Source: Candidatus Kaiserbacteria bacterium (GTDB taxonomy: Bacteria; Patescibacteriota; Minisyncoccia; Phycocordibacterales; UBA918). From it: DNA of 64,000 nt. Shown here piece after piece: positions 1-64,000 of the stretch. Positions within the stretch are counted from its first letter, which is position 1. Each line of letters starts with the position of its first letter. The stretch spans positions 18,562 through 82,561 of the forward strand of contig JACQKD010000014.1 of the NCBI GenBank assembly GCA_016204695.1. The letters run 5' to 3'. Made by a program: the position numbers and the translations under genes. The notes under the pieces were generated by a model. The model saw only the letters and a list, made by a program, of their open reading frames with translations. It was not told the origin of the DNA and did no database searches.

Positions 1-1
1 C

Positions 2-229
2 CGGCCGGAGCAATCGATTGTCGTTGTCACTCACGGCTACTTTCTGCGCACCATGGTGGCTCGCGTGCTTTTCGTGGATCTTCTGACGGGGGAACTGCAT
101 AGGAGTTTTCAAAGGCATGCCGACCACGAGAACACCGGATTGACCGTACTTCGCTACCATGGAGGTTTCGAAGAAGAGTCGAGTTGGCACTTGTGGATGT
201 ATAACGATCACGCGCATCTGGGCGAGTAG
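2..229 (+). CDS. histidine phosphatase (phosphoglycerate mutase-like) family protein, C-terminal fragment; 5' end lies outside the window
   Basis: Open frame from the window edge to TAG at 227-229 translates to ...SIVVVTHGYFLRTMVARVLF...; VVVTHG is the C-terminal catalytic His motif of histidine phosphatases. It was missed by the ORF track because it has no start codon. Confidence 0.45.
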   Translation, partial: RPEQSIVVVTHGYFLRTMVARVLFVDLLTGELHRSFQRHADHENTGLTVLRYHGGFEEESSWHLWMYNDHAHLGE

Positions 230-275
230 CGAGCCATTCTCCAGACCCCCTGTGGAGGTGTATAATCTCCGGTAT

Positions 276-683
276 ATGACAATCACTCTGTGCGGGTCGA
301 TGAAATTTAACGACCGGTTTCTTGAGCTTCAAAAAGAGCTTGAAGCGCTCGGACACACGGTGTTGATGCCGACCGCGGTACCGGGGGTAGACTATTGGGA
401 GGAAGACGGCACAAAGCGTCAGGAGGCAAAGAAAGCTCTGCGGCTCGTCGAAAAACACCTCGACAAGATCAACGAATCGGACGCGATTCTTGTCGCCAAT
501 TACACGAAGGACGATACGGAAAACTACATCGGTGCGAATTCTTTTCTCGAAATGGGATATGCAAAATATAAAGGCAAAAAGATCTTCGTACTGAACCCAC
601 TGCCGGACCAACGGTATATCCGCGACGAACTCGTCTCCTTCGAGCCGATCGCGCTTAACGGTGATCTGTCGTTGATTGTTTGA
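276..683 (+). CDS. nucleoside 2-deoxyribosyltransferase-like protein
   Basis: MTITLCGSMKF N-terminus and the GANSFLEMGYA motif (NDT catalytic Glu context). Start chosen at the internal Met (codon 40 of ORF 159..683), because the upstream part overlaps the preceding partial gene. Confidence 0.55.
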   Translation: MTITLCGSMKFNDRFLELQKELEALGHTVLMPTAVPGVDYWEEDGTKRQEAKKALRLVEKHLDKINESDAILVANYTKDDTENYIGANSFLEMGYAKYKGKKIFVLNPLPDQRYIRDELVSFEPIALNGDLSLIV

Positions 684-689
684 ATATAC

Positions 690-1337
690 ATGGGAAAACA
701 TTTCATTCTTTTTGATTTCGACGGGGTAATTCTTGATTCGTACAAAATCGCGTTTGCGGCGCAGAATGTTGTGTGTCCGGATTGCACCGAGGAACAATAT
801 CGCCAGCTGTTTGAAGGTAATATATTCGAGCAGATCAGCATGGGGTCAATACATACCAACCGCTGCCACCATGCGGACTTTTGGGATCATTACATTCCTC
901 AGCTTAAAGACGAAGGCACGCTTGTCCCAGGCATGGACGCGGTCATTTCCGCGCTTGCAGAAGTACATCGAATGATCATTGTCTCATCCGGCCAGACGCC
1001 GTTTATCGAAAACTTTCTTGCGGAGAACGCATTGCTCGAATATTTTTCTGCAATCTTGGGTAATAATGTACATAAGAGTAAGGAGGAAAAGATACGGATG
1101 GTATTCGAAACACATGGTGTCAGTGCTTCGGATTGCGTCTTTGTCACCGACACGGTTGGTGACGTACGAGAAGCCGATAAAATGGGCGTGGGCGCCATCG
1201 GCGTGACGTGGGGGTACCACGAGCCGGAGCGTTTCTCAAAGGTTGACCATTTCCGGCTTGTGCACACACCGGAATCGCTTCCGTCGGCTATCGACGACTA
1301 TTTCGCACGTACACAGACGTCAGTTTCTATCAGATAG
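690..1337 (+). CDS. HAD-superfamily hydrolase (phosphatase)
   Basis: HAD motif I FDFDGVILDS, motif II VSSG, motif III/IV K...DTVGDVREADKMG. Confidence 0.75.
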   Translation: MGKHFILFDFDGVILDSYKIAFAAQNVVCPDCTEEQYRQLFEGNIFEQISMGSIHTNRCHHADFWDHYIPQLKDEGTLVPGMDAVISALAEVHRMIIVSSGQTPFIENFLAENALLEYFSAILGNNVHKSKEEKIRMVFETHGVSASDCVFVTDTVGDVREADKMGVGAIGVTWGYHEPERFSKVDHFRLVHTPESLPSAIDDYFARTQTSVSIR

Positions 1338-1350
1338 GTAATTTTGTTTT

Positions 1351-1821
1351 ATGGATATAGAAGCACTGCGACAATTTCTCATCGATTCGAACAAAGCCGG
1401 CTACGCTACGGGGGAAGCGAAGGAATGGATCAAGGAGCAAGATGGTTCGACTACCATTCCATTTGTACTGGGTGAATGGAGATCACACGATAACTTTTTC
1501 GGTGGCGAACCGTATGGCGGCAGGGTAGTGGTGTTTTATGCAGAAAAGCCGGTATGGATGATGGTCTACTACGGCTATGTAATGGAAGGGATTGCGGTAG
1601 ATCCGGTATACAAAATATTGCGTGCGGCACTCATGCAGATGCCGGATGAACACCCGTATCGCGGACCGAAAGAATATCGTGACGGAACGTACCGATATCA
1701 AAACATATGGGAAGGGACTTTGAAGGATTTCTCCGGGAAGGAGAAGATTTTTGACGGAGAGGCGCTGATATACGAGGCCGACTATCGCGGCGGCCTTGTC
1801 GACCGGCGAAGCGGGCTCTAG
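1351..1821 (+). CDS. hypothetical protein
   Basis: 156-aa ORF; compact spacing after the HAD gene; no recognisable motif. Confidence 0.4.
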   Translation: MDIEALRQFLIDSNKAGYATGEAKEWIKEQDGSTTIPFVLGEWRSHDNFFGGEPYGGRVVVFYAEKPVWMMVYYGYVMEGIAVDPVYKILRAALMQMPDEHPYRGPKEYRDGTYRYQNIWEGTLKDFSGKEKIFDGEALIYEADYRGGLVDRRSGL

Positions 1822-1834
1822 AAACTACCTCTCG

Positions 1835-2359
1835 CTACACTTTCTCGAGTTGTTTCTCCAATTCTTTTTCAATCTCATCGCTTTCAAGCTCCTTGAGCAT
1901 CTGCCCCACATCGGCATCCGTCGATATGTCAATGCCGTTTTTCTTCAACAGAAGCGTTTGCAGGTAGATCAGCTTGGTGATCTCGCGTTCCGCGTAGGTA
2001 TTGATATAGAGCTCGACTTCTTCGCGAAGTTCGGCGACCTTCGCCTCTCTGTTTTGCGATATGAGCACGATGATCGCCAGAAAGATCGCCTCAAGCGACA
2101 CGATCATGGTGAGCAGACCGAAAGGAAACGGGTCAAAGAGCGGGACATCCGAAAAGAGGCCGATGTTCGATGCGATCCACAGCATGAAAAAAAGCGCATT
2201 GAGACAGAGAAATGAAATGGTACCGAAAATCCCGGTCAGCGAGTCGGCGATTTTGTCGATTAAAGAGCGCCGCTCATTCGCCTTCGCCTTAAAGCTTCTG
2301 ACGACATTGCGGGTGCGCAAGGTACCGCTCGCTGGCGGGATATTTTTTGTTCGAGCCAT
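1835..2359 (-). CDS. DUF1003 family membrane protein
   Basis: C-terminal 174 aa of ORF 1835..2959 (start at MARTKN). Contains FGTISFLCLNALFFMLWI...DPFPFGLLTMIVSLEAIFLAIIVLISQNREA, the typical DUF1003 core. The upstream part of the long ORF has no credible start. Confidence 0.6.
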   Translation of the reverse strand: MARTKNIPPASGTLRTRNVVRSFKAKANERRSLIDKIADSLTGIFGTISFLCLNALFFMLWIASNIGLFSDVPLFDPFPFGLLTMIVSLEAIFLAIIVLISQNREAKVAELREEVELYINTYAEREITKLIYLQTLLLKKNGIDISTDADVGQMLKELESDEIEKELEKQLEKV

Positions 2360-2422
2360 GCGGCCATCATAGCATCCCGCACCGATAGAAAAGAGGGAAG
2401 GAGTGGGATATACTGTTCTTGT

Positions 2423-3376
2423 ATGAAACAGGTCGGCACGATTCTCGGACTTGTCATTATCCTCTGTATTCTCGTCGTGGGCGGCTTCTATGCGTACACA
2501 TGGATGAAAAAGAGTGCGCAAACACAGCAGGACGCCTCGTTGCAGACTGATGAAGGGAAAATACGCGCGCTGGTCGAGGAATTCGGCACACAGCTCCAAC
2601 GTGTCGATCTCTCGCAGGAAGAGGGTGTGGCGGAAGTGATCAAGGAAGCATATCAGCCGTATCTGTCGTCTCGCTTGCTTACGGACTGGGCGAACGATCC
2701 GCGGGAGGCCCTCGGGCGTCGCGTCGCGTCGCAATGGCCGGATCGAATCGAAGTCGAGAAAGTCCAGCAGACGACAAAAATCACATATCGTGCATTCGGT
2801 ACGCTTGTCGAAGTTACGAATGAAGGTGGCGGCATCGGCGAAGCGCCAATGGAGGCCTTGCGGCGGCCGATTCAGATGACACTGCGCAAAGAAAAGGATG
2901 ACTGGCGCATCGCGCGAGTGGACATAGGTGCGCATGCGAGCGATGGTAATTGGGTACAATCACCGGTGGCGGCGCAAGGGGTCACCTTTTTGTATCCTGA
3001 TCCCCTGCCGACCGTGTACATCGAAGCGGGGACGTGGCCGCCTCTCGTCGAGCTTTACTCCGGTACCTTTGCATGTGTCGAGGGTACGAAGACCGATAGC
3101 GGTGGACGCGAACAAACGACCGAGCGGCGGCGTATCGGAGATCGTATCCATTGCATGACGCTCACCGCGGGGGGAGCGGCGGCCGGTAGCACCTATCCGA
3201 CGTATGAATATATCACCGCGCAAGACGACGCTCTGATACGCATCGTGTTCACGCTTCGCATTCCGCAGTGCGCCAATTACGATGAGCCCAAACGAACCGC
3301 CTGCTTCACCGAAGAAGAGGAGTTCGACGCCGACGGTCTCGCCGACCGCATCGCCGCAAGCGTCCACAAACCGTGA
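2423..3376 (+). CDS. hypothetical membrane-anchored protein
   Basis: N-terminal TM helix (ILGLVIILCILVVGGFYAYTW) followed by a ~290-aa soluble domain with no known motif. Confidence 0.45.
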   Translation: MKQVGTILGLVIILCILVVGGFYAYTWMKKSAQTQQDASLQTDEGKIRALVEEFGTQLQRVDLSQEEGVAEVIKEAYQPYLSSRLLTDWANDPREALGRRVASQWPDRIEVEKVQQTTKITYRAFGTLVEVTNEGGGIGEAPMEALRRPIQMTLRKEKDDWRIARVDIGAHASDGNWVQSPVAAQGVTFLYPDPLPTVYIEAGTWPPLVELYSGTFACVEGTKTDSGGREQTTERRRIGDRIHCMTLTAGGAAAGSTYPTYEYITAQDDALIRIVFTLRIPQCANYDEPKRTACFTEEEEFDADGLADRIAASVHKP

Positions 3377-3377
3377 A

Positions 3378-3953
3378 TTAACGTCTGTCAGCCCACCATA
3401 CCTCGCTGTTGGGATCGATCGTTACAGATATCGAATACGGTCGGAGTATCTTTTCGACTACAGTGCCTACGATTGCATAATCGTGCCCGCAGAGCAGTCC
3501 TTCCGGAGCAAGACGGCGGAGCCACGCTTGTACATCGGCGGTCACTTTTTCCGGACTGTGGTCTCCGTCGATAAAAACAAGTGCGCACGATTCTGCAAGA
3601 TTCTCCGCGACCGCGACCGAATCGCCGCGCAGGACGGTCACGTAGTCGCGCAATCCGAACTCGATGCTGTGTTTCTCAAACACCTCCTGCAGTTTTCCGC
3701 CGCAATCATGTACGACGCCAACCCCCGGCGTTCCTTTAAATGTATCGACCGCATATACGCGCAATCGCTTCTTGATGATTTGTTCGGCAATCGAGCAGAG
3801 TGAACGTCCCTGCCAGACACCGACTTCAACGAGCACACTCTCGTCGGGTATCTGTTCCGCAAGACGCCGGTAGGCCGCAATGTCATTCGCGGAAAACCAT
3901 CCGCAGGGAAGACCGAGATCGCAAGACGGGGGTACTTCAAGATCAATATTCAT
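3378..3953 (-). CDS. class I SAM-dependent methyltransferase
   Basis: Gly-rich SAM-binding motif VEVGVWQGRS and acidic motif LVFIDGDHS, typical of the class I MTase fold. Confidence 0.6.
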   Translation of the reverse strand: MNIDLEVPPSCDLGLPCGWFSANDIAAYRRLAEQIPDESVLVEVGVWQGRSLCSIAEQIIKKRLRVYAVDTFKGTPGVGVVHDCGGKLQEVFEKHSIEFGLRDYVTVLRGDSVAVAENLAESCALVFIDGDHSPEKVTADVQAWLRRLAPEGLLCGHDYAIVGTVVEKILRPYSISVTIDPNSEVWWADRR

Positions 3954-4007
3954 GGTTTCTTCTTATGTGTGCGGGAGACAGCCAAATCGCTGTCCCATTC
4001 CAACGAT

Positions 4008-4841
4008 CTACGCATCAAGAACGATCGTCTCGTCATGAAAGGTAAATCTCACTGAATCGGGGAATATTTCCATCTTGAGCGCTTCTCCTTTTTGCACTCC
4101 GTCCGCAAGACTCGTAATTTCTTTGTTGAAAAAAATCTTGAGTGCCGAGTCAAGCCACTCGCCATGCGTGGTGATGATCACTTTTTCATTGGGAGCCGCA
4201 CCGCGCTCGTCGAGCGCGGCCTCTCCGCGCTTGCGTGCGATGTCAGCGAGACGCAGAAGAAACACTTTTATTTTCTTTTTGTATTCTTCGCTATTTTCCG
4301 CAAAAGGGATTTCTTCTCCTCTCAGCCACCCCAGATACAGGTCGGGACCCGCCTCCAACACCTGCCCGAAGGCGGCATCCATATCTCTTTTATAGGCCGC
4401 TTCGATCTCGGCATCGGTCCCGTCTCCCCGGCGGTCATAGATATCCCGTCGCTCGTTCTTGTCAGTCTTGTCTTCCTCGTCTCTGTATAGCTTCCAATTC
4501 CGCGTACTGTTTTTAGCTCCCTTCAGATATTCGACAGTATGCCCTTTCGCCTCCAGCGCCTCGGTGAGCACTTGCGCGCTGTTTTCCGCCCGGACGCGCG
4601 GACTACTCATCACGTACACCGCATCATTCGGCTCAATTTCGTCATTAATCTGCTCAGCCAGACGTTGCAGTGATTTGACTCCTTCTTCAGTCAGGTCATG
4701 CTCTACCACTTCGGGAGATCCGCGTTCTTCTCCATAATTGGTAGTGCCGTGACGCACCAGATATACGGTCGCGTAGATTGCAGGTGCGTGTTCCCTTGAT
4801 TCATGCGATTCACCTTCCGGTTTTTCCATACTGAAAGCCAT
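4008..4841 (-). CDS. histidine phosphatase family protein
   Basis: RHG motif (YLVRHGTTNYGE) and C-terminal His (IITTHGEWL). Confidence 0.65.
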   Translation of the reverse strand: MAFSMEKPEGESHESREHAPAIYATVYLVRHGTTNYGEERGSPEVVEHDLTEEGVKSLQRLAEQINDEIEPNDAVYVMSSPRVRAENSAQVLTEALEAKGHTVEYLKGAKNSTRNWKLYRDEEDKTDKNERRDIYDRRGDGTDAEIEAAYKRDMDAAFGQVLEAGPDLYLGWLRGEEIPFAENSEEYKKKIKVFLLRLADIARKRGEAALDERGAAPNEKVIITTHGEWLDSALKIFFNKEITSLADGVQKGEALKMEIFPDSVRFTFHDETIVLDA

Positions 4842-4859
4842 GTTTTGTATATGTGTACC

Positions 4860-5861
4860 TTATGCTTGTAACGCCGACAGTCGCGCGTCGGCAAAGATGA
4901 AATAGGGCTGTATGAGTTCGTGTCGTTTGATATGGGTGAAATAATAGCCCATCACGAATGCATTATACGCCTCGTAAAAATCCAATATTTCCTTGGGCGG
5001 CAGTGTTCTTTTGCGCCGATACGTATCATACATGGCGCCGGCAAGCTCGTCTCCGCCGAATATCCGGACGCAGGCCGCAATACGCGCGGTGGCAAGCGCG
5101 TGATCCACTATGCGGAACGCAGGCATCGGCCAGTACACATCCATGAACACCGGTTTGTTTTCTATGAAGACGATATTCGCCGAATGGCCGTCAATCGTGA
5201 CGGAAGCCGAGCTTTCGGGAAGTTTCTTAAAATAAGGATGCGATGCGTGGAAGTGCACCAGTGCGTTCGCACGACTATCGGTCACCTCCTGCGATATCCC
5301 GCTCGCACTCCGGGCAAAGTCTCTGAAGTTGGACAGGCGGGCAATCATACGCTCGTAGACACTCTTGCCGAGCTCTCGGTTTTGCTCATCGAAATATTTC
5401 TCGTTCGCTCTATCGAGATTGATTAAAAGCTTTTCAGTTATCCGTACCACATCCTCCTTCGTCACTTTCTTGTTCCAAAGACGATTGATGAGCGTGTCGT
5501 CGGCATCGATTCGATTCATCAAAATGAAAAAATCATCCGCAGTATTATGCTCCGAAGGTTTCCAGCCGCCGTTGATTTCCCGCATGCCTTCAAGAGACGT
5601 ATAAATCTCCGGAGCGAATAGATTGTTCCAGGCAAAATCGGCGCGATAGAAATTCTTTCTCTTTAGAGGATCTACAAAATCACCGACAGCTTCGTCCGAT
5701 ACATGCTTGGTCACCTTACGTCCAACATCTTCATACAGGAAAATATCAGAGAGCCATGTCTCTATATGGCGCTCGGGCTTTGGAATGCCGTCTACCAGAC
5801 CCTCCTTGAGAGCTTCCGCCAACTGCATGGAGAAAAGTATACAGGAAAGCAGATGGTACAA
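4860..5861 (-). CDS. hypothetical protein, possibly protein-kinase-like (APH/ChoK-type) phosphotransferase
   Basis: HSANIVFIENKPVFMDVYWP...RIVDHALA loosely resembles the H-x-D-x4-N catalytic loop plus D-x-G of kinase-like folds. This is weak evidence. Confidence 0.35.
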   Translation of the reverse strand: MYHLLSCILFSMQLAEALKEGLVDGIPKPERHIETWLSDIFLYEDVGRKVTKHVSDEAVGDFVDPLKRKNFYRADFAWNNLFAPEIYTSLEGMREINGGWKPSEHNTADDFFILMNRIDADDTLINRLWNKKVTKEDVVRITEKLLINLDRANEKYFDEQNRELGKSVYERMIARLSNFRDFARSASGISQEVTDSRANALVHFHASHPYFKKLPESSASVTIDGHSANIVFIENKPVFMDVYWPMPAFRIVDHALATARIAACVRIFGGDELAGAMYDTYRRKRTLPPKEILDFYEAYNAFVMGYYFTHIKRHELIQPYFIFADARLSALQA

Positions 5862-5943
5862 AAATACAACAGCCCGAGCGTCGTGAGGAACGACGTCGGG
5901 CTGGGGAGGGGAAGGAGCAGGAGGTAGGATTGGTGTCGAAAGC

Positions 5944-6561
5944 CTAGGTAGTAGTCAACGGCCGCAGAGTTCGCAGATTGACGAGGTGGCCGTCGCGAAT
6001 GTCGAGTTTATATCCCGCACATTCGTCAAAAGAAATACTTGAGAGGATATGGTCGGCGTTGGGGCTGTCGGCCGCCACGCATCCAAATGCGGCGATCAAG
6101 ACGGCGTGTCCAACGACAAGGATTTTGCAGTTCTCATCGAGCGCCAGATGTTTGATCCATTCTTTAACAACACGCCACGCTTCGCGCGCGTGTTCGTCAA
6201 AAATGGGGCCACTACGCCTACGATAAGCGGCAAGTGGTTGATAGAGCAACGCTTCGAAGGTCTCTCCAAGAACGTCGTTGAATCTCGTACCGGGAATCCA
6301 GCAGAGTTGTGGCAAAACGATAATAGGATCCTGACAGACATACCCTCGAACAAACTGGAGGGTTTGTAGCGTCCTCACCATTGGTGAGGACAAAGACAGG
6401 TCAAAGTGAGGGTACCCAAACAAGGCTCCACGTTCGAGTGCTTGTCTCTGACCCAATGGAGTCAGGCACCTTGCTGCCTCTACTTCATAGGGCGACCCGT
6501 CAGGTACCTTTTCTGCATTGCCGTGGCGAAGGACAAAGAACTCCATTGTCCATTCCTTCAT
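5944..6561 (-). CDS. histidine phosphatase family protein (SixA-like)
   Basis: FFVLRHGNAEK RHG motif and VVGHAVLIAAF C-terminal His. An alternative start at the second Met gives 5944..6546. Confidence 0.6.
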   Translation of the reverse strand: MKEWTMEFFVLRHGNAEKVPDGSPYEVEAARCLTPLGQRQALERGALFGYPHFDLSLSSPMVRTLQTLQFVRGYVCQDPIIVLPQLCWIPGTRFNDVLGETFEALLYQPLAAYRRRSGPIFDEHAREAWRVVKEWIKHLALDENCKILVVGHAVLIAAFGCVAADSPNADHILSSISFDECAGYKLDIRDGHLVNLRTLRPLTTT

Positions 6562-6653
6562 AAAAGATTGTGGTACACTTGGCCAAAAGCGGCCGGTTCC
6601 CCTGAGGATTTATTACCATATTTTATATCTTCTGTCAAGCTAAAAACAAGCAT

Positions 6654-9600
6654 ATGACCGAAAATATCAAACTGTTTTCAGAGATTTCCAAGGACGATGC
6701 GGCGAGTGCCGGGGGGAAGGGTGCGTCGCTCGGTGAGATGACACAAGCGGGGATACCGGTGCCGCCGGGATTTGTGGTACTCGCTGGGGCATTCGAGCAG
6801 TTTCTCGAGGAGACGGATCTGCTTGCGGAAATAGATACGATTCTCCATACGGTACAGAAAGAAGAGATGCATACGGTGGAACATGCATCCGAGAAAATTC
6901 AACAGCTTATCTTGGAAGCCAAGATGCCTGCCGACATTGCCGCAGAAATCGAGAAACAATTTAAAGGGCTGGACACCCCGTACGTCGCAGTCCGATCAAG
7001 CGCGACCGCCGAAGACAGCTTGAGCGCCGCGTGGGCGGGACAGCTCGACAGTTATCTCAACACGACTGCCGATACGCTTCTTCAGAATGTTCAGCGCTGT
7101 TGGGCGTCACTTTTTACGCCGCGCGCTATCTTCTATCGTTTCGAGAAAGATCTGCATACGACGAAAATCTCCGTCGCAGTCGTCGTGCAGAAGATGGTCG
7201 AAAGTGAAGTGTCGGGCATCGCCTTCTCGGTGCATCCGGTGACGGAGGATCGCAACCAGCTCATTATCGAAGCGGGCTTCGGCCTCGGCGAGGCGATCGT
7301 GTCGGGACAGATCACGCCGGACAGCTATGTGGTCGAAAAGAACCCGCGCCGCATTATCGATGTCAGTCCAAGCACGCAGAGCCGCGCGCTCTACCGGGCG
7401 GCAAACGGCGGGAATGAATGGAAAGACATTGCCGAGCCGGAGGCATCCTCGCAGGTGCTTACCGAAGAGCGGATATTGGAACTGGCCGGACTGATTCTCA
7501 ACATAGAAAACCATTACGGTTTCCCCTGCGACATCGAATGGGCGTTTGAAAAAGGGACCTTCTATATTGTCCAAAGCCGCCCCATTACGACACTTTCTTC
7601 CGCATCCCAGGCCACCTCTTTGCCCTTGTCTCTTGATCCGAAGAACTACACCTATGTCGGTTTATACAAATCACCGCCGTCCGCTCTTTGGTATTGGTCA
7701 TCCTGGTATGACGCCGAGCTATCTAAAGAACTGGATATCCCCGAAGAGTTCGAGGCATATTTCGGATTGCGCGGGGGGTACAACTGGTGCCTAAAGAAGA
7801 CAGAGGAAGGTTTTAAAGAATTGGTTGCGGCCAAAGTGGAGGCGGGCGATGTCGGGTACTTCGATTCGATCTATGCGACGCTCGACCGGGAATTCGAGCA
7901 TGCAGAAACATTTGCTAAAGCCCTCGGCACGAAAGTCGAGCGCACAAGCTACGAGGAGTTGGTGGCGCATGGCCGCAAGCTCGCATTCTTCTGCTTTATC
8001 AACTGGCAGATTTCGCAGCAGTTCGATCCTATTTTTAAAGATGCAGCACAAAGTGCCGGGATCAGCGAAGACGCCATACAGAGCTATGTACCCCTCCCCA
8101 AGACGCGTTTGAATGAGCAGCATGACGACGTCGTGGAAATAAAGAAGATGATCGAGTTGAAGGGTCTGTGGGAGCTTCTCAAAGAAGATGCGACCAAAGC
8201 TATATCGGAAATGCAGTCCGATTCGGAGTTGCAGGGACGGATAGACCGCCATCTCAAGACATATGCGTGGCTCAATATCCAAAATTGGATCGGCGAGCCG
8301 CTGACACTTGAAAAGCTCCTGGAGCAAATGACGCTCATTACCTCACACGAGGCAGATCCCATCAAGGCTGCTCCGTCTGGATTCGAGAAATATGTACATA
8401 TCGCCGAACGGATCGGCAAGCTGCGCAATGCCGGGATCGAGGACTTCTCCATCTATATGCACGCCGTCATGCCGCATCTCGAGCAACTTGCAGAACGCGC
8501 AGGTATCACGTACCGAGACCTTCTTCTGCTCACGCCGCTTGAAGTATTTTCCGGAGATTCGCTTGCAACGGATATGCGCGAGAAAATCTCTCGTCGACAA
8601 AACGACAATTGGTGCGTCTATCCGAATCTGGAGACCCGAAGCGTGGAGATAACCGACGACACGGAGGTGATCGCCAATATCGCCGAGCGCTTCTTGCCGA
8701 AGGTCGAAGTCTCCGAGGATGGCAGTATCAAAGGACAAGTGGGTAACAAAGGGAAGGCGATCGGTCCTGTTCGCGTCATTATTGCCACCGATGATTTTCA
8801 TAAGATGCGACCGGGAGATGTGCTTGTCACGCCGATGACCACGCCGGACTTCGTACTCCTCATGCAACAGGCGGCGGCAATCGTGACCGACATGGGCGGA
8901 TTGCTCTGTCATGCGGCAATCGTCTCGCGCGAGCTCAATAAGCCCTGTGTGATCGATACGAAGTTTGCGACACAGATTCTCCGCGACGGCGATATGGTGG
9001 AGGTCGACGCCGACAACGGCGTCGTGCGCCCGCTTATAAACGAGATCACCACCATCGACTGGGAACTGTGGATACGCAGGCAAGATCAGCCGCCATTTCT
9101 TATTTCACTATGGATGCCGATGGAAGGACCGATGATGGCGTCCCGCATTGGCGGAGGATTTACAAAACAGCTCTGCTTGCGATACGCCGACGACACCTTG
9201 TGGATCCGCTCGTCTTCGGACATGAAGCAACTGATGCGGAATATTCGAGAATTTCTCGCCGGTCAGTCTTCGGGTGCTCTGGCAACATTGTTTGCGACTG
9301 CAGATACAATCGCAGAACAGACTCCGGAGTTTATGAAAGAAGTACAGAGGTACCCGGAAGAAAAGTTACTCTCCGATTTTGAGTCGCTCATCAAACGTGT
9401 GGTGGAGATAGCGTTCTATACCACTTCGATGCCGTATTTCGCCATGGAGGCAATCGGCACAGATGAGGTCGAGATACCCAATGCGGAGCAGATACGCACC
9501 GGAGCCGAGAAACTCCGCGCAACGTCCTTTTACGTCGAACTTAAGACAAAAGTACTCGACCGGATAGTCCGGGCATTCGCCAAGAAATATACTATCGACG

Positions 9601-10136
9601 CACATTTGGTGTTCTCCATGACAGTGGACGAAATGCGCGAGACAATGAAAGCCGGTATGCTCGCTGTCGCCTCAAGTGAGCTGGTATCGCGAGAAAATTG
9701 CGCCCATTGGTACATGGGCGACAAAATAGTTTTTTCGACCGATCCGAAACTGATGGAAACGCTCCGAAACAAAGTCATCGACGTACCGGATGACGCGAAA
9801 AGCACCCGGTCCGTCAAAGGCGCTGTCGCTTTCCCCGGAAAGGTGACGGGTACGGCGCGGATCGTCATGGTGCCTGCAGATATGGCGAAAGTACGAAAAG
9901 GAGACATTCTCGTGGCGCCGACGACCAATCCTACGCTTATGCCCGCGCTTATGACTTGTGGCGCGATCGTCACCGACGAGGGCGGCATCGCAAGCCATGC
10001 CGCGATCGTCTCGCGCGAGCTTCGAAAGCCCTGTGTCGTGGGCACCAAATACGCGACACATATCATCGCCGAAGGAGATACGGTGGAAGTCGACGCGGAT
10101 CAAGGTATAGTGAGAGTATGCCTACCAAGTACATAA
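6654..10136 (+). CDS. multidomain PEP-utilizing-enzyme family phosphotransferase: N-terminal PPDK_N ATP-grasp domain plus two PEP-utilizing mobile (swivel phosphohistidine) domains; rifampin-phosphotransferase/PEP-synthase-like
   Basis: N-terminus [10 protein letters not shown]...[12 protein letters not shown]...VVVQKMV matches PEP synthase/PPDK nucleotide-binding domain. Two copies of the mobile domain are present: ...[10 protein letters not shown]...[49 protein letters not shown] and ...[10 protein letters not shown]...[49 protein letters not shown]. There is no PEP/pyruvate TIM-barrel domain. Confidence 0.85.
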   Translation: [1160 protein letters not shown]

Positions 10137-11194
10137 GTACCGACTACTATTTTCATTTCCAGACCGGCAAGGTGCATTTTCTGCTTGCCGACATGTTTGC
10201 GCACTATTACAGCGACTTTGACGGCGTGATGCTCTCCGGTAAGGATCAGTACTCTGACTACATACACAAAAGCGGCATTGCCGAAACCGAACGAGTATAC
10301 AAGGATTTTTACAAAGACAACGATTCCCTGCGACAAATCGGTGACACGTTTGATCGCGCGGAGAAAGAGCTCCTCGATCAGCAGTCAGCCATCGCAACGA
10401 CAGAAAAGATCACTTCTGCCGACTTTGAGTCGTTTATCACATCAGCCGCGGCCATATTGGATGCATATGCGGCGTTCGACCATATTTTCACCGACCATTT
10501 ATTTAAGGACAAGCGGGAGGATATCGAAGGACTCGTTCGGGTCGCCACAGAAAAAAAGAACGTACTGCGCGAACGCATCGACCCGATTCTTTTTGGCGAT
10601 GGCACGTTCGTCGCGCTGGTGCGGAAGATCGCGAGTCAATACGGCGTTCCCGAGGATCGTATTTTCGCCGCGTCGATAGACGAAGTGCGCGAACTGCTCG
10701 CTTTCGGAAAAATGCCGGAACGAGACATACGAAACAGCGACTATGTCGTGGTCCGGGATCATGACACATATACGTATTACTTCGGAGATGAAGCGACCGC
10801 GTTTATCGCAGGATTTATCGTGGAGGAGCATCACGGGGAGGTCGGAGAGTTGAAGGGCGTATCGGTTTCCAAGAAAGGCGTCTATACGGGAACGGTGAGA
10901 AAAACATCCGTCGACTATACAAATCTCAAGGGAAGCATCGCGGAGTTTGAACACATTCCTGCAGGAATGATTCTTGTCACAGAAATGACCGTTCCGGAGA
11001 TGGTCTCGTTGATGGCTCGCTCGAAGGCAATCGTTACCGACATCGGCGGTATGCTCTGTCATGCGGCCATCACGAGCCGCGAGCTTGGCATCCCCTGCAT
11101 CATCGGCACGAAGCTCGCGACCAAAATTCTCCAGGACGGAGACGAAGTGGAAGTCGACGCGGACAAGGGGATTGTAACAATACTTACACAATAA
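10118..11194 (+). CDS. PEP-utilizing enzyme mobile-domain protein (unknown N-terminal domain plus C-terminal swivel phosphohistidine domain)
   Basis: C-terminus GVYTGTVRK...[49 protein letters not shown]. Start at internal ATG 10118 (MPTKYIS), overlapping the upstream gene end by 19 nt; the ORF-track start 9956 lies inside the upstream gene. Confidence 0.75.
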   Translation: [358 protein letters not shown]

Positions 11195-11204
11195 CTACAC
11201 AAGA

Positions 11205-12644
11205 ATGTCTCACGTTACGTATAAGGGTTTGCAGTTCGATCTTGCCTTTAAGGAATTCCATCCCCCATTACCGCTTTCGTTCTGGTCGAGTGACATATTT
11301 CTTCAGACGTATCAGCGGATAAGCGGTACCGACGTTGGTTTTATATATGCGGTAGTAGATTCTGAACTTACTGGCTATATGGAGACTGGCGGGTCGGAGC
11401 GTATCTGGGCAGCGTTGCAGGCCACACTGACGGAGGAATGGCTCCGTGGGGAACTAGAAAACTTTACACGGCAGTTCGCACATCTGAAGGCGCTTGTCGA
11501 TCCGGCTCGCACAAGCGTCTATTCACGAGGAGCACTAGTTGACCTTTTCGAATCTCTTCGCAAAACACTCGGAGAAATCTACCCGTACAGCAATGCGTTT
11601 TACGTATTGAGCAGTGAGATTGAGAAAAACGTACTTGAGAAACTCAGCAGCGCCTACGGGGAAGAGAGGGCGAACGAGATACTGGCGCAATCGAGCAGGC
11701 CCTCCCCGTCGACATCTTTGGTCACATACTGGGAACGTGTACGGTTTCTGGCCGATCGCATAGCGGGTACGCACGGAAAGGTCAAGGAGAAAGATGTTGC
11801 GGACTTGTGCGAGAATCATGACGACCTCCGAGACGAACTGGAAACCATTCGAAACGACTATTTTTGTCTGACAGCTTTAAATGCAGAAGAACGGACGGTC
11901 GCATCGATCCTCCCGGACATTGTATCCGTGATGGAGACGCCGATGCATGTAGCGGCGCCTGCGCGACCACCTGAAGTCGAAAAAGATCTATCTCTCCTTC
12001 GCACGATGATCTACTTCAAAGATGAGATATCGACCTTCATTATTCCGTATGTCTTTCATGGTCTCAAGAAACAATGGGACGCTACAGCGGCCCTGCTTGC
12101 GATTACTCCGAAAGATCTCGAGCAACTACTCATGGAAGAAGTGATAGGCGCTCTGAAACATCCCACCGAGCTGACAGAACTCGTCGAAAAAAGAAAACGG
12201 GCGACGCTTTTCTTCCATGCTCCGTTTAAGAGCACGGAAGTTATCGAAGGCACCGAAGCATCGGACGTAATCGCTTCGCTCGCCTCACAAAATCAGACGA
12301 CAGATTACTCCACCGTTACGGAAATCAAAGGAAAGGCGGGCGCTCCCGGCACGGTCACCGGTATTGTCCATAAAATCATGCACTCCAATGACATCCAGAA
12401 TTTTAAAGAAGGACACATTCTGGTGACGGTGTACACTGCACCGGAATTTGTTCCCGCCATGAAGAAGGCACGGGCCATCGTGACCGATACTGGAGGAATT
12501 ACCTGTCACGCGGCCATCGTCTCACGCGAACTCCACAAACCCTGTGTTGTAGGCACAAAAATCGCCACTGAAGTGCTCAAAGACGGAGACGAAGTGGAAG
12601 TCGACGCGGACAAGGGGATTGTAACAATACTGCACAATGAGTGA
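11205..12644 (+). CDS. PEP-utilizing enzyme mobile-domain protein (paralog)
   Basis: C-terminus [16 protein letters not shown]...[49 protein letters not shown]. Confidence 0.75.
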   Translation: [479 protein letters not shown]

Positions 12645-14079
12645 TCGGCCCTTCCCCGCAGAGGATTGGACATTTGAGTTCCAACAGAGAGGCGCTCATC
12701 CCGTCGTGATGGCCGATATCTGGTGTCGGGCGGTGTATTTCAATTTTCCCCGAGCCATAGATCTGGGTACCGTGGGCTACGACTATCTGATGACTTCCGA
12801 GTACAAGGGTTATTACCGGGCCGGAGCGCGGGAGCAAATGTTGGAAATATTCAAGGAACGGCTACAGAGTGACCCGACGTATCTCAACTACATTCTCGAT
12901 TCAACCGAAAGAAAAGCCGGGGACTTCAAGTCGTATGTGGCAGGCGGTGAGTGGGACTGGAATGCGTTTATTGAAAAGACACTCGAACTTGTCCCATGGT
13001 TCTACATACCTTGGTACGTAATGGAGTTCAACATACTGTCCGACCGAGTCGTCGGGGGTCTTGAACCGTATCGCCATACCATTGAAAACATCGTCGACTT
13101 CAATACTGCGAGCATGTTGCTGATGTTCCCCGATAAGGAAATGGAGTTCCAGAGAGAACAGGCCGCGTTCTATGCGCTTGTAACAGAAGTGAAGGAGGGT
13201 AGAGACATCGATCCTCGATCGTATCTCGAACGATTCGGCTGGATGAAAACCTTTATCCTTGCTCCCGAGGAGCCGCTCACCGAACAGGAACTAAACAAAA
13301 AGATTAAAACTGCCATTGCAGAGAGGAGCGATGAAACCTACGAACTCCAGCGGAAAAGGAGAGACGGAGACAGGGGGACGATTGTCGAACTCGAATCGCT
13401 CATCGCCGGAGACAAAAGATTGCGCCGAAGCATAGATGATGCTCGCCATCTTGGGTGGCTCCTCACCTGGAGCGTGGAAACTTCGATGCGGGCTTTCGCG
13501 ATGGGCATTCCCCGGTACAAAGAGATCGCAGACAGAATCGGACTTCTATATGATGATTGGGTATACCTCACGACTACCGAGGTTGAGCAATCTATCGCCG
13601 AAAGAAAATGTGTTGTCTCTCGCGAAGAAATAGATGCCCGCAAAGAAGCGTGGATCGTGTCGATACACGATGGTGTATTGGATATCGTGTCCGGAAGCAA
13701 AGCGAAAGAAAATATCGAGCAATTGCATATGAAGGAGACATCGAATGTTCAAAAGGATACGCAGGAAGTCGTCGGAAAACAGGCCTGCGCAGGGAAAGCA
13801 AATGGTCATGTGAGAATATGCTTGACCGCAACTGATGCGGAAGCGGTACGAGAAGGAGACATTCTGGTATGCAGTATGACCACCCCCGATTATGTCCCGG
13901 CCATGAAGCGGGCCGGGGCGATCGTCACCGATGAGGGTGGACTGCTTTGTCACGCGGCGATTATCTCTCGCGAACTCGGGAAGCCATGCGTGATCGCGAC
14001 ACGGATCGCGACGACCGTATTCAAGACCGGGGACGAGGTGGAAGTGGATGCCGATAAGGGGATTGTGAGAAAAGTATGA
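12637..14079 (+). CDS. PEP-utilizing enzyme mobile-domain protein (paralog)
   Basis: C-terminus [11 protein letters not shown]...[49 protein letters not shown]. The start overlaps the upstream stop by 8 nt. Confidence 0.75.
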   Translation: [480 protein letters not shown]

Positions 14080-15098
14080 ATTCGCGCCCGTATACCAAAC
14101 TGTTCACGCGCGACAACGGCCTACTGGTCTTCGAGCTGTGGTATGAGAGCGAGGTAAACCATTTGGAGAAATGGTTGGGATGGGCGCCCAAGAGCTATCT
14201 ACTGCACGCGGTCGAAGGCGTCACCGAAGTCTATTATGATCCGGCTGATCTCGAAGAACTGAATCGCCGGATTGCCGCGAAGCTGAAAGACACCGACTTT
14301 CTTCCAAATCTCATTTCCTGGTACAAAGAAGCGCTTGTGCCGCTTCAACGTGCGTGGAAAGAAAGGAAACCGTTGGGGAGCACGAAAGCGCTCGTCGAGC
14401 TTTTTGATAAGGGTGCTCTCGCCTGGTCGGGACTCGCGATCACGTACTTGATACCGAATCTACCGGAAGGCGAAGCGAGTCGTGACCAGACCTCTGCGGC
14501 ACTCGCGGCGCGTACGGAGACGGAGAATTTTTTTGATGATACCGACCAAGTCTTCCTCATGACACTGCGAGCGTTATTTCCCAGTCTCGGTACACGTTCA
14601 CGATATATTCTCGCAGACGAATTACGCAGAGACGCCATTCCGGAAGAAGATGTGCTCGCGAAGCGCGAGAAACATTTCATCTTCTACCGCGGCACGCTAT
14701 ATACCGACATGACTCTGGAGATGTTTGCGCATGACCACGACATCCGTCTCGAAGAAGAAACCATATCGCAATCCGGCGAGATCAAAGGACAGATCGCCAT
14801 GGGCGGAACCGCTATCGGAAAAGTCCGCGTAATTCTGAAAAAACAGGACATACCGCAGGTCGAAGAAGGAGAAATATTGGTCACCACCATGACAACTCCC
14901 GACTACCTCCCCGCAATGAAAAGAGCGGCGGCGTTTGTCACCGACGAGGGCGGCATCACGTCGCATGCGGCGATCATCGCGCGCGAATTCAAAAAGCCCT
15001 GCATCGTCGGCACCAAAATCGCGACGAAGTTCCTCAAGACCGGCGACACGATAGAAGTGGATGCCGACAAGGGGATCGTGCGAATTTTGGAAAGATAA
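14076..15098 (+). CDS. PEP-utilizing enzyme mobile-domain protein (paralog)
   Basis: C-terminus [12 protein letters not shown]...[49 protein letters not shown]. ATGA start/stop overlap with the upstream gene. Confidence 0.75.
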   Translation: [340 protein letters not shown]

Positions 15099-15162
15099 GT
15101 CAACGAATAGAGTGACTTCACTATGTGCGGACAAGGAGTATCATGGAATCGTAAACATTAAA

Positions 15163-15654
15163 ATGATCGATTGGAACGCGAAAATCAAAGAGGCGCTTGA
15201 TCGGACGGAGTTTATGGCGATATCGACCATCGGCGAGGACGGAAGCTGGACATGCCCGGTGCAGTTTGGCTACAGCGGGACGCTCGACTTGTATTTCAAA
15301 TCAATGCCACATTCCAAGCACGTCCAAAATCTGCTAAAAGACGAACGGATTTCGGTCGCTATCTATAAGACTGATCGGTTTCCCGGTTCGGAACGCGACG
15401 TGCTCGGCCTCCAACTTGCAGGCACTGTCCGGCTCCTGACACAACGCGCCGATGTCGAAGAAGCGGCCCGCTGTTACTACGGCCGCGATCCACGCAAACT
15501 CGATTATAAGACGAAGATCGACGAACATGTTGGAGGAAACGCCGAGTGGAACTTTTTCAAAATTACTCCGACAGAATTGTGGTGTTTCGACTCTCGCATA
15601 TTTGGAGAAGAGCGAGAGAAAGTTGATCTGGAAAATTTGTATATCCAAACATAA
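15163..15654 (+). CDS. pyridoxamine 5'-phosphate oxidase-like FMN-binding split-barrel family protein
   Basis: Start at internal Met (MIDWNAKIKEALDRTEFMAISTIGEDG). Length and pattern resemble the PNPOx-like superfamily; assigned at family level only. Confidence 0.5.
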   Translation: MIDWNAKIKEALDRTEFMAISTIGEDGSWTCPVQFGYSGTLDLYFKSMPHSKHVQNLLKDERISVAIYKTDRFPGSERDVLGLQLAGTVRLLTQRADVEEAARCYYGRDPRKLDYKTKIDEHVGGNAEWNFFKITPTELWCFDSRIFGEEREKVDLENLYIQT

Positions 15655-15730
15655 AGTAGCGCCTCCGTCTCACGTTCAAAATAGCCCACGCGCAACGGCA
15701 TCTGGCAAGATGCGCCGCGGCTGACGCGTC

Positions 15731-16735
15731 GTGGTATACTGGCGGGGCATGACACAAATGTTCTTGCGGATTGCCGCGGCGGCATTCTGCATTCTGGCGG
15801 TCGGTATATCCGTACCGCTTGGCGCGCGAGCGGACGATGGATACTCCGACAGCGCCTATCAATCAGCAATCGAAAAACTCGGCGGGAAAAAAGTGAAGCG
15901 TCTGCCCGTCCCCATTCTTTTCGGCGTACCGCGTTCGGCAATCATACCGAATTTCGGCGCTCCGCGCGGCGGAGGTGCGCGCACGCATGAAGGCGAAGAT
16001 ATCATGGCGCCGCAAGGCGCGCCGATCGTCTCTCCCACCAAAGCGATCGTCGTAGATGCGGGTACGGGACCGAGCGCCGGCAATTATGTCACGACGATGG
16101 GTCCCGGCGGTGAACGTTTTGTCTATATGCATCTTGATACCATCCTTGTAGAGAAAGGAGACGAGCTTCGGGTGGGGGATTTCATCGGATACGTCGGCAA
16201 CACCGGCAATGCGTCGGGCGGCCCCGCACATCTGCATTTCGAGATTCGTCAGGACGGAGTGGCCGCTGATCCGTTTCCGCGCATTGCGCGAGAGTTCTCG
16301 CTCAAGAGCAAGGTTGAGTATCTCAAGCGAGCGCTTGCGTATCTAAAGGAGAAGAAACCGCTGGTGCAATTTGTTACCGTACACTACCAGCAAGAACTTG
16401 CGCAGGCGCAGTCAACCGGTCTCACGCTTCCCAAACAGATCGCAAAAGCGATGAAAGATGCACCCTTACTCGCGCAAACAAGCGTGCCTTCTTCCGGCGA
16501 GTCGGTGCTTGGCTCGCACAAACCGCTCGTCTCAAGCCTGCAGAAACTCCTTATCTTAAAAAACACCGGGCCGGCGGCCAAGGCGCTCGCCGCCGCAGGC
16601 CCTACGGGCAATTTCGGGCCGATAACGCAGAACGCACTGATCGAGTATCAAACTGTTCTCGGTATGCAACCGGCGGACGGACGTCTCGGTACGACGACAG
16701 TTGCATTTATACTCGCAAAAGAAGGGAAGCGGTGA
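15731..16735 (+). CDS. M23 family metallopeptidase with C-terminal peptidoglycan-binding domain
   Basis: HEGEDI and GNTGNASGGPAHLHFEI (LytM/M23 zinc ligands); C-terminal PG_binding_1-like repeat (LQKLL...TGNFGPITQNALIEYQ); signal peptide. A possible alternative start is 15749. Confidence 0.8.
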   Translation: MVYWRGMTQMFLRIAAAAFCILAVGISVPLGARADDGYSDSAYQSAIEKLGGKKVKRLPVPILFGVPRSAIIPNFGAPRGGGARTHEGEDIMAPQGAPIVSPTKAIVVDAGTGPSAGNYVTTMGPGGERFVYMHLDTILVEKGDELRVGDFIGYVGNTGNASGGPAHLHFEIRQDGVAADPFPRIAREFSLKSKVEYLKRALAYLKEKKPLVQFVTVHYQQELAQAQSTGLTLPKQIAKAMKDAPLLAQTSVPSSGESVLGSHKPLVSSLQKLLILKNTGPAAKALAAAGPTGNFGPITQNALIEYQTVLGMQPADGRLGTTTVAFILAKEGKR

Positions 16736-16749
16736 TTTTAGGCAGGCCT

Positions 16750-17373
16750 CTAGCGTCGTGGCCGTTTCCACTCGGTGAGTGTGCCGGCTCGTATTTCAAT
16801 ACTGTCAGCCGGACGTAATCGTAGCGCATGAGGTGCGATTTTCTCATGTGGAGCCGCGACGAGGTTATCGTGCACTCCCCAAAGAGGATGCTCGGCGATG
16901 AGCCAGTCATCGTCAAATTCGAGAAGATTGAGAGGATTTCGTGAATACGCGCGGAGTGTTTTTTCTCCGGTATCGAGAAAATATTCGTGAAAATACGACA
17001 TCACAAGTTCGCGCACGCTCGCATACACCGGATCGCGATACCGCAGTACCGCATGATTGGTTTTGCTCACTGCGCCCCAGTGCATCCCCTCACGAAACGG
17101 CGCTATGACGTGTGATTCGTCATGTGTGCCCGTTTCAAGGTCGATAAGAAAGGGAGGACGGCCGTGATACCAAAAGATGGCGGCCGCAAGGACCGCTCCC
17201 TCGAAGCAGTGCGCGGTTCCATGCCGAAGTGTTTGGAGCGGCGATCGACATGTCTCACCCTCCGGTTCGAAGTTGATCGGAAATGAATTGAGAAAATCCT
17301 GCGTCTTTGCAGGCGTAGTCAGCGTTTTGAAAATCTGAAATTCTGCAAGATCCGGAAAAGAAAATTTCCTCAT
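16750..17373 (-). CDS. transglutaminase-like cysteine-protease-fold protein (putative)
   Basis: GTAHCFEGAVLAAAIF matches the G-x-C-x-E/F-A-x-L-x-A motif of the transglutaminase-like superfamily; downstream His/Asp candidates are present. Confidence 0.35.
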   Translation of the reverse strand: MRKFSFPDLAEFQIFKTLTTPAKTQDFLNSFPINFEPEGETCRSPLQTLRHGTAHCFEGAVLAAAIFWYHGRPPFLIDLETGTHDESHVIAPFREGMHWGAVSKTNHAVLRYRDPVYASVRELVMSYFHEYFLDTGEKTLRAYSRNPLNLLEFDDDWLIAEHPLWGVHDNLVAAPHEKIAPHALRLRPADSIEIRAGTLTEWKRPRR

Positions 17374-17450
17374 TCGGCCAGTATAATTCTTTAGGACACT
17401 TCTTGCGACAAATGTGCCAAAGGAGGGTATACTTTCACTAAACTTTAATC

Positions 17451-18311
17451 ATGAGCTGGTACACTGCGAATATACGACCAAGTCCCGTCTACTGGCAGAC
17501 CGGGCGATCGGACGGTCTTGAGCTTCTCTATCCGCCGTTCGCGCTCGCGATTTTGACGCTCTTCGTACGGGCGCGAAGCGAGGGATTGCCGGTGACGATA
17601 TACGAAACGTACCGCTCGCAAGAACGCCAGCTCCAGCTTTTTAACCAAGGCGCGACGAAACTAAAGAAGAACGGCATGCACCACTTCGGTATCGCCGCCG
17701 ATATTGTATTTCTGACGCAGAGCGGCAATCCGAGTTGGGCCGAAACCAACAACTGGGCGCGGATCGGCGCCATCGGCGGAGCGCTCGGTCTCGAGTGGGG
17801 CGGCCTCTGGAGCGGATTCGTGGACAAGCCGCATTTCCAGCTTGTGCCGGCCACCGTGAGCGCGCAGGCAAAGATCGTCGCGGGAGAGTATCCCGCATAT
17901 CCCGCATCCGTTGATACGAAACGTACCGGACTTTTGCAGGCCTACAACGCCGCAAAAGCGAGCGGCTTTACCGCTTCACAGATCTCGAAATTGAGTGCGT
18001 CTCTCTCGGCGCCCGCATCGGCGGCGCAGTCCTTGTTCCCGCGCACACTCGTGCAGGGTATAAAGGGCAAGGATGTGCTCCTCCTGCAAAAGGTGCTCAA
18101 CGCCGATGCGGCGACGCGCATCGCCGCAAGCGGTACCGGTTCCCCCGGTAAGGAAACCGATTACTTCGGCGGACTCACCAAGGCCGCGGTCGGAAAATTC
18201 CAGATAAAATACGGCATCGTCGGTCCGACGAGCACCGCGTTCGGCACGGCAGGCCCGAAAACACGCGGTGTATTGGAACAGGCGGCGGTCGCGTACAGCA
18301 TCTACTCATAA
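17451..18311 (+). CDS. M15 family peptidase (VanY/L-Ala-D-Glu peptidase-like) with C-terminal peptidoglycan-binding domain
   Basis: [25 protein letters not shown] (H-x-x-G-x-A-x-D), LEWGGLW...DKPHFQL (the D-x-P-H-F-E/Q hallmark of M15); C-terminal PG_binding_1-like LLQKVLN...KFQIKYGI. Confidence 0.7.
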
Positions 18312-18335
18312 TTACCACTGCATGTACAAAAATCT

Positions 18336-19076
18336 ATGAGATTTGAAAACAAAGTGGTCCTAGTCACCGGTTCGAGCCGCGGAATCGGCAGAGCCACCGC
18401 GCTCGCTTTCGCGCAGGAGGGCGCACATGTGACAATAAATTACGAGAAGAACCGTGCTGATGCAGAGGACACAGTAGCCGAGATCAGAAAGATCGGCAGG
18501 GATGCTATTGCAATTCAAGCAGATGTGGCTATCGAGGATGATGTCAAAAGAATGCTTCAGGAGGCCGTAGCGCATTTCGGCGGCATAGATGTTCTCGTAA
18601 ATAACGCGGGCATCGTCTTTGATGTGCCAATACTGGAAAAGACGGTAGAGCAGTGGCAACGTACGCTTGCTGTTAATCTGATCGGGACTTTTCTGTGTAT
18701 CAAAGAGACGGTTCCGTATCTTACCGAAAGATCAGGATCGTCAATAGTTACTATTTCTTCAAATAACGGCATCGACACCGGCAGTCCGGAATCCGCCGAC
18801 TACGACGCTTCCAAAGCGGGTATTATCAGCCTAACTAAGAATTTTGCTCAAGCGTTGGCTCCCAAAATCAGAGTTAATTCCGTCGCTCCCGGTTGGATCG
18901 ACACGGACATGAACAAAGATCTGCCGGTAGAGTTTGTGGAAAGTGAGACGCAAAAAACGGCCTTGAAAAGATGGGCAAAGCCGGAGGAAATAGCAAAAGC
19001 CGCCTTGTTCTTATGCTCCGATGACGCCAGTTTCATCACTGGTTCCATTTTGGTAGCAGATGGCGGTTATCGGTAA
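18336..19076 (+). CDS. SDR family oxidoreductase (FabG-like)
   Basis: TGSSRGIGRA (cofactor-binding), NNAG, YDASKAG (catalytic YxxxK). Confidence 0.85.
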   Translation: MRFENKVVLVTGSSRGIGRATALAFAQEGAHVTINYEKNRADAEDTVAEIRKIGRDAIAIQADVAIEDDVKRMLQEAVAHFGGIDVLVNNAGIVFDVPILEKTVEQWQRTLAVNLIGTFLCIKETVPYLTERSGSSIVTISSNNGIDTGSPESADYDASKAGIISLTKNFAQALAPKIRVNSVAPGWIDTDMNKDLPVEFVESETQKTALKRWAKPEEIAKAALFLCSDDASFITGSILVADGGYR

Positions 19077-19083
19077 ATACAGT

Positions 19084-19713
19084 ATGGCAACTAAAAGTCC
19101 ATTCATCATCGGAGTCAACGGGTCGCCGCATACGGATGGGATCGTCTATGAGTTGCTCAATGCGGTAATGGAAGCGGCCGCAAAAGCGGGAGCCGAGACG
19201 CGGATCATCAATCTCTACGAGCTCTTGATGATTCCCACCCCCGGCAACTACAGCAGGGATCATGCCTCCGAAACAATCGAGAACGCGCCAAAGGACGACA
19301 TCACCGCGCTCTATCCGGAGATTCTGCGTTCGGATGCGCTTGTCCTCGCAACGCCCGTCTACTGGGCCAATATGAGTGCCGTCATGAAAAATTTCATCGA
19401 GCACTTGACGCCGCTTGAGAGCGACGGATTTCATCTTGAAGGCAAGCTCGCGGCGGTGATCGCCGCATCGAAAGAAAACGAAGGCGGTGTCGAAATGGCC
19501 GCTATGGCGATGGTCGCGCCGCTGATGCAGATGGGTATGCTCATGCCGCCGAACAGCGTCATGTGGTATCCCGGCCAGTGGATGGGCGGGCGCACCGACT
19601 ATACCGACTGGGCAAAACGCGAAGCGCCAGAAGTCGGCCGAAGCATGGTGGAGCTGATCAGTCTTTTGCGCGAACATCCGATCGAATGGACCCACTATGA
19701 ACCAGGATTTTGA
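19084..19713 (+). CDS. NADPH-dependent FMN reductase / flavodoxin-like fold protein
   Basis: IIGVNGSPHTDG ... LVLATPVYWANMSAVMK, typical of the NADPH-dependent FMN reductase family; start at internal Met MATKSP. Confidence 0.55.
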   Translation: MATKSPFIIGVNGSPHTDGIVYELLNAVMEAAAKAGAETRIINLYELLMIPTPGNYSRDHASETIENAPKDDITALYPEILRSDALVLATPVYWANMSAVMKNFIEHLTPLESDGFHLEGKLAAVIAASKENEGGVEMAAMAMVAPLMQMGMLMPPNSVMWYPGQWMGGRTDYTDWAKREAPEVGRSMVELISLLREHPIEWTHYEPGF

Positions 19714-20122
19714 TAATCGGATCATCCTCGTGATACGTCACGATCTCGCGGGCTGGCAAACCGCAAACACGATCGCGCACATCAGCGGCTACCTTGGTAA
19801 TCGGCTGGAGAGACGTTTCGGCACCGGCGATTTTTTCGTGACAAGCGACGGCGTACGCCATCCGCGCAACTCCCAATATCCGATCATCATCAAGCGCGCG
19901 AAAAGCAACGAGCAACTCCACAACCTCATGGAAAAAATACGGACGGCGGAAGTCTTGTACCACGGATTTGTGAGAGAAATGATCGACTTCAACGGAGACG
20001 CCGACGTACAGGAGTGCTTTGGTAAAAAGCTGGACGCGGAAGTGGAATATCTGGGCATCGGCGTTTTCGGCCTCAATGACGTCGTAAACGCACTCACCAA
20101 AAAATTCGGTCTGTGGGAATAA
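19697..20122 (+). CDS. DUF2000-like (PTH2-fold) protein
   Basis: IILVIRHDLAGWQTANTIAHISGYLG resembles the DUF2000/peptidyl-tRNA-hydrolase-2-like family; tentative. Confidence 0.35.
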   Translation: MNQDFDNRIILVIRHDLAGWQTANTIAHISGYLGNRLERRFGTGDFFVTSDGVRHPRNSQYPIIIKRAKSNEQLHNLMEKIRTAEVLYHGFVREMIDFNGDADVQECFGKKLDAEVEYLGIGVFGLNDVVNALTKKFGLWE

Positions 20123-20126
20123 CATA

Positions 20127-20166
20127 CCGCCCGCGCCTTTCGGCGCGGGCGGCGTGTCTTTTATTC
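20127..20166. terminator. rho-independent terminator (bidirectional hairpin)
   Basis: ccgcccgcgcc-tttc-ggcgcgggcgg hairpin followed by a T-run (tgtcttttatt); A-rich on the opposite strand as well. Confidence 0.6.
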
Positions 20167-20466
20167 ACTTTCTACTCTTCAGGAGTTTCCGCCTCTTCTT
20201 CGTCATCGTCCTCACCTTCATCTTCAGGAGCTATTACCTCATCTTGCATCAGATCCGGATTGGTGTCTGTAGTGTCGTCCATCATAAGCCATTTGACGAT
20301 TACTTGATAAGAATGCTAACAAAACGCGCGGAGCACCTAAACATTACACGCGTCTAACATACAGCTACGACCGATGGCACATGGCCGCATCAAGTATAGC
20401 AAGCGATACCAAGCCCGCAAGAGCACATGAAAGATGGCCGGATGGCCGCGACACGAACGGACGTAT

Positions 20467-20482
20467 GGTATACTGACTCCGT
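20467..20482 (+). promoter_or_regulatory. extended -10 promoter (TGgTATACT) ending 8 nt before the htrA-like ATG; leaderless transcript inferred
   Basis: tgg TATACT gactccgt ATG. Confidence 0.35.
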
Positions 20483-21727
20483 ATGGAACGCGGTGGCGCA
20501 CCACGAGGGCTGTTGTCAATCGTCGTGTCGGCGGCGGTAACCGCCGCCGTCACGACGATTGCCGTCTTCTGGTTGATCGAAACGCATCCTCAATCATTCA
20601 CACAGCTTTTACGCATTCCGCCCGCGAACACCGAAGAAACACTCGGCGTCGATTCTTCCGACACCGCCGAGACGGCAGTGATTGACGCGGTGAAGAAAAC
20701 AAGTCCGGCCGTCGTTGCGATCACTATTTCGAAAAACGTTCCGGTCTACGAGCAATACTATGAAAGCGTACCGAGTCCTTGGAGCGACTTCTTCGGGGAC
20801 GGCTTCAACTTCAGCGTGCCCCGCATGCGTGAGAAGGGGACCGAAAAAAAAGAAGTCGGCGGCGGGTCGGGTTTCCTCGTTTCCGAGGATGGCTACATCA
20901 TTACCAACCGCCATGTCGTCTCGGACGAAGAAGCGGAATATATGGTGTTTATGAACGACGGCAAGCAATACCCCACGACCGTCGTCGCCCGCGACCCGGT
21001 ACTCGATCTTGCCGTCATCAAGATTGAACCGGAAACATTAGGGGGCGGATTCCCCTACCTTTCTTTCGGCGACTCCGATGCGATTCAGGTGGGACAGACC
21101 GTCATCACGATCGGCAACGCGCTCGCCGAATTTCGCAATACCGTATCGGTCGGCGTGGTATCGGGCCTCGCGCGCTCGATCGTCGCATCCGATCATAGCG
21201 GACAGTCGGAAGCTCTCGACCAGCTTATTCAGACCGACGCCGCCATCAACCAAGGCAACTCCGGCGGGCCGCTCCTCAATCTCTCAGGCGAAGTGGTCGG
21301 CGTCAATGTCGCGGTCGCGAGCGGCGCGGAGAATATCGGGTTTGCCGTGAGCGGCAACAGTGCCAAGAGCATTATTGAGTCGGTACAGCGGACCGGCAGG
21401 ATTGTACGCCCCTATCTCGGCGTACGATACGTACCGGTGACACCCGAGCTGAAAGAGAAGAACAATCTGCCGACAGACTACGGCATGCTTGTCTCGGGCG
21501 GCGTGAGATCCGATGAGCTTGCGGTCATTCCCGGCTCGCCGGCGGACAAGGCGGGCATCGTGGAAAATGACATCATTCTCGAAGTGGATCGTATGAAACT
21601 CACTCCCGACAAAAATCTCGCCGCCATCATACGCGGCAAAAAGGTGGGCGACACCGTCGATCTCAAAGTACTCCACAAGGGAGAAGAGAAAAACATCCGC
21701 GTCACTCTCGAAGAAATGAAATCCTGA
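20483..21727 (+). CDS. HtrA/DegP family serine protease with PDZ domain
   Basis: N-terminal TM segment, trypsin-like catalytic motifs (HV..D, GNSGGPLLN), C-terminal PDZ-like region. Confidence 0.85.
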   Translation: MERGGAPRGLLSIVVSAAVTAAVTTIAVFWLIETHPQSFTQLLRIPPANTEETLGVDSSDTAETAVIDAVKKTSPAVVAITISKNVPVYEQYYESVPSPWSDFFGDGFNFSVPRMREKGTEKKEVGGGSGFLVSEDGYIITNRHVVSDEEAEYMVFMNDGKQYPTTVVARDPVLDLAVIKIEPETLGGGFPYLSFGDSDAIQVGQTVITIGNALAEFRNTVSVGVVSGLARSIVASDHSGQSEALDQLIQTDAAINQGNSGGPLLNLSGEVVGVNVAVASGAENIGFAVSGNSAKSIIESVQRTGRIVRPYLGVRYVPVTPELKEKNNLPTDYGMLVSGGVRSDELAVIPGSPADKAGIVENDIILEVDRMKLTPDKNLAAIIRGKKVGDTVDLKVLHKGEEKNIRVTLEEMKS

Positions 21728-21807
21728 CCAAATTGGACATCTGACCTTTGTGGTCATGCGGCTATCTATCCACATTGATTTTTCTTATCGGACGTGTAAG
21801 TGGTACT

Positions 21808-23046
21808 ATGAGCGTATTCATGTCACATCCCATCATGCTTTCATCACCTTCGTATAATCGTCGCGAGCTTGCGATATCCTTCATTATTGCCCTTTTCCTT
21901 CTTTTGGCATGTCTTACTCCAGCGTATGCCGTCGCGGCGGAACTCGAAGTATCCGGCTGGATCCCGTACTGGAGCGGAACAAAAGGTCCGAAGGATGTAC
22001 AAAAGCATCTTAACGCGCTCTCCGAAATACATCCGTTCGGCTACTCGATCAAAGAAGACGGCACACTGCACAATCTTGTCGATATCGAAAACAGTTCATG
22101 GGAAAAGCTCATTCTGCGTGCGCGGGAGGGAGACGTACTCGTATCACCGACCATCACGACAAGCGACGGCGCGCTCGTGCACGAGCTTCTTTCGGATGAA
22201 GAAAAACGCGAAAAGCACATAGCGGAGATTATTGAGATGGTAGAAGAGGGCGGCTATGACGGCGTCAATATCGACTATGAAGGCAAAAAGACTGAAACCA
22301 AGGAGTATTTCTCCCTGTTTTTGCGCGAGCTCAAGAGTGCTCTGCGAGAAAAACGCTTGAGCTGTGCGATAGAAGCACGGACACCGCCGGATTCTCTCTA
22401 TAAGACAGTCCCTGAAAATCTCGAATACGCCAACGACTACAAGCAGATCGGTCTCTCCTGCGACGTGGTGGAGATCATGGCGTACGATCAGCAGAGAGCG
22501 GATATCAAACTCAACAACACCCGTCGCGGCATGCCGTATATGCCGGTCGCCGATGTCGATTGGGTGCGCAAGGTGGTCAATCTTGCGGCGATCACCATTC
22601 CCGAAGAAAAAATCATCCTCGGCATCCCGACCTACGGCACCGAGTATGAAGTCACCGTCTCGCCGAATTGGTTCCAAGACTACAAACGCGTTCGCGCGCT
22701 GAATCCCGACGCCGCCACCGCACTCGCAAAAAAACAAAAAGTAAAAATGAGTCGTAACAGCGCGGGTGAGATGGCATTCTCATACGCCACTGACGCGACC
22801 TCATCGAAAGTGAAGGGCTACAAGGTGCCGAGCAGGACTCCCGGCGGAAACAAAGTCGCCGCCCAAGCACTCGCCTATGCAAACAAAACGGGGAAGACCA
22901 CTTATTTCAATGTCGTCTCATGGAGCGATGCGGACGCGATAGAAGCGAAGGTCAAGCTTGCCCGCGAACTCGATCTCCGCGGCGTCGCCATTTTCAAATT
23001 TGACGGAGAAGAAGACCCCGATCTGTGGGACCTTTTTGAGGAATAG
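21808..23046 (+). CDS. glycoside hydrolase family 18 protein (chitinase/peptidoglycan hydrolase-like), secreted
   Basis: GH18 catalytic motif DGVNIDYE (DxxDxDxE); signal peptide/TM at the N-terminus; start at internal Met of ORF 21748. Confidence 0.7.
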   Translation: MSVFMSHPIMLSSPSYNRRELAISFIIALFLLLACLTPAYAVAAELEVSGWIPYWSGTKGPKDVQKHLNALSEIHPFGYSIKEDGTLHNLVDIENSSWEKLILRAREGDVLVSPTITTSDGALVHELLSDEEKREKHIAEIIEMVEEGGYDGVNIDYEGKKTETKEYFSLFLRELKSALREKRLSCAIEARTPPDSLYKTVPENLEYANDYKQIGLSCDVVEIMAYDQQRADIKLNNTRRGMPYMPVADVDWVRKVVNLAAITIPEEKIILGIPTYGTEYEVTVSPNWFQDYKRVRALNPDAATALAKKQKVKMSRNSAGEMAFSYATDATSSKVKGYKVPSRTPGGNKVAAQALAYANKTGKTTYFNVVSWSDADAIEAKVKLARELDLRGVAIFKFDGEEDPDLWDLFEE

Positions 23047-23109
23047 TATTTTGCATGGAAGTCGTGGTAGACTCGGTGCGGAGTTAGAAAGGAGGTGTAA
23101 GAAGAGAGA

Positions 23110-23154
23110 CCACTACGCGTCGCTGACAGGTTGCGCGTAGTGGTTTTTAATTTT
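23110..23154 (+). terminator. rho-independent terminator
   Basis: cactacgcg-(loop)-cgcgtagtg followed by gtttttaatttt. Confidence 0.5.
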
Positions 23155-23232
23155 CATATTACAGTATTACTCCGTTCGCGAATCGGCAAAAAACGGCTCA
23201 AAATAAAGGTTTTGAAACTACATCGGAACATA

Positions 23233-23265
23233 ATGCTTGACAATATGTCAAGCATATGCTAATGT
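23233..23265 (+). promoter_or_regulatory. sigma70-like promoter (-35 TTGACA 23237-42, -10 TAATGT 23260-65) embedded in a 10-3-10 palindrome (putative operator)
   Basis: atgcttgaca-ata-tgtcaagcat, a perfect inverted repeat overlapping the -35 hexamer; 17-bp spacer to TAATGT. Confidence 0.4.
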
Positions 23266-23398
23266 GCTAGGAGGTCAAAAGTGTCCTGCAAGCCGCATGT
23301 TGCCTCCCCAAACCGGGAGCACAGGCTGCGGCAACCGCAGGACAAGACAAGGTCTCCAAATGCGACCATGGCAATGCCGGGCGCAAAGGGGAGCGATC

Positions 23399-24271
23399 AT
23401 GTTGAACCGTTTTTTTGTCATTGTTGTAGCGTTGTTGATCGGTTTGAGTTTGGTAGGCAGTGTTGTCGCTCAAGAAAGCCGACTTCTCGGAGATGTGGTA
23501 GTGACCACCGGGGGTGATATACAGTCCCTCTCGAGTGGGACCATACCACAAGCGACCCCCGTTCCACCCTGCCCACCCAGTTCTGGTGGAATTGTTGTTG
23601 ACGGGTGTACCGATGACTGGATTGGCATCGAGCCGATTGTCGTGGACCCGAAGGGTGATTTTGATTCGAGGGCAGATGTCGTTCAGTTTTCCATAATGAA
23701 CGACTCTGAAAATGTTTACGTCCTCTTTCAATTTTCAGTTCCGCCGACGTCTGCCACGTTTCTTCTCATCAACGCTGATGGGAAGCGCAACACCGGTTGT
23801 GATCCCGGCCGACTCGGAATGGATATTGGGGTGACCTTCGACCCCAATTTTGGAGCGTACGCGGGCGATGCCCGAGACTGCGGTTGGGGATCCGAGGAAT
23901 TCCCCAAGGCAGTCAAGATGGTGACTCGAGGAAAGTTTCTCGAGGCGTCCATTCCAATCTCCTTACTTAGGGCAGTTGTGTCTGGGGTGAGGATTCTTGA
24001 GATCACCGGGGCCAATGATTTTTTTGGTCCCGTGAGGTACGAGGTTCGAGTACCAGCGATAGTCGGTGCCACTGCAGGACAGGGACTGGACTTGCTGGTT
24101 GCCCCCATTTGTCACAACCTAACGACCAGCCGGCGTGTCGCCGGCAAGCGTGGCAGTCTGGAGATAGACTGCCGGAAACTCGGGTTGGCAATCAGACCGG
24201 GGGACGTGGTTGAAATACGTTTTCTCGGCTTAGTGAACAAAAGGAGTCAGGGAGACGAACCAAGGGGCTAG
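23399..24271 (+). CDS. secreted hypothetical protein
   Basis: Start at internal ATG (MLNRFFVIVVALLIGLSLVGSVVA signal peptide) with GGGGAG RBS; the ORF-track start 23237 is a TTG inside the promoter. Confidence 0.55.
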   Translation: MLNRFFVIVVALLIGLSLVGSVVAQESRLLGDVVVTTGGDIQSLSSGTIPQATPVPPCPPSSGGIVVDGCTDDWIGIEPIVVDPKGDFDSRADVVQFSIMNDSENVYVLFQFSVPPTSATFLLINADGKRNTGCDPGRLGMDIGVTFDPNFGAYAGDARDCGWGSEEFPKAVKMVTRGKFLEASIPISLLRAVVSGVRILEITGANDFFGPVRYEVRVPAIVGATAGQGLDLLVAPICHNLTTSRRVAGKRGSLEIDCRKLGLAIRPGDVVEIRFLGLVNKRSQGDEPRG

Positions 24272-24298
24272 GATCACCGGCCGGAAGTGGTGAGCATA

Positions 24299-24358
24299 GG
24301 GGGTGTGATCGGCGCATGTTTGCGCGCAACGATCACACCCCCTTCTGTATTTTTGTCT
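24299..24358 (+). terminator. rho-independent terminator (13-bp stem)
   Basis: gggggtgtgatcg ... cgatcacaccccc followed by ttctgtatttttg. Confidence 0.55.
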
Positions 24359-24857
24359 CCCATTCTGTTTTTGATTTAAATTGTGCTACCAGTACACACG
24401 GCCGGAGACAAAGAAAGGAGGTGTCTCAAAAATTAAGAAAAAGCTGCATAAGCAGCAAACGGACGGATCGCCGCGCGCAAAAAATGCTTGTCGAAAGCCC
24501 GCGGCGATTTTTATATTTGACAGTGCCTGTTCTTGTCACGTCATGGTGGCATATTCCTCGCGTGTGGTGTATTGCACTCATCCTTTTCGGTCGCCCGGTA
24601 CGCGTGCGAGGATGTAAGAGCACATTATCCTGGCGTATAATCATAAGAGAGAGTGTGAAAGAAGTGACCAAGATACTTGCCGCATGTTTGTGGCAAGTAT
24701 GGCAGGAAAGAGCGCTCTGAAGGAGACCGGAATGAAGACTTTGGTCATTGTGTTGATAGGTTTGACATGTGTGGCGTATGAGCTGATTAACGGCATATGG
24801 GCGATGCACCTGCTGTTTTGTTTTAGACCGCGTTGTGTTTGCTCCAGCCGGTAATTT

Positions 24858-24873
24858 TGTATAATGAGAACTC
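24858..24873 (+). promoter_or_regulatory. extended -10 promoter (TGTATAAT) 8 nt upstream of the ABC ATPase ATG; leaderless transcript inferred
   Basis: ttTGtATAAT gagaactc ATG. Confidence 0.35.
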
Positions 24874-25839
24874 ATGTCAAATGCCGTTGAAGTAAAAAAT
24901 CTGGTGAAGCGATATAAGAAAGCGGAGAGAAATGCTGTCGACGACGTGTCGTTTTCCGTCAGCGAGGGAGAGTTTTTCACACTGCTCGGTCCCAATGGCG
25001 CGGGAAAGACGACCACCATTTCCATACTCACGACCATGCTCACCAAAACCGCCGGCACGGTGACGATCGGCGGATATGACATAGATAAGCATGAAAAGAC
25101 GATCCGCGAACGCATCGGCGTGATTTTCCAAGCGCCAAGCATAGACATGAATCTCACCGCCGAAGAAAACATCCGCCTCCACGCTTCACTCTACGGCCTC
25201 TATACTTTCATGCCCATGTTTTCAATAATGTCGGAAGCGTACAAAAAGCAAGTGCTCATGCTCGCCGAGCTGATCGGCATAAAGGATGCGCTGTTTGATC
25301 CGATAAAAACATTTTCCGGGGGCATGAAGCGCAAACTTGAGATCGTACGCGGACTGATGCATCGGCCCGCCGTGCTCTTTCTGGATGAACCGACGACCGG
25401 CCTCGATCCGGTGAGTCGCCGGACGCTTTGGGAATACCTCCACGACGTGCGCAGACGCGAGCGCACCACCGTCTTTCTCACGACCCATTACCTCGACGAG
25501 GCCGAGAACGCCGATCACGTCTGCGTGATCGATGAGGGGAAGGTGCTCCTCTACGGTACGCCGCGCGACATGAAAGACCGGCTCGTACAAGAGTATCTTC
25601 TGCTTGACGCGGATGACCGCGACGGACTGCTCCGCGATCTCTCGGCATGGCGGACGCAGATCGTCGACGAGCACGCGCGTCCTCTGCGGATCCGTCTCCG
25701 CAACAACGAACAGGCGCAAGAGATCATTCGCGCCGCGGGCGTATCGTTTTCGCACCTCGATATCGAGCATCCGACACTCGAAGAAGCGTATGTAAAACTT
25801 ATCGAAAAAAGCACGGCGGAAACGCCCGCAACCGTATGA
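24874..25839 (+). CDS. ABC transporter ATP-binding protein (ABC-2 exporter type)
   Basis: Walker A GPNGAGKTT, signature SGGMKRK, Walker B LFLDEPTTGLD, H-loop. Confidence 0.9.
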   Translation: MSNAVEVKNLVKRYKKAERNAVDDVSFSVSEGEFFTLLGPNGAGKTTTISILTTMLTKTAGTVTIGGYDIDKHEKTIRERIGVIFQAPSIDMNLTAEENIRLHASLYGLYTFMPMFSIMSEAYKKQVLMLAELIGIKDALFDPIKTFSGGMKRKLEIVRGLMHRPAVLFLDEPTTGLDPVSRRTLWEYLHDVRRRERTTVFLTTHYLDEAENADHVCVIDEGKVLLYGTPRDMKDRLVQEYLLLDADDRDGLLRDLSAWRTQIVDEHARPLRIRLRNNEQAQEIIRAAGVSFSHLDIEHPTLEEAYVKLIEKSTAETPATV

Positions 25840-26756
25840 ACGATACATCTGCAAAAAACTTTTCGGAACCTCCGGGATACGAAGCGGCGAAAGAGGAGAA
25901 TCCGAGACATACGCCCTCGCACGACGACGGCTTGAATAACGAAAGCAATGAAGCGGACAGGGTTTCCGGGGAGTTTTTCCGAGAGGTTAACGCCGTCATG
26001 ACTATCGCGCTCCGCGATCTCACAAAGCTTTTCCGTGACCGCCCGCGACTCGTAGCAGGGCTCATCTTCCCGATCATTTTCATCGGCGTCCTTGGCGGAG
26101 GACTCAACGCCAGCTTCGGCAAAGTGCTCGACTACGACTTCTTGACGTTCGTCTTTACCGGTGTTCTCGCGCAGACGATGTTCACCTCGACCGCTTCGGG
26201 TGTCATCTCGCTCGTGCAAGACAGGGAGAACGACTTCAGCAGAGAGTTGTTCGTCGCACCGATCTCGCGTTATACCATCGTCATCGGCAAGATCGCCGGT
26301 GAGTCGCTCGTCTCGCTCTGGCAGGCGATCGGCGTGATGGTCTTCGGCCTCATCATCGGCGTACCGCTCACCGTCATACTTGTCCTGAAGCTCCTGCCGA
26401 TACTTCTCATCATCAGCTTTCTCGGCGGCGCGTTCGGCATTCTCGTGCTCGCCAATCTCGGGAGTCAGCGCACGGCAAACCAGATTTTTCCGTTTCTCAT
26501 CTTCCCGCAGTTTTTCCTTGCCGGCGTGTTCAATCCGATCACCGCGCTCCCGCTCTACCTGTCCCTGCCGTCAAAGCTGGTACCACTGACCTACGCCGTC
26601 GACTTTCTTCGAAGCATCTACTTCCGCGGATCTCCCGCGTACGAAGAAATAGTCCTCTTTTCGCCCGTCGCGGACTTTGTCGTCATCGCGGTCGTCTCTC
26701 TCATATTTCTTGTAGCCGGCACCTACCTTTTCGCCCGCAGTGAGCGGAACAGGTAG
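25836..26756 (+). CDS. ABC-2 family transporter permease
   Basis: Six predicted TM helices; ATGA overlap with the upstream ATPase; start at internal Met MNDTSAKN (the ORF-track start 25647 lies inside the ATPase gene). Confidence 0.8.
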   Translation: MNDTSAKNFSEPPGYEAAKEENPRHTPSHDDGLNNESNEADRVSGEFFREVNAVMTIALRDLTKLFRDRPRLVAGLIFPIIFIGVLGGGLNASFGKVLDYDFLTFVFTGVLAQTMFTSTASGVISLVQDRENDFSRELFVAPISRYTIVIGKIAGESLVSLWQAIGVMVFGLIIGVPLTVILVLKLLPILLIISFLGGAFGILVLANLGSQRTANQIFPFLIFPQFFLAGVFNPITALPLYLSLPSKLVPLTYAVDFLRSIYFRGSPAYEEIVLFSPVADFVVIAVVSLIFLVAGTYLFARSERNR

Positions 26757-26956
26757 CGGCGTACCGAGCAGGAACCATACGTATGATTTCCTCGCGCTCT
26801 TTGTGTTTGTCCCCACGGAGCAAGCGGGTACGCCGCGGACCGTAGTACCATTGGAGGTGTTCCCGACTGTCATTTGTTCTTCCGGCTCTCGGCGGAGAGA
26901 GCGAGACGGTGACATGCGTAATCAGCCGATCGTTTTCCCATAATCTCTTCGCATAC

Positions 26957-27592
26957 ATGCAGAAATACATCTCTTTCGTACTTGTCCTTGCGGTACTGCT
27001 GTTGCCGATGAGCGCCGATGCTCGGGTCCCGCAGGAACTTGACCTCGACTTTCTCTTCGAGGAAGGCCCGCATCTGCCGTCATCAATACTGCAGAAAATT
27101 TTACCGCTTGGGAAAAGTGTGCTCGGAGCGTCAACGCAGACCACGGTCGGTTCGGTCGTACCGAAAAAGCTGGGGAGTACGTTCACCAGTTTTTTCGGCG
27201 ACATCTCAATACGGCATCCGAAAGGCTGGCGCACGTACGAAGACTATGACGAAAATGCCGCATATACGCTGATAGCGAATGCAGACCTCACTGCGAGTAT
27301 CAGCGTCACGCGTTTTGACGCGCCGGACACCACGGTGGAAGAGCTGACGGATTATGCCGCGAGCCGCTGTGCGGACTGTACGTTCGAGGTGTTATCGACC
27401 GGCAAAGCCAAGCTCGGGCCGGTAAAAGGCACATACCTCGACCTCACAAGCGGCGTCTGGCATAAAAAAGCATATATCCTTCTAAAGGACGAGGTCGGTT
27501 ACGTCATCGAGACAACCGCATATGAAAATGAATGGAGATCGTATCGCTCGATTCTCGAAAAAAGCGCAAAAAGTTTTAAAATTTTGGAATAA
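26957..27592 (+). CDS. secreted hypothetical protein
   Basis: Signal peptide MQKYISFVLVLAVLLLPMSADA; no known motif. Confidence 0.5.
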   Translation: MQKYISFVLVLAVLLLPMSADARVPQELDLDFLFEEGPHLPSSILQKILPLGKSVLGASTQTTVGSVVPKKLGSTFTSFFGDISIRHPKGWRTYEDYDENAAYTLIANADLTASISVTRFDAPDTTVEELTDYAASRCADCTFEVLSTGKAKLGPVKGTYLDLTSGVWHKKAYILLKDEVGYVIETTAYENEWRSYRSILEKSAKSFKILE

Positions 27593-27633
27593 CCGTCTGG
27601 GGCGGAACATGCCGCGATCACTCCGTATACCGT

Positions 27634-28182
27634 ATGAAGAAGTCCGATAGCGTACAACAATGCTGGCCGTGGGAGTTGACCGCTTTCGTCTTGGTTGCCG
27701 TCATCGGATTTGAGGTGACGACGCTTCTGTCGTTCGGGTACGCGCCGTCCGGAGAAGAATCTCTCGCAAGGATCGTCCCCGCGGAGCTCGTTTTTCTCGC
27801 CAACGGCGACCGCGAGAGATATGGCGCCGCGCCGCTCATCGAAAACCCGCTTCTCGCGCGCGCGGCGGAACTCGCGGCAAACGATATGGCCGCACGCGGA
27901 TACTTTTCTCATGCGAGTCCCGAGGGAGAGCCGCCGTGGCGTTGGCTTGAGCAGGTGGGATACCGGTACGCCGTCGCGGGACAAAATCTCGCCATCAATT
28001 TCAACGATTCGAAAGACGTGGAAGATGCGTGGATGAACTCTCCGCCGCACAGCGCAAATATTCTCGACAACGGATTTACGGAAACGGGTAGCGGTGTTGC
28101 GTCGGGCACATATCGCGGCCGAGAGATGACTTTCGTAGTACAATTTTTCGCTCGGCCGCTCCCGCCGAAGGAAACAAACTGA
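27634..28182 (+). CDS. CAP (SCP/PR-1-like) domain protein, membrane anchored
   Basis: N-terminal TM; YFSHASPEG...GQNLAINF...WMNSPPHSANIL are CAP domain signature regions. Confidence 0.65.
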   Translation: MKKSDSVQQCWPWELTAFVLVAVIGFEVTTLLSFGYAPSGEESLARIVPAELVFLANGDRERYGAAPLIENPLLARAAELAANDMAARGYFSHASPEGEPPWRWLEQVGYRYAVAGQNLAINFNDSKDVEDAWMNSPPHSANILDNGFTETGSGVASGTYRGREMTFVVQFFARPLPPKETN

Positions 28183-28207
28183 TTAACCGATCACTTCACC
28201 ACACACT

Positions 28208-28540
28208 ATGGACATACGAACACTGTCGGAGAGAGCGATGGAGATACGCGCAAAGTATAGAGCGCTTGAAAAAGAAAAAATTGGAAGAGAGTGGACGAGA
28301 AGCGAAGTTGCACAGGGTCTTGTGGGAGATGTCGGCGATCTCATGAAGCTTGTGATGGCGAAAGAGGGTCTTCGCGACATTCCGGATGCGGATACGAAGC
28401 TCGCGCACGAGCTTTCCGACTGTCTGTGGTGCATTCTCGTGCTTGCGGAGAAATACGACATTGATCTCGAAAAAGCGTTTTTGAAAACAATGGATGAATT
28501 GGATAAAAGGATTACAAGCGAAAAAGGACAGTCGGCGTGA
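28208..28540 (+). CDS. MazG-like nucleotide pyrophosphohydrolase (small all-alpha NTP-PPase)
   Basis: EVAQGLVGDVGDLMK and HELSDCLWCILVLAEKYDIDLEKAF match the E-x-x-E...E-x-x-D metal-binding helices of MazG-like proteins. Confidence 0.55.
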   Translation: MDIRTLSERAMEIRAKYRALEKEKIGREWTRSEVAQGLVGDVGDLMKLVMAKEGLRDIPDADTKLAHELSDCLWCILVLAEKYDIDLEKAFLKTMDELDKRITSEKGQSA

Positions 28541-29010
28541 ATACGTATACGCTCTTGTATTTGTACGACTCGAAAGCGCGCCGGATTCTGCTCGCGCTGA
28601 AAAAACGCGGGTTCGGGGAGGGAAAATGGAACGGTATCGGCGGAAGAGTGGAAGAAGGAGAGACGGTGGAAGATGCGGCGGTGCGAGAGGCGCAAGAGGA
28701 GGCAAGAGTGGAGGTCAGTCCGGACACACTGGTACGCCGCGGCAGTATTCGTTTTTCATTTGAAAACCGTCCGGAACTTGATCGGGACGTGCATATCTTT
28801 TTTACGGAAGAATGGAAGGGAGAACCTATCGAAACCGGGGAGATGCGGCCGCGGTGGCATGACGCCGCCCGTCTTCCGTATGAAGAAATGTGGATTGCCG
28901 ACAAAGATTGGCTACCGAAGATGCTTGCCGGAAAAGTAATAGCGGGACGCGTCCGCCTCTCCGGCTCGGGGGACCGGATTTTGGACATGGAAATCAAAGA
29001 CTCGGTGTAG
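28537..29010 (+). CDS. Nudix hydrolase (MutT-like)
   Basis: Nudix box GGRVEEGETVEDAAVREAQEEARV; ATGA overlap with the upstream MazG-like gene. Confidence 0.8.
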   Translation: MNTYTLLYLYDSKARRILLALKKRGFGEGKWNGIGGRVEEGETVEDAAVREAQEEARVEVSPDTLVRRGSIRFSFENRPELDRDVHIFFTEEWKGEPIETGEMRPRWHDAARLPYEEMWIADKDWLPKMLAGKVIAGRVRLSGSGDRILDMEIKDSV

Positions 29011-29031
29011 TATATTGAGACGCGCGGAGAA

Positions 29032-29104
29032 GCCACCTTAGCTCAGTTGGTAGAGCACCACTTTCGTAAAGTGGGGGTCCTCGGTTCAATCCCGAGAGGT
29101 GGCT
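29032..29104 (+). tRNA. tRNA-Thr (anticodon CGU)
   Basis: Cloverleaf: acceptor gccacct/aggtggc, D arm tagctcagttggtagagc, anticodon stem ccact/agtgg with loop ttCGTaa, T arm ctcgg-ttcaatc-ccgag. Confidence 0.8.
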
Positions 29105-29178
29105 CCGAGAGTGCGAGCACAGAAAAATCCGCGGAAAAGCGTAGGTGGGGTAAACTGCTATTATGATATGGTAGTAGT

Positions 29179-29886
29179 ATGCTGATTCTCACAAAAAACA
29201 TTCTGGAGAAAGAGTACTGTAACAACAAAAAATCAGTCGCTGAGATAGCTAAATTTTTTAATTGTTCGCAACACAAAATAAACTATTGGCTGGGTAAGTA
29301 TCACATTCCTAAAAGAAAAATTTCGGAAGCGATGTATATCAAATGGAATCCGAGGGGTGATCCTTTTGCCTTTAATAACCCACAAACCTTAGACAAAGCA
29401 TTCCTATGGGGATTGGGACTCGGATTATTTTGGGGAGAAGGTAATAAGAAGAACACGGACTCGGTCCGACTGGGTAACGTGGATCCCGGACTTATACGAA
29501 CGTTTTTAAAGTTTCTTGACGAGATCTATACTATTGATCATGCACGACTGAGATTCGGGCTTCAGACTTTTACCGACATTGGTGAGAATGCGGCAGTCGC
29601 TTATTGGTGTCGGGAGTTGCGAGCAAACCGCCGACAATTCTATAAAGTTACAGTCACGCGCTCTGGAAGTCTTGGAACATATCGAGAAAAAAGTAAGCAC
29701 GGAGTTCTAACTATCTATTTCCACAACAAAAAACTTCGTGATAGTATCGTCAATGCGATTGGGGAATTGGGTTCTGGTTCCATTCGCAAAAGTGCCATCT
29801 TAGCTCAGTTGGTAGAGCGCGTCCATGGTAGATCGCAAAAGATCTCTGCCCTTTGGGACAGAAACGTCCCATCGAATCCCGAATAA
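29179..29886 (+). CDS. HTH plus degenerate LAGLIDADG-like (putative homing endonuclease) protein; the 3' end runs into the tRNA-Thr(GGU) 5' exon
   Basis: N-terminal HTH-like KSVAEIAKFFNCSQHKINYWL; central AFLWGLGLGLFWGEGN resembles a single LAGLIDADG motif (acidic E in the catalytic position) followed by an I-CreI-like FLKFLDEIY region. The locus is AT-rich. The exact C-terminus is uncertain because the frame stays open through the tRNA exon into the intron. Confidence 0.4.
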   Translation: MLILTKNILEKEYCNNKKSVAEIAKFFNCSQHKINYWLGKYHIPKRKISEAMYIKWNPRGDPFAFNNPQTLDKAFLWGLGLGLFWGEGNKKNTDSVRLGNVDPGLIRTFLKFLDEIYTIDHARLRFGLQTFTDIGENAAVAYWCRELRANRRQFYKVTVTRSGSLGTYREKSKHGVLTIYFHNKKLRDSIVNAIGELGSGSIRKSAILAQLVERVHGRSQKISALWDRNVPSNPE

Positions 29887-30075
29887 CGGTCAACGGCCTG
29901 ACACCGGTTAAGACCGTGGCCTTCTCTCAATAGAAGGCCCGAACGACTGACACGGGAAGTTTCATTCGCCGACGGGTGAAGATGCTTAAGATACAGTCTA
30001 GCCCTCTTATAGTGTCTGTCGAAAAAGAGGTGTAAGCGAAGGACGAGGTCCCCGGTTCAATCCCGGGAGATGGCT
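29794..30075 (+). tRNA. tRNA-Thr (anticodon GGU) interrupted by a 209-nt intron in the anticodon loop (between positions 36/37)
   Basis: 5' exon 29794-29829 (acceptor gccatct, D arm, anticodon stem cgtcc, loop atGGT) and 3' exon 30039-30075 (aa, ggacg, variable aggtc, T arm cccgg-ttcaatc-ccggg, acceptor agatggc, discriminator t). The joined exons closely resemble canonical bacterial tRNA-Thr(GGU). Confidence 0.6.
29830..30038 (+). ncRNA. putative group I intron (209 nt) in tRNA-Thr(GGU)
   Basis: Boundaries obey group I rules (5' exon ends in U, intron ends in G). The size is similar to the smallest known tRNA group I introns. An internal acagtctag segment resembles a P7/R-element-like sequence. 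No ORF inside. Confidence 0.45.
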
Positions 30076-30096
30076 CAATAGATCCATAGGCGGAAG

Positions 30097-30681
30097 TTAT
30101 AACGGCTTAAAGAGTGCTTGGAGCGCTTCTTTCTTTTCAGGGTACAGCTTCGCTTCATACAATACCGGCGCGATCTCTTTCTCGGAGAAATGTTTACTCG
30201 TGCCAATCTCAACAAACTCATCGAACGTAACCGGCTTGAGTGTGATCCTTTCGCCGGCATCGAGATGCATGTCCGCGATTTTGGTGAGACCTTTTGCGAT
30301 GAAACTGAAAACGACGTAGTCAATCTTCGAGGTAGGGTGGTGAGCATCCCATAGGGTAAACTCGGATGCTTCATATCCGCTTTCTTCGAGGAGCTCGCGC
30401 TTTGCCGCGTCGAGGATATCCTCACCCTCATCAACCCGACCTCCGGTTGCCGCAATAAAAGACGCTTTCCCGGGCTGTTCTTGCTCGGTCAGTACGATCT
30501 TCCCGTCGTCGAGCACCGGAAACACGACGACCGTGTCGGCTCGTTTCAGTTTTTCAAACATTGTTTTCGTGCCGTCGAAAAGCTCCTGCTCCCATTGGTA
30601 GACATCGAAGATGACCCCGTCAAAGACTTTTTTCGCATGATCAGGGATCGGCTGATCCGACGGCGGTCGAGAGATATGCAT
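30097..30681 (-). CDS. Nudix hydrolase (ADP-ribose pyrophosphatase-like)
   Basis: Nudix box GGRVDEGEDILDAAKRELLEESG. Confidence 0.75.
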   Translation of the reverse strand: MHISRPPSDQPIPDHAKKVFDGVIFDVYQWEQELFDGTKTMFEKLKRADTVVVFPVLDDGKIVLTEQEQPGKASFIAATGGRVDEGEDILDAAKRELLEESGYEASEFTLWDAHHPTSKIDYVVFSFIAKGLTKIADMHLDAGERITLKPVTFDEFVEIGTSKHFSEKEIAPVLYEAKLYPEKKEALQALFKPL

Positions 30682-30738
30682 AGCAAGGAGATTGTACCAC
30701 TACAAGAAGAACGGCACCCGCGCATGCGCAGGTGCTGT

Positions 30739-30972
30739 TCAAAGATAGTTCTTACTGGGTCTGATCACTTCGACAGACTTTCTGGCCTTTATGATGTGAC
30801 AGGTGAATTTCATTAATGTCACACGCCGACAAAAATTACACCAGCGTCTGATGTAAGGAATCGGCGCTCCGTCGGGTTTAAACATACCTTGCTCTTGTCC
30901 AACATCAAGGAAATGATCGCACCGGGTACAGGTAAATCTCAACAGGGGAACCGAGATGCTCATCTCTGCCAC
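30739..30972 (-). CDS. small zinc-ribbon protein (hypothetical)
   Basis: 77 aa with CxxC...CxxC (CTRCDHF...CNFC); unknown function. Confidence 0.3.
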   Translation of the reverse strand: MAEMSISVPLLRFTCTRCDHFLDVGQEQGMFKPDGAPIPYIRRWCNFCRRVTLMKFTCHIIKARKSVEVIRPSKNYL

Positions 30973-30989
30973 TCTTTTCTCCTAAAGAA

Positions 30990-31766
30990 CTATATTTTCA
31001 CCTTCGCCATACGGAGCAGTTTCAAATGCGCCGCATGAAGAAGAACCGCGAACCACGCGACGACGATCGACGTGGCCGCAAGTACGTTCCCCACGATGCC
31101 GAGAACGGCATGATAAGGAGCGAAAACCAAAAACATTACCGCGACCCACATGAGCAGGAGGCGGACGCGGTCGAGGATGAATTTATAATCCTCGTCTTCG
31201 TCCGTGTTCAACAACGTACCGTTGGAGAGTTTGAATTCTGCCATGCGCAGAAGTCCGAGTATGCCCCAGCTGATCAAAAACCAGAGTAAAAATTCCACCG
31301 CCAGAATGTGATAGACCACGAGTGCGATGCCGATGACAATCGACATTGAGAGATCGCGTATCCAATCGAGTTTTGCACCAAGGACCGTCACCCTGTCATT
31401 GTTTCTCGCAAGCGGACCATCGAGCATATCGGTGAAGCCGGCGAGCAGGATGCCGACAAAAATGACTTCTACCGGTACGCCGATCCAAAACAAGCACGCA
31501 AGCGCGGCAATGAGCAGAAAGCCGAGATACGTCACCGTGTTCGGGGATATTCGCTTCATGCGGCGCGTCAGCGGCAAGAAAAGTCGGTCGCGGCGAGCGG
31601 CCTCGATCTCGGTCGCGCGGGAGAAAAAGAACGCCAGCGTCTCTTTGTGAGCAAATCGAGCGCACAGGAAATACCCGGCCGGAACCGCCAGTCCGAAGAA
31701 AATGATGCTTCCTGCAACGGAATAGAAATCCATTTCGCGTATACTAGCATACCTTTGAGAGTGCAT
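30990..31766 (-). CDS. CDP-alcohol phosphatidyltransferase family protein
   Basis: Signature D-x2-DG-x2-AR-x8-G-x3-D-x3-D: [26 protein letters not shown]; multiple TM helices. Confidence 0.75.
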
Positions 31767-31853
31767 ATACCGGTCCCGGAAACGGCATGTCGACGCTCGT
31801 GCCGATGGGGCGGTTCCATGGTTATTTTCGAGATTGGCTCTATAATGACCCGT

Positions 31854-32729
31854 ATGGAAAAAGAGGACATCAACGCACGCATAGCGACACTTGAAATCGC
31901 GATGACGCGAGCCGATTTTTGGAGTGATCCGAAGGCGGCGCAGGCGATGATCAAAGAACTCAATACGCTCAAAGAGCAGGCGGCGGGAAAGGAAAAATAT
32001 GATCGCACCAACGCAATCTTCACCATCGTCGCGGGCGCGGGAGGAGACGACGCTGAAGATTTCGCCCGGATGCTCGTCTCGATGTACCAGAAATACGCTG
32101 AAAAACGCGGCTGGAGCGTCAACATGCTCGATGAGAATAAGAACGATCGGGGCGGTTACCGCAACATCGTTTTTGAAGTGGCGGGGAAGGACGCCTACGG
32201 GATGCTAAAACGCGAGTCGGGCGTGCATCGCCTCGTGCGAATGTCGCCCTTCAATGCATCGGGAAAACGACAGACCTCGTTTACGCTTGTGGAAGTGTCG
32301 CCGAAAGTCGAGCCGGGTGAAGTGAAGCTCAATGAAGAGGATCTGGACGTGAGTTTCGCCCGCGCCGGAGGCGCGGGCGGCCAAAATGTCAACCGCCGCG
32401 AGACCGCCGTGCGCATTGTGCACAAGCCGACCAACATTTCCGTCCACGTCTCCTCCGAGCGCAGTCAGCAACAAAACCGCGAACGGGCGCTCGCACTCCT
32501 TGCCGGCAAGTTGTACACATTCGAAGAAGCGCAACACAAACGCGAAATGCAGGGTCTTTCCGTCGAAAAGACCGTGAAAATCGAGTGGGGAAGCCAGATA
32601 CGCTCGTACGTACTCCATCCCTATCAGCTCGTCAAGGACCACCGCACCGACACCGAAGTGCGCAATGTCGACGCCGTACTGGACGGCGATATAACAACTT
32701 TTCTAGACGCGGAACGAGAGCTGGGATAG
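31854..32729 (+). CDS. prfB: peptide chain release factor 2 (RF2), short N-terminus, no programmed +1 frameshift site
   Basis: SPF tripeptide ([15 protein letters not shown]), GGQ motif ([19 protein letters not shown]), C-terminal [15 protein letters not shown]. In-frame candidate starts are 31818, 31845 and 31854. I chose 31854 because a TATAAT box (31841-31846) lies 7 nt upstream and the protein then aligns with E. coli RF2 just after the usual frameshift point. Confidence 0.8.
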
Positions 32730-32775
32730 AATGGAACGCGTTGTATACGGAAGCTTCCGCAGTTGGCGCTTTTCT

Positions 32776-33456
32776 ATGATCTACTTTGATAAAGTCTCGA
32801 AAATCTACGGAGAGGAATCGATAGCCCTTGAAGACGTCACCTTTGAAGTCGCCCCGGGCGAATTTCTTTCCATCGTCGGCCACTCCGGCGCAGGCAAGAC
32901 GACACTCATAAAAATGCTCATCGTCGAGGACCGGCCGACCGCCGGTACCGTCTATTTCGAATCGAAAGATGTGCACGCCATTCCGCGCCGCCAGCTCCCG
33001 CGCTATCGCCGCAAGATCGGCACGGTATTTCAAGATTTCAAATTGCTCCCGCACAAAACCGCCTATGAAAACATCGCCTTCGCCATGGAGGCCAACGGCC
33101 GCAGTGACGAAGAGATAGAAGAAAACGTGCCGCAGGCGCTCGGACTCGTGGATCTCGCGGACAAGATCTGGAATTTCCCGCACCAGCTTTCCGGCGGCGA
33201 AAAACAGCGCGTCGCGATCGCGCGCGCCATCGTCAATCAGCCCGATCTCATCATCGCCGACGAGCCCACCGGCAATCTCGACCCGATCGCCACGTATGAA
33301 GTCGTGCAGATCCTCAAAAAAGTCAACGACCTCGGTACCACGATCATCATGACCACGCACAACAAGGGCGTGATCGATGCGCTCGGGAGACGCGTCATCA
33401 CCATGGACCGCGGACGCATTGTGCGAGACGATAGCGAAGGCAAGTATGTGCTGTAG
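32776..33456 (+). CDS. ftsE: cell division ATP-binding protein FtsE
   Basis: Walker A GHSGAGKTT, signature LSGGEKQR, Walker B LIIADEPTGNLD; followed by ftsX. Confidence 0.85.
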   Translation: MIYFDKVSKIYGEESIALEDVTFEVAPGEFLSIVGHSGAGKTTLIKMLIVEDRPTAGTVYFESKDVHAIPRRQLPRYRRKIGTVFQDFKLLPHKTAYENIAFAMEANGRSDEEIEENVPQALGLVDLADKIWNFPHQLSGGEKQRVAIARAIVNQPDLIIADEPTGNLDPIATYEVVQILKKVNDLGTTIIMTTHNKGVIDALGRRVITMDRGRIVRDDSEGKYVL

Positions 33457-33467
33457 AATAAGATTCT

Positions 33468-34409
33468 ATGTGGACTGCATGTAAGCGGATAATAAAAGCG
33501 GGAGTGGTCGGATTTTGGCGCGATGCGTTCGTCTCCTTCACCTCCGTACTTGTCATCACAGTCGCGCTCTTCATGGTCGCCACCACGCTTTTCAACAATC
33601 ACGCCCTCGAAGTGGCGCTCGAAGACCTTGAAGAGAAGGTGGACATCAATATCTACTTCACCATCACCGCCACCGAGGAAGAAATTACGGCGTTCCAAGG
33701 ATTACTCGAAGGACTGCCCGAGGTCGCGGAAGTCACCTATACGTCGCGCAGTCAGGCGCTTGAAGAATTCCGTGCGCGACACGAGGGTGACGAGCTGATC
33801 ATCAAGGGACTCAAAGAGCTTGACGACAATCCGCTCGGCGCGTCGTTGTCCGTCCGTGCAAAGGAGACGTCGCAGTACGAAGGTATCGCGACATTCGTCG
33901 TCGCCCAGCATGAAAATCCGCCATCGGGCACCTCTATCATCGACCGTGTCAATTACAATCAAAATAAAAAAGCGATCAGCCGCCTCAACGACATCATCAA
34001 CTCCACCCGCAACGACAACACCACCAAAGCGATTCTCCTCATCGCCATCGCGCTTTTTGTCTCGTTCAATACGATCCGGCTTGCAATCCACAATGCCCGC
34101 GAGGAGATCGGCGTCATGCGGCTCGTCGGCGCAAGCAACACGTTTATCAGTATGCCGTTTATGGTATCGGGCATCCTGCAGGGGCTGATTGCGGGAGTGC
34201 TCGTGGTGCTTCTCCTGTACCCGGCGCTTATTTTCTATGAAAGCGCTTTCTATCCGTTTCCGTTTTTCGACGAGGCGGGATACGGCAAGCTTCTCTTCGG
34301 CTATTTCGTCATCAACTTCGCCGCCATATTCTTCACCATCGTCGGTAGCGGCATCCTCATTGGAGCGATTTCCAGCTTTCTCGCGGTGCGGCGGTATCTC
34401 AGAATATAG
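33468..34409 (+). CDS. ftsX: cell division permease-like protein FtsX
   Basis: N-terminal TM, large periplasmic loop, three C-terminal TM helices; position downstream of ftsE. Confidence 0.8.
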   Translation: MWTACKRIIKAGVVGFWRDAFVSFTSVLVITVALFMVATTLFNNHALEVALEDLEEKVDINIYFTITATEEEITAFQGLLEGLPEVAEVTYTSRSQALEEFRARHEGDELIIKGLKELDDNPLGASLSVRAKETSQYEGIATFVVAQHENPPSGTSIIDRVNYNQNKKAISRLNDIINSTRNDNTTKAILLIAIALFVSFNTIRLAIHNAREEIGVMRLVGASNTFISMPFMVSGILQGLIAGVLVVLLLYPALIFYESAFYPFPFFDEAGYGKLLFGYFVINFAAIFFTIVGSGILIGAISSFLAVRRYLRI

Positions 34410-34418
34410 CGTACGAAT

Positions 34419-36083
34419 ATGACGGCACGACAGCATACGGAAGAACGGAACACCACACGAAAATACATCTTTGTCGTCGGCGGCGTAATGTCATCGGTCG
34501 GCAAAGGCATCGCGACGGCCTCCATCGGCAAAATACTGCAAGCGCGCGGTTACAAAGTCTCGCTCGTGAAGTGCGACATGTACGTCAACATCGACGCGGG
34601 CACCATCCGCCCGACCGAGCACGGCGAGGTGTTCGTCGGTGAAGACGGCATCGAAGCCGACCAAGACCTCGGCAACTACGAGCGCTTCACCGACCAGACC
34701 TCGACCGCCCTCCATTACCTCACCACCGGACAGGTCTATGCCGAGGTCATCAAGCGCGAGCGCAACTTGGAATACGGCGGCGAGGACGTGGAAGTCGTCC
34801 CGGATATCCCGAACGAAATCATCCGCCGTATCAAGCTCGCGGGAGAGACGGACCAGAGCGACTTCGTCGTCATCGAAATCGGCGGCACTGTCGGCGAATA
34901 TCAAAACGTGCTGTTTCTCGAAGCCGGACGCATGATGAAGGCGCGCCACAAAAACGACGTGCTCTTTGTCCTCGTGAGCTACCTGCCCATTCCGGGAAAA
35001 GTCGGCGAAATGAAAACCAAGCCGACCCAATACGCCGCACGGACGCTCAACGCAACCGGCATCCAAGCTGACTTCATCCTCTGCCGTTCCGAACACATGA
35101 TCGATGAGAAACGCCGCGAGAAGCTCGCGCTCTTTTGCAACATCGAACCGGAGGATGCCATCGCCGCGCCGGATGTGGACTCCATCTATGACGTGCCGGT
35201 CAACTTCGCGCGCGATGGACTCGACCTGCGCATCTTGCAAAAGTTCGGGCTTGAACCGAAAGCGGACAATCTCGGGCAGTGGTCTGCGCTCGCGGAAAAA
35301 ATCAAAACCCTTACGGATACCGTCTCCATCGGGGTGGTCGGCAAATATTTCAATACCGGTGACTTTACGCTCGCCGATTCATACATTTCCGTCCTTGAGT
35401 CCATCAAGCACGCGGCGTGGGAAGCAGGCGTCAAACCGAAAATCTCGTGGCTCGATGCCGAAGCATACGAAAAAGACCCGTCAAAACTCTCCGAGCTTTC
35501 CGGCTACGACGGCATCATCGTCCCGGGCGGCTTCGGCTCGCGCGGAGTGGAAGGCAAAATCCTCGCCGTCGAATACGTCCGCAAAAACAACATCCCCTAC
35601 CTCGGCCTCTGTTACGGCCTCCAGATGGCCGTCATAGAATACGCCCGCAATGTCTGCGGGCTCGCGGATGCCAATACCACGGAAGTAAACAAAGACACCC
35701 CGCACCCCGTCATCGACGTCATGGTCGACCAGAAAGCAAATATCGCAGAAAAGAAAATGGGCGGCACCATGCGTCTCGGCGCCTATCCCTGTGAGCTCAA
35801 AGACGGCACCATAAGTAGGGAAGCGTATGGAAAGAAAAACATCAGTGAACGGCACCGCCATCGCTATGAAGTCAACAACGAATACCGCGCACAACTCGAA
35901 GAGGCAGGTCTCGTCATAGCCGGCCGCAACCCCGACCGCGACCTCGTTGAAATCATCGAGCTTCCGCAGTCGAAACACCCGTTCTTCGTCGGCGTCCAAT
36001 TCCACCCCGAATTCCTCTCCCGCCCCCTTGCTCCGCACCCCCTCTTTATGGCATTTATTAAGGCGGCGACAAAGACAAAGTAA
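34419..36083 (+). CDS. pyrG: CTP synthase
   Basis: N-terminal synthetase motifs (KYIFVVGGVMSSVGKGIATASIG), C-terminal class I glutamine amidotransferase (GLCYGLQMAVIEYARNV...HRHRYEVN). Confidence 0.95.
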   Translation: MTARQHTEERNTTRKYIFVVGGVMSSVGKGIATASIGKILQARGYKVSLVKCDMYVNIDAGTIRPTEHGEVFVGEDGIEADQDLGNYERFTDQTSTALHYLTTGQVYAEVIKRERNLEYGGEDVEVVPDIPNEIIRRIKLAGETDQSDFVVIEIGGTVGEYQNVLFLEAGRMMKARHKNDVLFVLVSYLPIPGKVGEMKTKPTQYAARTLNATGIQADFILCRSEHMIDEKRREKLALFCNIEPEDAIAAPDVDSIYDVPVNFARDGLDLRILQKFGLEPKADNLGQWSALAEKIKTLTDTVSIGVVGKYFNTGDFTLADSYISVLESIKHAAWEAGVKPKISWLDAEAYEKDPSKLSELSGYDGIIVPGGFGSRGVEGKILAVEYVRKNNIPYLGLCYGLQMAVIEYARNVCGLADANTTEVNKDTPHPVIDVMVDQKANIAEKKMGGTMRLGAYPCELKDGTISREAYGKKNISERHRHRYEVNNEYRAQLEEAGLVIAGRNPDRDLVEIIELPQSKHPFFVGVQFHPEFLSRPLAPHPLFMAFIKAATKTK

Positions 36084-36116
36084 TCGTTCCAATCTACCAA
36101 TGTAGGAGGAATACGA

Positions 36117-36350
36117 GTGGCGACAGTAATTCGAGAGCTTATCTCTCACTACAAATTCGCTCTGATAGTTTCCCGAGCCGACTACCTCTATACCGGCGAC
36201 CAACCGGTCCAAGCGGGCGATAGCCTACGCCTCATTCCATGGAACGAGGCAACGGATTGTCCTGCAGGAGACGGTGTAACCCGGCTTATACGAAAAGCGG
36301 CTCCGGAAGGGAAATGTATGCGGCTTACCTGGTATATGGACATTATATAG
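36117..36350 (+). CDS. small hypothetical protein (77 aa)
   Basis: GTG start preceded by a strong AGGAGG RBS at a 7-nt spacing; no homology recognised. The region could alternatively hold an ncRNA. Confidence 0.25.
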   Translation: MATVIRELISHYKFALIVSRADYLYTGDQPVQAGDSLRLIPWNEATDCPAGDGVTRLIRKAAPEGKCMRLTWYMDII

Positions 36351-36390
36351 GTACGTCCAATGCCAGGAACATACCTATATGCTACAGTAT

Positions 36391-36423
36391 GGACGCATCA
36401 AATGATGCGTCCACCTATTTTTT
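36391..36423 (+). terminator. rho-independent terminator abutting tRNA-Gln
   Basis: ggacgcatc-aaat-gatgcgtcc followed by acctatttttt. Confidence 0.5.
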
Positions 36424-36493
36424 GCCGGGTCGTCTAATGGTAGGACTCGGGACTTTGAATCCCGCTATCTTGGTTCGAATCCAAGCCCGGCAG
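36423..36493 (+). tRNA. tRNA-Gln (anticodon UUG)
   Basis: Acceptor tgccggg/cccggca with U1-A72 (typical for bacterial tRNA-Gln), anticodon stem cggga/tcccg with loop ctTTGaa, T arm cttgg-ttcgaat-ccaag, discriminator G. Confidence 0.8.
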
Positions 36494-36707
36494 CAATATG
36501 TATTGGAGCTTTGCCGTAGTAAATAATAGATTAGCGGAAGTATTCTTTGATAAGACCAAAAAGGGTACGACAAAAATCCACGGACATTGCTATGTCAAGA
36601 AGGAAGAATATAAAACCAAAAAAGAACAATTGTGGATCAAGAAAGACTGCGAACGAATCCGTCTTGTATACAGAAACAAAAAGTATCGTAAAATAGGATA
36701 GCTCGCT

Positions 36708-37361
36708 ATGAAATTACTTCTCACCTCGTCCGGGTTTACGAATACATCGATAACAAATGCCTTGCGGGAATTACTTGGTAAAGACTTCAAAGACACGAAT
36801 CTTGTATTTATCCCGACCGCCGCCAATGTCGAGACAGGCGGCAAAGAGTGGCTCATCGACGACTTTATCGCGTGCAAAAAACTCGGCTTTAAGGAAATCG
36901 ATATAGTCGACATCGCGGCCGTCCCGCAAGAAGTATGGGAACCTCGGCTCAAGAACGCGGACATCATCATGGTCGGCGGAGGCAACACCTCATACCTCAT
37001 GGGACAGATAAAAAAGTCAGGGCTGGGAACCCTTCTGCCCGACCTGCTGGAAACACGCATCTATGTGGGCATAAGCGCCGGCAGTATGGTAACTGCGCCG
37101 AAGTTGCAAGAAAAAGAAATGCAAATGCTCTATAACGAACCGATTTTTGATGACGAAACCAATGAGGGTTTGGGCTTTGTTGATTTTCTCGTCGTGCCGC
37201 ATATGAATTCGCCGCACTTCCCTCGTGTCGCCGAACAGATAGACGAAGTTGCCAAAGACACCGATGTCCCGTTCTATGCGCTGGACGACCAATCGGCCGT
37301 GAAAGTTACTGACGGAAATGTCGAAGTCGTTTCAGAGGGGAAGTGGAAGCGATTTAATTAG
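36708..37361 (+). CDS. peptidase S51 (peptidase E/cyanophycinase-like) family protein
   Basis: GISAGSMV nucleophile motif (G-x-S-A-G-S); type-1 glutamine amidotransferase-like fold pattern. Confidence 0.6.
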   Translation: MKLLLTSSGFTNTSITNALRELLGKDFKDTNLVFIPTAANVETGGKEWLIDDFIACKKLGFKEIDIVDIAAVPQEVWEPRLKNADIIMVGGGNTSYLMGQIKKSGLGTLLPDLLETRIYVGISAGSMVTAPKLQEKEMQMLYNEPIFDDETNEGLGFVDFLVVPHMNSPHFPRVAEQIDEVAKDTDVPFYALDDQSAVKVTDGNVEVVSEGKWKRFN

Positions 37362-37563
37362 TTCCTTTGATTGACCACTTTTGCTGATGCGGTAGCCCAG
37401 TTTTTGATTCCTGTGATCGCACTCACTTTCGGTACATCTACTCCCTGTGGCGTCATCCAAGTCTTCGTCCTCGTTTCCGCCATATCAGCCCTCCTCTTCC
37501 GCCAGACAAGTCAAACGGGTACAATGCCCAGCATTATGTGGCCAGACCAATGCAGAGCAACAA

Positions 37564-38010
37564 ATGGCGACTTGTAAAGATCTAAAAACAATTGCAAAAG
37601 CAAGACTGCGGAGTGCAGTAATTCTAATCGATGCTGGCGACTGGGATGGAGCGGCTTACATGATGGGTTACGTCCTAGAATGCGCTCTTAAGGCTGCTGT
37701 ATGCAAGTCGCTACGGTTGACAGACTACCCTCAAAATCGTAAAACTGATACCCATTTTCTCACACATAACTTCGATCAGCTCGTTGTTTTATCAGGGGTA
37801 TCGGACTTATTTGATTCCAACGCAAGCTCAAGTGTGTTCCAAAATTGGTCCGACTTTACAAAGGAGTTTTTGGGTGATTGGCCTGCTATGAGATATAACA
37901 TTCAACACCAACAGACATTTACTGAAATCAAAGTGAGAGACCTGTATACTAACCTTACAGACAAACCAGATGGAATTCTCGCCGTGATAACTAGAAAAAA
38001 ACGATGGTAG
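37564..38010 (+). CDS. HEPN domain protein
   Basis: Helical pattern AKARLRSAVILIDAGDWDGAAYMMGYVLECALKAAVCK and an R-x4-H motif (AMRYNIQHQQ); AT-rich locus; start at internal ATG of ORF 37447. Confidence 0.5.
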   Translation: MATCKDLKTIAKARLRSAVILIDAGDWDGAAYMMGYVLECALKAAVCKSLRLTDYPQNRKTDTHFLTHNFDQLVVLSGVSDLFDSNASSSVFQNWSDFTKEFLGDWPAMRYNIQHQQTFTEIKVRDLYTNLTDKPDGILAVITRKKRW

Positions 38011-38393
38011 AAAAATTTGAAAAAATATTAGAGAAAATCAAATCCGAGAAGGGGCCTCTGACCTTCTTTGGTATATTCAAGATGGATGAATTAACAGATA
38101 AATGGTCCGTCCTATTGTCCGCTACATGGGCATCGGAACACAGCAAAAGAATAGAGGCATTTGAATATCTTTTAGATCTCTTAAGAAAAAATTTGACCTC
38201 GGAGGAAGCACGTTCAATTGCTCGCATCGGAGTATTCTCAAACGATGAACATTTGATCGATTTACTATTGAATTTCCAAAAAGGTTCAAGGATCAGAGAA
38301 CAAAGTATCAACGGAAACATCATACACGATGGCTATGTGTTAGAAGCCAATCGAATAGTCGAATCAGAAATTGTCCCTATACCCGATTATTAG
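38004..38393 (+). CDS. hypothetical protein, translationally coupled partner of the HEPN gene
   Basis: ATG overlaps the HEPN stop (atggtag); 129 aa. There is no nucleotidyltransferase (MNT) GS-x9-D-x-D motif, so it is not a canonical HEPN-MNT partner. Confidence 0.45.
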   Translation: MVEKFEKILEKIKSEKGPLTFFGIFKMDELTDKWSVLLSATWASEHSKRIEAFEYLLDLLRKNLTSEEARSIARIGVFSNDEHLIDLLLNFQKGSRIREQSINGNIIHDGYVLEANRIVESEIVPIPDY

Positions 38394-38412
38394 TTTTATC
38401 ATTACTTCTTAT

Positions 38413-38796
38413 ATGCAAGAACAACTGGATACTGCGGGGGAGTTTTCGCTGGTGAGGCGGGCGAGGAGTTTTGTGCATGCGGGGAGGGGCATTTGGGTAT
38501 TTTTGAAAACCACGCCGAATGCATGGATTGAAATCACCATATTCATCGGAGCGGTAGCGGCCGGTATCGTCGTCGGCCTCACCTATATCGAATGGATCCT
38601 GCTCGTATTTGCCGCAGGATTCGTTCTCGTGTCCGAGGCCTTCAATACGGCCATAGAAATAGACATCAACCTCACCTCTCCCGAATACCATCCCTATGCC
38701 AAAGATACGAAAGATGTCGCCGCAGGCGCGGTGCTCATCGCCTCCATCACCGCCCTCATCATCGGTCTCGCCATCTTCGGCCACCATCTGCTATAG
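38413..38796 (+). CDS. dgkA: diacylglycerol kinase family protein (DgkA/undecaprenol kinase-like)
   Basis: VSEAFNTAIEIDIN and YHPYAKDTKDVAAGAVLIA match prokaryotic DAGK motifs; three TM helices. Confidence 0.75.
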   Translation: MQEQLDTAGEFSLVRRARSFVHAGRGIWVFLKTTPNAWIEITIFIGAVAAGIVVGLTYIEWILLVFAAGFVLVSEAFNTAIEIDINLTSPEYHPYAKDTKDVAAGAVLIASITALIIGLAIFGHHLL

Positions 38797-38798
38797 TT
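38767..38798. repeat. direct repeat copy 1 (3' end of dgkA), also found at 41468-41499
   Basis: ctcgccatcttcggccaccatctgctatagtt versus ctcgccatcttcggccgtcatctgctatagtt (30/32 identical). Confidence 0.6.
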
Positions 38799-38811
38799 CC
38801 ATATCCACCGC

Positions 38812-39150
38812 ATGCAAAAAGTATTGTCCATATCTCTATATTCGGCCCCGATCATTTTGATGATCGGATTGATCCCTTTGATCCGGGACGACTATGTGCT
38901 CACCGCAGTCTATATAGTGATTATTGCCGTATCTCTCAAATTGATTACGGCGAAACGAAACGACCTTGTTGTCCTCATATTCGGTTTTTTCGCGATGATT
39001 GTCTCCGAATACATCTTCATCAGCACGGGCGCGGAAACATTCGTCAGGAATTCCTTGTTCGGTCTCATGCCCCTTTGGCTACCATTTCTGTGGTCCTATG
39101 GTTTTGTCGCGATAAAGAGGGCGATGGCAGTGCTTGGAACAGACAGGTAA
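38812..39150 (+). CDS. small integral membrane protein (hypothetical)
   Basis: Four predicted TM helices; 112 aa. Confidence 0.45.
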   Translation: MQKVLSISLYSAPIILMIGLIPLIRDDYVLTAVYIVIIAVSLKLITAKRNDLVVLIFGFFAMIVSEYIFISTGAETFVRNSLFGLMPLWLPFLWSYGFVAIKRAMAVLGTDR

Positions 39151-39203
39151 GGCAGAGATATATCAAACCGCATGAAAATCTTCGCTATATAATTCATCCG
39201 TAT

Positions 39204-40208
39204 ATGGAACGACCGCCTGCAATCAGATTTTCAATGTTTGAGGACTTCGCCATACGGACGGAACGGAAGGAGAATCCCCGCACCATGCCGTACGTCCTTT
39301 GTTCCGTATCCGCGTTCAGCGGTCAGCGAGAACGGATAAGTCGCATGCTGAAGGACGATATGGAGCGCCTTTTCCGCGAATCTTCCACACAAAAAGAAGT
39401 GGTGACCGTAGAGCCGGCACGTGAGTTTTTGCAGACCGTGTGGCAAAGAGACAGTTATCTTTATTTTAACGGCGTCTACTTTCCTTGGCGATGGATCGAT
39501 ACAAAAGGCCAGAACCGTCCCGAGCGCGAAGCATATGTGCTAAAGATGATGGGGATGAAAGATAGCGTCTCTCTTGAAAAAGTACTGCCGCGGATACTGA
39601 CTGACAGGGACGAGGGAATGTTTGCCATGGGTGAAGGGGGGCTGTATTTCCCCGATCACGACAATAATACGCTGTTTATTTCTCGAGGAATCGTCGCTGA
39701 AGAAGGTACTCTCTCTGAAGAAGAACTTACTAAACGCCTTACAGATATGCATAAGCACATTTTTGGCGACGACATCGACGTCACGGTATTGCCGCAACCG
39801 GATACGACTCCGCATCTTGATACTCATTTTTCTGTTATTCCTAGGACCAAGATTGCGCTATTTGAAAACGGATACTATGGAAAAGCCGAGGGAGCCGGTG
39901 CGATGGAGACATTGGATCAGCTGGGATACGAAAGCGTTCAGACACCGCCGAGCGTTCTCTCGCGTCCTCTCAATATTTTCTATATGGAAAACGATGCGGG
40001 TACGGTATGTGCGTACGTCTATCCGAGCATCAATGAGTCAGTCCGAGACCTCTTGCACCAGAACAACGTAGAGACATACGATATGTCGCCAGCTCTTGGC
40101 AACATCCTCGACGCACAGGAAGGCGGCCCGCGATGTATCACCAACGAAGTCCACACCAAAGACCCTGCTTTCATCAGGAACCTCGGGTTTAAAGCTCCTT
40201 CCTTATGA
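39204..40208 (+). CDS. amidinotransferase/arginine-deiminase-like (guanidino-group-modifying enzyme superfamily) protein
   Basis: PHLDTHFSVIP (H-L-D-T, as in arginine deiminase) and C-terminal EGGPRCITNEV (catalytic Cys context, as in agmatine deiminase/DDAH). Start at the Met 10 nt downstream of a TATAAT box. Confidence 0.5.
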   Translation: MERPPAIRFSMFEDFAIRTERKENPRTMPYVLCSVSAFSGQRERISRMLKDDMERLFRESSTQKEVVTVEPAREFLQTVWQRDSYLYFNGVYFPWRWIDTKGQNRPEREAYVLKMMGMKDSVSLEKVLPRILTDRDEGMFAMGEGGLYFPDHDNNTLFISRGIVAEEGTLSEEELTKRLTDMHKHIFGDDIDVTVLPQPDTTPHLDTHFSVIPRTKIALFENGYYGKAEGAGAMETLDQLGYESVQTPPSVLSRPLNIFYMENDAGTVCAYVYPSINESVRDLLHQNNVETYDMSPALGNILDAQEGGPRCITNEVHTKDPAFIRNLGFKAPSL

Positions 40209-41191
40209 ATGCGCAAAAATATATCATGTCTCAGCTTCAGGTTCTCAAAGAGCCGATATTGCTTGGGGTAAAACCAAAGAGCGCCGAAGAAATGGCGAAA
40301 GCTATTTTTACGGCTCTTATGTCAAAAAAGTTTAGGAAGTATTCCGTGCCTGAAAAGAATCAGGTAATAATCCGTGGAGCCATAGAGAAAAACATAGCGA
40401 ATGGTGAACCCATAAAGATATCATGGCCATTTGGAGGTTATAAGCTGTGGCGCTTTGAAGAAACTCCGGAGGTAGACTGGGCAGAGTTATTTTCTATCAT
40501 GTATTTTGTTCGTTGGCTCAAGCCGGTGTGTGCCCTCTATCAGAAAGGGGTCGAGTTTACGTTTTGGGTCGACGAGGTAGTGATAGCAAAGATGAATAAT
40601 ATTCCTCAGGCAGACCTGGACGCATACCAAAAAAGTTTTGCCGACCTTTTGAAGTTCGTCAAACCGTGGTTGCCCTCCAACCTAAAATTTGAAGTCTTTC
40701 TTGAGAGGTTACAATACGAAAGTAACGAAGCTTTCGAAAAAGGACTGGCAGTGGAGATGGAAAAACTAAGCAACGCCAGGGCCGCAAGTCCACAACCCCT
40801 GTCTGAGGCAGCCATACGCTCGATTGACATGAATGTAAAATTGACGCCAAGACAGGCCCAAGATCCATTCTGGCGGGAGAAGGTGGATCTTATGCACTAC
40901 GCCTACTACAACTTACAAGAGCAGCAAAACCGTATCCGGCCGTCTTATACAACTGTAAATATAACCGCATTTACGACTTTCTTTGAACCGAACGTGATTC
41001 CTGTCGGCACCACTAAAACCTCCATTGCGAAGTTTTGGGTCGGTGTTGGAGCGCTTCAGAGACGCGGGGATAGATTTATAGAAACTATCTTTTCTCTTTC
41101 ACAAATCGACAAGGCACATGCTGTATGGGAATCTGTGAAGATTGTTGGGTTGCGTGGAAAGAACTTCTCAAAGATTAGAGTCGTCGGGTAA
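40205..41191 (+). CDS. hypothetical protein
   Basis: 328 aa; ATGA overlap with the upstream gene; no recognised motif. Confidence 0.45.
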   Translation: MNAQKYIMSQLQVLKEPILLGVKPKSAEEMAKAIFTALMSKKFRKYSVPEKNQVIIRGAIEKNIANGEPIKISWPFGGYKLWRFEETPEVDWAELFSIMYFVRWLKPVCALYQKGVEFTFWVDEVVIAKMNNIPQADLDAYQKSFADLLKFVKPWLPSNLKFEVFLERLQYESNEAFEKGLAVEMEKLSNARAASPQPLSEAAIRSIDMNVKLTPRQAQDPFWREKVDLMHYAYYNLQEQQNRIRPSYTTVNITAFTTFFEPNVIPVGTTKTSIAKFWVGVGALQRRGDRFIETIFSLSQIDKAHAVWESVKIVGLRGKNFSKIRVVG

Positions 41192-41393
41192 TCCTCAAGG
41201 AACTGAAACTGTCTTGTTTGGCAGGAATCTCATACAGCCATATGGGTTTTGTACGTCCGGGGTTCTGTGACTGAACAAATAGACAGGAGAAGATATCCTG
41301 GATACTTCATCTTGGGAGCGAAAAACAGTGCACTTGATTCCAGAACCAGGATCATTTTCGATAGGAGTTAGGTATACTTATTCCACGACGAAA

Positions 41394-41466
41394 ATGCAGA
41401 AACTGCCCAAGCTGGAGAAGGGGGACAAAGTAGCGATTTTGTCGCCGTCGTTTGCGGCAGGGTCGG
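41394..41466. repeat. diverged duplicate of the 5' end of the LD-carboxypeptidase gene (original at 42594-42666)
   Basis: atgcagaaactgcccaagctggagaagggggacaaagtagcgattttgtcgccgtcgtttgcggca versus atgcggaaactgccaaaactacagaaaggggacaaggtggcgattttgtcgccgtcgtttgcggcg; includes a 26-nt identical core. Confidence 0.6.
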
Positions 41467-41467
41467 C

Positions 41468-41499
41468 CTCGCCATCTTCGGCCGTCATCTGCTATAGTT
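41468..41499. repeat. direct repeat copy 2 (duplicate of the dgkA 3' end)
   Basis: See copy 1 at 38767-38798; immediately follows the ldcA 5' duplicate. Confidence 0.6.
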
Positions 41500-41507
41500 T
41501 GTCCAAT

Positions 41508-42146
41508 ATGCGAAAGCTTGTCGTACCACTGTATCTGCAAGCACCGAAATCAGTGGATTGCGGACCGGTATGTGTCCGAATGGTGTTATCCTATTTTGGC
41601 ATCCGCCGAAGTTTGGCCTTCTTGCAGAAAAAACTCCATTACGACAAAACAGGGACATCGTCGTACGACAACGGCGCATTACTCCTCGATGAAGGATTGC
41701 GGGTAACAGCCGTCACCGCCAACCCGATGCTTTTCCCGCCCGACATTGTCCGCTCGCTTAAGAATAAGAAGCACCTCCAAGAGTTGATCACTAAAAAGAG
41801 CAAAACGACCCCTAAATATAAAAAATGTTTGAAGACTTTAGAGAAATTCCTGGAAAAAGGAGGTAATTTAATAATTGAAATCCCGAACGCGAAACACGTA
41901 CGCGCCGCGATCGACGCAAAGCGACCGATTATCGCATTACTCTACGGAAAAGCAATGGGGAGCAACGAAGGAACGTTCCACTTTGTTGTGGTTACGGGAT
42001 ATGACGGCAAACACGTCTTCATCAACAACCCGTATCCGAAGTCAAAACGGCAGTGGAAATGCCCGATGGATACTTTTCTCTATGCGGTCCATTCCTCAAG
42101 TGTGGGATATATAGACAATGCAACGTTGTTAATTATCTCTAAATAA
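41508..42146 (+). CDS. peptidase C39-like domain protein
   Basis: DCGPVCVRMVLSYFG (catalytic Cys context of C39-like/BtrH-type domains) and a downstream FHFVVVTGYDGKHVFINNP His region. Start at internal Met, because the upstream part of ORF 41328 is a chimeric ldcA-5'/dgkA-3' duplicate. Confidence 0.5.
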   Translation: MRKLVVPLYLQAPKSVDCGPVCVRMVLSYFGIRRSLAFLQKKLHYDKTGTSSYDNGALLLDEGLRVTAVTANPMLFPPDIVRSLKNKKHLQELITKKSKTTPKYKKCLKTLEKFLEKGGNLIIEIPNAKHVRAAIDAKRPIIALLYGKAMGSNEGTFHFVVVTGYDGKHVFINNPYPKSKRQWKCPMDTFLYAVHSSSVGYIDNATLLIISK

Positions 42147-42173
42147 GCTCCAGATACTATTCAAGATATAGCT

Positions 42174-42569
42174 ATGAAAACAGAAACAAACGGATTTTCT
42201 TTCATTTTGAAACCGTCGACAATCGTCGAGGCGGGAATCGGGGTATTCGCACTGCATGATATCGCCAAGGGCACCCATATGGCATTGTTTCTGAAAGACT
42301 TTGAGGAAATGATGTATAAGCCGGAGGATGTGCCGGAAGAATTGCAAGGATATTGTCTTGACCTGCCCGATGGGAAGCTTCAATGTCCAAAATATTTCAA
42401 CCGAATGGACATCGGGAACTATCTAAATCACTCGGAAAATGCCAATATACGGTGGGAGGGAGAGAAGGGATATTTTGCCGCCCGCGACATCCGGAAAGGC
42501 GAAGAAATCCTCGCCGACTACCGCCAGCTCGGTGAGCCGGAAGACACCTGGGCGGAGTATTATAGATAG
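42174..42569 (+). CDS. SET domain protein (putative lysine methyltransferase)
   Basis: NHSENANIRWEGE (equivalent of the NHSCxPN motif) and YFAARDIRKGEEILADY (the ELxxDY motif); ~130-aa minimal bacterial SET. Confidence 0.65.
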   Translation: MKTETNGFSFILKPSTIVEAGIGVFALHDIAKGTHMALFLKDFEEMMYKPEDVPEELQGYCLDLPDGKLQCPKYFNRMDIGNYLNHSENANIRWEGEKGYFAARDIRKGEEILADYRQLGEPEDTWAEYYR

Positions 42570-42584
42570 GGAATAATTCACTCC

Positions 42585-43625
42585 ATGACAGAAATGCGGA
42601 AACTGCCAAAACTACAGAAAGGGGACAAGGTGGCGATTTTGTCGCCGTCGTTTGCGGCGCCGGGAAAATGGCCGCAGGTGTATGAGCTCGGACTCACGCG
42701 AGTGCGGGAAGTATTCGGCTTGGACCCGGTCGAATTCCCGACAACCAAAAAGATTGGTGCGTCGGGGGAGGAACGGGCGAAGGACATCATCGACGCGTTC
42801 ACGAATCCCGAGATTAAAGCGGTAATTACCACGCTTGGCGGCAACGACCAAGTCACCTACATCAAGAATCTTCCCGCAGAGCCATTTGTCGAGAACCCGA
42901 AACCGTTTTTCGGGTACAGCGACAATTCGCATTTCTGCAACTTTCTTTTCCTCAATGGCATTCCGTCATACTATGGCGCTTCACTTTTTACGCAGTTTGC
43001 AATACAGGGTGAGATGGATGCCTATACCGTCGAATACATCAACCATGCACTTTTTGACGAGGATGAATTCGAAATCAGACCGTCGGAAGAGTACAACGAC
43101 AAGGGTCTTGATTGGAACAATACTGACCTTCTCGGGACCCGCCGCACCTACTGGCTGAACGAGGGGTGGCATTGGGACGGTGAACAGAGCGCGGAGGGAC
43201 TCCTGTGGGGAGGATGCATCGAGTCGGTCGATGAGATGCTCCGCCACGGCGTGCCTATTCCCACGCTCGAACAATTCACGGACATCGTACTCATGCTTGA
43301 GTCGTCAGAAGAAATACCGCCCGCACAGTATGTATCCCGGATACTTCGGGCGCTCGGCGAGCGGGGGATACTGAAGCAGGTAAAAGGCGTGCTTGTCGGC
43401 CGGCCGAAAGCATGGGAATTCGACAAGCAGAATACCGATGATGAAAAGAAAGCGTATCGCGCGGAACAGCGGGAAATTGTCCTCAAAACAGTCCGTGCGT
43501 ACAATGTCAATATCCCCATCGTCCAAAATCTCGACTTCGGCCACACCGACCCGCAACTCCCGATGCCCTACGGCGGAAAGGTGCGTATAGACTCCGAAGC
43601 CAAGAAGATTTTTGCTGACTTTTAA
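42585..43625 (+). CDS. ldcA: LD-carboxypeptidase (peptidase S66) family protein
   Basis: GDKVAILSPSF N-terminal nucleophile region and overall S66 pattern; start may be the Met at 42594. Confidence 0.8.
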   Translation: MTEMRKLPKLQKGDKVAILSPSFAAPGKWPQVYELGLTRVREVFGLDPVEFPTTKKIGASGEERAKDIIDAFTNPEIKAVITTLGGNDQVTYIKNLPAEPFVENPKPFFGYSDNSHFCNFLFLNGIPSYYGASLFTQFAIQGEMDAYTVEYINHALFDEDEFEIRPSEEYNDKGLDWNNTDLLGTRRTYWLNEGWHWDGEQSAEGLLWGGCIESVDEMLRHGVPIPTLEQFTDIVLMLESSEEIPPAQYVSRILRALGERGILKQVKGVLVGRPKAWEFDKQNTDDEKKAYRAEQREIVLKTVRAYNVNIPIVQNLDFGHTDPQLPMPYGGKVRIDSEAKKIFADF

Positions 43626-43628
43626 ATT

Positions 43629-44135
43629 ATGTTAGAGACTATTCATGATTTTAAAGAAGATGCAAAAAGGTACATCGACCTTTTTAATGCGTTCACGGGA
43701 AAGCATAACCTGACCGATAAAGCACAAGCGGACCATATCTGCTACAAGTGCGGTTCGAAAGAATCATTCGAACAACTTCGAGTTTTGTTCGAATCAAACA
43801 GTAGCTGGATATATCAGTCAATAATCTCGAACCGCCGCATCGCATATATAAAGCTTGCGGAAGGTATCGAATCCGCATTGGGCACAATCCATTTCCTCGA
43901 GCTGTCGGACCAGAAACCGGATGGTTCACAACATGACGGTTTTGACCACATAGAGGCCTATCCCACAGCATATTCCTACGAAGAAATGGTGCGAGAATTG
44001 GAATCCTCGGAGAAGGTACTGAAGATAGAACGCCCGCACCATACCACACATGACATTGATATCGGCGACAAGTTCTTATTTCGTTGCACCCAGGGTCCCC
44101 TCGTGGAGAAGATTAAAAGTACGGAAATGATTTGA
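43629..44135 (+). CDS. hypothetical protein (possibly VOC/glyoxalase-fold)
   Basis: DHICYKC...FLEL...DHIEAY spacing is reminiscent of VOC metal ligands; weak. Confidence 0.3.
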   Translation: MLETIHDFKEDAKRYIDLFNAFTGKHNLTDKAQADHICYKCGSKESFEQLRVLFESNSSWIYQSIISNRRIAYIKLAEGIESALGTIHFLELSDQKPDGSQHDGFDHIEAYPTAYSYEEMVRELESSEKVLKIERPHHTTHDIDIGDKFLFRCTQGPLVEKIKSTEMI

Positions 44136-44145
44136 TAATGACAAT

Positions 44146-44694
44146 ATGAGCACACACATCACATATTTCGTCCATGGTACGACGACGGATAACGAACAAC
44201 ATATCTCTTCGGGATGGAAGGATGTGGAGCTTTCGGAGCTTGGTATCAAGTAGGGAAAAGAGCTCGGCGAGACCACCGCAGACAAGCGCTTCGATGTGGT
44301 ATTTTGCTCCGACCTCAGGCGGGCCGTTGGTTCGGCACAACTCGCATGGGGTGACAAATATCCGATCATTCCGGACGAACGTCTGCGCGAGTGCAACTAT
44401 GGCGACCTCAACGGTGCATCTTCGGATATTGTTGAACCGATGCAAGAAGAGGAATGCATCGCAAAGCCGTTTCCGAACGGAGAAAGTTATGGAGACGTAA
44501 AAGCTCGGATTGCGGACTTCCTGGAGTTTCTAAAAACAAACTATGACGGAAAGCATGTCGCGATTGTAGGACATAAGGCACCCCAACTTTCTCTCGACGT
44601 CCTCTTGAAGAGTAAAACATGGACGCAAGCTTTGGCCGAAGATTGGCGAAAGACGAAGGTATGGAAACCTGGCTGGGACTATCTTCTTGAGTGA
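44146..44694 (+). pseudogene. histidine phosphatase family gene interrupted by an in-frame TAG at 44251-44253 (pseudogene, sequencing error or readthrough)
   Basis: MSTHITYFVHGTTTDNEQ (HG motif) ... GIK-TAG-GKELGETTADKRFDVVFCSDLRRAVGSAQ... and C-terminal VAIVGHKA, all in one frame; the ORF track reports only the part after the stop (44296..44694). Confidence 0.45.
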
Positions 44695-44697
44695 GAT

Positions 44698-45657
44698 ATG
44701 ACAACCAAACAGAAAATCCTCCAGTCTCTTATACCGCTTATTGAGGACCTGCAATTCGTGATAATCGACGACAAACGTGTACAAGAGGTCGCGAAGGAGT
44801 TGCTTTCGGCTGATCTTCCTCCCTGGGACAACGACCTTCAACTGCTCGGAACGCCCGAAGAAACAGCGCAATACTATTTCTTTGTTGACAGTATCAACTT
44901 CTGTTTTTGGGCACCAAAAGGCGAAACCCGATGGGAATATGAGATTAACGGCGCATGGGTCGGCGGGTACTATGCCTATTCCCGAGCTATCAAGGATGCG
45001 TTCCTTAAGAGCCGTCATTTTTTCGATGCAAAGTATCTGCAAACTATCCCGGAAGATGTTTTTCGTGCGATCTTTGAAAGCGGAAGAAACAAGCTTTTGC
45101 TTCTTGAGGAGCGACTGCAAATCATACGAGAAAATTTCTCTATTTTGTCGGATCAGTTTGATGGTCAGGCAATCAACCTCATCGAGCAAACGGGGAAAGA
45201 CGCGGACAAAATCGTCGAGCTTCTCACCGCGTCGTTCCCCTCATTTCGAGACAGTGCTCTTTGGGAAGACAGCACGCTCTATTTTCTCAAGCGGGCGCAG
45301 ATTTTTGCATCAGATGTCTCATATACCGGCCTGCCGGAACTCGCCATCGCCAATCTCGACCATCTCACCGTATTTGCCGACTATAAGTTGCCGCAGATAC
45401 TTGAATCATTCGGCGTGCTGACATACGCACCCGAATTGGATGCCGATATACGAAACGAGGTGCTTATCCCCCCGGGATCACGTAAAGAAATAGAGATCCG
45501 CGCATGCGCGATCACAGCGGTCGAACGAATACGCGACGAGATGGAGCGGCTCGGCAGAGCGCTTTCAAGCAACGAGCTCGATTGGATACTCTGGGTCAAG
45601 GCAAAGCAGACGACATTCATAAAACCTCACCACAAGACCCTCACAACGTTTTATTAA
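44698..45657 (+). CDS. queuosine salvage family protein (DUF2419/Qng1-like)
   Basis: NFCFW and VFADYKLPQIL motifs, which I recall as characteristic of DUF2419 proteins. Confidence 0.5.
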   Translation: MTTKQKILQSLIPLIEDLQFVIIDDKRVQEVAKELLSADLPPWDNDLQLLGTPEETAQYYFFVDSINFCFWAPKGETRWEYEINGAWVGGYYAYSRAIKDAFLKSRHFFDAKYLQTIPEDVFRAIFESGRNKLLLLEERLQIIRENFSILSDQFDGQAINLIEQTGKDADKIVELLTASFPSFRDSALWEDSTLYFLKRAQIFASDVSYTGLPELAIANLDHLTVFADYKLPQILESFGVLTYAPELDADIRNEVLIPPGSRKEIEIRACAITAVERIRDEMERLGRALSSNELDWILWVKAKQTTFIKPHHKTLTTFY

Positions 45658-45673
45658 CGCTTTCCAAGATTAC

Positions 45674-46204
45674 ATGCAACACCACAACACTCTTTTTATC
45701 CTCTGCGGCGAAGCGTTTTCGGGAAAGTCGACTCTCGCCGACCATATCGCCAAGCACTACGGAGCGCATATCGTCGGACGCGACCTGATCTATTTTTCGC
45801 TTGCCGACGCATTGGCTCTCGAAGAGACGCCGGAAGAGGATGATGATGCTTTCTGGAAAAACATGTGGCCGATCGCCATGCAAGGCGTGCGGAATCTTTT
45901 GCTGACAGGCCAGTCGGTGGTATTCGACGACAACTGTCTGCTCTTTCGACAACGTGAAGAATTGCGTGAGATCGCAACCGCCTGCGGCGCGCGGAGTGTC
46001 CTGATCTATCTCAATGTACCCGCGGATATTCTCAAAAAACGAAAAGACGCGAACAAATTGACGCGGGAACGGCATGATGTCCCTTCTGCATGGCTTGCGG
46101 ATGATGCGCGACTTTTCGAGCGACCGGAAGAAACTGAAAAAATTCTGCCGTACACCCCTGACGAACCGGCTGAAATGCTCTGGAAGAGAATTGAGCAGAT
46201 CTGA
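45674..46204 (+). CDS. P-loop NTPase (AAA_33/kinase-like ATP-binding protein)
   Basis: Walker A ILCGEAFSGKSTLA; small size typical of zeta-toxin/PNK-like kinases. Confidence 0.55.
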   Translation: MQHHNTLFILCGEAFSGKSTLADHIAKHYGAHIVGRDLIYFSLADALALEETPEEDDDAFWKNMWPIAMQGVRNLLLTGQSVVFDDNCLLFRQREELREIATACGARSVLIYLNVPADILKKRKDANKLTRERHDVPSAWLADDARLFERPEETEKILPYTPDEPAEMLWKRIEQI

Positions 46205-46283
46205 TCACAAACCGCTTATTCTTCCCCGGATGGCTTTTCTGACTGCGCCGAAAGTGTGCTTGTGAGAAGAAAAGTCGCGTTGC

Positions 46284-46296
46284 TATACTCTTAGTC
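46284..46296 (+). promoter_or_regulatory. -10 box TATACT 7 nt upstream of the Nudix ATG (leaderless pattern)
   Basis: gcTATACT cttagtc ATG. Confidence 0.3.
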
Positions 46297-46746
46297 ATGC
46301 CGGAACACTTCAAATATATTGCCGCAAGTTACTTACTGCTTATCAATGATGGGAATATTTTGTTGCAGCGCAGATACAATACCGGCTTCATGGATGGTTG
46401 GTATGGACTGCCTTCCGGACATCTCGACGGAGGAGAAACCGCACGAGAAGGAGGGTCGCGTGAATTCAAAGAAGAGCTCGGTATCCGTATTGACCCCGAA
46501 GACTTGAGCATGGTGCATGTGATGCATCGCAAAGCGCGCAACGATGAACGAATCGACTTCTTCATGACCACGAAACGGTACGAGGGAACGATAGAGAATC
46601 GGGAGCCGCACAAATGCGATGATCTCCGCTGGTGTCCTCCGGATGCGCTTCCTGAAAACACTATTGATTATATCGTCACAGCGATCAAGGCGTTTCGAGA
46701 CGGGGAATTCTATTCTGAGTTTGGGTGGTCCCGGCACACAGGGTAA
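46297..46746 (+). CDS. Nudix hydrolase
   Basis: Nudix box GHLDGGETAREGGSREFKEELGI. Confidence 0.75.
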   Translation: MPEHFKYIAASYLLLINDGNILLQRRYNTGFMDGWYGLPSGHLDGGETAREGGSREFKEELGIRIDPEDLSMVHVMHRKARNDERIDFFMTTKRYEGTIENREPHKCDDLRWCPPDALPENTIDYIVTAIKAFRDGEFYSEFGWSRHTG

Positions 46747-46797
46747 AAACAGGAACGCGATGGTCACTATCCGCGCATAGACCTAATTCAGCTACAG

Positions 46798-47142
46798 TTG
46801 TTTGGGGAACAAGGAATGATACTTTATACTTTACTTATGGAACGTAAAACTCTCAAGGAACTCCAGAGGTTCTACGCGGAGAAGTCAAAAGAACGGGGCT
46901 TCGATAAGGAAACAGCACAAGATGCGCTCTTACTCATGGTAGAAGAAGTAGGCGAACTCGCTCGGGCGGTCAGAAAACAAGCGAGCATAAAAATAGACGA
47001 TAAGACAAAAGTATACGCTGTTGAGGAGGAGCTTGCCGATATTTTCAACTATCTGTTGCATATTTCAAACATATTGGGATTAGATCTGGAAGAATCGTTT
47101 TGGAAAAAAGAAGAAGAGAATAAAAAGAGAAAGTGGACATAA
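46798..47142 (+). CDS. MazG nucleotide pyrophosphohydrolase domain protein
   Basis: VEEVGELARAVRK and EELADIFNYLLHISNILGLDLEESF (MazG EEXX(E/D) motifs). An alternative start is 46816. Confidence 0.65.
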   Translation: MFGEQGMILYTLLMERKTLKELQRFYAEKSKERGFDKETAQDALLLMVEEVGELARAVRKQASIKIDDKTKVYAVEEELADIFNYLLHISNILGLDLEESFWKKEEENKKRKWT

Positions 47143-47158
47143 GTCCCGGACGACGGGT

Positions 47159-47968
47159 ATGTTTAAGAAAATCTTATACGGCGTCGGCGGGGTAGTTATC
47201 CTTATAGTCATATTCAGCACGATTGGATACAAAGACAACAAGACAGGTCCTAAAGACATTTTTAGTTTACAAGAAGCTATCGTAACAGGACCTTTCTCCA
47301 CGAACACACCAGTATCGGGAGAACAACCGGTACCAGGGCAAGAAGAAAACGTCACATATTATCGAGTAATCAAAGTGGTTGACGGAGATACGATTGCTGT
47401 TGATATGGACGGGAAAACGGAAACGATACGACTGATCGGGATCAACACGCCGGAGACGGTAGACCCGCGAAAGCAGGTGGAATGTTTCGGTCGCGAAGCG
47501 TCGGACAAAGCAAAAGAATTACTCTCCGGCAAACGCGTACGAGTAGAGACGGACGCCACGCAAGGAGAGCGGGACAAATACGGCCGCCTCTTGGCGTATA
47601 TCTATCTCGAAGACGGACTCTTTTTCAACAAGCACATGATCGAGGAAGGATACGCATACGAGTATACGTACAATCTGCCATACAAATACCAAGCAGAGTT
47701 CAGAGCGGCACAACAGTCCGCGCAAGCCGGCGAAAAAGGTCTGTGGACTAAAGGAGTATGTGACAGCAGATCAACAGCGACGCCGTCTCCGTCAATTCCG
47801 GCATCTGTTTCCTCCGACTATTCATGTGCGGAAGATACCTACAATTGCGGCGGCTTCAAAACGCATGCCGAGGCTCAATCCGCATACGAGGCCTGCGGCG
47901 GGACGGGAAACGACATCCATCACCTCGATCAAGATGGGGATGGGTTGGCCTGCGAAAGCTTACCTTAA
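47159..47968 (+). CDS. nuc: secreted thermonuclease (SNase-like) with C-terminal Excalibur calcium-binding domain
   Basis: N-terminal TM/signal; VVDGDTIAV...IRLIGINTPE...YGRLLAYIY (staphylococcal nuclease fold motifs); C-terminal HLDQDGDGLACE (Excalibur DxDxDGxxCE). Confidence 0.8.
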   Translation: MFKKILYGVGGVVILIVIFSTIGYKDNKTGPKDIFSLQEAIVTGPFSTNTPVSGEQPVPGQEENVTYYRVIKVVDGDTIAVDMDGKTETIRLIGINTPETVDPRKQVECFGREASDKAKELLSGKRVRVETDATQGERDKYGRLLAYIYLEDGLFFNKHMIEEGYAYEYTYNLPYKYQAEFRAAQQSAQAGEKGLWTKGVCDSRSTATPSPSIPASVSSDYSCAEDTYNCGGFKTHAEAQSAYEACGGTGNDIHHLDQDGDGLACESLP

Positions 47969-47995
47969 GCGTCCGTTCGTCGATTTCTACCGAAG

Positions 47996-48043
47996 CAAAA
48001 AGCGCCGCCGCCGGGGCAAAGCCCCGGCGGCGGCGCTTTTTGC
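47996..48043. terminator. strong rho-independent terminator (17-bp GC stem, bidirectional)
   Basis: aaaaagcgccgccgccggggc-aaa-gccccggcggcggcgctttttgc. Confidence 0.65.
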
Positions 48044-48114
48044 TTCTCACAATCCCAAATGGTACTCTTATCCGCAGAAACTGGAGAATACTGTTTATCC
48101 GTATATCGTTACAT

Positions 48115-49284
48115 ATGATTAATTCAAAAAAGATTATCTGGGGTGTAGTAGTGCTCATCGCACTTGTTGCCATTGCTTTTTTCTCAATGAAAAAGAGTCC
48201 GGAAGCGCCTGACACCGCTACCAAAAACGAGGATACGGGTCCCATAAAAGTCGGCGTCATACTGCCGCTGACCGGAGATGGCGCAGTATACGGCGAGCCC
48301 GCGAGAAACATCTACCAGATGGCGGTCGTGGAGATCAATGCCGCCGACGGTGTTGGAGGCAGGATGCTTGAGCTCGTCGTCGAAGACAGCAAGTGCACCG
48401 GGGAGACGGCAGTAAGCGCCGCACAGAAACTTATAAACGTCGACAAGGTAAAAGTAATTATTGGCGGATTCTGCAGTAGCGAGTCACTTGCCGCAACACC
48501 GGTGGCTGCAAACGCCAAAGTGGTGCTCTTCTCGCCCGGCTCGTCGAGTCCGGATCTCACGGGTGCAAGTCCGTTTTTCTTCCGCAATTATCCGAGCGAC
48601 GCATCACAGGGTACTGTACTCGCGCGAATCGCATACAACGACAAAAAGTATAAGACCGTGGCATTTATTCAGGAGCAAACAGACTATGCGGCCGGAGTAT
48701 ACAAGGCCTTTAATGAAGAATTCACCAAGCTCGGCGGTACGGTCACAAACGAGAGTTTCCCGACGAAGAACACCGATTTTCGAGCGATTGTTACGAAGAT
48801 AAAAGACGCGAAGCCCGATGCGGTCTTTATTGACACGCAGACTCCGGCAGTCGGAACCCGGATCATGCAACAATCAGAACAGCTTCAATATAAACCCGCC
48901 TTAATCGTCAACGATGTTATTTCAGGCGACCCCGATACCGTCACGCAAAATGCCGAGTTTCTGGAAGGGGCACTCACGGCGGAGTTTGGCATTGATCCGC
49001 AAAATCAGAAATTCCAGCACTTGATAACGGCATACAAGGAAAAGTACGGGCAGGAGCCTCCGTACCAAAGCTATGCGCAGACCGAATACGACGCGGTCTT
49101 CATGGTCCGCGACGCGCTCCTCGCAAACGGCGAGGATGGCGAGAAGATCGCCAAGTGGTCGCGCACAGTGAAAGACTGGGAGGGCGCTTCGGGAAAGATC
49201 ACCATTCTCCCCAGCGGCGACCGCGACGGCGGCCACTCGCCGAGAGTGATTAAGAGTGGTAAAGTGGCGCCGTATACCAAATAA
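48115..49284 (+). CDS. branched-chain amino acid ABC transporter substrate-binding protein (LivJ/K-like, PBP type 1)
   Basis: Signal anchor; IKVGVILPLTGDGAVYGE...; periplasmic binding protein family 1 pattern; start at internal ATG (MINSKK). Confidence 0.85.
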   Translation: MINSKKIIWGVVVLIALVAIAFFSMKKSPEAPDTATKNEDTGPIKVGVILPLTGDGAVYGEPARNIYQMAVVEINAADGVGGRMLELVVEDSKCTGETAVSAAQKLINVDKVKVIIGGFCSSESLAATPVAANAKVVLFSPGSSSPDLTGASPFFFRNYPSDASQGTVLARIAYNDKKYKTVAFIQEQTDYAAGVYKAFNEEFTKLGGTVTNESFPTKNTDFRAIVTKIKDAKPDAVFIDTQTPAVGTRIMQQSEQLQYKPALIVNDVISGDPDTVTQNAEFLEGALTAEFGIDPQNQKFQHLITAYKEKYGQEPPYQSYAQTEYDAVFMVRDALLANGEDGEKIAKWSRTVKDWEGASGKITILPSGDRDGGHSPRVIKSGKVAPYTK

Positions 49285-49295
49285 CCAACCGGATT

Positions 49296-50429
49296 ATGAA
49301 CAACACAGGCAAATGGGTGGGAGGGGTGGTAGTGGTCATCGCCCTTATCGCGATCGTCGTATTCGCGATGCGGAGCGGCAAGAGCGATTCGACCGATACG
49401 AACGCGACAAGCACGGAAAAGAGCACGATAAAAATCGGACTTTCGTTACCGCTCACCGGCGACCTCGCCTTCATCGGCGAAACCGATCGCAATGCCGCAC
49501 AGCTTGCGCTTGAGGAGGTCAATAAACAGGAGGGGCTTAAGCATAACTATGAGCTCGTGTTCGAAGACGACTCGTTCAATGCGGCGAAAGCGGCGAGTGT
49601 CATAAAAAAGTTTACGAGCATAGACAAAGTTGATGCAGTCATCAGCATTGGCTCAACGGCAGGGAATGTCGTTGCGCCCGTTGCCGAAACCAATCGCATT
49701 CCACACATCGGGGCGGGTGCTTCTGATTCGACTATCGCCAAGGGCGATTACAATTTCATTCACTGGACGCGACCACAGGAGGAAGCGGACGCGATGCTCA
49801 AAGAACTCCAAAAACGAAAAATAACAAAAGTCGCGGCCCTGGTAGCTAATCAGCAAGGCCTCCAGGCAATGAATACAGAACTCAAAAATAAAGCCGGGGC
49901 CGTTGGCATTACTATTACCGATGAGACATTCAATCTTGGACAGACCGATTTCCGCACAACCATCTCAAAGATTGAAAAGGAAAAACCGGAAATATACCTT
50001 CTGGGAGCATTTGACCCTGAAGTCGGCATCATCGCAAAACAAATCCGTGAGCTCGGTATCAAAACACCGCTGACTTCTATTGAATCGTTCGCGCTCACCG
50101 CCGACTTGAAACCGTTTGAGGGACAGTGGTTCGTCGATGCGGCCGTTCCGACAAGCCAATTCGGCGGCACATACCAACAAAAGTATGGCAAAGAACCCGG
50201 GCCTGCGGCGGCAAATACCTACGACGCGATCCATCTCTTGGTGAAAGCGTTTGAAGCAGTGCCGGGAGACGGAAAGCCGGCGAGTGACCAAGTTGCCAAA
50301 GCGCTTGGCGGGACACAGGGATACAGTGGGGCGCTTGGCCCGCTGTCGGTCAACTCTGATGGGATATTCATCTCACAGGCGGCAATAAAAATCGTTAAGG
50401 ATGGAAAAGCGGTAGCGGTGCAAGAATAG
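49296..50429 (+). CDS. branched-chain amino acid ABC transporter substrate-binding protein (paralog 2)
   Basis: IKIGLSLPLTGDLAFIGE...; same family. Confidence 0.85.
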   Translation: MNNTGKWVGGVVVVIALIAIVVFAMRSGKSDSTDTNATSTEKSTIKIGLSLPLTGDLAFIGETDRNAAQLALEEVNKQEGLKHNYELVFEDDSFNAAKAASVIKKFTSIDKVDAVISIGSTAGNVVAPVAETNRIPHIGAGASDSTIAKGDYNFIHWTRPQEEADAMLKELQKRKITKVAALVANQQGLQAMNTELKNKAGAVGITITDETFNLGQTDFRTTISKIEKEKPEIYLLGAFDPEVGIIAKQIRELGIKTPLTSIESFALTADLKPFEGQWFVDAAVPTSQFGGTYQQKYGKEPGPAAANTYDAIHLLVKAFEAVPGDGKPASDQVAKALGGTQGYSGALGPLSVNSDGIFISQAAIKIVKDGKAVAVQE

Positions 50430-50503
50430 CGCAAAGACTCCGAAACCCACAAAAACCGCTCGCGGATGAGCGGTTTTTGTGGGATAGTAGCCATAATTCC
50501 GCC

Positions 50504-51364
50504 ATGGACATCATCCCTCAACTCGTCGTCAACAGCATCATCGCAGGCGCGATATACAGCATGGTCGCGCTTGGCTTCAATCTCATTTACGGGACGACCA
50601 AATTTTTCAACCTCGCGCACGGCACTGTCGCCGCCATCGGCGGGTACACCGTCTTTTACCTTTCAAAATCTCTCGATTTTCCCGTACTGCCAAGCGTCAT
50701 CGTCGGCGTCTTATTTGCCGGATGCATCGGCTATCTGGTCGACAAAAGCGTGTTCCGGGCGTTACGAAAAAAGAAGGCCTCGGGCATGGTCTTTCTCGTG
50801 GCTTCGCTCGGCGTTATGACAGCGCTCCAGGCACTGGTCGCCATACTCTTTTCGAGCCAATTCCAAACACTGTCCGTCGGGTCTGCAAAAGTCTACCAGG
50901 TCTTCGGAGGCGTCATCACGCAGGTGCAGGCAATCATCTTGCTCTGCGTGCTTCTCATCATGGCCGGATTGACGCTTCTGCTCCGGTTCACCCGCTTCGG
51001 CAAAGCGGTAAGAGCGACGAGCGATGAAGAAGAAGTCGCCAAAATCGTCGGCATCAATACAAACAAAATCATCGGCAGAGTATTTTTCCTCGGTTCGGCA
51101 ATTGCCGGACTCTCCGGCATACTCGTCGGCTTTGACACCGGCATTGAGCCGGCAATGGGACTCTCGCTCTTGCTCAAGGGTGTGATTGCTTCCATCATCG
51201 GCGGCATCGGCAACGTCTACGGCGGCGTACTTGGCGCGTTCCTTCTCGGGTTCATTGAGAACTTCGGCATCTGGAAAATTTCCGGCGAATGGAAGGACGC
51301 AATCGCTTTCGGCGTATTGCTCATTTTCCTCCTCTTCAGGCCGCAGGGACTCATTAAAAAATAG
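50504..51364 (+). CDS. livH: branched-chain amino acid ABC transporter permease (LivH-like)
   Basis: MDIIPQLVVNSIIAGAIYSMVALGFNLIYG N-terminus typical of LivH; 8-9 TM helices. Confidence 0.8.
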   Translation: MDIIPQLVVNSIIAGAIYSMVALGFNLIYGTTKFFNLAHGTVAAIGGYTVFYLSKSLDFPVLPSVIVGVLFAGCIGYLVDKSVFRALRKKKASGMVFLVASLGVMTALQALVAILFSSQFQTLSVGSAKVYQVFGGVITQVQAIILLCVLLIMAGLTLLLRFTRFGKAVRATSDEEEVAKIVGINTNKIIGRVFFLGSAIAGLSGILVGFDTGIEPAMGLSLLLKGVIASIIGGIGNVYGGVLGAFLLGFIENFGIWKISGEWKDAIAFGVLLIFLLFRPQGLIKK

Positions 51365-51370
51365 CTCTCT

Positions 51371-52237
51371 ATGGAATACTTCATCCACCTCGGCATACTC
51401 GTCGCCATATACGCCATTCTCGCGCTCTCGCTCAATCTCGTGATTGGCTACACGGGACTGCTCTCGGTAACCCAAGCCGCCTTCTACGGCATCGGCGCGT
51501 ACGCGACCGCCATCCTCATCACCTCCTATGATGTCAATTTTTTTCTTTCAATACTCATCGGCATGGCGGCGACAGGCCTTGCCGCCTTTATCATCGGATA
51601 CGTGCTGTCGAGATTCGACGGAGACTACTTTGCGCTCGGCTCGTTTGGGTTCAACATCATCATCTTCAGCATATTCATGAACTGGCAAGAGCTGACGCGA
51701 GGACCTTTGGGAATCCCGGGAATCGACCGGCCGTCCCTTTTCGGGTTCGTCTTTTCGGATAACACGCCGTTCCTCGTCCTCGCGGCGCTACTCGCAGTCC
51801 TCGCTTACTTCCTCTGCCAATTCATTGTCCATTCATCGTTCGGCAGAGTACTTAAGGCCATCAGGGAAGACGAGAAAGCGATACAAATATTCGGATACAA
51901 AACCGGCTACTACAAGCTCGTCGTATTCATAGTCGGCGCAATGGTCGCCTCGGTCGGCGGGTCGCTCTTCGCATCGTATATTACTTTCATTGACCCCTCA
52001 TCGTTCCACCTCAACGAGTCGATATTCGTGCTCGCAATCATCATTCTCGGGGGACTTGCCAACAATAAAGGAGCAGTCTGGGGAGCCGCCTTCCTCATCC
52101 TTCTCCCCGAAGCCCTGCGCTTCGTCGGCTTCCCCACCGACATCGCCGCTCAGATGCGCCAGGTCGTCTACGGCCTCATCCTCGTCCTCCTCATGCTGTA
52201 CCGACCGCAAGGCTTGATGGGAGAGTATAAATTATGA
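51371..52237 (+). CDS. livM: branched-chain amino acid ABC transporter permease (LivM-like)
   Basis: Polytopic membrane protein following livH; GYTGLLSVTQAAFYGIGAY motif region. Confidence 0.8.
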   Translation: MEYFIHLGILVAIYAILALSLNLVIGYTGLLSVTQAAFYGIGAYATAILITSYDVNFFLSILIGMAATGLAAFIIGYVLSRFDGDYFALGSFGFNIIIFSIFMNWQELTRGPLGIPGIDRPSLFGFVFSDNTPFLVLAALLAVLAYFLCQFIVHSSFGRVLKAIREDEKAIQIFGYKTGYYKLVVFIVGAMVASVGGSLFASYITFIDPSSFHLNESIFVLAIIILGGLANNKGAVWGAAFLILLPEALRFVGFPTDIAAQMRQVVYGLILVLLMLYRPQGLMGEYKL

Positions 52238-52257
52238 AGTTGTGGTAGATTACCTTT

Positions 52258-53376
52258 ATGAAAAAGACGCTTATTGGTACGGCCATTATCCTAGTTCTTG
52301 CAAGTCTCGTTCTGGTAGTTGCAAAAAATAACAAGCGGACTACAGATGGTTCTGTAAAAGTTGGTGCTGTCTTGTTTCTGACCGGCAATCAAGCGGTATT
52401 TGGCGAGGAAATACGCAATTCATTACTCCTGGCAAACGAGGTATATAACGCCGACGCAGACACTAACGTCGAACTTCTGATCGAAGATAGCCAGGATGAC
52501 CCGAAGGCTGGAATAAGCGCATACAACAAACTCAAACAGCAGGGTGTGTCCGCGATGATCTCTGCCGGCGATCAAGTAAGCTACGCGCTTTCTCCGCTTG
52601 CCAATAACGATAAATTACCTCTTGTGATGACGGCGGCTGCGGCTGGCGAGATCAATGGAGACTACACATTTCGATCATTTATTACTGCACGGAAGCAAGC
52701 GGAAGTTGTGGGCAATTATGCGGTAGAAGACCTCAAAAGCAAAAACATCGGTGTACTCTACATAAATAATATCTTTGGAGAGTCGTATCTAGACGCTCTC
52801 AAAGCGGCACTCCACGACAGAGCTGCAGTCGTTTCTGAGGAGGCGTTCAATATAGCGGACAGTGAATTGCGAACGCAGATAACAAAAGTTATCGCGAGCG
52901 AGCCTGATGCGATAGTGATTTCCGGTTTCGGGCCTGGCTATACGACTGCTTTCAACCAGCTTCGGCAATACGGTTGGCGAGGAAGTATCCTGACGGTAAA
53001 TACGCTTTCCATTCCGTATGTGTTCAATACCATCGCCCCCGCTAACCTGCACGATACGTATTTCACTGACACCAATTTTGACATCAGTGAGCCTGCGAAC
53101 GCAAAGACCGCAGAATTCATCAAACGATATAAGGAAAAGTACAAGACTAATCCAAGCTTTATCGGGGCATTCGCATACGACATGTATACGGTATTGGGCT
53201 CCGCGATTCAAAAATGCGGCTCTGACCCGGAAGAAATCAAAGATTGTCTCCTAGATATACAAGGTGTGGATGCAATGCTCGGCGATATTGATTTCTCCAC
53301 CCACGAGATGCGCGTCCCGCTCTACGTTAAAAAGGTTGAGGACGGCACACCAGCCATTGTCAAAGTCATAGAGTAA
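52258..53376 (+). CDS. branched-chain amino acid ABC transporter substrate-binding protein (paralog 3)
   Basis: VKVGAVLFLTGNQAVFGE...; PBP1 family. Confidence 0.8.
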   Translation: MKKTLIGTAIILVLASLVLVVAKNNKRTTDGSVKVGAVLFLTGNQAVFGEEIRNSLLLANEVYNADADTNVELLIEDSQDDPKAGISAYNKLKQQGVSAMISAGDQVSYALSPLANNDKLPLVMTAAAAGEINGDYTFRSFITARKQAEVVGNYAVEDLKSKNIGVLYINNIFGESYLDALKAALHDRAAVVSEEAFNIADSELRTQITKVIASEPDAIVISGFGPGYTTAFNQLRQYGWRGSILTVNTLSIPYVFNTIAPANLHDTYFTDTNFDISEPANAKTAEFIKRYKEKYKTNPSFIGAFAYDMYTVLGSAIQKCGSDPEEIKDCLLDIQGVDAMLGDIDFSTHEMRVPLYVKKVEDGTPAIVKVIE

Positions 53377-53423
53377 GACCTGGAGTACTGGTCATATAGC
53401 CGAGAGCCCCGGGATTTGGTAGG

Positions 53424-54554
53424 ATGGATTTTGATATGAAAACAATAATCGGGATACTGGTGATTATCTTACTCGTAATCGGCGTTATCGTATTTACCAA
53501 AAAACCGGCATCGGAAGAAACGTCAAATGGAACAATAACGATAGGAGCTATTATCTCGGAAACGGGCGTCGCGGCCGCATTCGGCGAAATGTCGCGCAAG
53601 GGCATCGAGCTTGCGGTGAAGGAGATCAACAACACAGGCGGTGTAGACGGCAGGATGGTGTCAGTGGTATTTGAGGACGATAGGACAGACCCGAAGGCGG
53701 CATCAGGCGCGTTTCAAAAGCTCACGAGCGTAGACAAGGTCGGCGCAATCATCGGCAGCAATTTTGATTTCGTTACACAACCTCTTTTTTCTCTGGCAGA
53801 AACGAACAAGACCGTTGTCGTGACTCCGCTCTCTCCCCGGATCGCGGGAGCGTTCGACACGAATGCGTACTCGTTCACCATGATGACCGACTTTTCGGAC
53901 ATCATCAGGACATTTGACGGATACCTGAAAGAAACGGAGTATGACCAGCTCGGCATCGTCCGCTTCGAAAGCGCATTCGGCGAGGAAATAGAAAAGACAC
54001 TGAACGCCATGCAGTCGGAAATGGGCAAGAAGTCGCTTATCTCCGAAACATATCAGCGAATCGGAAATGCCGATTTCAAAACGACCATTCTCAAGCTCAA
54101 GGAAGCAAAGGTCGATATGATCTTTCTCGACACGGTAGCGACCGACACAATCACGTTTGTCACACAGGCAAAGCAACTCGACTATACCCCGCAGATCATC
54201 ACCCACTTTGACGTTGAAGATACGGTCAAAATACAAGGCGTCGATACGTCCCTTTTCGAAGGTATCGTACTGATTAACTGGGGCTTCGCGCCGACGTCGT
54301 TTGCGGAAAAGTTCAAGAAAGAATACGGGATAGAGGCCGGAAAGGCGGCTGACCGCGCATACGATGCGGTCTATGTCCTCGCCCATGCGATTGCAAAAAC
54401 TCCAAACCTCTCCGATCTTCCCAAGACACTGGAATCACAATCATTCAAAACTCCGAATGTCGAGTTCGGGTTCAATCCGAACCACGCCGCCGCAACCACG
54501 CCTGTCGTCGTCCAGATGATAAAAGACGGTACGGTAGTTGGGTATAAGAAGTAA
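53424..54554 (+). CDS. branched-chain amino acid ABC transporter substrate-binding protein (paralog 4)
   Basis: ITIGAIISETGVAAAFGE...; PBP1 family. Confidence 0.8.
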   Translation: MDFDMKTIIGILVIILLVIGVIVFTKKPASEETSNGTITIGAIISETGVAAAFGEMSRKGIELAVKEINNTGGVDGRMVSVVFEDDRTDPKAASGAFQKLTSVDKVGAIIGSNFDFVTQPLFSLAETNKTVVVTPLSPRIAGAFDTNAYSFTMMTDFSDIIRTFDGYLKETEYDQLGIVRFESAFGEEIEKTLNAMQSEMGKKSLISETYQRIGNADFKTTILKLKEAKVDMIFLDTVATDTITFVTQAKQLDYTPQIITHFDVEDTVKIQGVDTSLFEGIVLINWGFAPTSFAEKFKKEYGIEAGKAADRAYDAVYVLAHAIAKTPNLSDLPKTLESQSFKTPNVEFGFNPNHAAATTPVVVQMIKDGTVVGYKK

Positions 54555-54571
54555 CCGCGACCAACAAGGCT

Positions 54572-55306
54572 GTGCCCACTCTCGAAACAAAAAGCATTTC
54601 AAAGCGTTTCGACAGCATCAAGGCGGTCGATAACGTCTCCCTTTCGTTTGAAGCCGGAAAGATTACCGGGCTCATCGGACCGAACGGGTCGGGCAAGTCG
54701 ACGCTGATCAACCTGCTCACCGGATTCGTCCCGTACGATGCGGGAATGCTTGTGCTCGGAGAGACGACCAGGCTCTCACGGGTGCGGCCGTACGACATCG
54801 CCACATACGACATCACGCGCACGTTCCAAGACGTGCGGCTCTTCGAGCAGATGTCGGTGCTCGACAATGTGCTTGTCGTGCTCACCGAGCGCAATGTCTG
54901 GAGCGCACTCTTTGAGAAGCACAAAACATACCATCTCGAAAAGGCGAAAGAAGTCTTGGAGCGAGTCGGGCTGTGGGAAAAAAGAAACCAGCTTGCGGTA
55001 AACCTCTCGTACGGCCAGCGCAAGCTCCTCGAGATCGCCCGCGCAGTCGCGATGGATGCAAATATCTATTTCTTCGACGAGCCGTTCGCGGGACTCTTTC
55101 CAGAGATGCGCAAAGTGGTAACCTCCGTACTCAAAGAGCTCCGGAACAAAGGCAACACGGTCATTCTCGTCGAGCACAACATGGATATCATCCGCGAGCT
55201 CTCCGACTACTGCGTCGTCATGGATTCGGGCTCGCTCCTTGCGCAAGGCAAGCCCGAGGTCGTCCTCTCCCGCAAAGACGTCATCGAGGCATATCTTGGC
55301 GAATAA
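54572..55306 (+). CDS. livG: branched-chain amino acid ABC transporter ATP-binding protein (LivG-like)
   Basis: Walker A GPNGSGKST, signature LSYGQRK, Walker B IYFFDEPFAGL; GTG start. Confidence 0.85.
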   Translation: MPTLETKSISKRFDSIKAVDNVSLSFEAGKITGLIGPNGSGKSTLINLLTGFVPYDAGMLVLGETTRLSRVRPYDIATYDITRTFQDVRLFEQMSVLDNVLVVLTERNVWSALFEKHKTYHLEKAKEVLERVGLWEKRNQLAVNLSYGQRKLLEIARAVAMDANIYFFDEPFAGLFPEMRKVVTSVLKELRNKGNTVILVEHNMDIIRELSDYCVVMDSGSLLAQGKPEVVLSRKDVIEAYLGE

Positions 55307-55366
55307 TCGGCACTCCTGTTGCATCCCGTGATATAGTCTGGTACAGTCCTCTCCCCGTTAATAATA

Positions 55367-56515
55367 TTGATTCTATATATGAGCAATACAGCCAAATTGA
55401 TACTCGGAATAATCGCTCTGATGGTAATAGCCGGAGCGATAATCTTTTACGGAAAAAACCCTGACGAGAAGAATAATTTGGTTGAAGGGGAAACTCTAAA
55501 AATCGGATGGGTCGGTCCGCTCACCGGGCAAAGCGCCGCAATGGGCGAGCATAGCTCCACTGCCGTCCAGATCGCAGTAGATGAGATAAATGCGGCCGGG
55601 GGAGTAAACGGCAAAAAGATCGAGCTGTTCGTCGAGGATGACCAGTATTCGGCGGAAAAAACTCTCTCCGCGTACCGGAAGCTCGTCGACCTCAACAAGG
55701 TGAAGATAATCCTCCTGCAAAACTACACCGCCATATTTACGCTCGCTGAAAAGGCGGAGACCGAGGGCGTGCTACTTTTCGACGTCGTCGACTGCAATGA
55801 CCGCATCGTCGCAAGCGGCGACAACACCGTGTGCCTTGGTATCGAATCGGAAAGCATTTCGCGTCCGCTTGCGGATTACTCGGAGAAACAAGGATTCAAA
55901 AAAGTCGGAATCGTCCACTTCAACAGCGACCAGTTCTTTCCGTATGTGAAAGATGTTTTTGTCGAAGACTTTGATGGGCAAACGGTTGTGGAGGGATATG
56001 TGGCAGGAACAAATGACTTCAAAACCATCATGACGAAGATGGTCAAGGAAGATGTCGAAGCCATCGTGCTCCTTAGCTATGATGAGGGAGGTCTTGCGAT
56101 CAAGCAGGCGCGGGAGCTTGGTTTCAAAGGACCATTCCTGATGGCAGGCACCGTCGCAAGCCCGACACTTCAGGAACTCGCCCAAGGGAAAGCGGAAGGT
56201 ACGATTTTCACCTTCTGGAACGCGTCTCGTGACGACGAAATGGTGAAGAAATTCAATACCGCCTTTGCCGCAAAGAAAGGACACGAACCGTTCCTCGATT
56301 TCTCGACCTATCCCGCCTATGACGCCGTACGTGCACTTGCTAAAGCGCTTTCAACATCGAAAGACACGAGCTTTGATGGCGTAAAATCCGCACTTATTTC
56401 CCTCAAAGAAAAAGGATTGACCGGAGATATAGACTTCAAAGAAGACGGCGGCGCCCGGGTACCGTACAGTCTCTACGAACTCAAAGGCGGCATGCCGACA
56501 AAATTGGTCGAGTAA
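55367..56515 (+). CDS. branched-chain amino acid ABC transporter substrate-binding protein (paralog 5)
   Basis: LKIGWVGPLTGQSAAMGE...; PBP1 family; an alternative start is 55379. Confidence 0.8.
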   Translation: MILYMSNTAKLILGIIALMVIAGAIIFYGKNPDEKNNLVEGETLKIGWVGPLTGQSAAMGEHSSTAVQIAVDEINAAGGVNGKKIELFVEDDQYSAEKTLSAYRKLVDLNKVKIILLQNYTAIFTLAEKAETEGVLLFDVVDCNDRIVASGDNTVCLGIESESISRPLADYSEKQGFKKVGIVHFNSDQFFPYVKDVFVEDFDGQTVVEGYVAGTNDFKTIMTKMVKEDVEAIVLLSYDEGGLAIKQARELGFKGPFLMAGTVASPTLQELAQGKAEGTIFTFWNASRDDEMVKKFNTAFAAKKGHEPFLDFSTYPAYDAVRALAKALSTSKDTSFDGVKSALISLKEKGLTGDIDFKEDGGARVPYSLYELKGGMPTKLVE

Positions 56516-56539
56516 TTATTCTCACACAGAAGGTGTAAG

Positions 56540-57271
56540 ATGGGGGCAATGAAAGAAGCGACGCTTTTGGAATTGCGGGACGTCAGTGTGCAATATGGCG
56601 GAGTGAAGGCGCTCGCCGGGGTGGATGTGACTATTGACGAGGGAGAGGTTGTCGCCCTGATGGGTCCGAACGGCGCGGGGAAATCGACAGTACTCAAAGC
56701 AATCTTCGGGCTTGCGCCCATCGAATCGGGGCGTGTGATTTGGGAAGGAAGCGAGATCAAGCTCGCGCCACATGAGATCGTCGAGCTTGGCATCTCATTC
56801 GTACCGCAAGGGCGGAGGGTGTTCCGGCATCTCTCCGTGTACGAAAATATCGAGATTGGCGGGCATAACATAAAAAACAGAGCGGTACTCAAAGAGCGGA
56901 TTGAGGAAGCATTTGAGATTTTTCCTGCACTTAAAGAAAAAGTGTCTCAAAAATCGGGACAGCTTTCGGGAGGCCAACAACAAATGGTTGCGCTCGCGCG
57001 CGGGCTCGTCACGGACCCGAAGCTTCTCCTGCTTGACGAGCCCTCGCTCGGACTTGCACCGAAAGTCGTAAAGGAAGTCTTCGCGAAGATCAAGGAAATA
57101 AATGAAAAGCGAGGCACCGCAATACTTGTCGTCGAGCACAACATTAAGTCGATTCTTGAAATCGCCACGCGAGCGTATGTGCTCGATAAAGGGAAGGTGG
57201 TAACAAAGGGAACGGGAAAAAGCTTCACCCAAAGTGACATTCTGGAGAAAGTGTTTATGGGAGTGGTGTAA
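56540..57271 (+). CDS. livF: branched-chain amino acid ABC transporter ATP-binding protein (LivF-like)
   Basis: Walker A GPNGAGKST, signature LSGGQQQM, Walker B LLLDEPSLGLAP. Confidence 0.85.
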   Translation: MGAMKEATLLELRDVSVQYGGVKALAGVDVTIDEGEVVALMGPNGAGKSTVLKAIFGLAPIESGRVIWEGSEIKLAPHEIVELGISFVPQGRRVFRHLSVYENIEIGGHNIKNRAVLKERIEEAFEIFPALKEKVSQKSGQLSGGQQQMVALARGLVTDPKLLLLDEPSLGLAPKVVKEVFAKIKEINEKRGTAILVVEHNIKSILEIATRAYVLDKGKVVTKGTGKSFTQSDILEKVFMGVV

Positions 57272-57273
57272 GA

Positions 57274-57699
57274 CTATTGGCCGGTAGCCGTATATTTTGC
57301 GATTTTTCCGCGTGCGACTCGTTCAAGGTAGACGACTGTGGCGACTTCCGCGACAAGCAAAACAATCACAAACCAGAACATCCCCGCGCTGTTGCTCGCA
57401 AGCGAGAGGTCCACGAGCTCGCGGATGATGGCGATGACCCACGCCAATTGCATGATACGCACGTCTTTGTAGAAGAGCGCAAAGAGCAGTACGAGTGCGC
57501 CGCCAAGCTGTCGTCCGGCGACCATGTATGAGAGTTGGTCCACGGCATGCCCGGCACCGATACCCGGTACAAATTCCGATAAGTTAGTGAAAAAATTGAA
57601 AAAACCGAATGCGTTGATGAGCAATATCACGCAACTGAAAAGTACGATCACGAGCGGAAAGCGCGCGACAGTGGGGACGAGCGGGCGCATACCTCGCAT
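57274..57699 (-). CDS. DoxX family membrane protein
   Basis: C-terminal ~140 aa of ORF 57274..57975 (start MRGMRPLV); four TM helices with the FGFFNFFTNLSEF...PG pattern of DoxX. The upstream part of the long ORF lacks a credible start. Confidence 0.55.
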   Translation of the reverse strand: MRGMRPLVPTVARFPLVIVLFSCVILLINAFGFFNFFTNLSEFVPGIGAGHAVDQLSYMVAGRQLGGALVLLFALFYKDVRIMQLAWVIAIIRELVDLSLASNSAGMFWFVIVLLVAEVATVVYLERVARGKIAKYTATGQ

Positions 57700-57888
57700 A
57701 CGCCTACTTTCTGAAGATTGAGTCGGGCCAGGATATGATGTTTCCATATGTATATACAGTACCAACGAATAAGCGACAAACGCATCTGCGCACAATTTTA
57801 TACTGGCACCCCCTCGAGTCAACAAACTAATCCACCACCACATACGCATACTCGACAGTAATGGATAGCAAAACGGCGGCTCTTCTTT

Positions 57889-57901
57889 TATACTATCTTG
57901 C
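57889..57901 (+). promoter_or_regulatory. -10 box TATACT 7 nt upstream of the purQ ATG (leaderless pattern)
   Basis: ttTATACT atcttgc ATG. Confidence 0.3.
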
Positions 57902-58591
57902 ATGAAATCAAAAAGTGGCCTGCGCGTCGGCATCGTTCGTTTCCCCGGTTCCAACTGCGACCACGACACGCTCAACTATTTCACCGCCTTCGGCCATCGA
58001 CCGTTGTTCCTGTGGTTTAAGGATACGCGCATACCGGCGGTCGACCTCATTGTGCTACCAGGGGGGTTCGCGTTCGGCGATCGTGTATATGCAAAAGCGA
58101 CCGCCTCCTACACGATCGACCCCGGCAAGCTCGCGCTCACCTCGCCGATCATGAAGCCGTTGCGTGCCCTCGCGGAGAAAGGCATGCCGATTCTCGGCAT
58201 CTGTAACGGCTTTCAGATCCTCGTGAAAGCGGGCATGCTCCCGGGCGTGTTGCTACAAAACGATTCAAAGAAATTTTTCTGCGACTATGTCGACTGCACA
58301 GTCACGGGAAATTCTTTTTTCTCGAACAACAAGCTTCTTGGCAAAACATTCTCGATTCCCGTCGCCCATGGATACGGCAAATATTCGGTGTCAAAAAAAG
58401 AGGCCGCGGCGTTGCGCCGGAACGGGCAGGTATTTCTCGAATATAAGAGTATCAACCCCAACGGTTCGACAGACGACATCGCAGGCGTCTGCAACAAGGA
58501 GCAGACGATATTCGGCATGATGCCGCACCCGGAACGCTCGCCACGGCGGGAATATTTTATGCATGCAATCGAATCATATGTCCGCAAATAG
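57902..58591 (+). CDS. purQ: phosphoribosylformylglycinamidine synthase subunit PurQ (glutaminase)
   Basis: [14 protein letters not shown]...LPGGFAFGD...GICNGFQIL...HPER (class I GATase triad context). Confidence 0.85.
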
Positions 58592-60146
58592 AAACAACCC
58601 CACGGAGATTCCGAAACTTCTTGCCGAAGCGATGGCGAGCGAGCATACGAGCTACAAGAGTACGAAAAAGTTTCTCTCCAAACTTCCCACCAAAGGCAGA
58701 CATGTCATCCAAGGGCCGGGAGAAAACGCGGGTATCGTCGACCTCGGTGGCGGATGGGCGCTCGCACTGCGTATCGAGAGTCACAATCATCCCTCCTTCA
58801 TAAAGCCCTATCATGGCGCGGCCACCGGCGTCGGCGGCATTCTGCGCGACATCTTCACTATGGGCGCGCGACCCATCGGCCTCTTGGATATCCTGCGCTT
58901 CGGCACCGACGCCTACTCCAAACGGCTCGTGCCGGAAGTGGTGCGCGGCATTGCCGACTACGGCAACTGCATCGGGGTACCGGTCGTCGGCGGCGATGTG
59001 TATTTCGACAAGACCTATAACCATAATTGCCTCGTCAACGTCGCCGCCTTCGGTCTCGTCAAAAAGAAAAATATTATTTACGGAAATGCACTGACGACCG
59101 GGAGCGACCTCATCTATGTCGGCGGGCGCACCGGCAGAGACGGCGTCGGCGGAGCGCAGATGGCATCGGAGTCGCTCGACTCCATGAATGAGGCGGCGAT
59201 TCAAAGCGCCGATCCGTTCCTCGAAAAGCTACTCCTTGAGGCATGTTGGGAGCTTGCGGAAACCGACTGGGTGGAGGGCATGCAGGATATGGGAGCCGCA
59301 GGCCTGTTATGCTCGACCTCGGAAGTGGTACTCCGCGGCAGAAAGAAAACGGGAAAGAATCTCGGCGCACGCGTATTCCTCAATCGCGTGCCGGTGAAGG
59401 CCGCACGCATGACGCCGGTCGAGATGCTGCTCTCGGAATCGCAGGAACGGATGATGATCGTAGGGAAGCGGAAATACCGCAGAAAGATACTCGCGCTTTT
59501 CAAATATTGGGACCTCGAAGCGGTGGTCGTCGGCACGGTCACGAACGACGGCAAATACACGATTGTCTACAACGAAGGCAGGAAGAAAAATGTTACATTG
59601 CCGATGAACTTTGAAGAGGTATTCCCCGATCTCGAAGAGCACTGGGAACTCACGAAGTGGAAGGCGCAGAAAGGCGCGCACAAGAAAGCCGCGACCTCGT
59701 TCACTCGTGACATCTGGCACCAGTACGACTGGATGGTGGGGACGAGGACACACAAAGGCCCGAACTGTCCCGGCAACTACGCGATTCTCGGTCTTCCGGA
59801 GATCAAAAGCGAGCTGGTGGTGTCGTGGAGTTCCGATGAGGGCCGTTCTGACCAAAATCCGGCACGCGGCATCGAGCATGCATTCGACCGATGTCTTGCA
59901 CGAATGAAGCATCTTAAAGCAAAGCCGCTCGGCTTGACGAATTGTCTCAATTTCGGGCATCCGCGCGATTCCATGGGGGCGTTCGCACAGACGACCGAAG
60001 CGCTTGCAAAACGATGCAAGAAAACCGGTATACCGGTGATTGGCGGCAATGTCAGCTTATACAACGCGCACGAGGGTCATTCCATCAAGCCGACGCCCGT
60101 ACTCGTCATGGTCGGCGTACGGAAGAACCGGATTCAAAAAACCTAG
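58563..60146 (+). CDS. purL: phosphoribosylformylglycinamidine synthase subunit PurL (short form, 527 aa)
   Basis: [13 protein letters not shown]...[13 protein letters not shown]...ESHNHPS...GGILRDIF... and the second-half motif NCLNFGHP...GGNVSLYN; appears to lack the last AIRS_C-like domain. Confidence 0.8.
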
Positions 60147-60159
60147 CCGAATATACACC

Positions 60160-61284
60160 ATGAAAAGCGCATACGCACAGGCAGGAGTGGACGTCGACAT
60201 CGAAGCGCAGGCCTCGCGAATCATGTATGAAGCGGCGCGTACGACATTTGAAAACCGCCGCGGCAACATCGGCGAGATCATCACACCATTTGATGACTTC
60301 TCGGGCATCCGCGTCGTCGACGTCGGCGGATTGCCGAGCGGGAGCATGATGTGTATGTGCTTCGATACCACGGGCACGAAAGTGGAACTTGCGCACCGCA
60401 TGAACAAACACGACACGATCGCGTACGACCTCTTCGCGATGGTCTGCGACGACGCCGTCTTGCGCGGCGGGGAGCCGGTTTTGATCGGCAGCAACCTCGA
60501 CATCCAGTCGCTCGGCACCGATGAACGATTCATTCCTGTGATACGCCAGCTCGCCGAGGGCTACACTGCCGCGGCAAAGACGGCAAATGTGGCGGTCATA
60601 AACGGAGAGATCGCGCAGATGGGTGAACTGGTTGCCGGCCACGGCGATTTTCCATACCACTGGGGCGCCGCACTCGTGTGGTTTGGCAGGCGCGAAAAAC
60701 TTTTTACCGGAAGAGAAATTAAGACAGGAGACGCGGTGGTGATGTTGCGACAGGTAGGATTCAGAGCCAACGGCCTCTCGCTGGTCCGCAGGATCTTTGG
60801 AAATGCTTATGGGGAAGACTGGCACCACACGATGTTTGAAGACATGCCGCTCGGCCTTCATGTGCTTGAACCGTCGACCATCTACAGCGCGCTTGTCGTC
60901 GCGCTTCATGGCGGATTTAAAACGAAAGGATCGGCGGAGATCCATGGCGTCGTTCACATCACCGGCGGCGGCATTCCCGAAAAATTTTCCCGCGTATTGC
61001 GCCCGAGCGGTCTGGGTGTCCGTCTCGCATCACTCTTTTCTCCATCGTCGGTGGTACTGCATTGTCAAAGACTCGGCGGTATCTCCGACCGCGATGCCTA
61101 CGGTGCCTGGGGCATGGGCCAGGGGATGGCGCTCATCACGCCCGAACCGGAGAAAGTCGTAGCGGCGGCGCCCTCGTTCGGGATCGAAGCCCAGATAGCC
61201 GGGGAAATAATGCCCGAAGCGGGAGTCATCGTCGTAAGTCAAGGAGCCGAACAGCCCGGCACAGAAATTGTATTTGATGCATGA
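60160..61284 (+). CDS. purM: phosphoribosylformylglycinamidine cyclo-ligase (AIR synthase, PurM)
   Basis: MKSAYAQAGVDVDIEAQ N-terminus, FDTTGTKVELA (equivalent of the DGVGTK motif), AIRS/AIRS_C pattern; start at internal ATG of ORF 60040. Confidence 0.8.
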   Translation: MKSAYAQAGVDVDIEAQASRIMYEAARTTFENRRGNIGEIITPFDDFSGIRVVDVGGLPSGSMMCMCFDTTGTKVELAHRMNKHDTIAYDLFAMVCDDAVLRGGEPVLIGSNLDIQSLGTDERFIPVIRQLAEGYTAAAKTANVAVINGEIAQMGELVAGHGDFPYHWGAALVWFGRREKLFTGREIKTGDAVVMLRQVGFRANGLSLVRRIFGNAYGEDWHHTMFEDMPLGLHVLEPSTIYSALVVALHGGFKTKGSAEIHGVVHITGGGIPEKFSRVLRPSGLGVRLASLFSPSSVVLHCQRLGGISDRDAYGAWGMGQGMALITPEPEKVVAAAPSFGIEAQIAGEIMPEAGVIVVSQGAEQPGTEIVFDA

Positions 61285-61392
61285 CATATCCGTATCGCGG
61301 GGATTTTCGCGCGATGGTGTATAGATCTCGTTGATGCCGGATGGGCGGGGATATAATACCGATACGGATTTATCGATAATCATCACCTGCGT

Positions 61393-61899
61393 ATGGTCAC
61401 ACCAAAACAGAAAGTTGCGGCAAAGCGCAACGTCAAGAAGGCGCAAGCCGTTTGGAAGGGAATGACGAAGCGCCAGCACTCGCTCGCACAACCCGAAGGA
61501 CGAGCGCGGAAAAAGCCCGGCACGACCGGAAAAGGAAAGTTTTATCGCATTGAGATTCGCCCCAAAGGGGAATTCAAGACATTTCGAGTGCAGGATGTCG
61601 GGAAGAAGGGCGGGCTTGAGCGGCTCGCCGGCAGGCGGTCAAGCGGAAGCTGGGACACGGTGACATGGCTTGTTGCGAAAGAAGAAGCGCACGTCGGTCC
61701 GAACGGACAGCTTGTGATCGACAGCCCGCGTGCGCGAACGGCACTCACGCAGATTGTCGGACCGATTGTGCATGTAAAGGGCGATGTTTTCAGAGCGCAT
61801 CCGAAAAAGAATGTGCCGGAGTCGGCAAAGCCGACTCCGGCAATGCGCCGCGCCCAAAAAACCAATATCAAGAAAGCCCAGGCCGCCCGACGAAAATAA
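61393..61899 (+). CDS. hypothetical basic protein with terminal KKAQA repeats
   Basis: 168 aa, Lys/Arg-rich, repeated NVKKAQA/NIKKAQAARRK at both termini; no recognised family. Confidence 0.4.
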   Translation: MVTPKQKVAAKRNVKKAQAVWKGMTKRQHSLAQPEGRARKKPGTTGKGKFYRIEIRPKGEFKTFRVQDVGKKGGLERLAGRRSSGSWDTVTWLVAKEEAHVGPNGQLVIDSPRARTALTQIVGPIVHVKGDVFRAHPKKNVPESAKPTPAMRRAQKTNIKKAQAARRK

Positions 61900-62053
61900 G
61901 TAAAACCGACCGCCCGTCGATCCCCGTTGCAAGCAGACGGGGCATTCTGGCATCCGCAAGTAAAAGGTGCACAGGCACCGGATTCTATTTCGGATGATCC
62001 GACGTACAATGCTACACGCCGAGCTGCCCATCTGTGCTACCCTTAAAATACAC

Positions 62054-63046
62054 ATGCCAAAAGAAGAAAAAACGATTGTTGTCTCCGAACTCTCAAAGAA
62101 ATTCACGTTCCCGGTCAAAACCGAAGGGACGGGATGGTTGAAGAATCTGTTGCGACCCGAGATCAGGCATGTCAGGGCGGTGGACGCAATTTCATTCTCG
62201 GTCACCAAAGGGGAGCGGGTCGCTTTCATCGGCCCAAACGGAGCGGGAAAGTCAACAACGATAAAAATGCTGACAAGCATCTTGTTTCCGACGTCAGGGA
62301 CAATACGGGTCCTGGGACTTGATCCGACGACAGACCGCAAAAAACTCGCGTACAAGATCGGCACCGTCTTCGGTCAGCGTTCCCAGCTATTCCCCAACTT
62401 GCCGATCACCGATTCTCTCGAATTTTTCGGTGTGATGTATGACATGACCGATATACAAATACGGAAACGTGTCATTGAGCTTGCGGAGCTCTTTGAGCTT
62501 AATTCGTTCGCCGATCAGCCGGTACGAAAGCTCTCACTCGGTCAGCGTATGCGTGCCGAAGTGGCCGCATCGCTCATGCACCGACCAGAAGTCATTTTCC
62601 TCGACGAGCCGACAATCGGGCTTGATGTTATTGCCAAAAAATCCCTTCGCGATTTGTTGGTCAAAATAAACAACGAAGAACAAACTACTATTTTTCTGAC
62701 TTCTCATGACGTCGGCGATATCGAATCCCTCTGCAATCGGACAATCATCATCAACAAGGGAATATTGGTGAAAGATCTGCCGACCCAAGAGCTTACGCGG
62801 ACGTTCGTGTATGAAAAATACATTGATCTCGTGCCCCCCGTGGCATTTGAGACGTTTCCCGAACTGCCGGACGGCATCCGCTATGCGACGAAGGGGAAAA
62901 ATAAGATCACAACAATCGTCGATCTCGATAGAATCAGCGTACGAGACGCGCTCAAAGCGCTCCTCGACATCTTCGAGGTGGAAGATGTCGACGTCTACAA
63001 CACCGACCTTGAGACAGTGATCAGACATATCTATGAAGCAGACTAG
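62054..63046 (+). CDS. ABC transporter ATP-binding protein (ABC-2 exporter type)
   Basis: Walker A GPNGAGKSTT, signature LSLGQRMR, Walker B IFLDEPTIGLD; start at internal ATG (MPKEEK). Confidence 0.85.
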   Translation: MPKEEKTIVVSELSKKFTFPVKTEGTGWLKNLLRPEIRHVRAVDAISFSVTKGERVAFIGPNGAGKSTTIKMLTSILFPTSGTIRVLGLDPTTDRKKLAYKIGTVFGQRSQLFPNLPITDSLEFFGVMYDMTDIQIRKRVIELAELFELNSFADQPVRKLSLGQRMRAEVAASLMHRPEVIFLDEPTIGLDVIAKKSLRDLLVKINNEEQTTIFLTSHDVGDIESLCNRTIIINKGILVKDLPTQELTRTFVYEKYIDLVPPVAFETFPELPDGIRYATKGKNKITTIVDLDRISVRDALKALLDIFEVEDVDVYNTDLETVIRHIYEAD

Positions 63047-63833
63047 ACTGGCGCAAAAAATAATACGAACGCAATTCAAAGACCGCATCTATTATCCGAG
63101 CCGGCTTGTGGTCGATACGATACGCGTCATCGCACGGTGCGGGATTTTGCTCATACTGTATTCGTATGTCTTCGAGCTCAACAATGGAACAATAAACGGC
63201 GTATCATATGTCACCGCCGCGTGGAGCATGTTTTTCTATTTTGCGTTCTCAGTCCTCGTCTTACGCCATATCTCCCAGGCAATCATGGAGGATGTGCGGC
63301 GAGGCACCGTGGAAATCCTTTTCAGCAAGCCGATCTCATACCTTTCGTACCGAATGGCGTTCCAGGTGGGAAAGGGACTCTACTCGTTTTTGGTTATCGG
63401 CGTGTCGGGAGCACTCGTACTCGCACTTCTTGTCGGCTTTCCGGTAACGGCAACTTCCATGATTTTCATACCCACCATGATCGTGACTTTTGTCCTTGGA
63501 GTCATTCTTTCGCTTCTTCTTTATTCGATCATCGGGCTCCTTGCATTTTGGATCGAAGACATCAATCCGATATTTTGGACTGTCGATAAAGCTGTCATGA
63601 TCCTGGGAGGATCGTATCTTCCGGTGGCGTTATTCCCGACCTACGTATACGCCCTCGCCTTATACAGCCCGTTCGGCGCCACGCAATTTATTACCCACAC
63701 CGTATACCACACATGGCAGACCGAATGGTATTTCAAAATCGGCATGCAGGTATTTTGGGTTATTGCGCTCGGCGCAATCGTACACATTGTATTCCAAAGG
63801 GCAAAGCAAAAGGTTTCCGTAAACGGAGGATAA
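63033..63833 (+). CDS. ABC-2 family transporter permease
   Basis: Six TM helices; overlaps the ATPase stop. Confidence 0.7.
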   Translation: MKQTRLAQKIIRTQFKDRIYYPSRLVVDTIRVIARCGILLILYSYVFELNNGTINGVSYVTAAWSMFFYFAFSVLVLRHISQAIMEDVRRGTVEILFSKPISYLSYRMAFQVGKGLYSFLVIGVSGALVLALLVGFPVTATSMIFIPTMIVTFVLGVILSLLLYSIIGLLAFWIEDINPIFWTVDKAVMILGGSYLPVALFPTYVYALALYSPFGATQFITHTVYHTWQTEWYFKIGMQVFWVIALGAIVHIVFQRAKQKVSVNGG

Positions 63834-63837
63834 TCCT

Positions 63838-64000
63838 ATGATAAACGAACTATATTTTGCGCTTTACGCGATCAAGAAAAATGTCCAGAGTAACGCGGAG
63901 CTTCGTACGAGCTTTATCGCCAACATCATCGGCATGATGATCAATAACACGTCCTTTCTTATCATATGGATATTCTTTATCCGGTCGGTCGGCATCATTA
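63838..64000 (+). CDS. second ABC-2 permease, 5' partial (runs off the window end)
   Basis: MINELYFALYAIKKNVQSNAEL...IIGMMINNTSFLIIWIFF; hydrophobic; continues beyond 64000. Confidence 0.5.
   Translation, partial: MINELYFALYAIKKNVQSNAELRTSFIANIIGMMINNTSFLIIWIFFIRSVGII

Follow-up and report, generated by a model that had tools for sequence, protein, structure and literature searches.

The window, the whole stretch of 64,000 nucleotides analysed here, comes from the metagenome-assembled genome of a Candidatus Kaiserbacteria bacterium (Parcubacteria, CPR), has a G+C content of about 52% and carries nearly all of its genes on the plus strand. A TATAAT/TATACT-type box stands a few nucleotides ahead of the start codon at 13 good sites in this 64-kb window, three of them on the minus strand, and at three weaker sites inside operons. 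The start codon is ATG at all 16 sites. The 13 good sites are:

261–278, plus strand: TATAAT, 9-nt spacer, ATG of the nucleoside 2-deoxyribosyltransferase (NDT) gene (276–683); start as in NCBI record MBI4087060
2409–2425, plus strand: TATACT, 8-nt spacer, ATG of the gene for a 317-aa membrane protein (2423–3376); start as in MBI4087064 and in the Logan call
5826–5841, minus strand: TATACT, 7-nt spacer, ATG of the gene for a 322-aa hypothetical protein (4860–5828); start as in MBI4087067
15735–15751, plus strand: TGgTATACT, 8-nt spacer, ATG of the M23 peptidase gene (15749–16735); start as in MBI4087075
17371–17385, minus strand: TATACT, 6-nt spacer, ATG of a 207-aa gene (16750–17373); start as in MBI4087076
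20469–20485, plus strand: TGgTATACT, 8-nt spacer, ATG of the HtrA-like protease gene (20483–21727), the site flagged at the outset; NCBI record MBI4087081
24860–24876, plus strand: tgTATAAT, 8-nt spacer, ATG of the ABC transporter ATPase gene (24874–25839); start as in MBI4087084
30679–30696, minus strand: TGgTACAAT, 9-nt spacer, ATG of a NUDIX hydrolase gene (30097–30681); start as in MBI4087091
31841–31856, plus strand: TATAAT, 7-nt spacer, ATG of prfB, a short release factor 2 (RF2) gene (31854–32729, 291 aa)
39188–39206, plus strand: TATAAT, 10-nt spacer, ATG of the gene for a 334-aa hypothetical protein (39204–40208); start as in MBI4087102
46284–46299, plus strand: TATACT, 7-nt spacer, ATG of a second NUDIX gene (46297–46746); start as in MBI4087111
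46825–46839, plus strand: TATACT, 6-nt spacer, ATG of a MazG-like pyrophosphohydrolase gene (46837–47142); start as in the Logan call
57889–57904, plus strand: TATACT, 7-nt spacer, ATG of purQ (57902–58591); start as in MBI4087124

The weaker sites, and boxes standing further from a start in a short-leader arrangement, are:

10106–10120, plus strand: weaker; TATAGT, 6-nt spacer, ATG of the second PEP-utilizer gene; the site lies within the 3'-terminal part of the preceding gene
33454–33470, plus strand: weaker; TAGAAT (which includes the ftsE stop codon), 8-nt spacer, ATG of ftsX
38397–38415, plus strand: weaker; TATCAT, 10-nt spacer, ATG of the diacylglycerol kinase gene (38413–38796)
17428–17453, plus strand: short leader; TATACT 17 nt ahead of the ATG of the 17451 gene
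41373 and 61352: comparable short-leader boxes (15 and 35 nt, respectively)

The box at 10106–10120 is either an internal promoter or a chance match, while the ftsX arrangement was also found in a related locus (L161). In the same locus the ortholog of the ABC transporter ATPase gene carries TATAAT, again at 8-nt spacing. The minus-strand site at 17371–17385 has a divergent promoter region in common with the plus-strand 17451 gene. About 600 nt without an accepted gene lie upstream of the membrane protein site at 2409–2425, and a gap of 630 nt lies upstream of the purQ site.

Seven of these sites had been quoted in the original prediction (those of the HtrA-like, ABC ATPase, prfB, 39204, 46297 NUDIX, purQ and NDT genes). 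All seven strings are present verbatim at their coordinates, with spacers of 8, 8, 7, 10, 7, 7, and 9 nt, respectively. As had been claimed, no Shine-Dalgarno (SD) sequence lies between box and ATG, the spacers being too short for, and free of, a GGAG-type motif. GGAG and GAGG are likewise missing from the spacers of 6–10 nt at the sites as a whole. The count of "at least seven" such starts was correct but the list was incomplete, as 13 good and 3 weaker sites were counted here. One label did not hold: the 334-aa product of the 39204 gene had been called a guanidino-enzyme, an identity that we reject because no family match was found in Pfam or NCBIfam.

The original prediction had proposed counting -10-like hexamers against shuffled controls. 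In the window, the pattern TATAMT-N{6,10}-ATG occurred 16 times, compared with 2.19 ± 1.78 times in 100 dinucleotide-preserving shuffles, none of which reached 16. Starts were also chosen blindly: for 68 ORFs the first ATG was used, and any TAnnnT hexamer with at most one mismatch to TATAAT was counted as a box. By this rule 11 of the 68 genes had a box at a spacer of 6–9 nt (binomial p ≈ 3e-10). The same genes had none at 0–5 nt and, at greater distances from the start, about 1.4 in each 5-nt bin (about 0.3 per position), and over all ATGs in the window the box rate was 1.1–1.6%. When hexamer enrichment between positions -20 and -3 was determined without assuming any motif, TATACT ranked first (6 observed, 0.18 expected).

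The arrangement was also found in relatives. Upstream of prfB, the window was compared with five loci whose RF2 proteins are 75–80% identical and whose genes had been called independently by JGI, NCBI or Logan. Only TATA.T and the ATG were invariant columns; the spacer between them was 7–8 nt, while the spacer sequence and the flanks had diverged and even the upstream neighbour gene differed. Among the independently called genes of these five loci, 22 of 110 had a box at a spacer of 6–9 nt, with a peak at 7–9 nt. A further 80 related metagenomic loci were reached via the neighbouring GH18 protein (41–76% identity) and evaluated with the blind start rule. Here 155 of 571 genes had a box at a spacer of 6–10 nt, peaking at 6–8 nt; the counts at spacers of 6, 7, 8, 9, and 10 nt were 64, 31, 30, 20, and 11, compared with about 3.3 at each position farther from the start. 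In the GH18-linked loci, TATACT and TATAAT were equally dominant. In the relatives the box preceded 31% of first starts that were ATG, compared with 4–7% of those that were GTG or TTG. Proteobacteria-labelled control loci run through the same pipeline gave no box signal, and Chloroflexi-labelled loci showed a modest box peak at a spacer of 6 nt. In distant CPR genomes the box of htrA was not conserved gene by gene, some starts having an SD sequence and some a box, which indicates that the box is specific to a lineage and not to a gene. As judged from these sequence comparisons, the box–ATG pattern is a property of the lineage and not of particular genes.

Whether an mRNA transcribed from the box would be leaderless depends on the ATG being the true start. 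All seven ATGs of the original prediction are starts in NCBI protein records (MBI4087060, MBI4087081, MBI4087084, MBI4087102, MBI4087111, MBI4087124, and the 291-aa RF2), so that the NCBI annotation had already placed starts at these box-proximal ATGs. By exact look-up, 15 of 16 starts agreed with NCBI records, as did the RF2 start; the translations of RF2 and of sixteen further genes of the window were identical to NCBI records in the range MBI4087060–MBI4087124. Pfam domain boundaries or a PDB alignment back five of the seven claimed starts. Three of these starts (276, 31854 and 39204) give proteins shorter than the longest-ORF reading. A longer NDT ORF was rejected, as the Pfam NDT match is at profile position 3 five residues into the protein that begins with Met 276. 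A 360-aa reading of RF2 was likewise rejected: its homologs have 289–294 aa (nearly all of the closest 120), and the PDB alignment runs from Met 31854, which aligns at about residue 24 of the 366-aa chain of solved RF2 structures. The gene contains no frameshift leader. The 538-aa reading of the 38592 ORF was discarded because its upstream part overlaps the diacylglycerol kinase gene (38413–38796) in another frame.

The best surviving alternative accepts the boxes as real promoters but holds that some annotated ATGs are wrong, and that downstream start codons leave the transcripts with ordinary leaders. The Logan products of htrA and the M23 peptidase are indeed shorter, at 349 and 325 aa, respectively, the start of the MazG-like gene is placed at 46837 by Logan and at an ATG at 46816 by NCBI, and in several box-gene proteins there is no known domain by which to fix the N-terminus. 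Against this, the Pfam domains of NDT, the ABC ATPase, NUDIX and PurQ begin only 2–23 residues past the Met taken as the start, and the RF2 homologs are uniform in length and aligned from Met 31854. Moreover, the looked-up starts match NCBI records with the single exception noted above, the position of the ATG co-varies with that of the box in orthologs, and the downstream alternative starts are in general not preceded by an SD sequence. We therefore regard misplaced starts as an unlikely explanation of the pattern and keep the box-proximal ATGs as the starts on which the leaderless reading is built.

Several properties of the box are those of a promoter. Of the 41 exact copies of TATAAT or TATACT in the window, 18 fell into intergenic DNA, which makes up 10% of the sequence, and these are oriented toward the gene that follows. 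Fifteen of these were on the plus strand and three on the minus strand, two of the latter serving minus-strand genes. Twelve of the 18 stood 6–10 nt from a start; the others lay 15–97 nt upstream of genes, except one without a nearby gene. As the box also occurred at variable distances (11–97 nt) before other genes, the same element appears to serve short-leadered genes too. With curated starts, a close box was present at 13 of 35 transcription-unit heads (37%) and at 3 of 34 internal genes in the window (Fisher p = 0.009).

The bases ahead of the hexamer point in the same direction. In the 80 related loci they were T (55%), G (61%), and G (44%), corresponding to the extended -10 motif TGn, which is a contact of RNA polymerase/sigma. 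Hexamer enrichment in the related loci also yielded GGTATA, GCTATA, and GTTATA. Among the window sites, those at 15735, 20469, and 30696 have TGg ahead of the box, and those at 261, 5841, and 24860 have TG directly abutting it. No -35 consensus was found in the window or the related loci, and because this element is absent a classic two-hexamer promoter scan of the window missed all box sites. A pyrimidine occupies position -1 at 14 of 15 window sites. Bacterial promoters have been described with a YRY start element, Y(-1)R(+1)Y(+2), and a preferred -10-to-TSS distance of 7 bp (PMC12641261); the Y-A-T at the window sites fits this element, and the box spacing fits this distance.

Terminators were found close to the boxes. 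The transcription unit upstream of the HtrA-like gene ends in a strong terminator hairpin (20127–20152), and a hairpin with a T-rich tail (30735–30704) lies directly upstream of the box of the minus-strand NUDIX gene. In loci L162, L164 and L165, terminator hairpins with T-runs end 2–7 nt before the box. With a terminator abutting the box, there is no space for a more distal promoter that would add a leader, which places the transcription start between box and ATG. Over the first 40 coding nucleotides, predicted folding was alike for box and non-box genes (p = 0.9), with reduced structure at the 5' end in both.

A second alternative takes the box as an SD-independent ribosome-binding or translation-enhancer signal in leadered mRNAs, similar to the "group B" signal of Bacteroidetes, with promoters lying further upstream. 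SD motifs are essentially unused in the lineage, so that some other signal for start selection would be needed. In addition, the contrast between head and internal genes was weaker in the GH18-linked relatives than in the window (29–42% vs 19%): the box preceded 19% of genes less than 30 nt from the upstream gene, genes that would count as internal, and 42% of genes with gaps of 30–59 nt. The box before 19% of the closely spaced genes is not expected under a pure operon-head model; it calls for promoters embedded in the 3' ends of the preceding genes in these compact genomes, or else leaves a small opening for a translational role. Nevertheless, the consensus matches the sigma-70 -10 element exactly and is preceded by the extended -10 TGn, the same box stands at variable distance before other genes, and terminators adjoin it. 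It was also four times commoner at unit heads than at internal genes of the window, and most internal genes have neither box nor SD. A signal of the group B type stands at a fixed distance before all genes, but 31 of the 34 internal genes in the window lacked the motif. A translation signal is thus very improbable as the general function of the box, and we retain its reading as a promoter element.

The weakest alternative, a chance or composition artefact of A/T-rich intergenic DNA beside ATG codons, can point to the higher A/T content of intergenic compared with coding DNA and to matches that are clearly not gene starts (4950–4967 and 20380–20398 on the minus strand, 25201–25218, 29527–29542), but it is refuted by the shuffles and by the sharp positional peak relative to flanking upstream positions of the same genes, and with the box conserved across orthologs and no signal in the proteobacterial controls its probability is practically nil.

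It is thus very likely that the boxes are sigma-70-type -10 elements that give rise to leaderless, SD-free mRNAs, the transcription start being placed by promoter geometry. This part of the original prediction is supported by all of the sequence and comparative evidence gathered, with start sites that are inferred. TATAAT/TATACT would be the -10 element of housekeeping (sigma-70-type) promoters that have no recognisable -35 element and often an extended -10 TGn. RNA polymerase would begin transcription at the A of the ATG or 1–3 nt before it, the resulting mRNAs would have neither a 5' leader nor an SD sequence, and the ribosome and initiator tRNA would bind directly to their 5'-terminal AUG to begin translation. 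About 13 of the 35 transcription-unit heads in the window would be arranged in this way. Window spacers of 7–10 nt slightly exceed the canonical 6 nt, and several transcripts may therefore carry 1–3 leader bases; for the 39204 gene, the probable transcription start is the A two bases ahead of the ATG.

The original prediction had further claimed that leaderless and SD-dependent initiation coexist, and for this part we found no support. The two SD examples that it quoted exist as strings (AGGAGG before the GTG at 36117 and GGGGAG before the ATG at 23399), but they do not serve as evidence for coexistence, as SD-like motifs were not positionally enriched in the window or in the relatives. An SD-like string was present at 3 of 69 window genes, approximately the chance level by our estimate. 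When scanned by position, SD-like 4-mers did not peak at any distance from the window starts and rose slightly at best in the GH18-linked relatives; applied to Chloroflexi- and Saccharibacteria-labelled loci, the scan produced clear peaks at 4–9 nt. Most internal genes of the window had neither SD nor box, and many of them overlap or abut the upstream gene. A 16S rRNA 3' end was found neither in the window nor in the related sequences searched, and an Rfam scan of the window returned two tRNAs only. The Kaiserbacteria group appears, from its gene starts, to make almost no use of SD pairing.

Leaderless gene starts are known from other bacteria. In the GeneMarkS-2 classification, "group C" genomes have a Pribnow box 6–8 nt from the starts of first operon genes in 25–50% of operons; the group is frequent in Actinobacteria and Deinococcus-Thermus, with Mycobacterium tuberculosis, Streptomyces, Corynebacterium and Deinococcus deserti as examples (PMC6028130). 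The window resembles group C in having the box close to the start (here 6–10 nt) without an SD sequence in between, in its weak or absent -35 element, and in the share of units concerned (37%). However, the remaining genes of group C genomes are expected to use SD sites, an expectation that fails in the Kaiserbacteria window, where SD enrichment is absent. It also differs in that TATACT is co-dominant with TATAAT, and in its phylogenetic position, CPR/Patescibacteria being absent from the clades named in PMC6028130. In the archaeon Haloferax volcanii most transcripts are leaderless and the leadered ones mostly lack an SD sequence (PMC3986360). The window is similar in combining leaderless-type unit heads with leadered or internal genes without SD, but the leaderless fraction is lower, and a bacterial -10 box at about 7 nt takes the place of the archaeal TATA/BRE promoter about 26 nt upstream.

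A similar arrangement came from another CPR class, the Saccharibacteria, where Candidatus Nanosyncoccus (L037) has TGnTATAAT-N6-ATG before many genes. Its other genes, in contrast to those of the window, carry a strong AGGAGG at 5–9 nt, which makes it a true mixed regime. In Parcubacteria, the anti-SD motif is missing from the 16S rRNA in about half of the members (Tsurumaki et al., 2022; PMC9297842). A lineage without a functional anti-SD would be expected to show no SD signal, as was the case in the SD scan of the window and its relatives; PMC9297842 itself covers the rRNA feature only and not promoter-proximal starts. A literature search covering CPR, Patescibacteria, Saccharibacteria, Parcubacteria and Kaiserbacteria returned no paper tying leaderless mRNAs to CPR, and a TM7x transcriptome preprint does not discuss 5' ends. 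None of the literature searched reports leaderless gene starts for the Kaiserbacteria group.

The prediction of gene starts in CPR metagenome-assembled genomes hinges on the model of initiation that is assumed. Where about one third of the transcription units are of the leaderless type and SD is unused, SD-based callers will misplace starts, and disagreement is already visible in the window between Logan and NCBI for htrA and the M23 peptidase. The box–ATG arrangement also offers ready promoter and 5'-end designs for future CPR genetic tools. For an uncultured group whose ribosome is reduced, it yields a concrete and testable picture of how promoters are built (TGnTATA[A/C]T, no -35 element) and how translation is initiated, and it ties in with the anti-SD loss reported for some of the Parcubacteria. 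Tentatively, and with somewhat less than even confidence, we propose that Kaiserbacteria and allied Parcubacteria have abandoned SD pairing, with leaderless unit heads and other genes initiated by an SD-independent route, which could be, for example, termination–reinitiation coupling or recognition of an accessible start codon. Such an SD-free regime would resemble that of haloarchaea more than that of typical bacteria, and the reduced CPR ribosome, with its loss of the anti-SD, short bS1, and missing uL1/uL30, might be connected with it.

The divergent intergenic region at window positions 17374-17450 (77 nt) contained the following -10 boxes:

17385-17380, minus strand, TATACT, overlapping the plus-strand TATAAT
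17382-17387, plus strand, TATAAT, overlapping the minus-strand TATACT
17428, plus strand, TATACT, the second box on this strand

The overlapping boxes on opposite strands, together with the TATACT at 17428, point to compact back-to-back promoters in this region. An orphan TATACT-N10-ATG was observed on the minus strand at 20380-20398, oriented away from htrA, and the ORF downstream of it comprised only 5 codons; this box may be a divergent promoter of a non-coding transcript, or may have arisen by chance. tRNA-Gln (36423-36494) is immediately preceded by a hairpin and T-run resembling an intrinsic terminator, and no -10 box was evident between this structure and the tRNA (region 36391-36494).

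Release factor 2 (31854-32729) consists of only 291 aa: the N-terminal ~23 residues are missing, as are about 30 residues of domain 1. The programmed +1 frameshift site is absent from the gene. As almost all of the 120 closest homologs were 289-294 aa long, the short length is a family trait. The match of PurL (58563-60146) covered only positions 15-544 of the 723 in the profile; the protein appears to lack its C-terminal quarter, and the gene directly downstream is purM.

Five paralogous genes are arranged in tandem at 6654-15098, each with a PEP-utilizers mobile domain at its end; the product of the first (1160 aa) contains a PPDK_N domain, and near-identical DNA (…gtggaagtcgacgcggacaaggggattgt…) is common to the 3' ends of the genes. 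Between about 36000 and 48000, the G+C content was 0.47-0.49, compared to 0.50-0.56 elsewhere. Given this lower value and its gene content (HEPN-domain, diacylglycerol kinase, C39-peptidase-like and several unassigned genes), the region may have been acquired.

Among all called genes of the 80 related metagenomic loci (L081-L160), the base preceding the start codon was T in 63% and G in 5%, with or without a -10 box; this bias was not obviously present in the window. In the Saccharibacteria comparison locus L037 (Candidatus Nanosyncoccus), genes split cleanly into two classes, one with TGnTATAAT-N6-ATG and the other with a strong AGGAGG 5-9 nt upstream of the ATG, often with TATAAT farther upstream. 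These two classes suggest that leaderless-type starts are in use in oral Saccharibacteria as well, together with Shine-Dalgarno initiation.

Follow-up and report, generated by a model that had tools for sequence, protein, structure and literature searches.

A tRNA-Thr(GGU) gene split by a probable group I intron, with a conserved open reading frame at its 5' edge, in a Candidatus Kaiserbacteria genome

In a 64,000-nucleotide stretch of contig JACQKD010000014.1 of Candidatus Kaiserbacteria bacterium (assembly GCA_016204695.1), here called the window, a tRNA-Thr(GGU) gene is present in two pieces. The locus raises the question what the DNA between the pieces is, whether a tRNA can be made across it, and what an open reading frame (ORF) is doing that runs into the 5' piece. 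The original prediction placed two tRNA halves at 29794-29829 and 30039-30075 with 209 nt between them, and these borders proved exact to the base. The locus is made up as follows.

28988..29016, + strand: promoter-like site TGGAAA-17-TATATT preceding tRNA-Thr(CGU) (a match to the consensus only)
29032..29106, + strand: intact tRNA-Thr(CGU) (ARAGORN and Rfam)
29794..29829, + strand: 5' exon of tRNA-Thr(GGU), with the acceptor 5' strand, D arm and anticodon-stem 5' strand (sequence, ARAGORN)
29830..30038, + strand: probable 209-nt group I intron, between tRNA positions 36 and 37 (homology to 108 other copies, covariation)
30039..30075, + strand: 3' exon of tRNA-Thr(GGU), with A37 A38, the anticodon-stem 3' strand, variable loop, T arm and acceptor 3' strand (sequence, ARAGORN)
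30112..30138, + strand: terminator-like hairpin with a T-rich tail, just 3' of the split tRNA (consensus match only)

The 5' half reads GCCATCT TA GCTC AGTTGGTA GAGC G CGTCC AT GGT and contributes A32, U33 and the anticodon G34 G35 U36 to the loop. The 3' half reads AA GGACG AGGTC CCCGG TTCAATC CCGGG AGATGGC, followed by the discriminator T; CCA is not encoded. The predicted resemblance of the joined halves to tRNA-Thr(GGU) was borne out by ARAGORN, which called them a canonical tRNA-Thr(ggt). With its intron option, the same program found in 29701-30200 a tRNA-Thr with a 209-nt intron at position 37, i(37,209); the split gene was called neither by ARAGORN in its default setting nor by the Rfam tRNA model. 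A pattern made of exon features only (D arm, UGGU, variable loop and T stem, with a gap of 191-251 nt) matched once in the window and in none of 100 shuffles, and a second tRNA-Thr(GGU) was not found by ARAGORN anywhere within the window. As had been predicted, the insertion follows a U, ends in a G and sits in the anticodon loop, between positions 36 and 37. The intact tRNA-Thr(CGU) predicted upstream is also there, its 3' end 688 nt before the split gene (690 nt had been claimed), and it is probably the first gene of a transcription unit shared with the split tRNA.

'Divergent group I introns' at position 36/37 of tRNA-Thr(GGU) have already been described in Patescibacteria (Castelle 2018; Williams 2020, class Thr.5Ug; Nakagawa 2026, PMC13011429). 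Judged by sequence, the present intron is a member of this published family: the tRNA, the insertion point and the phylum are the same and the length is about equal. It comes from another genome (Kaiserbacteria HY416) than the three from which Thr introns were published. An Rfam search, which the original prediction proposed as a check, gave no match to RF00028 at the gathering score, and none in 29700-30150 when the limit was relaxed to E <= 10. This miss reflects the reach of the model, since the published Thr introns likewise escape RF00028 and default ARAGORN (PMC13011429). The published work on the Thr type does not include a covariation-tested structure, and splicing was assayed for Asn and Asp introns only.

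A total of 108 homologous introns at the same tRNA position were gathered from Patescibacteria, 50 at genome loci and 58 at metagenome loci. The covariance model R1 was built from 51 family members, and with it 58 further copies were found at 53-205 bits. The exon-only scan of genomes also yielded about 70 false positives formed by tandem tRNAs, which were filtered out and reused as a background of uninterrupted tRNA-Thr(GGU) genes. Family members are 170-240 nt long, the smallest falling below the 184-nt minimum of the published survey. One copy (L092) lies in the complete Wolfebacteria genome CP011209.1, which is among the complete CPR genomes that such studies use.

When the structure given below was projected onto an unbiased MAFFT alignment, 92.6% of the cells were paired, against 31-46% with the partners slid (phylogeny ignored). 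Compensatory changes were present in 32 of 51 pairs, and the observed values were reached by none of 500 shuffles. In the independent set of introns 94.3% of the cells were paired and 33 of 52 pairs showed compensatory changes, again with phylogeny ignored. The elements of the intron are the following.

29827..29850, + strand: P1, exon GGU and intron AGA (29827-29832) with the guide UCUGCC (29845-29850); the U·G and two G:C pairs are invariant
29851..29874, + strand: P2 hairpin with a GAAA tetraloop at 29861-29864; compensatory changes in 9-10 of 10 pairs
29877..29880, + strand: P3 5' strand UCCC, paired with GGGA at 29954-29957 (covariation)
29886..29917, + strand: P4 (29886-29891 with 29912-29917), enclosing P5 (29895-29898 with 29906-29909); P5 covaries
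29918..29939, + strand: P6 hairpin GGCCUUCU / AGAAGGCC; compensatory changes in 4 of 5 counted pairs
29943..29949, + strand: P7 5' strand, with A29943, bulged C29944 and GACUG (29945-29949), pairing with CAGUCU at 29994-29999
29957..29987, + strand: P8 hairpin, in a variant of the receptor-like shape that goes with GAAA loops in L2; 3 of 3 counted pairs covary
29988..29999, + strand: J8/7 AAGAUA and P7 3' strand CAGUCU, nearly invariant across the family
30001..30037, + strand: P9.0 (GC at 30001-30002 with GC at 30036-30037), enclosing P9 (30003-30008 with 30025-30030) (covariation)
30038, + strand: terminal guanosine (omega G) at the 3' splice site; G in every non-tandem exon-pattern match

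All helices from P1 to P9 and P9.0 could be drawn, and eight of the ten covary. The manual folding suggested beforehand thus yielded P1, the P3/P7 pseudoknot, P4-P6, P8, P9 and P9.0. In P1, U36 forms a wobble with G29848 at the 5' splice site. All sequences of the two sets have this U-1·G pair (51/51 and 55/55), and there is covariation between the first three intron nucleotides and the internal guide. The hairpin that had been seen at the 5' end of the intron exists (AGAUC, 29830-29834, with GAUCU, 29841-29845) and represents an extension or an alternative register of P1. P3 has only 3-5 pairs; its CCC/GGG is replaced by CUC/GAG and UCC/GGA in relatives. J3/4 (GAAUA) immediately precedes P4, and the TAA stop codon of the upstream ORF occupies 29884-29886. 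A minimum free energy fold recovered P4, P5 and P6 (z-score -3.3). P4 is constant apart from one change of U·G to C:G, and P7 is invariant across the 51 and 52 sequences of the two sets; through this lack of variation both are uninformative, either way, on pairing. P9 covaries in five of six pairs, and in P9.0 one pair switches between GC and AU and the other between CG and UA, in 12-20 sequences. The terminal G is not an independent test, as it was required by the search filter.

Within P7, G29945:C29998 is presumed from the sequence to be the guanosine-binding pair. The arrangement 'bulge-GACU/AGUC' matches, as a sequence match only, the consensus G-a-GACUA/UAGUCC that bacterial tRNA group I introns show in the seed alignment. 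J8/7 and the P7 3' strand resemble AAGAUAUAGUCC of these other introns, with the J8/7 consensus AAGAUA in common. The segment 'acagtctag', first taken for a P7/R element, does hold the P7 3' strand, together with J8/7 and P9.0, and is S-like; the R element part of that reading did not stand.

A GAAA loop in L2 was accompanied by a receptor-like P8 in 37 of 53 sequences, while with G[CU]AA loops this was the case in only 2 of 46 (Fisher p = 4e-12, uncorrected for phylogeny). The same combination of an L2 GAAA loop and a P8 receptor occurs in the pre-tRNA-Ile(CAU) intron of Azoarcus sp. BH72 (IC3, 205 nt; seed Aol6.Ile2.5Ug), which is likewise small, located at position 36/37 and provided with a guide that pairs with the anticodon. 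In the structure of the Azoarcus intron, L2 docks into P8. The two differ in J3/4-P4 (GAAUAACGGUU here, AAAUUCGGCG in Azoarcus) and in P7 (GACUG/CAGUC here, GACUA/UAGUC in Azoarcus), and the GCCAAG motif of the Azoarcus P6 is absent here. Judged by eye, the closest core is that of the Patescibacteria tRNA-Asn/Asp 35/36 introns and related IA-type tRNA introns (Williams seeds Pgr210.Thr.2Ug and Mba143.Tyr.4Ug), which have GAUAACGGUGAA / CACCGUGG / AAGAUAUAGUCC against GAAUAACGGUCAA / GACCGUGG / AAGAUACAGUCU in the present intron. Nakagawa et al. found the Thr introns to group with subgroup IA, on a long branch (PMC13011429). The core appears IA-like, in line with the published placement, and yet an IC3-style L2-P8 contact is present.

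The full fold, the covariation, the U·G pair at the 5' splice site and the P7 guanosine-site consensus all support the original group I reading. We consider it very likely, on these features of sequence and alignment, that the insert is a true group I intron that has to be removed to make the tRNA.

The splicing steps proposed here combine this anatomy with the known chemistry of group I introns. P1 would form in the precursor by pairing of the guide UCUGCC with the anticodon GGU and intron bases 1-3, with U36 in the U·G wobble. An external guanosine, bound at the P7 G:C pair, would attack after U36, upon which P9.0 would place the terminal G30038 in the guanosine site. The freed 3' OH of U36 would then attack after G30038, joining the exons and giving the loop AUGGUAA. 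Docking of the GAAA loop of P2 into P8 may help to hold the compact core. Patescibacteria introns of tRNA-Asn and tRNA-Asp are reported to self-splice in vitro (PMC13011429). They lie at position 35/36 and differ from the Thr intron in the host tRNA and in an insertion point one base further 5'. Some Asn introns contain an HNH endonuclease gene, whereas the Thr intron is ORF-less.

Other types of intron were considered for the insert and rejected. An archaeal-type bulge-helix-bulge intron would be in the wrong position, its endonuclease is absent from bacteria, and the insert has a demonstrated group I core. A group II intron would have another size and structure. As to a protein-coding intron, the sole ORF inside is the tail of the upstream ORF.

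That ORF, conserved and abutting or overlapping the 5' exon, was overlooked in the first reading of the locus.

29179..29886, + strand: ORF of 235 aa, with an N-terminal helix-turn-helix (HTH) and a C-terminal domain containing GLGLGLFWGEG; putative free-standing homing endonuclease

Its product is 100% identical to 'hypothetical protein HY416_03895 [Candidatus Kaiserbacteria bacterium]'. The conserved part of the protein ends near 29793, and the last 30 codons cross the tRNA 5' exon and P1-P3 of the intron. There are 435 homologues, none of which is annotated, and the superfamily comprises 7,661 clusters at 50% identity (E <= 1e-3). Of 51 loci with the intron, 21 have the ORF directly upstream, its end lying at the tRNA 5' end or inside it. 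Conversely, among the best 80 metagenome homologues all 78 with enough downstream sequence precede a tRNA-Thr gene, at -33 to +89 nt from the protein match, and 58 of these 78 genes carry the intron. This is in contrast to the 3 out of 95 complete Patescibacteria genomes in which the intron was reported (PMC13011429). About a quarter of the ORF-bearing loci have no intron, so that the ORF can be maintained without it. Between close relatives the ORF is a presence/absence polymorphism: L117 and L118 are told apart by a precise indel of ORF size, and a frameshifted copy was seen at L083. The published survey sought genes for endonucleases only within introns that exceed 500 bp, and because of this limit the flanking ORF was not reported there (PMC13011429); a conserved ORF family beside tRNA-Thr(GGU) appears to be new.

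What the ORF encodes is indicated in part by its sequence. In 58/58 members the N-terminal HTH has matches to homing-endonuclease families of phages. In the C-terminal domain, G82, L83, G86, E87 and G88 of GLGLGLFWGEG are invariant in 58 close relatives, and E87 is kept in 28 and G88 in 31 of 32 distant relatives; with the LAGLIDADG motif this stretch shares a resemblance only. Pfam LAGLIDADG families gave nothing above threshold, the best being LAGLIDADG_3 with E = 0.07 (5 of 58 relatives) and 0.009 (2 of 32). Profiles from Pfam, NCBIfam and PDB sequences recognised the HTH alone, hhalign against I-CreI gave no match, and Foldseek against PDB and BFVD returned nothing at E < 1e-3. The predicted order of elements, alpha-beta-alpha-beta-alpha-beta-beta-alpha, differs from the textbook LAGLIDADG order alpha-beta-beta-alpha-beta-beta-alpha. 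On balance, the ORF is somewhat more probably a mobile gene of the nuclease type than anything else.

We tentatively propose, at a little under even chances, that the ORF and the intron form a cooperative homing pair in which the ORF supplies the free-standing homing endonuclease. A gene resembling those of homing endonucleases, its product combining a DNA-binding HTH with a LAGLIDADG-like domain, would have settled at the 5' edge of tRNA-Thr(GGU). This product would most likely cut tRNA-Thr(GGU) genes that have no interruption, within the anticodon arm or close to it, and repair would copy the ORF, the 36-bp exon and the intron as one. The intron, or a changed anticodon stem, would then shield the carrier from cutting. 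In agreement with such shielding, the anticodon stem is mostly altered in ORF-linked genes without the intron. CC/GG stems were present in 3 of 19 of these genes against 8 of 11 ORF-less intron-less Patescibacteria genes, a small background selected by the exon search pattern (p = 0.0045); among intron-bearing genes the share is about 95%. A wider version of this proposal, possible though short of probable, is that an undescribed HTH plus LAGLIDADG-like family consists of homing endonucleases specialised on the 5' flanks of Patescibacteria tRNA genes. The Thr(GGU) branch and the ORF-less intron 36 bp away would then be a two-part mobile element, with the enzyme cutting the pseudo-palindromic uninterrupted anticodon arm NNNCC-AUGGUAA-GGNNN. 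As the stop codon of the ORF falls within tRNA or intron sequence, its mRNA would lose its end when the tRNA is processed, which would restrict how much enzyme is made.

Gene arrangements of this kind are known from phages. Zeng, Bonocora and Shub reportedly described in 2009 that F-CphI adjoins the ORF-less psbA intron of cyanophage S-PM2. T4 mobE, which promotes trans-homing of the nrdB intron, similarly lies outside but beside the interrupted gene, with an ORF-less intron (PMC2790892). The present ORF shares with these cases the place beside an interrupted gene, an intron without an ORF, and presence in some relatives but not in others. In both phage cases protein-coding genes and GIY-YIG or HNH enzymes are involved and cleavage was demonstrated; here it is a cellular tRNA gene that is interrupted, the putative enzyme is no more than LAGLIDADG-like, and its ORF runs into the exon. 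T4 SegB is a free-standing homing endonuclease within a phage tRNA gene cluster (PMC13096335). It resembles the present ORF, whose function is putative, in being a free-standing gene among tRNA genes, but it is a phage GIY-YIG enzyme tied neither to the 5' end of one tRNA nor to an intron.

The cooperative pair has to be weighed against a mobile nuclease that homes to the 5' boundary of tRNA-Thr irrespective of the intron, the latter hitch-hiking by co-conversion from 36 bp away (trans-homing) and leaving the target unprotected. Although we regard this as rather doubtful, several observations fit it well. The ORF indel that separates L117 from L118 ends within 11 nt of tRNA +1. The stop codon is often a TAG at tRNA nucleotides 8-10. 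ORFs also occur beside intron-less tRNAs, once beside tRNA-Thr(CGU), and paralogues occupy the corresponding position ahead of tRNA-Val, Tyr, Met and Thr(UGU) genes that have no intron. On the ORF tree the intron-less state is scattered, taking 13 parsimony steps for 19 tips. The rarity of CC/GG stems in the ORF-linked intron-less genes, which cooperative homing would account for by shielding, is left unexplained by boundary homing. Empty sites were sought in close relatives by way of the downstream NUDIX gene, which is about 80% conserved across classes; this gene was not syntenic with the tRNA.

It is unlikely, in our estimate, that the ORF product regulates the tRNA operon by binding DNA or RNA, with a placement that has nothing to do with mobility and no nuclease activity. 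Such a role would suit the fact that the HTH is the one domain recognised with significance, and some members of the superfamily are long arrays of HTH alone.

LAGLIDADG maturases are established in organelles, and the ORF product might likewise be a LAGLIDADG-type helper of an intron that has the group I fold and is not autonomous, instead of or besides being a DNA endonuclease. The short P3 and the very small size of the intron could call for such help, and the ORF is co-oriented with the precursor, overlaps it and is probably co-transcribed. A maturase is nonetheless very improbable, as 30 of 51 intron-bearing loci have no adjoining ORF, about 20 ORFs adjoin uninterrupted tRNA-Thr genes, and the paralogues abut tRNA genes that have no intron to splice; the co-variation of tetraloop and receptor also suggests a self-sufficient fold.

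That the tRNA halves are pseudogene remnants of a destructive insertion, with nothing being spliced, can practically be dismissed: default tRNA finders and Rfam indeed call neither gene nor intron, but the interruption is kept at the same nucleotide in more than 100 loci over many Patescibacteria classes, both exons are intact, the stems carry compensatory changes around a nearly invariant core, no other tRNA-Thr(GGU) exists in the window, and published genomes with the intron show one Thr tRNA fewer by standard tools, which fits the split gene being the only GGU isoacceptor.

This tRNA-Thr(GGU) is overlooked by standard annotation pipelines, and in the deposited genome the 235-aa 'hypothetical protein' is called straight over its 5' exon. 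As a consequence of such misses, genomes of this kind seem to lack an essential isoacceptor. The 108 natural variants provide a covariation-tested structure for a very compact group I ribozyme in which the guide sequence base-pairs with the very anticodon. Should the flanking ORF encode an endonuclease, a mobility partner would lie right beside many 'ORF-less' tRNA-Thr introns; if true, this would be a cellular counterpart of the phage cases that have been proposed as a route by which mobile introns originate.

The tRNA-Thr(GGU) gene of the window is interrupted in its anticodon loop by a 209-nt insert, exactly as the original prediction had it. By sequence reading, the first half consists of the acceptor strand, D arm, anticodon stem strand, and loop AU-GGU, and the second of AA, the complementary stem strand, the variable loop AGGUC, the T arm, the complementary acceptor strand, and the discriminator U. 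ARAGORN recognizes the joined halves as tRNA-Thr(ggt) and, with its intron option, finds in the genomic locus a tRNA-Thr whose 209-nt intron lies at position 37. Neither default ARAGORN nor the Rfam tRNA model calls the split gene; both give only the neighboring tRNA-Thr(CGU) and a tRNA-Gln. A pattern of exon features only matched once in the window and not at all in 100 shuffles. The locus comprises:

29032-29106: tRNA-Thr(CGU)
29179-29886 (+): ORF of 235 aa
29794-29829: 5' half of tRNA-Thr(GGU)
29830-30038: intron
30039-30075: 3' half of tRNA-Thr(GGU)
30097-30681 (-): NUDIX hydrolase gene

Between separate Patescibacteria classes, the NUDIX hydrolase keeps 73-81 % identity (L201-L206). This conservation is unusually high for Patescibacteria, and the gene may belong to a mobile cassette. 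Elsewhere it lies in a fixed four-gene cassette (HTH, 282-aa protein, NUDIX, 130-aa protein), which is absent in the window.

An Rfam search had been proposed as a check on the group I assignment; RF00028 gave no match on the 451-nt region, even at E ≤ 10. Folding by hand, another of the proposed checks, showed that the insert fits the complete group I architecture:

P1: exon GGU and intron AGA, paired to UCUGCC and placing a U·G wobble at the splice site
P2: capped by a GAAA loop
P3: UCCC/GGGA
P4: ACGGUC/GACCGU
P5 and P6: present in the hand-drawn fold
P7: A, bulged C, GACUG; partner CAGUCU
P8: followed by J8/7, AAGAUA
P9.0 and P9: followed by the terminal G

The minimum-free-energy fold recovered P2, P4, P5, and P6, and none of 200 shuffles was as stable (z = -3.3). 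P1 can be drawn in two registers at 29830-29850, AGA/UCU beside the U·G pair or AGAUC/GAUCU leaving a CU bulge. The same ambiguity occurs in three relatives (L045, L052, L086), and a conformational switch between the registers is possible.

A scan of one genome per species with exon features only, allowing inserts of 184-244 nt, left 50 loci after removal of tandem-tRNA matches; in each of the 50, the insert is clearly homologous and its last base is G. Nearly all are from Patescibacteria, among others Saccharibacteria, Kaiser-, Wolfe-, Vogel-, Lipton-, Nomura-, Komeili-, Morani-, Uhr-, Jorgensen-, and Peregrinibacteria. One 1378-bp contig labelled uncultured Pedobacter sp. (CALLKE010000091.1, locus L013) carries a Patescibacteria-type ORF and the intron-bearing tRNA-Thr; it is probably mis-binned rather than an occurrence in Bacteroidota. 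On A1, a plain MAFFT alignment of the family, the hand-drawn structure gave standard pairs in 92.6 % of cells, against 31-46 % when the 3' partners were slid by 1-3 columns. Compensatory changes were seen in 32 of 51 pairs, and none of 500 shuffles reached the observed pairing and compensation values, shared ancestry being ignored in these statistics. Covariation was found in P1, P2, P3, P5, P6, P8, P9.0, and P9; P4 and P7 do not vary, and all 51 sequences have the U·G pair of the splice site. P9.0, a two-pair helix that delivers the terminal G, shows GC/AU and CG/UA switches in 12-20 sequences per pair. With a covariance model derived from A1, 80 independent metagenome loci were searched and the intron was detected in 58. 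In this set 94.3 % of cells were paired and 33 of 52 pairs compensatory, in an alignment that leans towards the structure because it was fitted to the model. An L2 loop of the GAAA type was accompanied by a receptor-like P8 (CU[AU][AC]...UA[N]G) in 37/53 cases, as opposed to only 2/46 for G[CU]AA (shared ancestry ignored). Loop type thus appears to track the form of P8, a pattern that a tetraloop-receptor contact would yield. Taken together, the insert is very probably a group I intron.

Family members as short as 170 nt (L183, 2156-2325; L189 and L192, 172 nt; L149, 176 nt) are full-length covariance-model matches with every helix kept. The shortest lie below the minimum of the published bacterial tRNA-intron survey (184 nt) and the Azoarcus intron (205 nt). 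P7 has the bulge-GACU/AGUC architecture of the bacterial tRNA group I intron consensus (Williams' seed alignment), and by eye the core in the window is nearest to the IA-type seeds Pgr210 and Mba143. Introns at position 36/37 of tRNA-Thr(GGU) were described in 3 of 95 complete Patescibacteria genomes, where RF00028 and ARAGORN missed them and tFind's gpI_bact_tRNA.cm found them (Nakagawa et al., mSystems 2026, PMC13011429). That paper takes the name "divergent group I introns" from Castelle et al. 2018 and groups them with subgroup IA on a long branch (PMC13011429); the class Thr.5Ug had been defined by Williams (bioRxiv 2020). In vitro splicing has been demonstrated for the Asn and Asp introns only (PMC13011429). 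The ORF of the window matches a Candidatus Kaiserbacteria protein at 100 % identity, and the host therefore fits the known class. The intron is a further copy of this described class, and its novelty is modest.

The ORF, which the deposited genome lists as a hypothetical protein of 235 aa, occupies the space between the two Thr tRNAs and continues across the 5' exon to a TAA in J3/4 of the intron, overlapping tRNA and intron by 93 nt. A promoter-like site 5' of tRNA-Thr(CGU) and a terminator-like hairpin 3' of the split tRNA, both consensus matches only, suggest a single transcription unit. In that case the ORF mRNA would be severed ahead of its stop codon, either by RNase P cleavage or by splicing.

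The family to which it belongs (window, L007-L117, L121-L200) consists of conserved ORFs of ~200 aa with an HTH and a "YWGEG" domain, abutting and often overlapping the 5' end of tRNA-Thr(GGU). When the intron-bearing loci were searched with tblastn, many showed an ORF with 45-56 % identity just 5' of the split tRNA; 21 of the 51 loci have it in this directly upstream position. The ORF frequently ends on a TAG supplied by tRNA nucleotides 8-10. The family has 435 matches at 90 % clustering, all "hypothetical", and 7,661 clusters at 50 % (E ≤ 1e-3). Of the best 80 metagenome loci, 78 extend far enough downstream to be judged, and each of these has a tRNA-Thr at -33 to +89 nt relative to the protein match, 77 GGU and one CGU, with an intron in 58 and none in 20. 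Two near-identical intron-bearing loci, L117 and L118, are distinguished by a precisely bounded ORF cassette of ~600 bp, present in one where the other has a 19-nt spacer separating the stop of the upstream gene from the tRNA; at L083 the ORF copy is frameshifted. Paralogues with 26-34 % identity are arranged in the same way directly 5' of further tRNA genes, all uninterrupted: tRNA-Val(GAC) (L047, 1120-1192 in original coordinates; stop again the TAG at nt 8-10), tRNA-Tyr (L027, 1780-1865), tRNA-Thr(UGU) (L094, 5480-5552), tRNA-Met/Ile2(CAU) (L096, 2469-2541), and tRNA-Thr(CGU) (L163). Full-text literature searches found no paper on free-standing endonuclease-like genes next to tRNA genes in Patescibacteria. 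Nakagawa et al. restricted their search for endonuclease genes to the inside of introns >500 bp; their conclusion was that such genes are absent from most tRNA introns and that transfer probably occurs infrequently (PMC13011429).

Only the N-terminal helix-turn-helix of the protein was recognized by sequence (Pfam HTH families, a weak NUMOD1 match), and through it 58/58 members matched the PHROG "HNH endonuclease" families 7545 and 8446. Some superfamily matches (P0252, P0254, P0255, P0276, and others) are proteins of 400-800 aa with 5-14 tandem N-terminal HTH modules alone. The C-terminal domain has the invariant motif G-L-x-W-G-E-G-x-K, which broadens in distant relatives to [GM][LI]x[WLI][GA]EGx[KR] and then fits LAGLIDADG positions 3, 4, 5, 7, 8, and 9. 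Foldseek, Pfam LAGLIDADG models, PDB profile searches, and hhalign against I-CreI were all negative or sub-threshold, and the product is therefore named just LAGLIDADG-like. On balance, the ORF is somewhat more plausibly a nuclease-type mobile gene than anything else.

About 75 % of tRNA-Thr genes beside the ORF carry the intron, against 3/95 genomes overall, an enrichment for which co-conversion alone would suffice. On the ORF tree, intron-less cases are scattered (13 parsimony steps for 19 tips; random mean, 16.9). What co-conversion alone would leave unexplained is the depletion of one type of anticodon stem. Intron-bearing genes have an anticodon stem ending in CC...GG in 50 of 51 valid contexts (ACUCC in 18/53, CAUCC in 17/53). 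Uninterrupted Patescibacteria genes without the ORF have CC/GG in 8/11, and those of other phyla nearly always. Uninterrupted genes with an adjacent ORF have it in only 3/19, carrying UC/GA, GC/GC, or CA/UG instead (3/19 vs 8/11: Fisher p = 0.0045, or 0.0098 within the same D-arm type, kinship ignored). Such a depletion would be expected under a cooperative model in which the enzyme cuts the common pseudo-palindromic anticodon arm near the intron insertion site, so that carriers need either the intron or an altered stem to survive. This model is offered tentatively, as a real possibility rather than the expected outcome, because the samples are small, pattern-selected, and uncorrected for kinship. 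Worth following up are the flanking ORF family and the three-way pattern of ORF, intron, and anticodon stem.

What the first reader, a model, noticed from the sequence alone, without database searches (positions are those of the whole stretch)
29179..29886. AT-rich LAGLIDADG-like homing endonuclease candidate between two tRNA-Thr genes, reading into the intron-containing tRNA
The ORF between tRNA-Thr(CGU) and tRNA-Thr(GGU) has an N-terminal HTH-like segment and a degenerate single LAGLIDADG-type motif (AFLWGLGLGLFWGEGN). Its frame remains open across the tRNA 5' exon into the intron, with its stop at 29884-29886. A free-standing or intron-associated homing endonuclease next to a group I intron fits a mobile intron/HEG pair. 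The low GC content of 29100-29800 relative to the flanking DNA supports horizontal origin. The overlap of a protein-coding 3' end with a tRNA exon is unusual and may point to a frameshift, a decaying HEG, or a very compact arrangement.
Basis: partly seen in the sequence, partly recalled or inferred. Interest (0 to 1): 0.55.

Follow-up and report, generated by a model that had tools for sequence, protein, structure and literature searches.

The report
LAGLIDADG-like gene abutting tRNA-Thr gene
The ORF is a real, strongly conserved member of an undescribed family of helix-turn-helix plus LAGLIDADG-fold proteins that, across the ultra-small Patescibacteria (CPR) bacteria, sits directly in front of (often overlapping) a tRNA gene; it is most likely a free-standing homing-type endonuclease gene aimed at tRNA genes, not an intron-encoded one.

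Summary
A 235-aa ORF (29179-29886) lies between tRNA-Thr(CGU) and a split tRNA-Thr(GGU). It reads through the 5' exon and stops 54 nt into a 209-nt group I intron.

The gene is tied to the tRNA gene, not to the intron:
- In 84 of 85 ORF-selected loci it sits just 5' of tRNA-Thr(GGU); 23 of those tRNAs have no intron.
- Of 86 intron-selected loci, 47 lack the ORF.
- 59 of 111 full-length copies overlap the tRNA. In 39 the stop is the tRNA's own U8-A9-G10 TAG.
- Paralogues precede tRNA-Trp, Met, Tyr and Thr(UGU). Distant relatives lie near tRNA genes on viral contigs.

The low GC is a family-wide trait that tracks host GC, so it is not evidence of recent transfer. The gene is under strong purifying selection and tracks a neighbouring host gene.

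Best reading: a free-standing, tRNA-flank-targeted homing-endonuclease-type gene (about 0.5). The main rival is a domesticated tRNA-linked DNA-binding factor.

The parts
28988..29016 (+). Promoter-like site (TGGAAA-17-TATATT) upstream of tRNA-Thr(CGU). It is a possible start of a tRNA-ORF-tRNA transcript.
   Evidence: Consensus scan only. No terminator-like site lies between it and 30112 on the + strand.
29032..29106 (+). tRNA-Thr(CGU), intron-less
   Evidence: ARAGORN; Rfam tRNA at 66.5 bits.
29179..29886 (+). ORF of 235 aa, annotated hypothetical protein HY416_03895 of a Candidatus Kaiserbacteria MAG. The conserved protein is aa 1 to about 199. Aa 206-235 are read-through of the tRNA exon and intron.
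   Evidence: P0001 is 100% identical. Homologues cover about 83% of the query.
29194..29346 (+). N-terminal helix-turn-helix DNA-binding module (aa 6-56)
   Evidence: AF2 helices at 6-15, 20-26, 31-40 and 48-56 with pLDDT 88-97. Family members hit HTH_23 and HTH_28. PHROGs phage 'HNH endonuclease' families phrog_8446 (1.5e-6) and phrog_7545 (1e-4) match this module.
29389..29775 (+). LAGLIDADG-fold core domain (aa 71-199), with one extra helix inserted between strands
29398..29445 (+). LAGLIDADG-type motif AFLWGLGLGLFWGEGN. The Glu87 codon is at 29437-29439.
   Evidence: G86, E87 and G88 are invariant in alignment A1. GEG is present in 108 of 108 copies where the motif is found. The motif aligns to I-DmoI motif 2, GLYVAEGDK.
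29794..29829 (+). tRNA-Thr(GGU) 5' exon, ending at U36. It is also translated as ORF codons 206-217.
   Evidence: ARAGORN with introns allowed, and the spliced tRNA.
29830..30038 (+). Group I intron (209 nt) at anticodon-loop position 36/37. This is the 'divergent' Patescibacteria tRNA-Thr type. The ORF stop at 29884-29886 lies inside it.
   Evidence: In 151 of 151 unique homologous introns the intron follows U36 and ends in G. P1 carries a U-G wobble. P3, P4, P6, P7 and P9 are 96-100% paired across most positions, with compensatory changes in P6 and P9. RF00028 gives no hit, as PMC13011429 reports for this intron class.
30039..30076 (+). tRNA-Thr(GGU) 3' exon
30112..30138 (+). Terminator-like hairpin plus T-run after the tRNA
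   Evidence: Consensus scan only.

Best explanation
The ORF is an intact member of an undescribed, Patescibacteria-wide family of free-standing homing-endonuclease-type genes. Each protein has an N-terminal HTH DNA-binding module and a single LAGLIDADG-fold domain, which by analogy would act as a homodimer. The family's niche is the 5' flank of tRNA genes; this subfamily uses tRNA-Thr(GGU).

Shown:
- The fold, the conserved acidic motif residue, and the near-universal same-strand position abutting or overlapping the tRNA.
- Presence/absence of a roughly 700-bp ORF cassette between related flanks.
- Independence from the intron.

Inferred:
- The protein recognises DNA at or near the tRNA gene's 5' boundary in ORF-less alleles and cuts it, and the cassette is copied in during repair.
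- The cassette is co-transcribed with the tRNAs.
- Because the stop codon usually lies inside the tRNA (here inside the intron), RNase P and splicing would compete with translation and keep protein levels low.

The group I intron 36 nt downstream is a frequent but separable companion, not the gene's host. In this window the long overlap is simply the frame in which the tRNA's own TAG is not read.
For: Fold
- Seven of the eight best PDB hits to the core-domain profile are I-DmoI, aligned at its second LAGLIDADG motif.
- hhalign against I-DmoI gives P = 1e-4.
- One family member hits LAGLIDADG_3 at E = 0.003.

Catalytic-type residue
- GEG is present in 108 of 108 copies where the motif is found.

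Homing-endonuclease-style modularity
- The N-terminal HTH matches the HTH of phage families annotated as HNH endonucleases.

tRNA targeting
- 84 of 85 ORF-selected loci have tRNA-Thr(GGU) directly downstream.
- 123 of 126 superfamily sites have a same-strand tRNA within -160 to +200 nt. These include paralogues before Trp, Met, Tyr and Thr(UGU).
- 59 of 111 copies overlap the tRNA, and in 39 the stop is the tRNA's own TAG.

Dispensable and insertion-like
- L141 (empty) and L064 (occupied) have upstream flanks 85% identical and differ by a cassette of about 700 nt ending a few nt from the tRNA.
- 47 of 86 intron loci lack the ORF.
- L167 carries one internally deleted remnant.

Mobile genomes
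- Four distant relatives occur on large viral contigs. All four have tRNA genes within the fetched 2-kb flanks, and one sits inside a 9-tRNA array.

Known precedent
- T4 SegB is a free-standing homing endonuclease in a tRNA cluster (PMC2330249).
Against: - No nuclease activity or target site has been shown.
- The evolutionary pattern looks like a resident host gene. dN/dS is about 0.04-0.07.
- ORF identity tracks identity of the adjacent PrfB (r = 0.72). No pair has an ORF markedly more similar than its host gene.
- GC and GC3 track host GC.
- About 111 copies are full-length and only one is a degenerate remnant. That is unlike the usual gain, decay and loss cycle of homing endonuclease genes.
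- No ORF-plus and ORF-minus pair with near-identical flanks (above 95%) was found.
Confidence: 0.5

Rival explanations
1. A domesticated LAGLIDADG-fold protein. The family no longer moves. It serves the host as a sequence-specific DNA-binding (or RNA-binding) factor dedicated to the tRNA gene it precedes, for example controlling transcription or processing of that tRNA operon. It is kept next to its target by co-transcription. WhiA is a precedent for a LAGLIDADG fold plus HTH turned regulator.
For: - Purifying selection is strong.
- The ORF co-diverges with the neighbouring PrfB, with no transfer outliers.
- GC is ameliorated to the host.
- Almost all copies are intact.
- Strand and distance relative to the tRNA are strictly conserved.
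Against: - The gene is dispensable. More than half of the intron-bearing tRNA-Thr(GGU) loci lack it, and a related genome has an empty site.
- The metal-binding-type Glu is invariant. From general knowledge, WhiA and pure maturases have lost theirs.
- Relatives occur on viral contigs.
- The HTH is shared with phage families annotated as HNH endonucleases.
Confidence: 0.27
2. A collaborative homing pair. The free-standing endonuclease cuts intron-less tRNA-Thr(GGU) genes at the intron insertion site in the anticodon loop. The intron protects the resident allele, and both elements are co-converted into new genomes.
For: - The intron is present in 61 of 84 ORF loci, against 3 of 95 complete Patescibacteria genomes in PMC13011429.
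- Intron-bearing tRNAs have CC..GG closing the anticodon stem in 60 of 61 cases. Only 4 of 23 intron-less ORF-linked tRNAs do.
- The anticodon arm is a DNA pseudo-palindrome. From general knowledge that would suit a homodimeric LAGLIDADG enzyme; this is inference.
Against: - L084, L025, L066 and L071 have an intact GEG ORF beside an uninterrupted CC-NTGGTAA-GG site. L084's anticodon arm is identical to the commonest intron-bearing allele.
- 47 of 86 intron loci have no ORF.
- Paralogues sit at intron-less Trp, Met, Tyr and Thr(UGU) genes.
- The constant feature is the tRNA 5' boundary, not the intron.
Confidence: 0.12
3. A maturase. This would be a LAGLIDADG protein that helps the divergent group I intron of tRNA-Thr(GGU) to fold and splice, encoded beside rather than inside the intron.
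For: - ORF and intron co-occur.
- From general knowledge, LAGLIDADG maturases are known, for example I-AniI and yeast bI3.
Against: - 23 of 84 ORF loci have no intron.
- Paralogues sit at intron-less tRNAs.
- Most intron loci manage without the ORF nearby.
- Other Patescibacteria tRNA introns (tRNA-Asn and tRNA-Asp) self-splice in vitro (PMC13011429).
Confidence: 0.05
4. A decaying or frameshifted gene, or an assembly artefact. On this reading the read-through into the tRNA reflects loss of the true stop codon.
For: - The 30-aa tail is non-conserved and poorly modelled.
- Only two loci in the full-length set (the window and L058), plus the near relative P0002, show the same long read-through.
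Against: - The conserved domain is complete and collinear with homologues up to about aa 199.
- Overlap with the tRNA is the majority state in the family.
- The same protein sequence occurs on two contigs in public data.
- The motif is intact.
Confidence: 0.02

Closest known systems
I-DmoI-like and intein-associated LAGLIDADG endonucleases (I-DmoI, I-Tsp061I, PI-PfuI, TliVMA intein endonuclease)
   Same: - The motif GLYWGEG-K aligns with I-DmoI motif 2, GLYVAEGDK. From general knowledge that motif carries I-DmoI's catalytic Glu.
- The following strand and helix are collinear.
   Different: - It has a single domain, so by analogy a homodimer would be needed.
- It carries an extra helix between strands and an added N-terminal HTH.
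- It falls below all Pfam LAGLIDADG thresholds.
- It is free-standing, not inside an intron or intein.
- It is bacterial (CPR).
Phage T4 SegB, a free-standing GIY-YIG homing endonuclease in the T4 tRNA gene cluster (PMC2330249)
   Same: - It is a free-standing endonuclease gene embedded among tRNA genes.
- It promotes inheritance of the tRNA region.
- Relatives of the present family also sit in or near tRNA genes on viral contigs, one inside a 9-tRNA array.
   Different: - The nuclease family differs: GIY-YIG versus LAGLIDADG fold.
- SegB activity is demonstrated; activity here is inferred.
- The present family is chromosomal, abuts one specific tRNA, and often overlaps it.
Collaborative homing of a free-standing endonuclease gene with an ORF-less group I intron (cyanophage S-PM2 F-CphI/psbA, Aeromonas phage Aeh1 MobE/nrdA; recalled from memory, not checked here)
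   Same: An ORF-less group I intron lies within a few tens of nt of a free-standing endonuclease-type gene, and the two co-occur statistically.
   Different: ORF and intron are each common without the other. An intact ORF coexists with an uninterrupted intron site. A strict protect-and-cut partnership is therefore not supported.
LAGLIDADG homing endonucleases in Patescibacteria rRNA insertions (Tsurumaki et al. 2024, PMC11270868, cited in PMC13011429)
   Same: The host phylum is the same, the targets are structural RNA genes, and the superfamily is LAGLIDADG.
   Different: Those enzymes are encoded inside the rRNA insertions and PMC13011429 describes them as LAGLIDADG-family homing endonuclease genes. 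This family lies outside the gene it accompanies and escapes Pfam.
WhiA (DUF199)
   Different: From general knowledge, WhiA has two degenerate LAGLIDADG domains lacking the catalytic acids and a C-terminal HTH. It is a core gene not linked to tRNA genes. This family has one domain, keeps the Glu, has an N-terminal HTH, and is dispensable.

Membership tests
LAGLIDADG endonuclease superfamily | Alpha-beta-beta-alpha-beta-beta-alpha core fold with the motif helix at the domain start | tested here: met
   [not shown]
LAGLIDADG endonuclease superfamily | Motif helix ending in a conserved acidic (metal-binding) residue | tested here: met
   The motif is GLGLGLFWGEGN. E87 is invariant in alignment A1, and GEG is present in 108 of 108 copies. 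It aligns with the Glu of I-DmoI motif 2. In the wider superfamily a few members replace it, for example ADA, SKG and AGG.
LAGLIDADG endonuclease superfamily | Significant match to a curated LAGLIDADG profile (PF00961, PF03161, PF14528) | tested here: not met
   No hit for the window protein or the 30 close homologues. One of 33 divergent core domains hits PF14528 at E = 0.003, below the level of a confident call. The PDB profile search gives E = 0.13-0.24.
LAGLIDADG endonuclease superfamily | Site-specific DNA cleavage leaving 4-nt 3' overhangs; two active sites formed by a dimer or tandem domains | not testable with these tools
   There is a single domain, so a homodimer is implied by analogy only.
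Mobile homing endonuclease gene (behaviour) | Presence/absence polymorphism at the same site between related genomes | tested here: met
   L141 is empty, with 10 nt between the upstream RNA gene and the tRNA. L064 is occupied by a cassette of about 700 nt. Their upstream flanks are 85% identical. tRNA-Tyr lies under 150 nt upstream in ORF-less loci and 600-1100 nt upstream in ORF loci.
Mobile homing endonuclease gene (behaviour) | Phylogeny or composition discordant with the host (horizontal spread) | tested here: not met
   ORF identity correlates with identity of the adjacent PrfB (r = 0.72) with no outliers. ORF GC tracks flank GC with r = 0.80. The test is limited to 26 and 79 loci respectively.
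Mobile homing endonuclease gene (behaviour) | Degenerate copies alongside intact ones (gain, decay and loss cycle) | tested here: inconclusive
   One internally deleted remnant (L167) was found among 47 ORF-less loci, against about 111 full-length copies.
Intron-encoded homing endonuclease | Coding sequence located inside the intron it mobilises | tested here: not met
   The conserved protein (aa 1-199, 29179-29775) ends 19 nt before the tRNA 5' exon. Only the non-conserved tail enters the intron.
Group I intron (the neighbouring element) | U before the 5' splice site paired as U-G in P1; terminal G; conserved P3-P4-P6-P7-P9 core with covariation | tested here: met
   151 of 151 unique introns follow U36 and end in G. 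The P1 GGU:GCC pairing holds in 150-151 of 151. P3, P4, P6, P7 and P9 are 96-100% paired across most positions, with compensatory changes in P6 and P9. P2, P5 and P8 could not be evaluated because the alignment is poor there.
Group I intron (the neighbouring element) | Match to Rfam RF00028 | tested here: not met
   No hit even at E <= 10. PMC13011429 reports the same for this 'divergent' tRNA-Thr 36/37 intron class, which only the gpI_bact_tRNA model detects.
WhiA-type domesticated LAGLIDADG regulator | Two degenerate LAGLIDADG domains without catalytic acids, plus a C-terminal HTH | tested here: not met
   There is one domain, the HTH is N-terminal, and the Glu is retained.

The most novel reading that the evidence does not exclude
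The family is not, or no longer, a selfish nuclease. It would be a previously unknown class of tRNA-gene-dedicated factors in CPR bacteria. Each paralogue would be encoded on the same transcript as its cognate tRNA, with translation terminating inside the tRNA at its universal U8-A9-G10. Ribosome passage, RNase P cleavage and intron splicing would then be mechanically coupled. Under this reading the protein binds the tRNA gene or precursor to control tRNA output.
Probability: 0.2. Interest if true: 0.8.

Novelty: new variant of a known kind. Interest (0 to 1): 0.6.

Why it matters
A recent survey of Patescibacteria tRNA introns looked for endonuclease genes only inside introns longer than 500 bp. 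It concluded that most tRNA introns lack them and that horizontal transfer is therefore limited (PMC13011429).

In this sample, about 45% of the intron-bearing tRNA-Thr(GGU) loci have an unannotated LAGLIDADG-fold gene directly in front of the tRNA. The family has no Pfam model and is labelled hypothetical. It occurs in at least 542 species genomes, with paralogues at other tRNAs and distant relatives near tRNA genes on viral contigs.

If it is an active nuclease, three things follow:
- It adds a new lineage of small, single-domain LAGLIDADG scaffolds with an appended HTH.
- It provides a route for mobility of tRNA regions and their introns in CPR bacteria.
- It gives a bacterial chromosomal counterpart to phage free-standing endonucleases such as T4 SegB.

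The recurrent placement of the stop codon inside the tRNA is also a testable case of coupling between translation and tRNA processing.

Tried and rejected
- **Rfam.** Two E-value searches of the region and a gathering-threshold scan of the whole window gave no group I hit. This is a known blind spot for this intron class, so I used splice-site hallmarks and covariation instead.
- **Sequence searches with the whole protein.** phmmer and the full-length family profile found nothing in PDB. NCBIfam returned only weak HTH hits.
- **hhalign against I-CreI.** No match.
- **GenBank phage collection (tblastn).** No match.
- **Viral scan with the divergent alignment A2.** It was repeated with A1.
- **Near-identical ORF-plus and ORF-minus allele pairs.** None above 85% flank identity.
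- **Low GC as a sign of recent transfer.** Rejected.
- **Intron as obligatory immunity for the resident allele.** Rejected in its simple form.
- **Explicit pairings for P2, P5, P8 and P10 of the intron.** Could not be evaluated on the MAFFT alignment.
- **D-arm target idea.** The D-arm is a 22-bp pseudo-palindrome and might be the target. This stays untested speculation.

Full report
**What is at the coordinates**

The window is a Candidatus Kaiserbacteria (Patescibacteria/CPR) contig. The ORF product is 100% identical to the NCBI entry 'hypothetical protein HY416_03895'. The ORF runs 29179-29886 on the + strand and encodes 235 aa.

tRNA-Thr(CGU) lies 72 nt upstream at 29032-29106. Default ARAGORN and Rfam see nothing downstream. 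With introns allowed, ARAGORN calls tRNA-Thr(GGU) at 29794-30076 with a 209-nt intron, and the spliced sequence folds as a canonical tRNA-Thr(GGU).

The GC dip is also real: 0.36-0.45 against 0.50-0.56.

**The intron**

RF00028 gives no hit even at E <= 10. PMC13011429 (mSystems 2026) reports exactly this. Patescibacteria tRNA-Thr(GGU) genes carry 'divergent group I introns' at position 36/37. RF00028 misses them, and ARAGORN often miscalls the gene as Arg(GCG). I saw the same miscalls.

I collected 151 unique homologous introns. All follow U36 and all end in G. The exon GGU pairs with an invariant intron GCC, with a U-G wobble at the splice site. P3, P4, P6, P7 and P9 are 96-100% paired across most positions, with compensatory changes in P6 and P9. 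P2, P5 and P8 were too poorly aligned to judge. The neighbour is a group I intron of a known, recently described class.

**Is the ORF a real gene and what fold does it have**

It has 433 or more homologues, typically 195-215 aa, none with a Pfam domain beyond an occasional HTH. Conservation stops at about aa 199. The tail made from the tRNA exon and intron is not conserved. For the three pairs with usable dS, dN/dS is 0.04-0.07, and dS is near saturation even at 85% protein identity.

Pfam, NCBIfam and sequence searches of PDB give no significant LAGLIDADG hit. One divergent member reaches PF14528 at E = 0.003.

The structural evidence is consistent:
- A profile of 33 divergent core domains finds I-DmoI as seven of its eight PDB hits (E 0.13-0.24). 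It aligns GLYWGEG-K to GLYVAEGDK of I-DmoI motif 2, with the following strand and helix collinear.
- hhalign against I-DmoI gives P = 1e-4 and probability 56%.
- The Glu in the motif is invariant: GEG in 108 of 108 copies.
- Foldseek against PDB and hhalign against I-CreI were negative.

The N-terminal 55 residues are an HTH. They match the HTH module of phage families annotated as HNH endonucleases: phrog_8446 at 1.5e-6 and phrog_7545 at 1e-4.

My conclusion is an HTH plus a single, divergent LAGLIDADG-fold domain, which falls outside the curated Pfam families.

**What the gene is linked to**

In 84 of 85 ORF-selected loci, tRNA-Thr(GGU) lies directly downstream on the same strand. The one exception runs off its contig. 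Sixty-one of these tRNAs carry the intron and 23 do not, for example L003/L013, where the stop codon abuts tRNA position 1.

I then selected loci by an intron-core pattern in metagenomes. Of 86 evaluable tRNA-Thr(GGU) intron loci, 39 have the ORF and 47 do not. ORF and intron are therefore enriched together: 73% here, against 3 of 95 complete genomes in PMC13011429. They are also separable.

Close ORF relatives differ in intron state. L051 (intron-bearing) is 83% and 77% identical to L083 and L084 (both intron-less). L084 has an intact ORF beside an uninterrupted anticodon arm identical to the commonest intron-bearing allele. That argues against the enzyme cutting at the intron insertion site with the intron as immunity.

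**The junction with the tRNA**

Among 111 full-length copies:

| Position of ORF stop relative to tRNA start | Copies |
|---|---|
| Overlaps the tRNA | 59 |
| 0-10 nt before it | 20 |
| 11-80 nt before it | 29 |
| More than 80 nt before it | 3 |

In 39 of the overlapping copies the stop is the tRNA's own U8-A9-G10 TAG. The window copy, at -93, uses the frame in which that TAG is not read, so it runs on to a TAA in the intron. Several homologues end in A(N/I)(V/L)AQ(L/S)VER(V/I)HG(K/R)SQ, which is the translated D-arm and anticodon arm.

The overlap is therefore a recurrent compact arrangement, not a frameshift. A promoter-like site precedes tRNA-Thr(CGU). The only terminator-like site on the + strand follows tRNA-Thr(GGU). 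This is compatible with one tRNA-ORF-tRNA transcript, but these are consensus matches only.

**A wider family**

Across all fetched loci, 123 of 126 superfamily ORF sites have a same-strand tRNA within -160 to +200 nt. Eleven of these are paralogues caught incidentally: tRNA-Trp (4), Met (2), Thr(UGU) (2), Tyr (2) and one uncertain call. More divergent members (25-35% identity) also end in translated tRNA sequence.

Four distant relatives (24-32% identity) lie on viral contigs of 55-446 kb, each with tRNA genes within the fetched 2-kb flanks. One sits inside a 9-tRNA array.

**Mobile or resident**

For mobility:
- L141 and L064 share upstream flanks that are 85% identical. They differ by a cassette of about 700 nt holding a terminator-like hairpin, the ORF and a TATAAT box. 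The cassette ends a few nt before the tRNA.
- tRNA-Tyr lies under 150 nt from the tRNA in ORF-less loci and 600-1100 nt away in ORF loci.
- One internally deleted remnant exists, in L167.
- Relatives occur on viral contigs.

Against recent mobility:
- ORF GC tracks flank GC (r = 0.80, GC3 slope 1.36) and is lower in 79 of 79 loci by about 9 points. The low GC is a family trait, not a mark of recent import.
- ORF identity tracks identity of the adjacent PrfB (r = 0.72), with no pair in which the ORF is markedly more similar than the host gene.
- Intact copies vastly outnumber remnants.

**Interpretation**

I favour, at about 0.5, a free-standing homing-endonuclease-type gene family whose niche is the 5' flank of tRNA genes, with the group I intron as a frequent but independent companion. 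The fold, the motif and the genomic association are shown. Cleavage, the target site and regulation through stop-in-tRNA overlap are inferred.

The main rival, at about 0.27, is a domesticated tRNA-linked DNA-binding factor. The selection and co-divergence data fit that reading well. The strict collaborative-homing reading (about 0.12) and a maturase role (about 0.05) are weakened by the separability data. A frameshift or decay explanation is very unlikely.

**Novelty**

The intron class is published. Two full-text searches found no description of this tRNA-flanking gene family. The closest paper searched for endonuclease genes only inside introns. I rate the finding a new variant of a known kind, that is, a free-standing homing endonuclease gene of the LAGLIDADG fold.

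Noticed in passing
L004:3960-4200: An HNH-like ORF remnant (..CVCGW..NLRLICQNCDALS..) lies just downstream of another intron-bearing tRNA-Thr(GGU). This is a second endonuclease-type relic at the same kind of locus.
   Followed up: no
proteins P0132, P0134, P0136 and many others: Hundreds of proteins of 400-820 aa consist of 5-14 tandem copies of the same N-terminal HTH module found in this family. Their function and context are unknown.
   Followed up: no
L064:1990-2188 and the homologous stretch of L141: The RNA gene just upstream of tRNA-Thr(GGU) has its own group-I-like core (GTAGAGACTAGA ... GAAGATATAGTCC) and ends ...TTCACCACCCACCA. It may be another intron-bearing tRNA or tmRNA.
   Followed up: no
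L207:1710-2387 (viral contig IMGVR_UViG_3300042090_000643): A distant family member sits inside a 9-tRNA array. It has a Cys-rich, zinc-finger-like N-terminus in place of the HTH, which suggests module swapping in the family.
   Followed up: partly
L090:6384-6868: Two copies of the intron-core pattern lie 468 nt apart, and no split tRNA is called. This may be tandem introns or a different host gene.
   Followed up: no
L182:3831-4436: This is the one case where a full-length family member lies on the opposite strand, divergent from the intron-bearing tRNA-Thr(GGU) about 100 nt away. It is an exception to the same-strand rule.
   Followed up: partly
anticodon arms of tRNA-Thr(GGU) in L001-L084 and the window: Intron-bearing tRNAs keep C30-C31/G39-G40 next to the loop in 60 of 61 cases while the rest of the stem covaries freely. 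Intron-less ORF-linked tRNAs vary at these positions; only 4 of 23 have CC/GG. This constraint is tied to the intron and its basis is unexplained.
   Followed up: partly
window:28537-29010 (+) and window:30097-30681 (-): Both protein genes flanking the tRNA-ORF-tRNA unit look Nudix-like by eye. The first contains a Nudix-box-like stretch, GGRVEEGETVEDAAVREAQEEA. I did not check this with profiles.
   Followed up: no

Follow-up and report, generated by a model that had tools for sequence, protein, structure and literature searches.

The window analysed here, a stretch of 64,000 nucleotides taken from a Candidatus Kaiserbacteria (Parcubacteria/Paceibacteria, within the CPR) contig whose length is 153 kb or more, contains a prfB gene for RF2 (peptide chain release factor 2), followed by ftsE, ftsX and pyrG and preceded by a divergent gene for a CDP-alcohol phosphatidyltransferase (Table 1). 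The divergent gene has a TAGTAT box of its own on the minus strand (31746-31741), 7 nt upstream of ATG 31733. Farther upstream is a tRNA-Thr gene; in the window, inserted genes amounting to ~2.7 kb stand between it and prfB. The body of the RF2 gene lies entirely in one frame (mod3=0) through to the TAG codon at 32727-32729, and this is in agreement with the single-frame reading of a preliminary description of this DNA. The 291-residue product is already in the NCBI collection (P0001), under the name 'PCRF domain-containing protein [Candidatus Kaiserbacteria bacterium]'.

Table 1. Positions of the features of the prfB locus, in window coordinates
Feature	Position	Strand	Basis or remark
tRNA-Thr(CGU)	29032..29106	+	
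CDP-alcohol phosphatidyltransferase gene, divergent	30990..31766	-	true start probably ATG 31733 (MDFYS...)
In-frame open stretch 5' of the real start, not RF2 coding	31647..31853	+	not conserved in relatives
CTTTGA hexamer, a chance occurrence, out of frame with the RF2 body (mod3=1)	31753..31758	+	frame analysis
TATAAT -10-like box, 7 nt 5' of ATG 31854, no Shine-Dalgarno between	31841..31846	+	inferred promoter
prfB CDS, 291-aa RF2, ATG start, TAG stop, single frame	31854..32729	+	P0001 100% identical
Domain 1 remnant, two helices (residues 3-17, 26-44) flanking conserved DFW	31860..31985	+	AlphaFold2, MAFFT, phmmer
Deletion junction, residues 44/45 (...EQAA/GKEKYD...)	31983..31988	+	MAFFT alignments
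SPF tripeptide (RF2-type 'anticodon'), S131-P132-F133	32244..32252	+	invariant, 56 homologues
GGQ peptidyl-tRNA hydrolysis motif, G175-G176-Q177	32376..32384	+	invariant, 56 homologues
ftsE, begins 2 nt past the prfB stop	32731..33456	+	TIGR02673, 271 bits, above cutoff
ftsX	33468..34409	+	NCBIfam profile search
pyrG (CTP synthase), conserved fourth gene of the block	34419..36083	+	synteny in relatives

The identification of the protein as an RF2 with SPF and GGQ motifs, made earlier from the sequence, is borne out by sequence and structure comparisons. TIGR00020 (prfB) is the top NCBIfam match at 349.9 bits (E 1.4e-104), with prfA (229.6 bits) and PrfH (94.6 bits) well behind it; Pfam recognises PCRF (148 bits) and RF-1 (117 bits). 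The solved structures that best match by sequence (phmmer) are all RF2 (E 1.5e-78), and a Foldseek search with the structure model puts the 1gqe RF2 first (E 3e-30). The prfB score is nevertheless under the curated (trusted) NCBI cutoff of 370, which accounts for the 'PCRF domain-containing' label, and, the N-terminal third being absent, the match covers only positions 111-350 of the 353 in the profile. Domains 2 and 4, which form the decoding superdomain and carry SPF, are complete and highly conserved, as is the catalytic domain 3 with its GGQ. The protein would be expected to terminate translation at the usual RF2 codons, UGA and UAA. Three other identities were considered and rejected. RF1 (prfA) is excluded by a TIGR00019 score of 229.6 bits against a cutoff of 423 and by an SPF rather than a PxT motif; PrfH by a TIGR03072 score of 94.6 against 166.65, by the retention of SPF and by the neighbours, the CDP-alcohol transferase gene and ftsE. 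ArfB, which consists of the GGQ domain alone with a basic C-terminal tail and has about 140 residues, reaches 44.9 bits where the cutoff is 100, and the decoding domains that are present here do not belong to it.

In-frame ATG codons occur at all three of the positions previously suggested as starts (31818, 31845 and 31854). The last is the start in the NCBI record and agrees with the N-termini of the homologues (MEKED...). MAFFT aligns the resulting Met1 with residue 25 of E. coli RF2, the frameshift codon, and the protein does begin, as had been surmised, where the E. coli factor resumes after its shift. The associated estimate of some 25-50 absent N-terminal residues was right about the shortening but too small, and the loss is partly internal: relative to E. 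coli RF2, 24 N-terminal residues and about 50 internal ones (~70-119, from the helix 3-helix 4 coiled coil) are gone, about 74 in total. Consequently just 60 residues stand ahead of the GxGG motif, versus 130-134 in canonical RF2, and the phmmer alignment to solved RF2 falls into two stretches. What is left of the domain corresponds by sequence to helix 2 and the beginning of helix 3 (residues ~25-69 in E. coli), and the AlphaFold2 model is confident both overall (mean pLDDT 84) and in the remnant blocks (79-89). Domain 1 is cut from a complete four-helix domain to a two-helix hairpin of ~45 residues, and helix 1, which in other bacteria is encoded by ORF0, is gone. Compared with the canonical 365-residue RF2 (E. 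coli prfB b2891, T. thermophilus; PDB 1gqe and 2ihr), the window protein shares domains 2, 3 and 4, the SPF and GGQ motifs, the fold and about 33-48% identity over the core, but helix 1 and the greater part of the helix 3/4 coiled coil are missing from it.

This architecture is shared by a large group of relatives. A short form of 289-294 residues is found in more than 100 homologues at 70-83% identity, from Kaiserbacteria or Paceibacterota where a source is named. Among the best 120 homologues listed, all from independent assemblies (NCBI, JGI, ENA and Logan), 57-65 residues precede GxGG in 103 and exactly 60 in 43; the identical deletion junction recurs in P0002 and P0121-P0126. Whether orthologues encode the full N-terminal domain upstream is answered, for these close ones (best 120 listed, 70-83%), in favour of the preliminary description: they share the short form. 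In an alignment of 56 sequences the mean column identity is 79%, and M17, F22 and W23 of the remnant are invariant. Between the window gene and that of locus L086, dN is 0.21 and dS about 2 (saturated) in the remnant and 0.12 and 1.2 in the rest of the protein, values to be read as a rough bound only, synonymous sites being saturated in most pairs. These comparisons show that the short form is genuine and that selection acts on it. The sequence does come from a metagenome-assembled genome, and truncated prfB gene calls are common: P0370 and P0385 are such artefacts, and a supposed class of 344-348 aa 'helix-1-less' RF2 proteins, considered as an intermediate, turned out from the DNA to be gene-call truncations of canonical frameshifted genes. 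That the window gene is an assembly or annotation error or a decaying pseudogene is, however, extremely improbable, given the same architecture in more than 100 independent assemblies, the invariance of all catalytic and decoding motifs, a dN far below dS and the confident structure model.

The frameshift cassette of prfB consists of an ORF0 of ~25 codons, an SD-like element, three nucleotides (N3) and CTT TGA C, with the main frame continuing at +1. The preliminary description had held that this programmed +1 frameshift is absent here, and we concur: there is no site in the correct frame, and the relatives have no room for one. It had also noted a CTT TGA out of frame; the frame was correctly judged, but the hexamer lies at 31753-31758, one base away from the 31752-31757 given. 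A +1 shift there leads into mod3=2, which stops before the RF2 body is reached. The motif sits in the spacer, or in the 5' end, of the divergent gene, and a single 6-mer of this kind has a chance probability of roughly 0.05 in about 200 nt. No SD plus CTTTGAC in the correct frame was detected in the short-form loci by the same scan that found canonical sites in most of the non-CPR loci, in the correct frame and 105-109 codons before GxGG. The only in-frame candidate, CTATGA in L003, lies 11 codons before GxGG, and is neither at the canonical position nor CTTTGA.

A longer N-terminus might still be supplied by concealed recoding, whether from an ORF situated upstream in a different frame or at a shift site other than CTTTGA, since the frame is open upstream to 31647 and a CTTTGA does occur 100 nt upstream. 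This we consider most improbable. The hexamer does not have the right frame, and the frame entered by shifting runs into a stop; the script that failed to find a site here readily detected genuine ones elsewhere. The open stretch is not conserved, and it stays open only because it lies next to the divergent gene or antisense to it. In the relatives there are in-frame stops 10-50 codons 5' of the prfB ATG, and stops in all frames; the ATG is abutted by the tRNA-Thr gene in two close relatives (L003 and L004) and directly preceded in others by a terminator hairpin with a -10 box or by the end of a neighbouring gene, which leaves no room for an upstream exon. The search for an exon in another frame, which could have overturned the original claim, accordingly yielded none.

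The spacing between prfB and its putative promoter resembles that of leaderless bacterial mRNAs, which have a -10 element about 6-9 nt before the AUG and lack a Shine-Dalgarno; this suggests that the prfB mRNA begins at the AUG or immediately beside it. In 7 of 9 relatives a TATA(A/C)T box lies 7-9 nt before the prfB ATG; it is present in the window and at six further distinct loci (TATACT at L082, L084, L086, L087, L088 and L091) whose upstream genes differ, and in the prfB loci this box is often preceded by TGn. The same sequence at like spacing precedes about eight other ORF starts in the window. Transcription would then begin from the -10 box 7 nt upstream, an arrangement that would be common in this genome, and in some relatives an equivalent 5' end would arise by processing of the abutting tRNA-Thr. 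The promoter assignment is based on the conserved -10 box only; a strict sigma-70 scan for -35 plus -10 elements between 31500 and 32000 found no promoter.

The same protein could instead be made from a leadered mRNA, from ATG 31845 or 31818, or by co-transcription from farther upstream, and we regard this as unlikely, though by no means negligible. The transcription start of prfB is a prediction from sequence, and the window box has neither a TGn extension nor a recognisable -35. A second TATACT is present at 31740-31745, the TATAAT of L002 is 14 nt upstream of prfB, and in L089 and L090 prfB overlaps the upstream gene instead of following a promoter, and appears to be translationally coupled to it. 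Against this, both the -10 box and the 7-9 nt between it and the ATG are conserved at loci whose upstream sequence is unrelated, there is no Shine-Dalgarno, ATG 31845 overlaps the TATAAT box, and the homologue N-termini match MEKED.... The TATACT at 31740 falls at the place where the divergent gene has its TAGTAT box on the minus strand. An in-frame TTG at 31755 behind that TATACT was also rejected as a start: the box coincides with the divergent gene's -10, and the extension is not conserved. A leaderless prfB mRNA beginning at ATG 31854 is thus the reading we retain.

The genomic position of the gene connects the short form to canonical prfB. The prfB-ftsE-ftsX(-pyrG) block is common to the close relatives, in which a tRNA-Thr gene lies 0-400 nt upstream of prfB. 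Two more distant Parcubacteria (L092 and L093) keep ORF0, an AGGAC..CTTTGA(C/T) site and the full domain 1, and there too prfB is followed by ftsE and ftsX; tRNA-Thr is found upstream of both short and full-length genes. This shared position makes the window gene orthologous to the full-length frameshifted prfB of Parcubacteria. Since L092 and L093 retain both features, the short unshifted form is derived within the CPR and is not a general CPR trait. The comparison with related CPR that the preliminary description called for therefore divides: close orthologues are short and unshifted, whereas the distant ones are full-length and frameshifted. We conclude that the window gene is very probably the orthologous housekeeping prfB of Candidatus Kaiserbacteria in a derived, minimised form.

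The gene might alternatively be a specialised paralogue, a rescue or alternative-signal factor comparable to PrfH or ArfB, that coexists with a canonical full-length RF2 elsewhere in the genome. Class-I factors without domain 1 do exist in nature: PrfH (RF-H) is a GGQ factor that works with no coiled-coil domain 1 and, by prediction, does not need RF3, and in these respects it resembles the window RF2. Furthermore, the score is under the trusted prfB cutoff, and the window covers only 64 kb of the contig. But PrfH has altered decoding motifs, about 200 residues and an RtcB partner, whereas the window protein keeps SPF with canonical, invariant decoding residues around it, occupies the prfB locus with no RtcB neighbour, and scores 349.9 bits as prfB versus 94.6 as PrfH (below its cutoff of 166.65) and 44.9 as ArfB. 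Its position relative to tRNA-Thr, ftsE and ftsX equals that of the full-length frameshifted gene, and a tblastn search with the RF2 detected no further release factor, either in the window or in the loci and flanks fetched. A paralogue is accordingly very unlikely. Nor was a separately encoded substitute for domain 1 found: no small gene is conserved beside prfB, and the upstream neighbours differ at nearly every locus. RF1, RF3, PrmC and an unusual L11 are all absent from the 64-kb window.

A still shorter RF2 exists in other Parcubacteria. Proteins of 252-255 residues, named 'peptide chain release factor 2' by NCBI (Portnoybacteria, Parcubacteria group, Patescibacteria group), are, like the window gene, encoded without a frameshift, and that of L072 is 47% identical to the window RF2, with tRNA-Thr upstream at the one locus examined. 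They have only 23 residues before GxGG and have lost domain 1 entirely, whereas the window form, with 60, keeps the DFW hairpin. With full-length frameshifted and 252-255 aa forms both present in other Parcubacteria, the window form can be proposed as a middle step. We tentatively suggest that domain 1 of RF2 may have been eroded stepwise in the Parcubacteria, from the full-length frameshifted protein to the 291-residue hairpin form and then to one of 253 residues without domain 1, that the process began with a deletion between tRNA-Thr and the frameshift site, and that it marks clades whose termination is fully independent of RF3 and of contact with the L11 stalk; this scenario is quite possible, although we stop short of calling it probable. 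The initial deletion would have removed autoregulation and left a prfB that is leaderless or released by tRNA processing. Because the loss of ORF0 physically removed the SD-CUU-UGA-C cassette, autoregulation of RF2 synthesis by +1 frameshifting is impossible here; relative to canonical prfB, the 5' leader was probably lost as well.

What such a reduction would do is indicated by work on E. coli. Removal of domain 1 there leaves codon-specific release intact and abolishes the stimulation of nucleotide exchange on RF3 (Mora et al. 2003, as cited in PMC1586002), and domain 1 of the release factors touches the N-terminal domain of L11 and domain 3 of RF3 (PMC3677378). By analogy, since in E. coli release can do without the domain, whose roles are in RF3-driven recycling and in contacting the L11 stalk, the short RF2 would most likely leave the ribosome without the help of RF3, as would fit the generally reduced translation apparatus of the CPR. 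The retained helices are by sequence those reported to contact L11 and RF3 in RF1 (PMC3677378), and some contact with the L11 stalk could survive if the geometry allows. The N-truncated E. coli RF1 and RF2, insofar as PMC1586002 reports them from Mora et al. (2003), offer a functional precedent for the proposed mechanism; those constructs were made in the laboratory, whereas the reduction described here is natural and partial, leaving the hairpin, and has become fixed throughout a clade.

The absence of the frameshift is by itself ordinary, as 36% of 12,753 bacterial genomes have lost it (PMC12421855). The in-frame prfB genes of Actinomycetota, Thermotogota and Mycoplasmatota are, like that of the window, single-frame and without autoregulatory recoding; as far as PMC12421855 describes them they encode full-length RF2, with no truncation mentioned there, and the window gene is unlike them in that the frameshift was lost together with a physical deletion of the N-terminus. 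Loss has been correlated with high GC and high TGA usage (PMC12421855). The window has a GC content of 52%, and the 67 long non-overlapping ORFs that occupy 90% of it end in 18 TGA, 21 TAG and 28 TAA codons, which upholds the earlier assertion that UGA is a stop here; as TGA makes up only 27% of the stops, the high-TGA explanation is not obviously applicable. This case extends the survey of PMC12421855, whose text does not mention the CPR, to one CPR group in which the motif has been both retained and lost, the loss here being by N-terminal deletion where TGA usage is not high.

In our literature searches we found no account, for the CPR, Patescibacteria or Parcubacteria, of a short RF2, of RF3 or of leaderless mRNAs ('RF3' mostly matched the gut order RF39). 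The reduction of domain 1 appears undescribed, and it fits the known dispensability of this domain. There is also a practical consequence. The presence or absence of RF2, scored with TIGR00020, has been used to infer whether UGA is stop or sense in CPR genomes (PMC8629427), and because the window protein falls under the NCBI prfB cutoff, pipelines with strict thresholds could wrongly call RF2 missing in Kaiserbacteria-like genomes.

The window prfB neatly illustrates the streamlining of the CPR and does not represent a new type of system. If the proposed erosion is true, these RF2s would be the minimal class-I release factors of nature that serve as the only terminators at UGA and UAA. The natural variants, which come in three graded sizes (about 370, 291 and 253 residues), offer material for probing the role of domain 1 in release factor recycling and stalk contact, and the group as a whole would provide a natural, clade-wide confirmation that both domain 1 of the release factor and the frameshift autoregulation of prfB are dispensable.

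The gene is prfB, as the preliminary description had proposed. Among the NCBIfam profiles its translation matched TIGR00020 (prfB) best (E 1.4e-104, 349.9 bits; RF1 229.6, PrfH 94.6), both Pfam domains (PCRF and RF-1) were recovered, solved RF2 entries ranked first in a phmmer search of known structures (E 1.5e-78), and the SPF and GGQ motifs are present. NCBI holds an identical 291-aa protein (P0001, from a 152.9-kb contig of Candidatus Kaiserbacteria bacterium) under the name "PCRF domain-containing protein", a generic label explained by a score below the trusted cutoff of 370 for TIGR00020. Only positions 111-350 of the 353 in this profile are aligned.

The peculiarity of this RF2 resides in its domain 1. 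In a MAFFT alignment Met1 is paired with residue 25 of the E. coli protein, the very position of the frameshift codon, which bears out the earlier proposal that the protein begins where E. coli RF2 resumes; a second, internal gap of ~50 residues corresponds to E. coli ~70-119. In agreement with this, phmmer matched the N-terminal residues to 24-73 of a solved RF2 and the remainder to 100-359, with part of the query shared by both matches, and 60 residues precede the conserved GxGG motif versus 130-134 in canonical RF2. The shortened N-terminus thus stands, though the loss had been understated: both 24 N-terminal and ~50 internal residues are missing. In an AlphaFold2 model built from 56 homologues (mean pLDDT 84, pTM 0.79; best Foldseek match of the whole model E. 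coli RF2 1gqe, E 3e-30), the part N-terminal to the first strand of domain 2 contains only two helices, one spanning residues 3-17 and the other 26-44. The kept portion, which surrounds the conserved DFW motif, comprises helix 2 and the start of helix 3; missing are helix 1 and the long coiled coil formed by helices 3 and 4. In other bacteria helix 1 of RF2 is encoded in ORF0; with the loss of this segment the autoregulatory frameshift site is necessarily gone.

Coordinates of features in the window and in homologous loci from other genomes (L numbers)
Feature	Location	Strand	Remarks
prfB CDS	window, ATG 31854 to TAG 32727-32729	+	start as in P0001
SPF motif	window 32244-32252	+	RF2 sequence
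GGQ motif	window 32376-32384	+	RF2 sequence
TATAAT	window 31841-31846		7 nt before ATG 31854; no Shine-Dalgarno
TATACT or TACAAT boxes	window 5828(-), 15749(+), 17373(-), 20483(+), 30681(-), 46297(+), 46837(+), 57902(+)		6-9 nt upstream of ATG, no Shine-Dalgarno; at or near long-ORF starts
CDP-alcohol phosphatidyltransferase gene	window 30990-31766	-	divergent from prfB
tRNA-Thr	window 29032-29106		~2.7 kb upstream of prfB, inserted genes between
1160-aa PPDK_N/PEP-utilizers protein, then two paralogous ~480-aa proteins	window 6654-14079	+	
Three Peripla_BP_6 periplasmic binding protein genes	window 47824-53376	+	486, 377 and 372 aa
tRNA-Thr gene	L003 (Adlerbacteria), L004 (Kaiserbacteria)		ends at base preceding prfB ATG
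Terminator hairpin, then TATACT	L082, L084, L087		7-8 nt before prfB ATG
TATACT	L086		7 nt before prfB ATG; divergent CDP-alcohol transferase as in window
TATACT	L088, L091		8-9 nt before prfB ATG
Upstream gene	L089, L090		overlaps prfB start
RF2, full-length, canonical frameshift	L092, L093		ORF0 (MEHFPEKIKKLLEEILKVQDCL, then stop), AGGAC, CTTTGA(C/T), correct frame
RF2, full-length, in frame	L012 (Azambacteria), L080 (Collierbacteria), L050 (Peribacteria), L027 (Altimarinota)		
RF2, 291-aa hairpin form	window, L002-L005		
RF2, 252-255 aa	L072-type clade		only 23 residues before GxGG (83/120 matches listed)

The absence of the programmed +1 frameshift was confirmed. A single open frame (mod3 = 0) spans 31647-32729 (+), and the sole CTTTGA near the gene, rightly described earlier as out of frame with the body but placed one base off, lies at 31753-31758 in mod3=1, from which a +1 shift leads into mod3=2, and that frame stops before the body. 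With E. coli prfB and its CTTTGAC (NC_000913) as reference, a site-finding script run as a positive control on 80 loci, one genome per species, recovered the canonical Shine-Dalgarno-like element and CTTTGAC, in the correct frame and 105-109 codons before GxGG, in most non-CPR loci, and found no such site in the short-form loci of the scan. The only related motif among the latter is a CTATGA in L003, in frame and 11 codons ahead of GxGG; it matches neither the canonical position nor CTTTGA. Nor is there an upstream exon: in the short-form loci the sequence before prfB varies yet never has space for ORF0, the ATG being preceded directly in relatives by a tRNA-Thr, a terminator or a gene end. 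The stretch 31647-31853 stays open only through running antisense to, or beside, the divergent gene; it is not conserved, and in most relatives the frame is closed by stops 10-50 codons ahead of the prfB ATG.

RF2 occurs in four states among the CPR loci. The gene order prfB-ftsE-ftsX(-pyrG) is conserved. Some CPR bacteria retain the canonical recoding, within the same prfB-ftsE-ftsX block and, in L093, with tRNA-Thr upstream. An apparent 344-348-aa form lacking helix 1 (Parcubacteria proteins P0370 and P0385) was discarded as truncated gene calls, some of which start with TTG/Leu, since the DNA (L092:930-1001, L093:930-1001) has a 22-codon ORF0 and AGGAC..CTTTGA(C/T). The 252-255-aa proteins (L072:2968-3735, P0272-P0369), named "peptide chain release factor 2" by NCBI (Portnoybacteria, Parcubacteria group, Patescibacteria group), form a large clade from which domain 1 is wholly absent. 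The window prfB is the middle step of this graded erosion of domain 1 in Parcubacteria and descends from a gene at this locus that had the frameshift. The label of L072, Saccharibacteria, may reflect a binning or labelling issue, and in L084 (10919-11546) a small ORF and a PIN-domain gene, likely a toxin-antitoxin pair, are inserted between prfB and ftsE.

The short RF2 is a lineage-wide form under selection. The best 120 database matches (NCBI, JGI, ENA and Logan assemblies; 70-83% identical) are nearly all 289-294 aa, with 57-65 residues before GxGG in 103 of them, so that close orthologues share the short form; those named are Kaiserbacteria or Paceibacterota, to which a genome scan adds one Adlerbacteria, one "Patescibacteria group" and one further Kaiserbacteria locus (L002-L004). 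Colinear short forms account for only ~7 of the best 150 representatives of 50%-identity clusters; the clade is rich in sequences but phylogenetically bounded. Across 56 aligned sequences (mean column identity 79%), no variation is seen at M17, F22 and W23 of the domain-1 remnant or in any catalytic or decoding motif. Against L086, dN/dS is 0.21/2.0 for the remnant compared with 0.12/1.2 for the rest of RF2, with synonymous sites saturated; the remnant changes faster, yet is constrained. The RF2 of Kaiserbacteria RIFCSPHIGHO2_02_FULL_55_25 (L004:161-1090) carries a ~23-residue low-complexity insertion (DAAQRAASQKASSPAALPGGTGP) in domain 2, between the strands preceding the SPF loop.

A -10 box lies 7-9 nt from the prfB AUG in 7 of 9 distinct close loci, often with a TGn extension, while the sequence further upstream is unrelated among the seven, and for this reason we read the box as a conserved promoter that would give a leaderless mRNA. 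In the corrected anatomy prfB starts at 31854 and is probably leaderless. In L003 and L004, tRNA processing would release an mRNA starting at the AUG. TATACT-N6-9-ATG recurs at ~8 other ORF starts in the window, and the same arrangement probably serves the divergent gene, whose true start is probably ATG 31733 (MDFYS...) rather than 31766, given the alignment of its L086 homologue and a TAGTAT on the minus strand (31746-31741) 7 nt upstream; in that case 120 nt would separate it from prfB. These shared arrangements suggest that leaderless expression is a habit of the genome, not a peculiarity of prfB, and that leaderless transcripts seem common for the first genes of operons. Among the Parcubacteria loci examined, most have a tRNA-Thr (CGU or GGU) 0-400 nt upstream of prfB (L003:2904-2982, L004:87-163; also L002, L072, L082, L084, L089-L091, L093), though in L089/L090 the distance reaches ~0.9 kb. 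This tRNA gene accompanies short and full-length forms alike.

Of 67 ORFs in the window (coding density 90%), 28 end in TAA, 21 in TAG and 18 in TGA; with every stop triplet used, UGA is a stop codon, as previously proposed. The stop of prfB itself is TAG, and RF1 must be encoded elsewhere in the genome. Elsewhere in the window, a ~1.1-kb gap with a minus-strand ORF separates the PPDK_N protein from its ~480-aa neighbors, in which only a C-terminal PEP-utilising "mobile" domain is recognised; the first Peripla_BP_6 protein has a ~140-residue N-terminal extension.

The decoding and catalytic domains of the window RF2 are intact, domain 1 is reduced, the recoding site is absent and the -10 box is conserved. 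Such a protein would terminate translation at UGA and UAA. According to the summary of Mora et al. (2003) in PMC1586002, domain 1 is the least conserved release factor domain, is dispensable for codon-specific release in vitro and is needed to stimulate RF3 nucleotide exchange, and truncated RF1 is functional in vivo; in RF1 complexes, domain-1 helices 2 and 3 contact the L11 N-terminal domain and RF3 domain 3 (PMC3677378). Given these roles and the reduction of domain 1, the short RF2 probably recycles without RF3; since the hairpin matches by sequence the helices making these contacts, it may preserve a residual stalk contact.

A prfB without the frameshift is ordinary: the frameshift is missing in 36% of 12,753 RefSeq species genomes and from three whole phyla (PMC12421855). 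That study, which mentions neither CPR nor any truncation, ties the loss to elevated GC content and frequent use of TGA, but this link does not fit the window genome (52% GC, TGA 27% of stops). We found no description of a shortened RF2 in CPR in the literature searched, whose incomplete coverage means that this does not prove novelty. Nearest to it among known factors are PrfH, a natural protein without domain 1 that has other decoding motifs and another genomic context, and E. coli RF1/RF2 engineered with a truncated N-terminus. The window prfB encodes a new form of a familiar protein and no new type of system. Annotation with strict thresholds can miss RF2 in such genomes, and this matters where the presence of RF2 serves to call the genetic code (PMC8629427).
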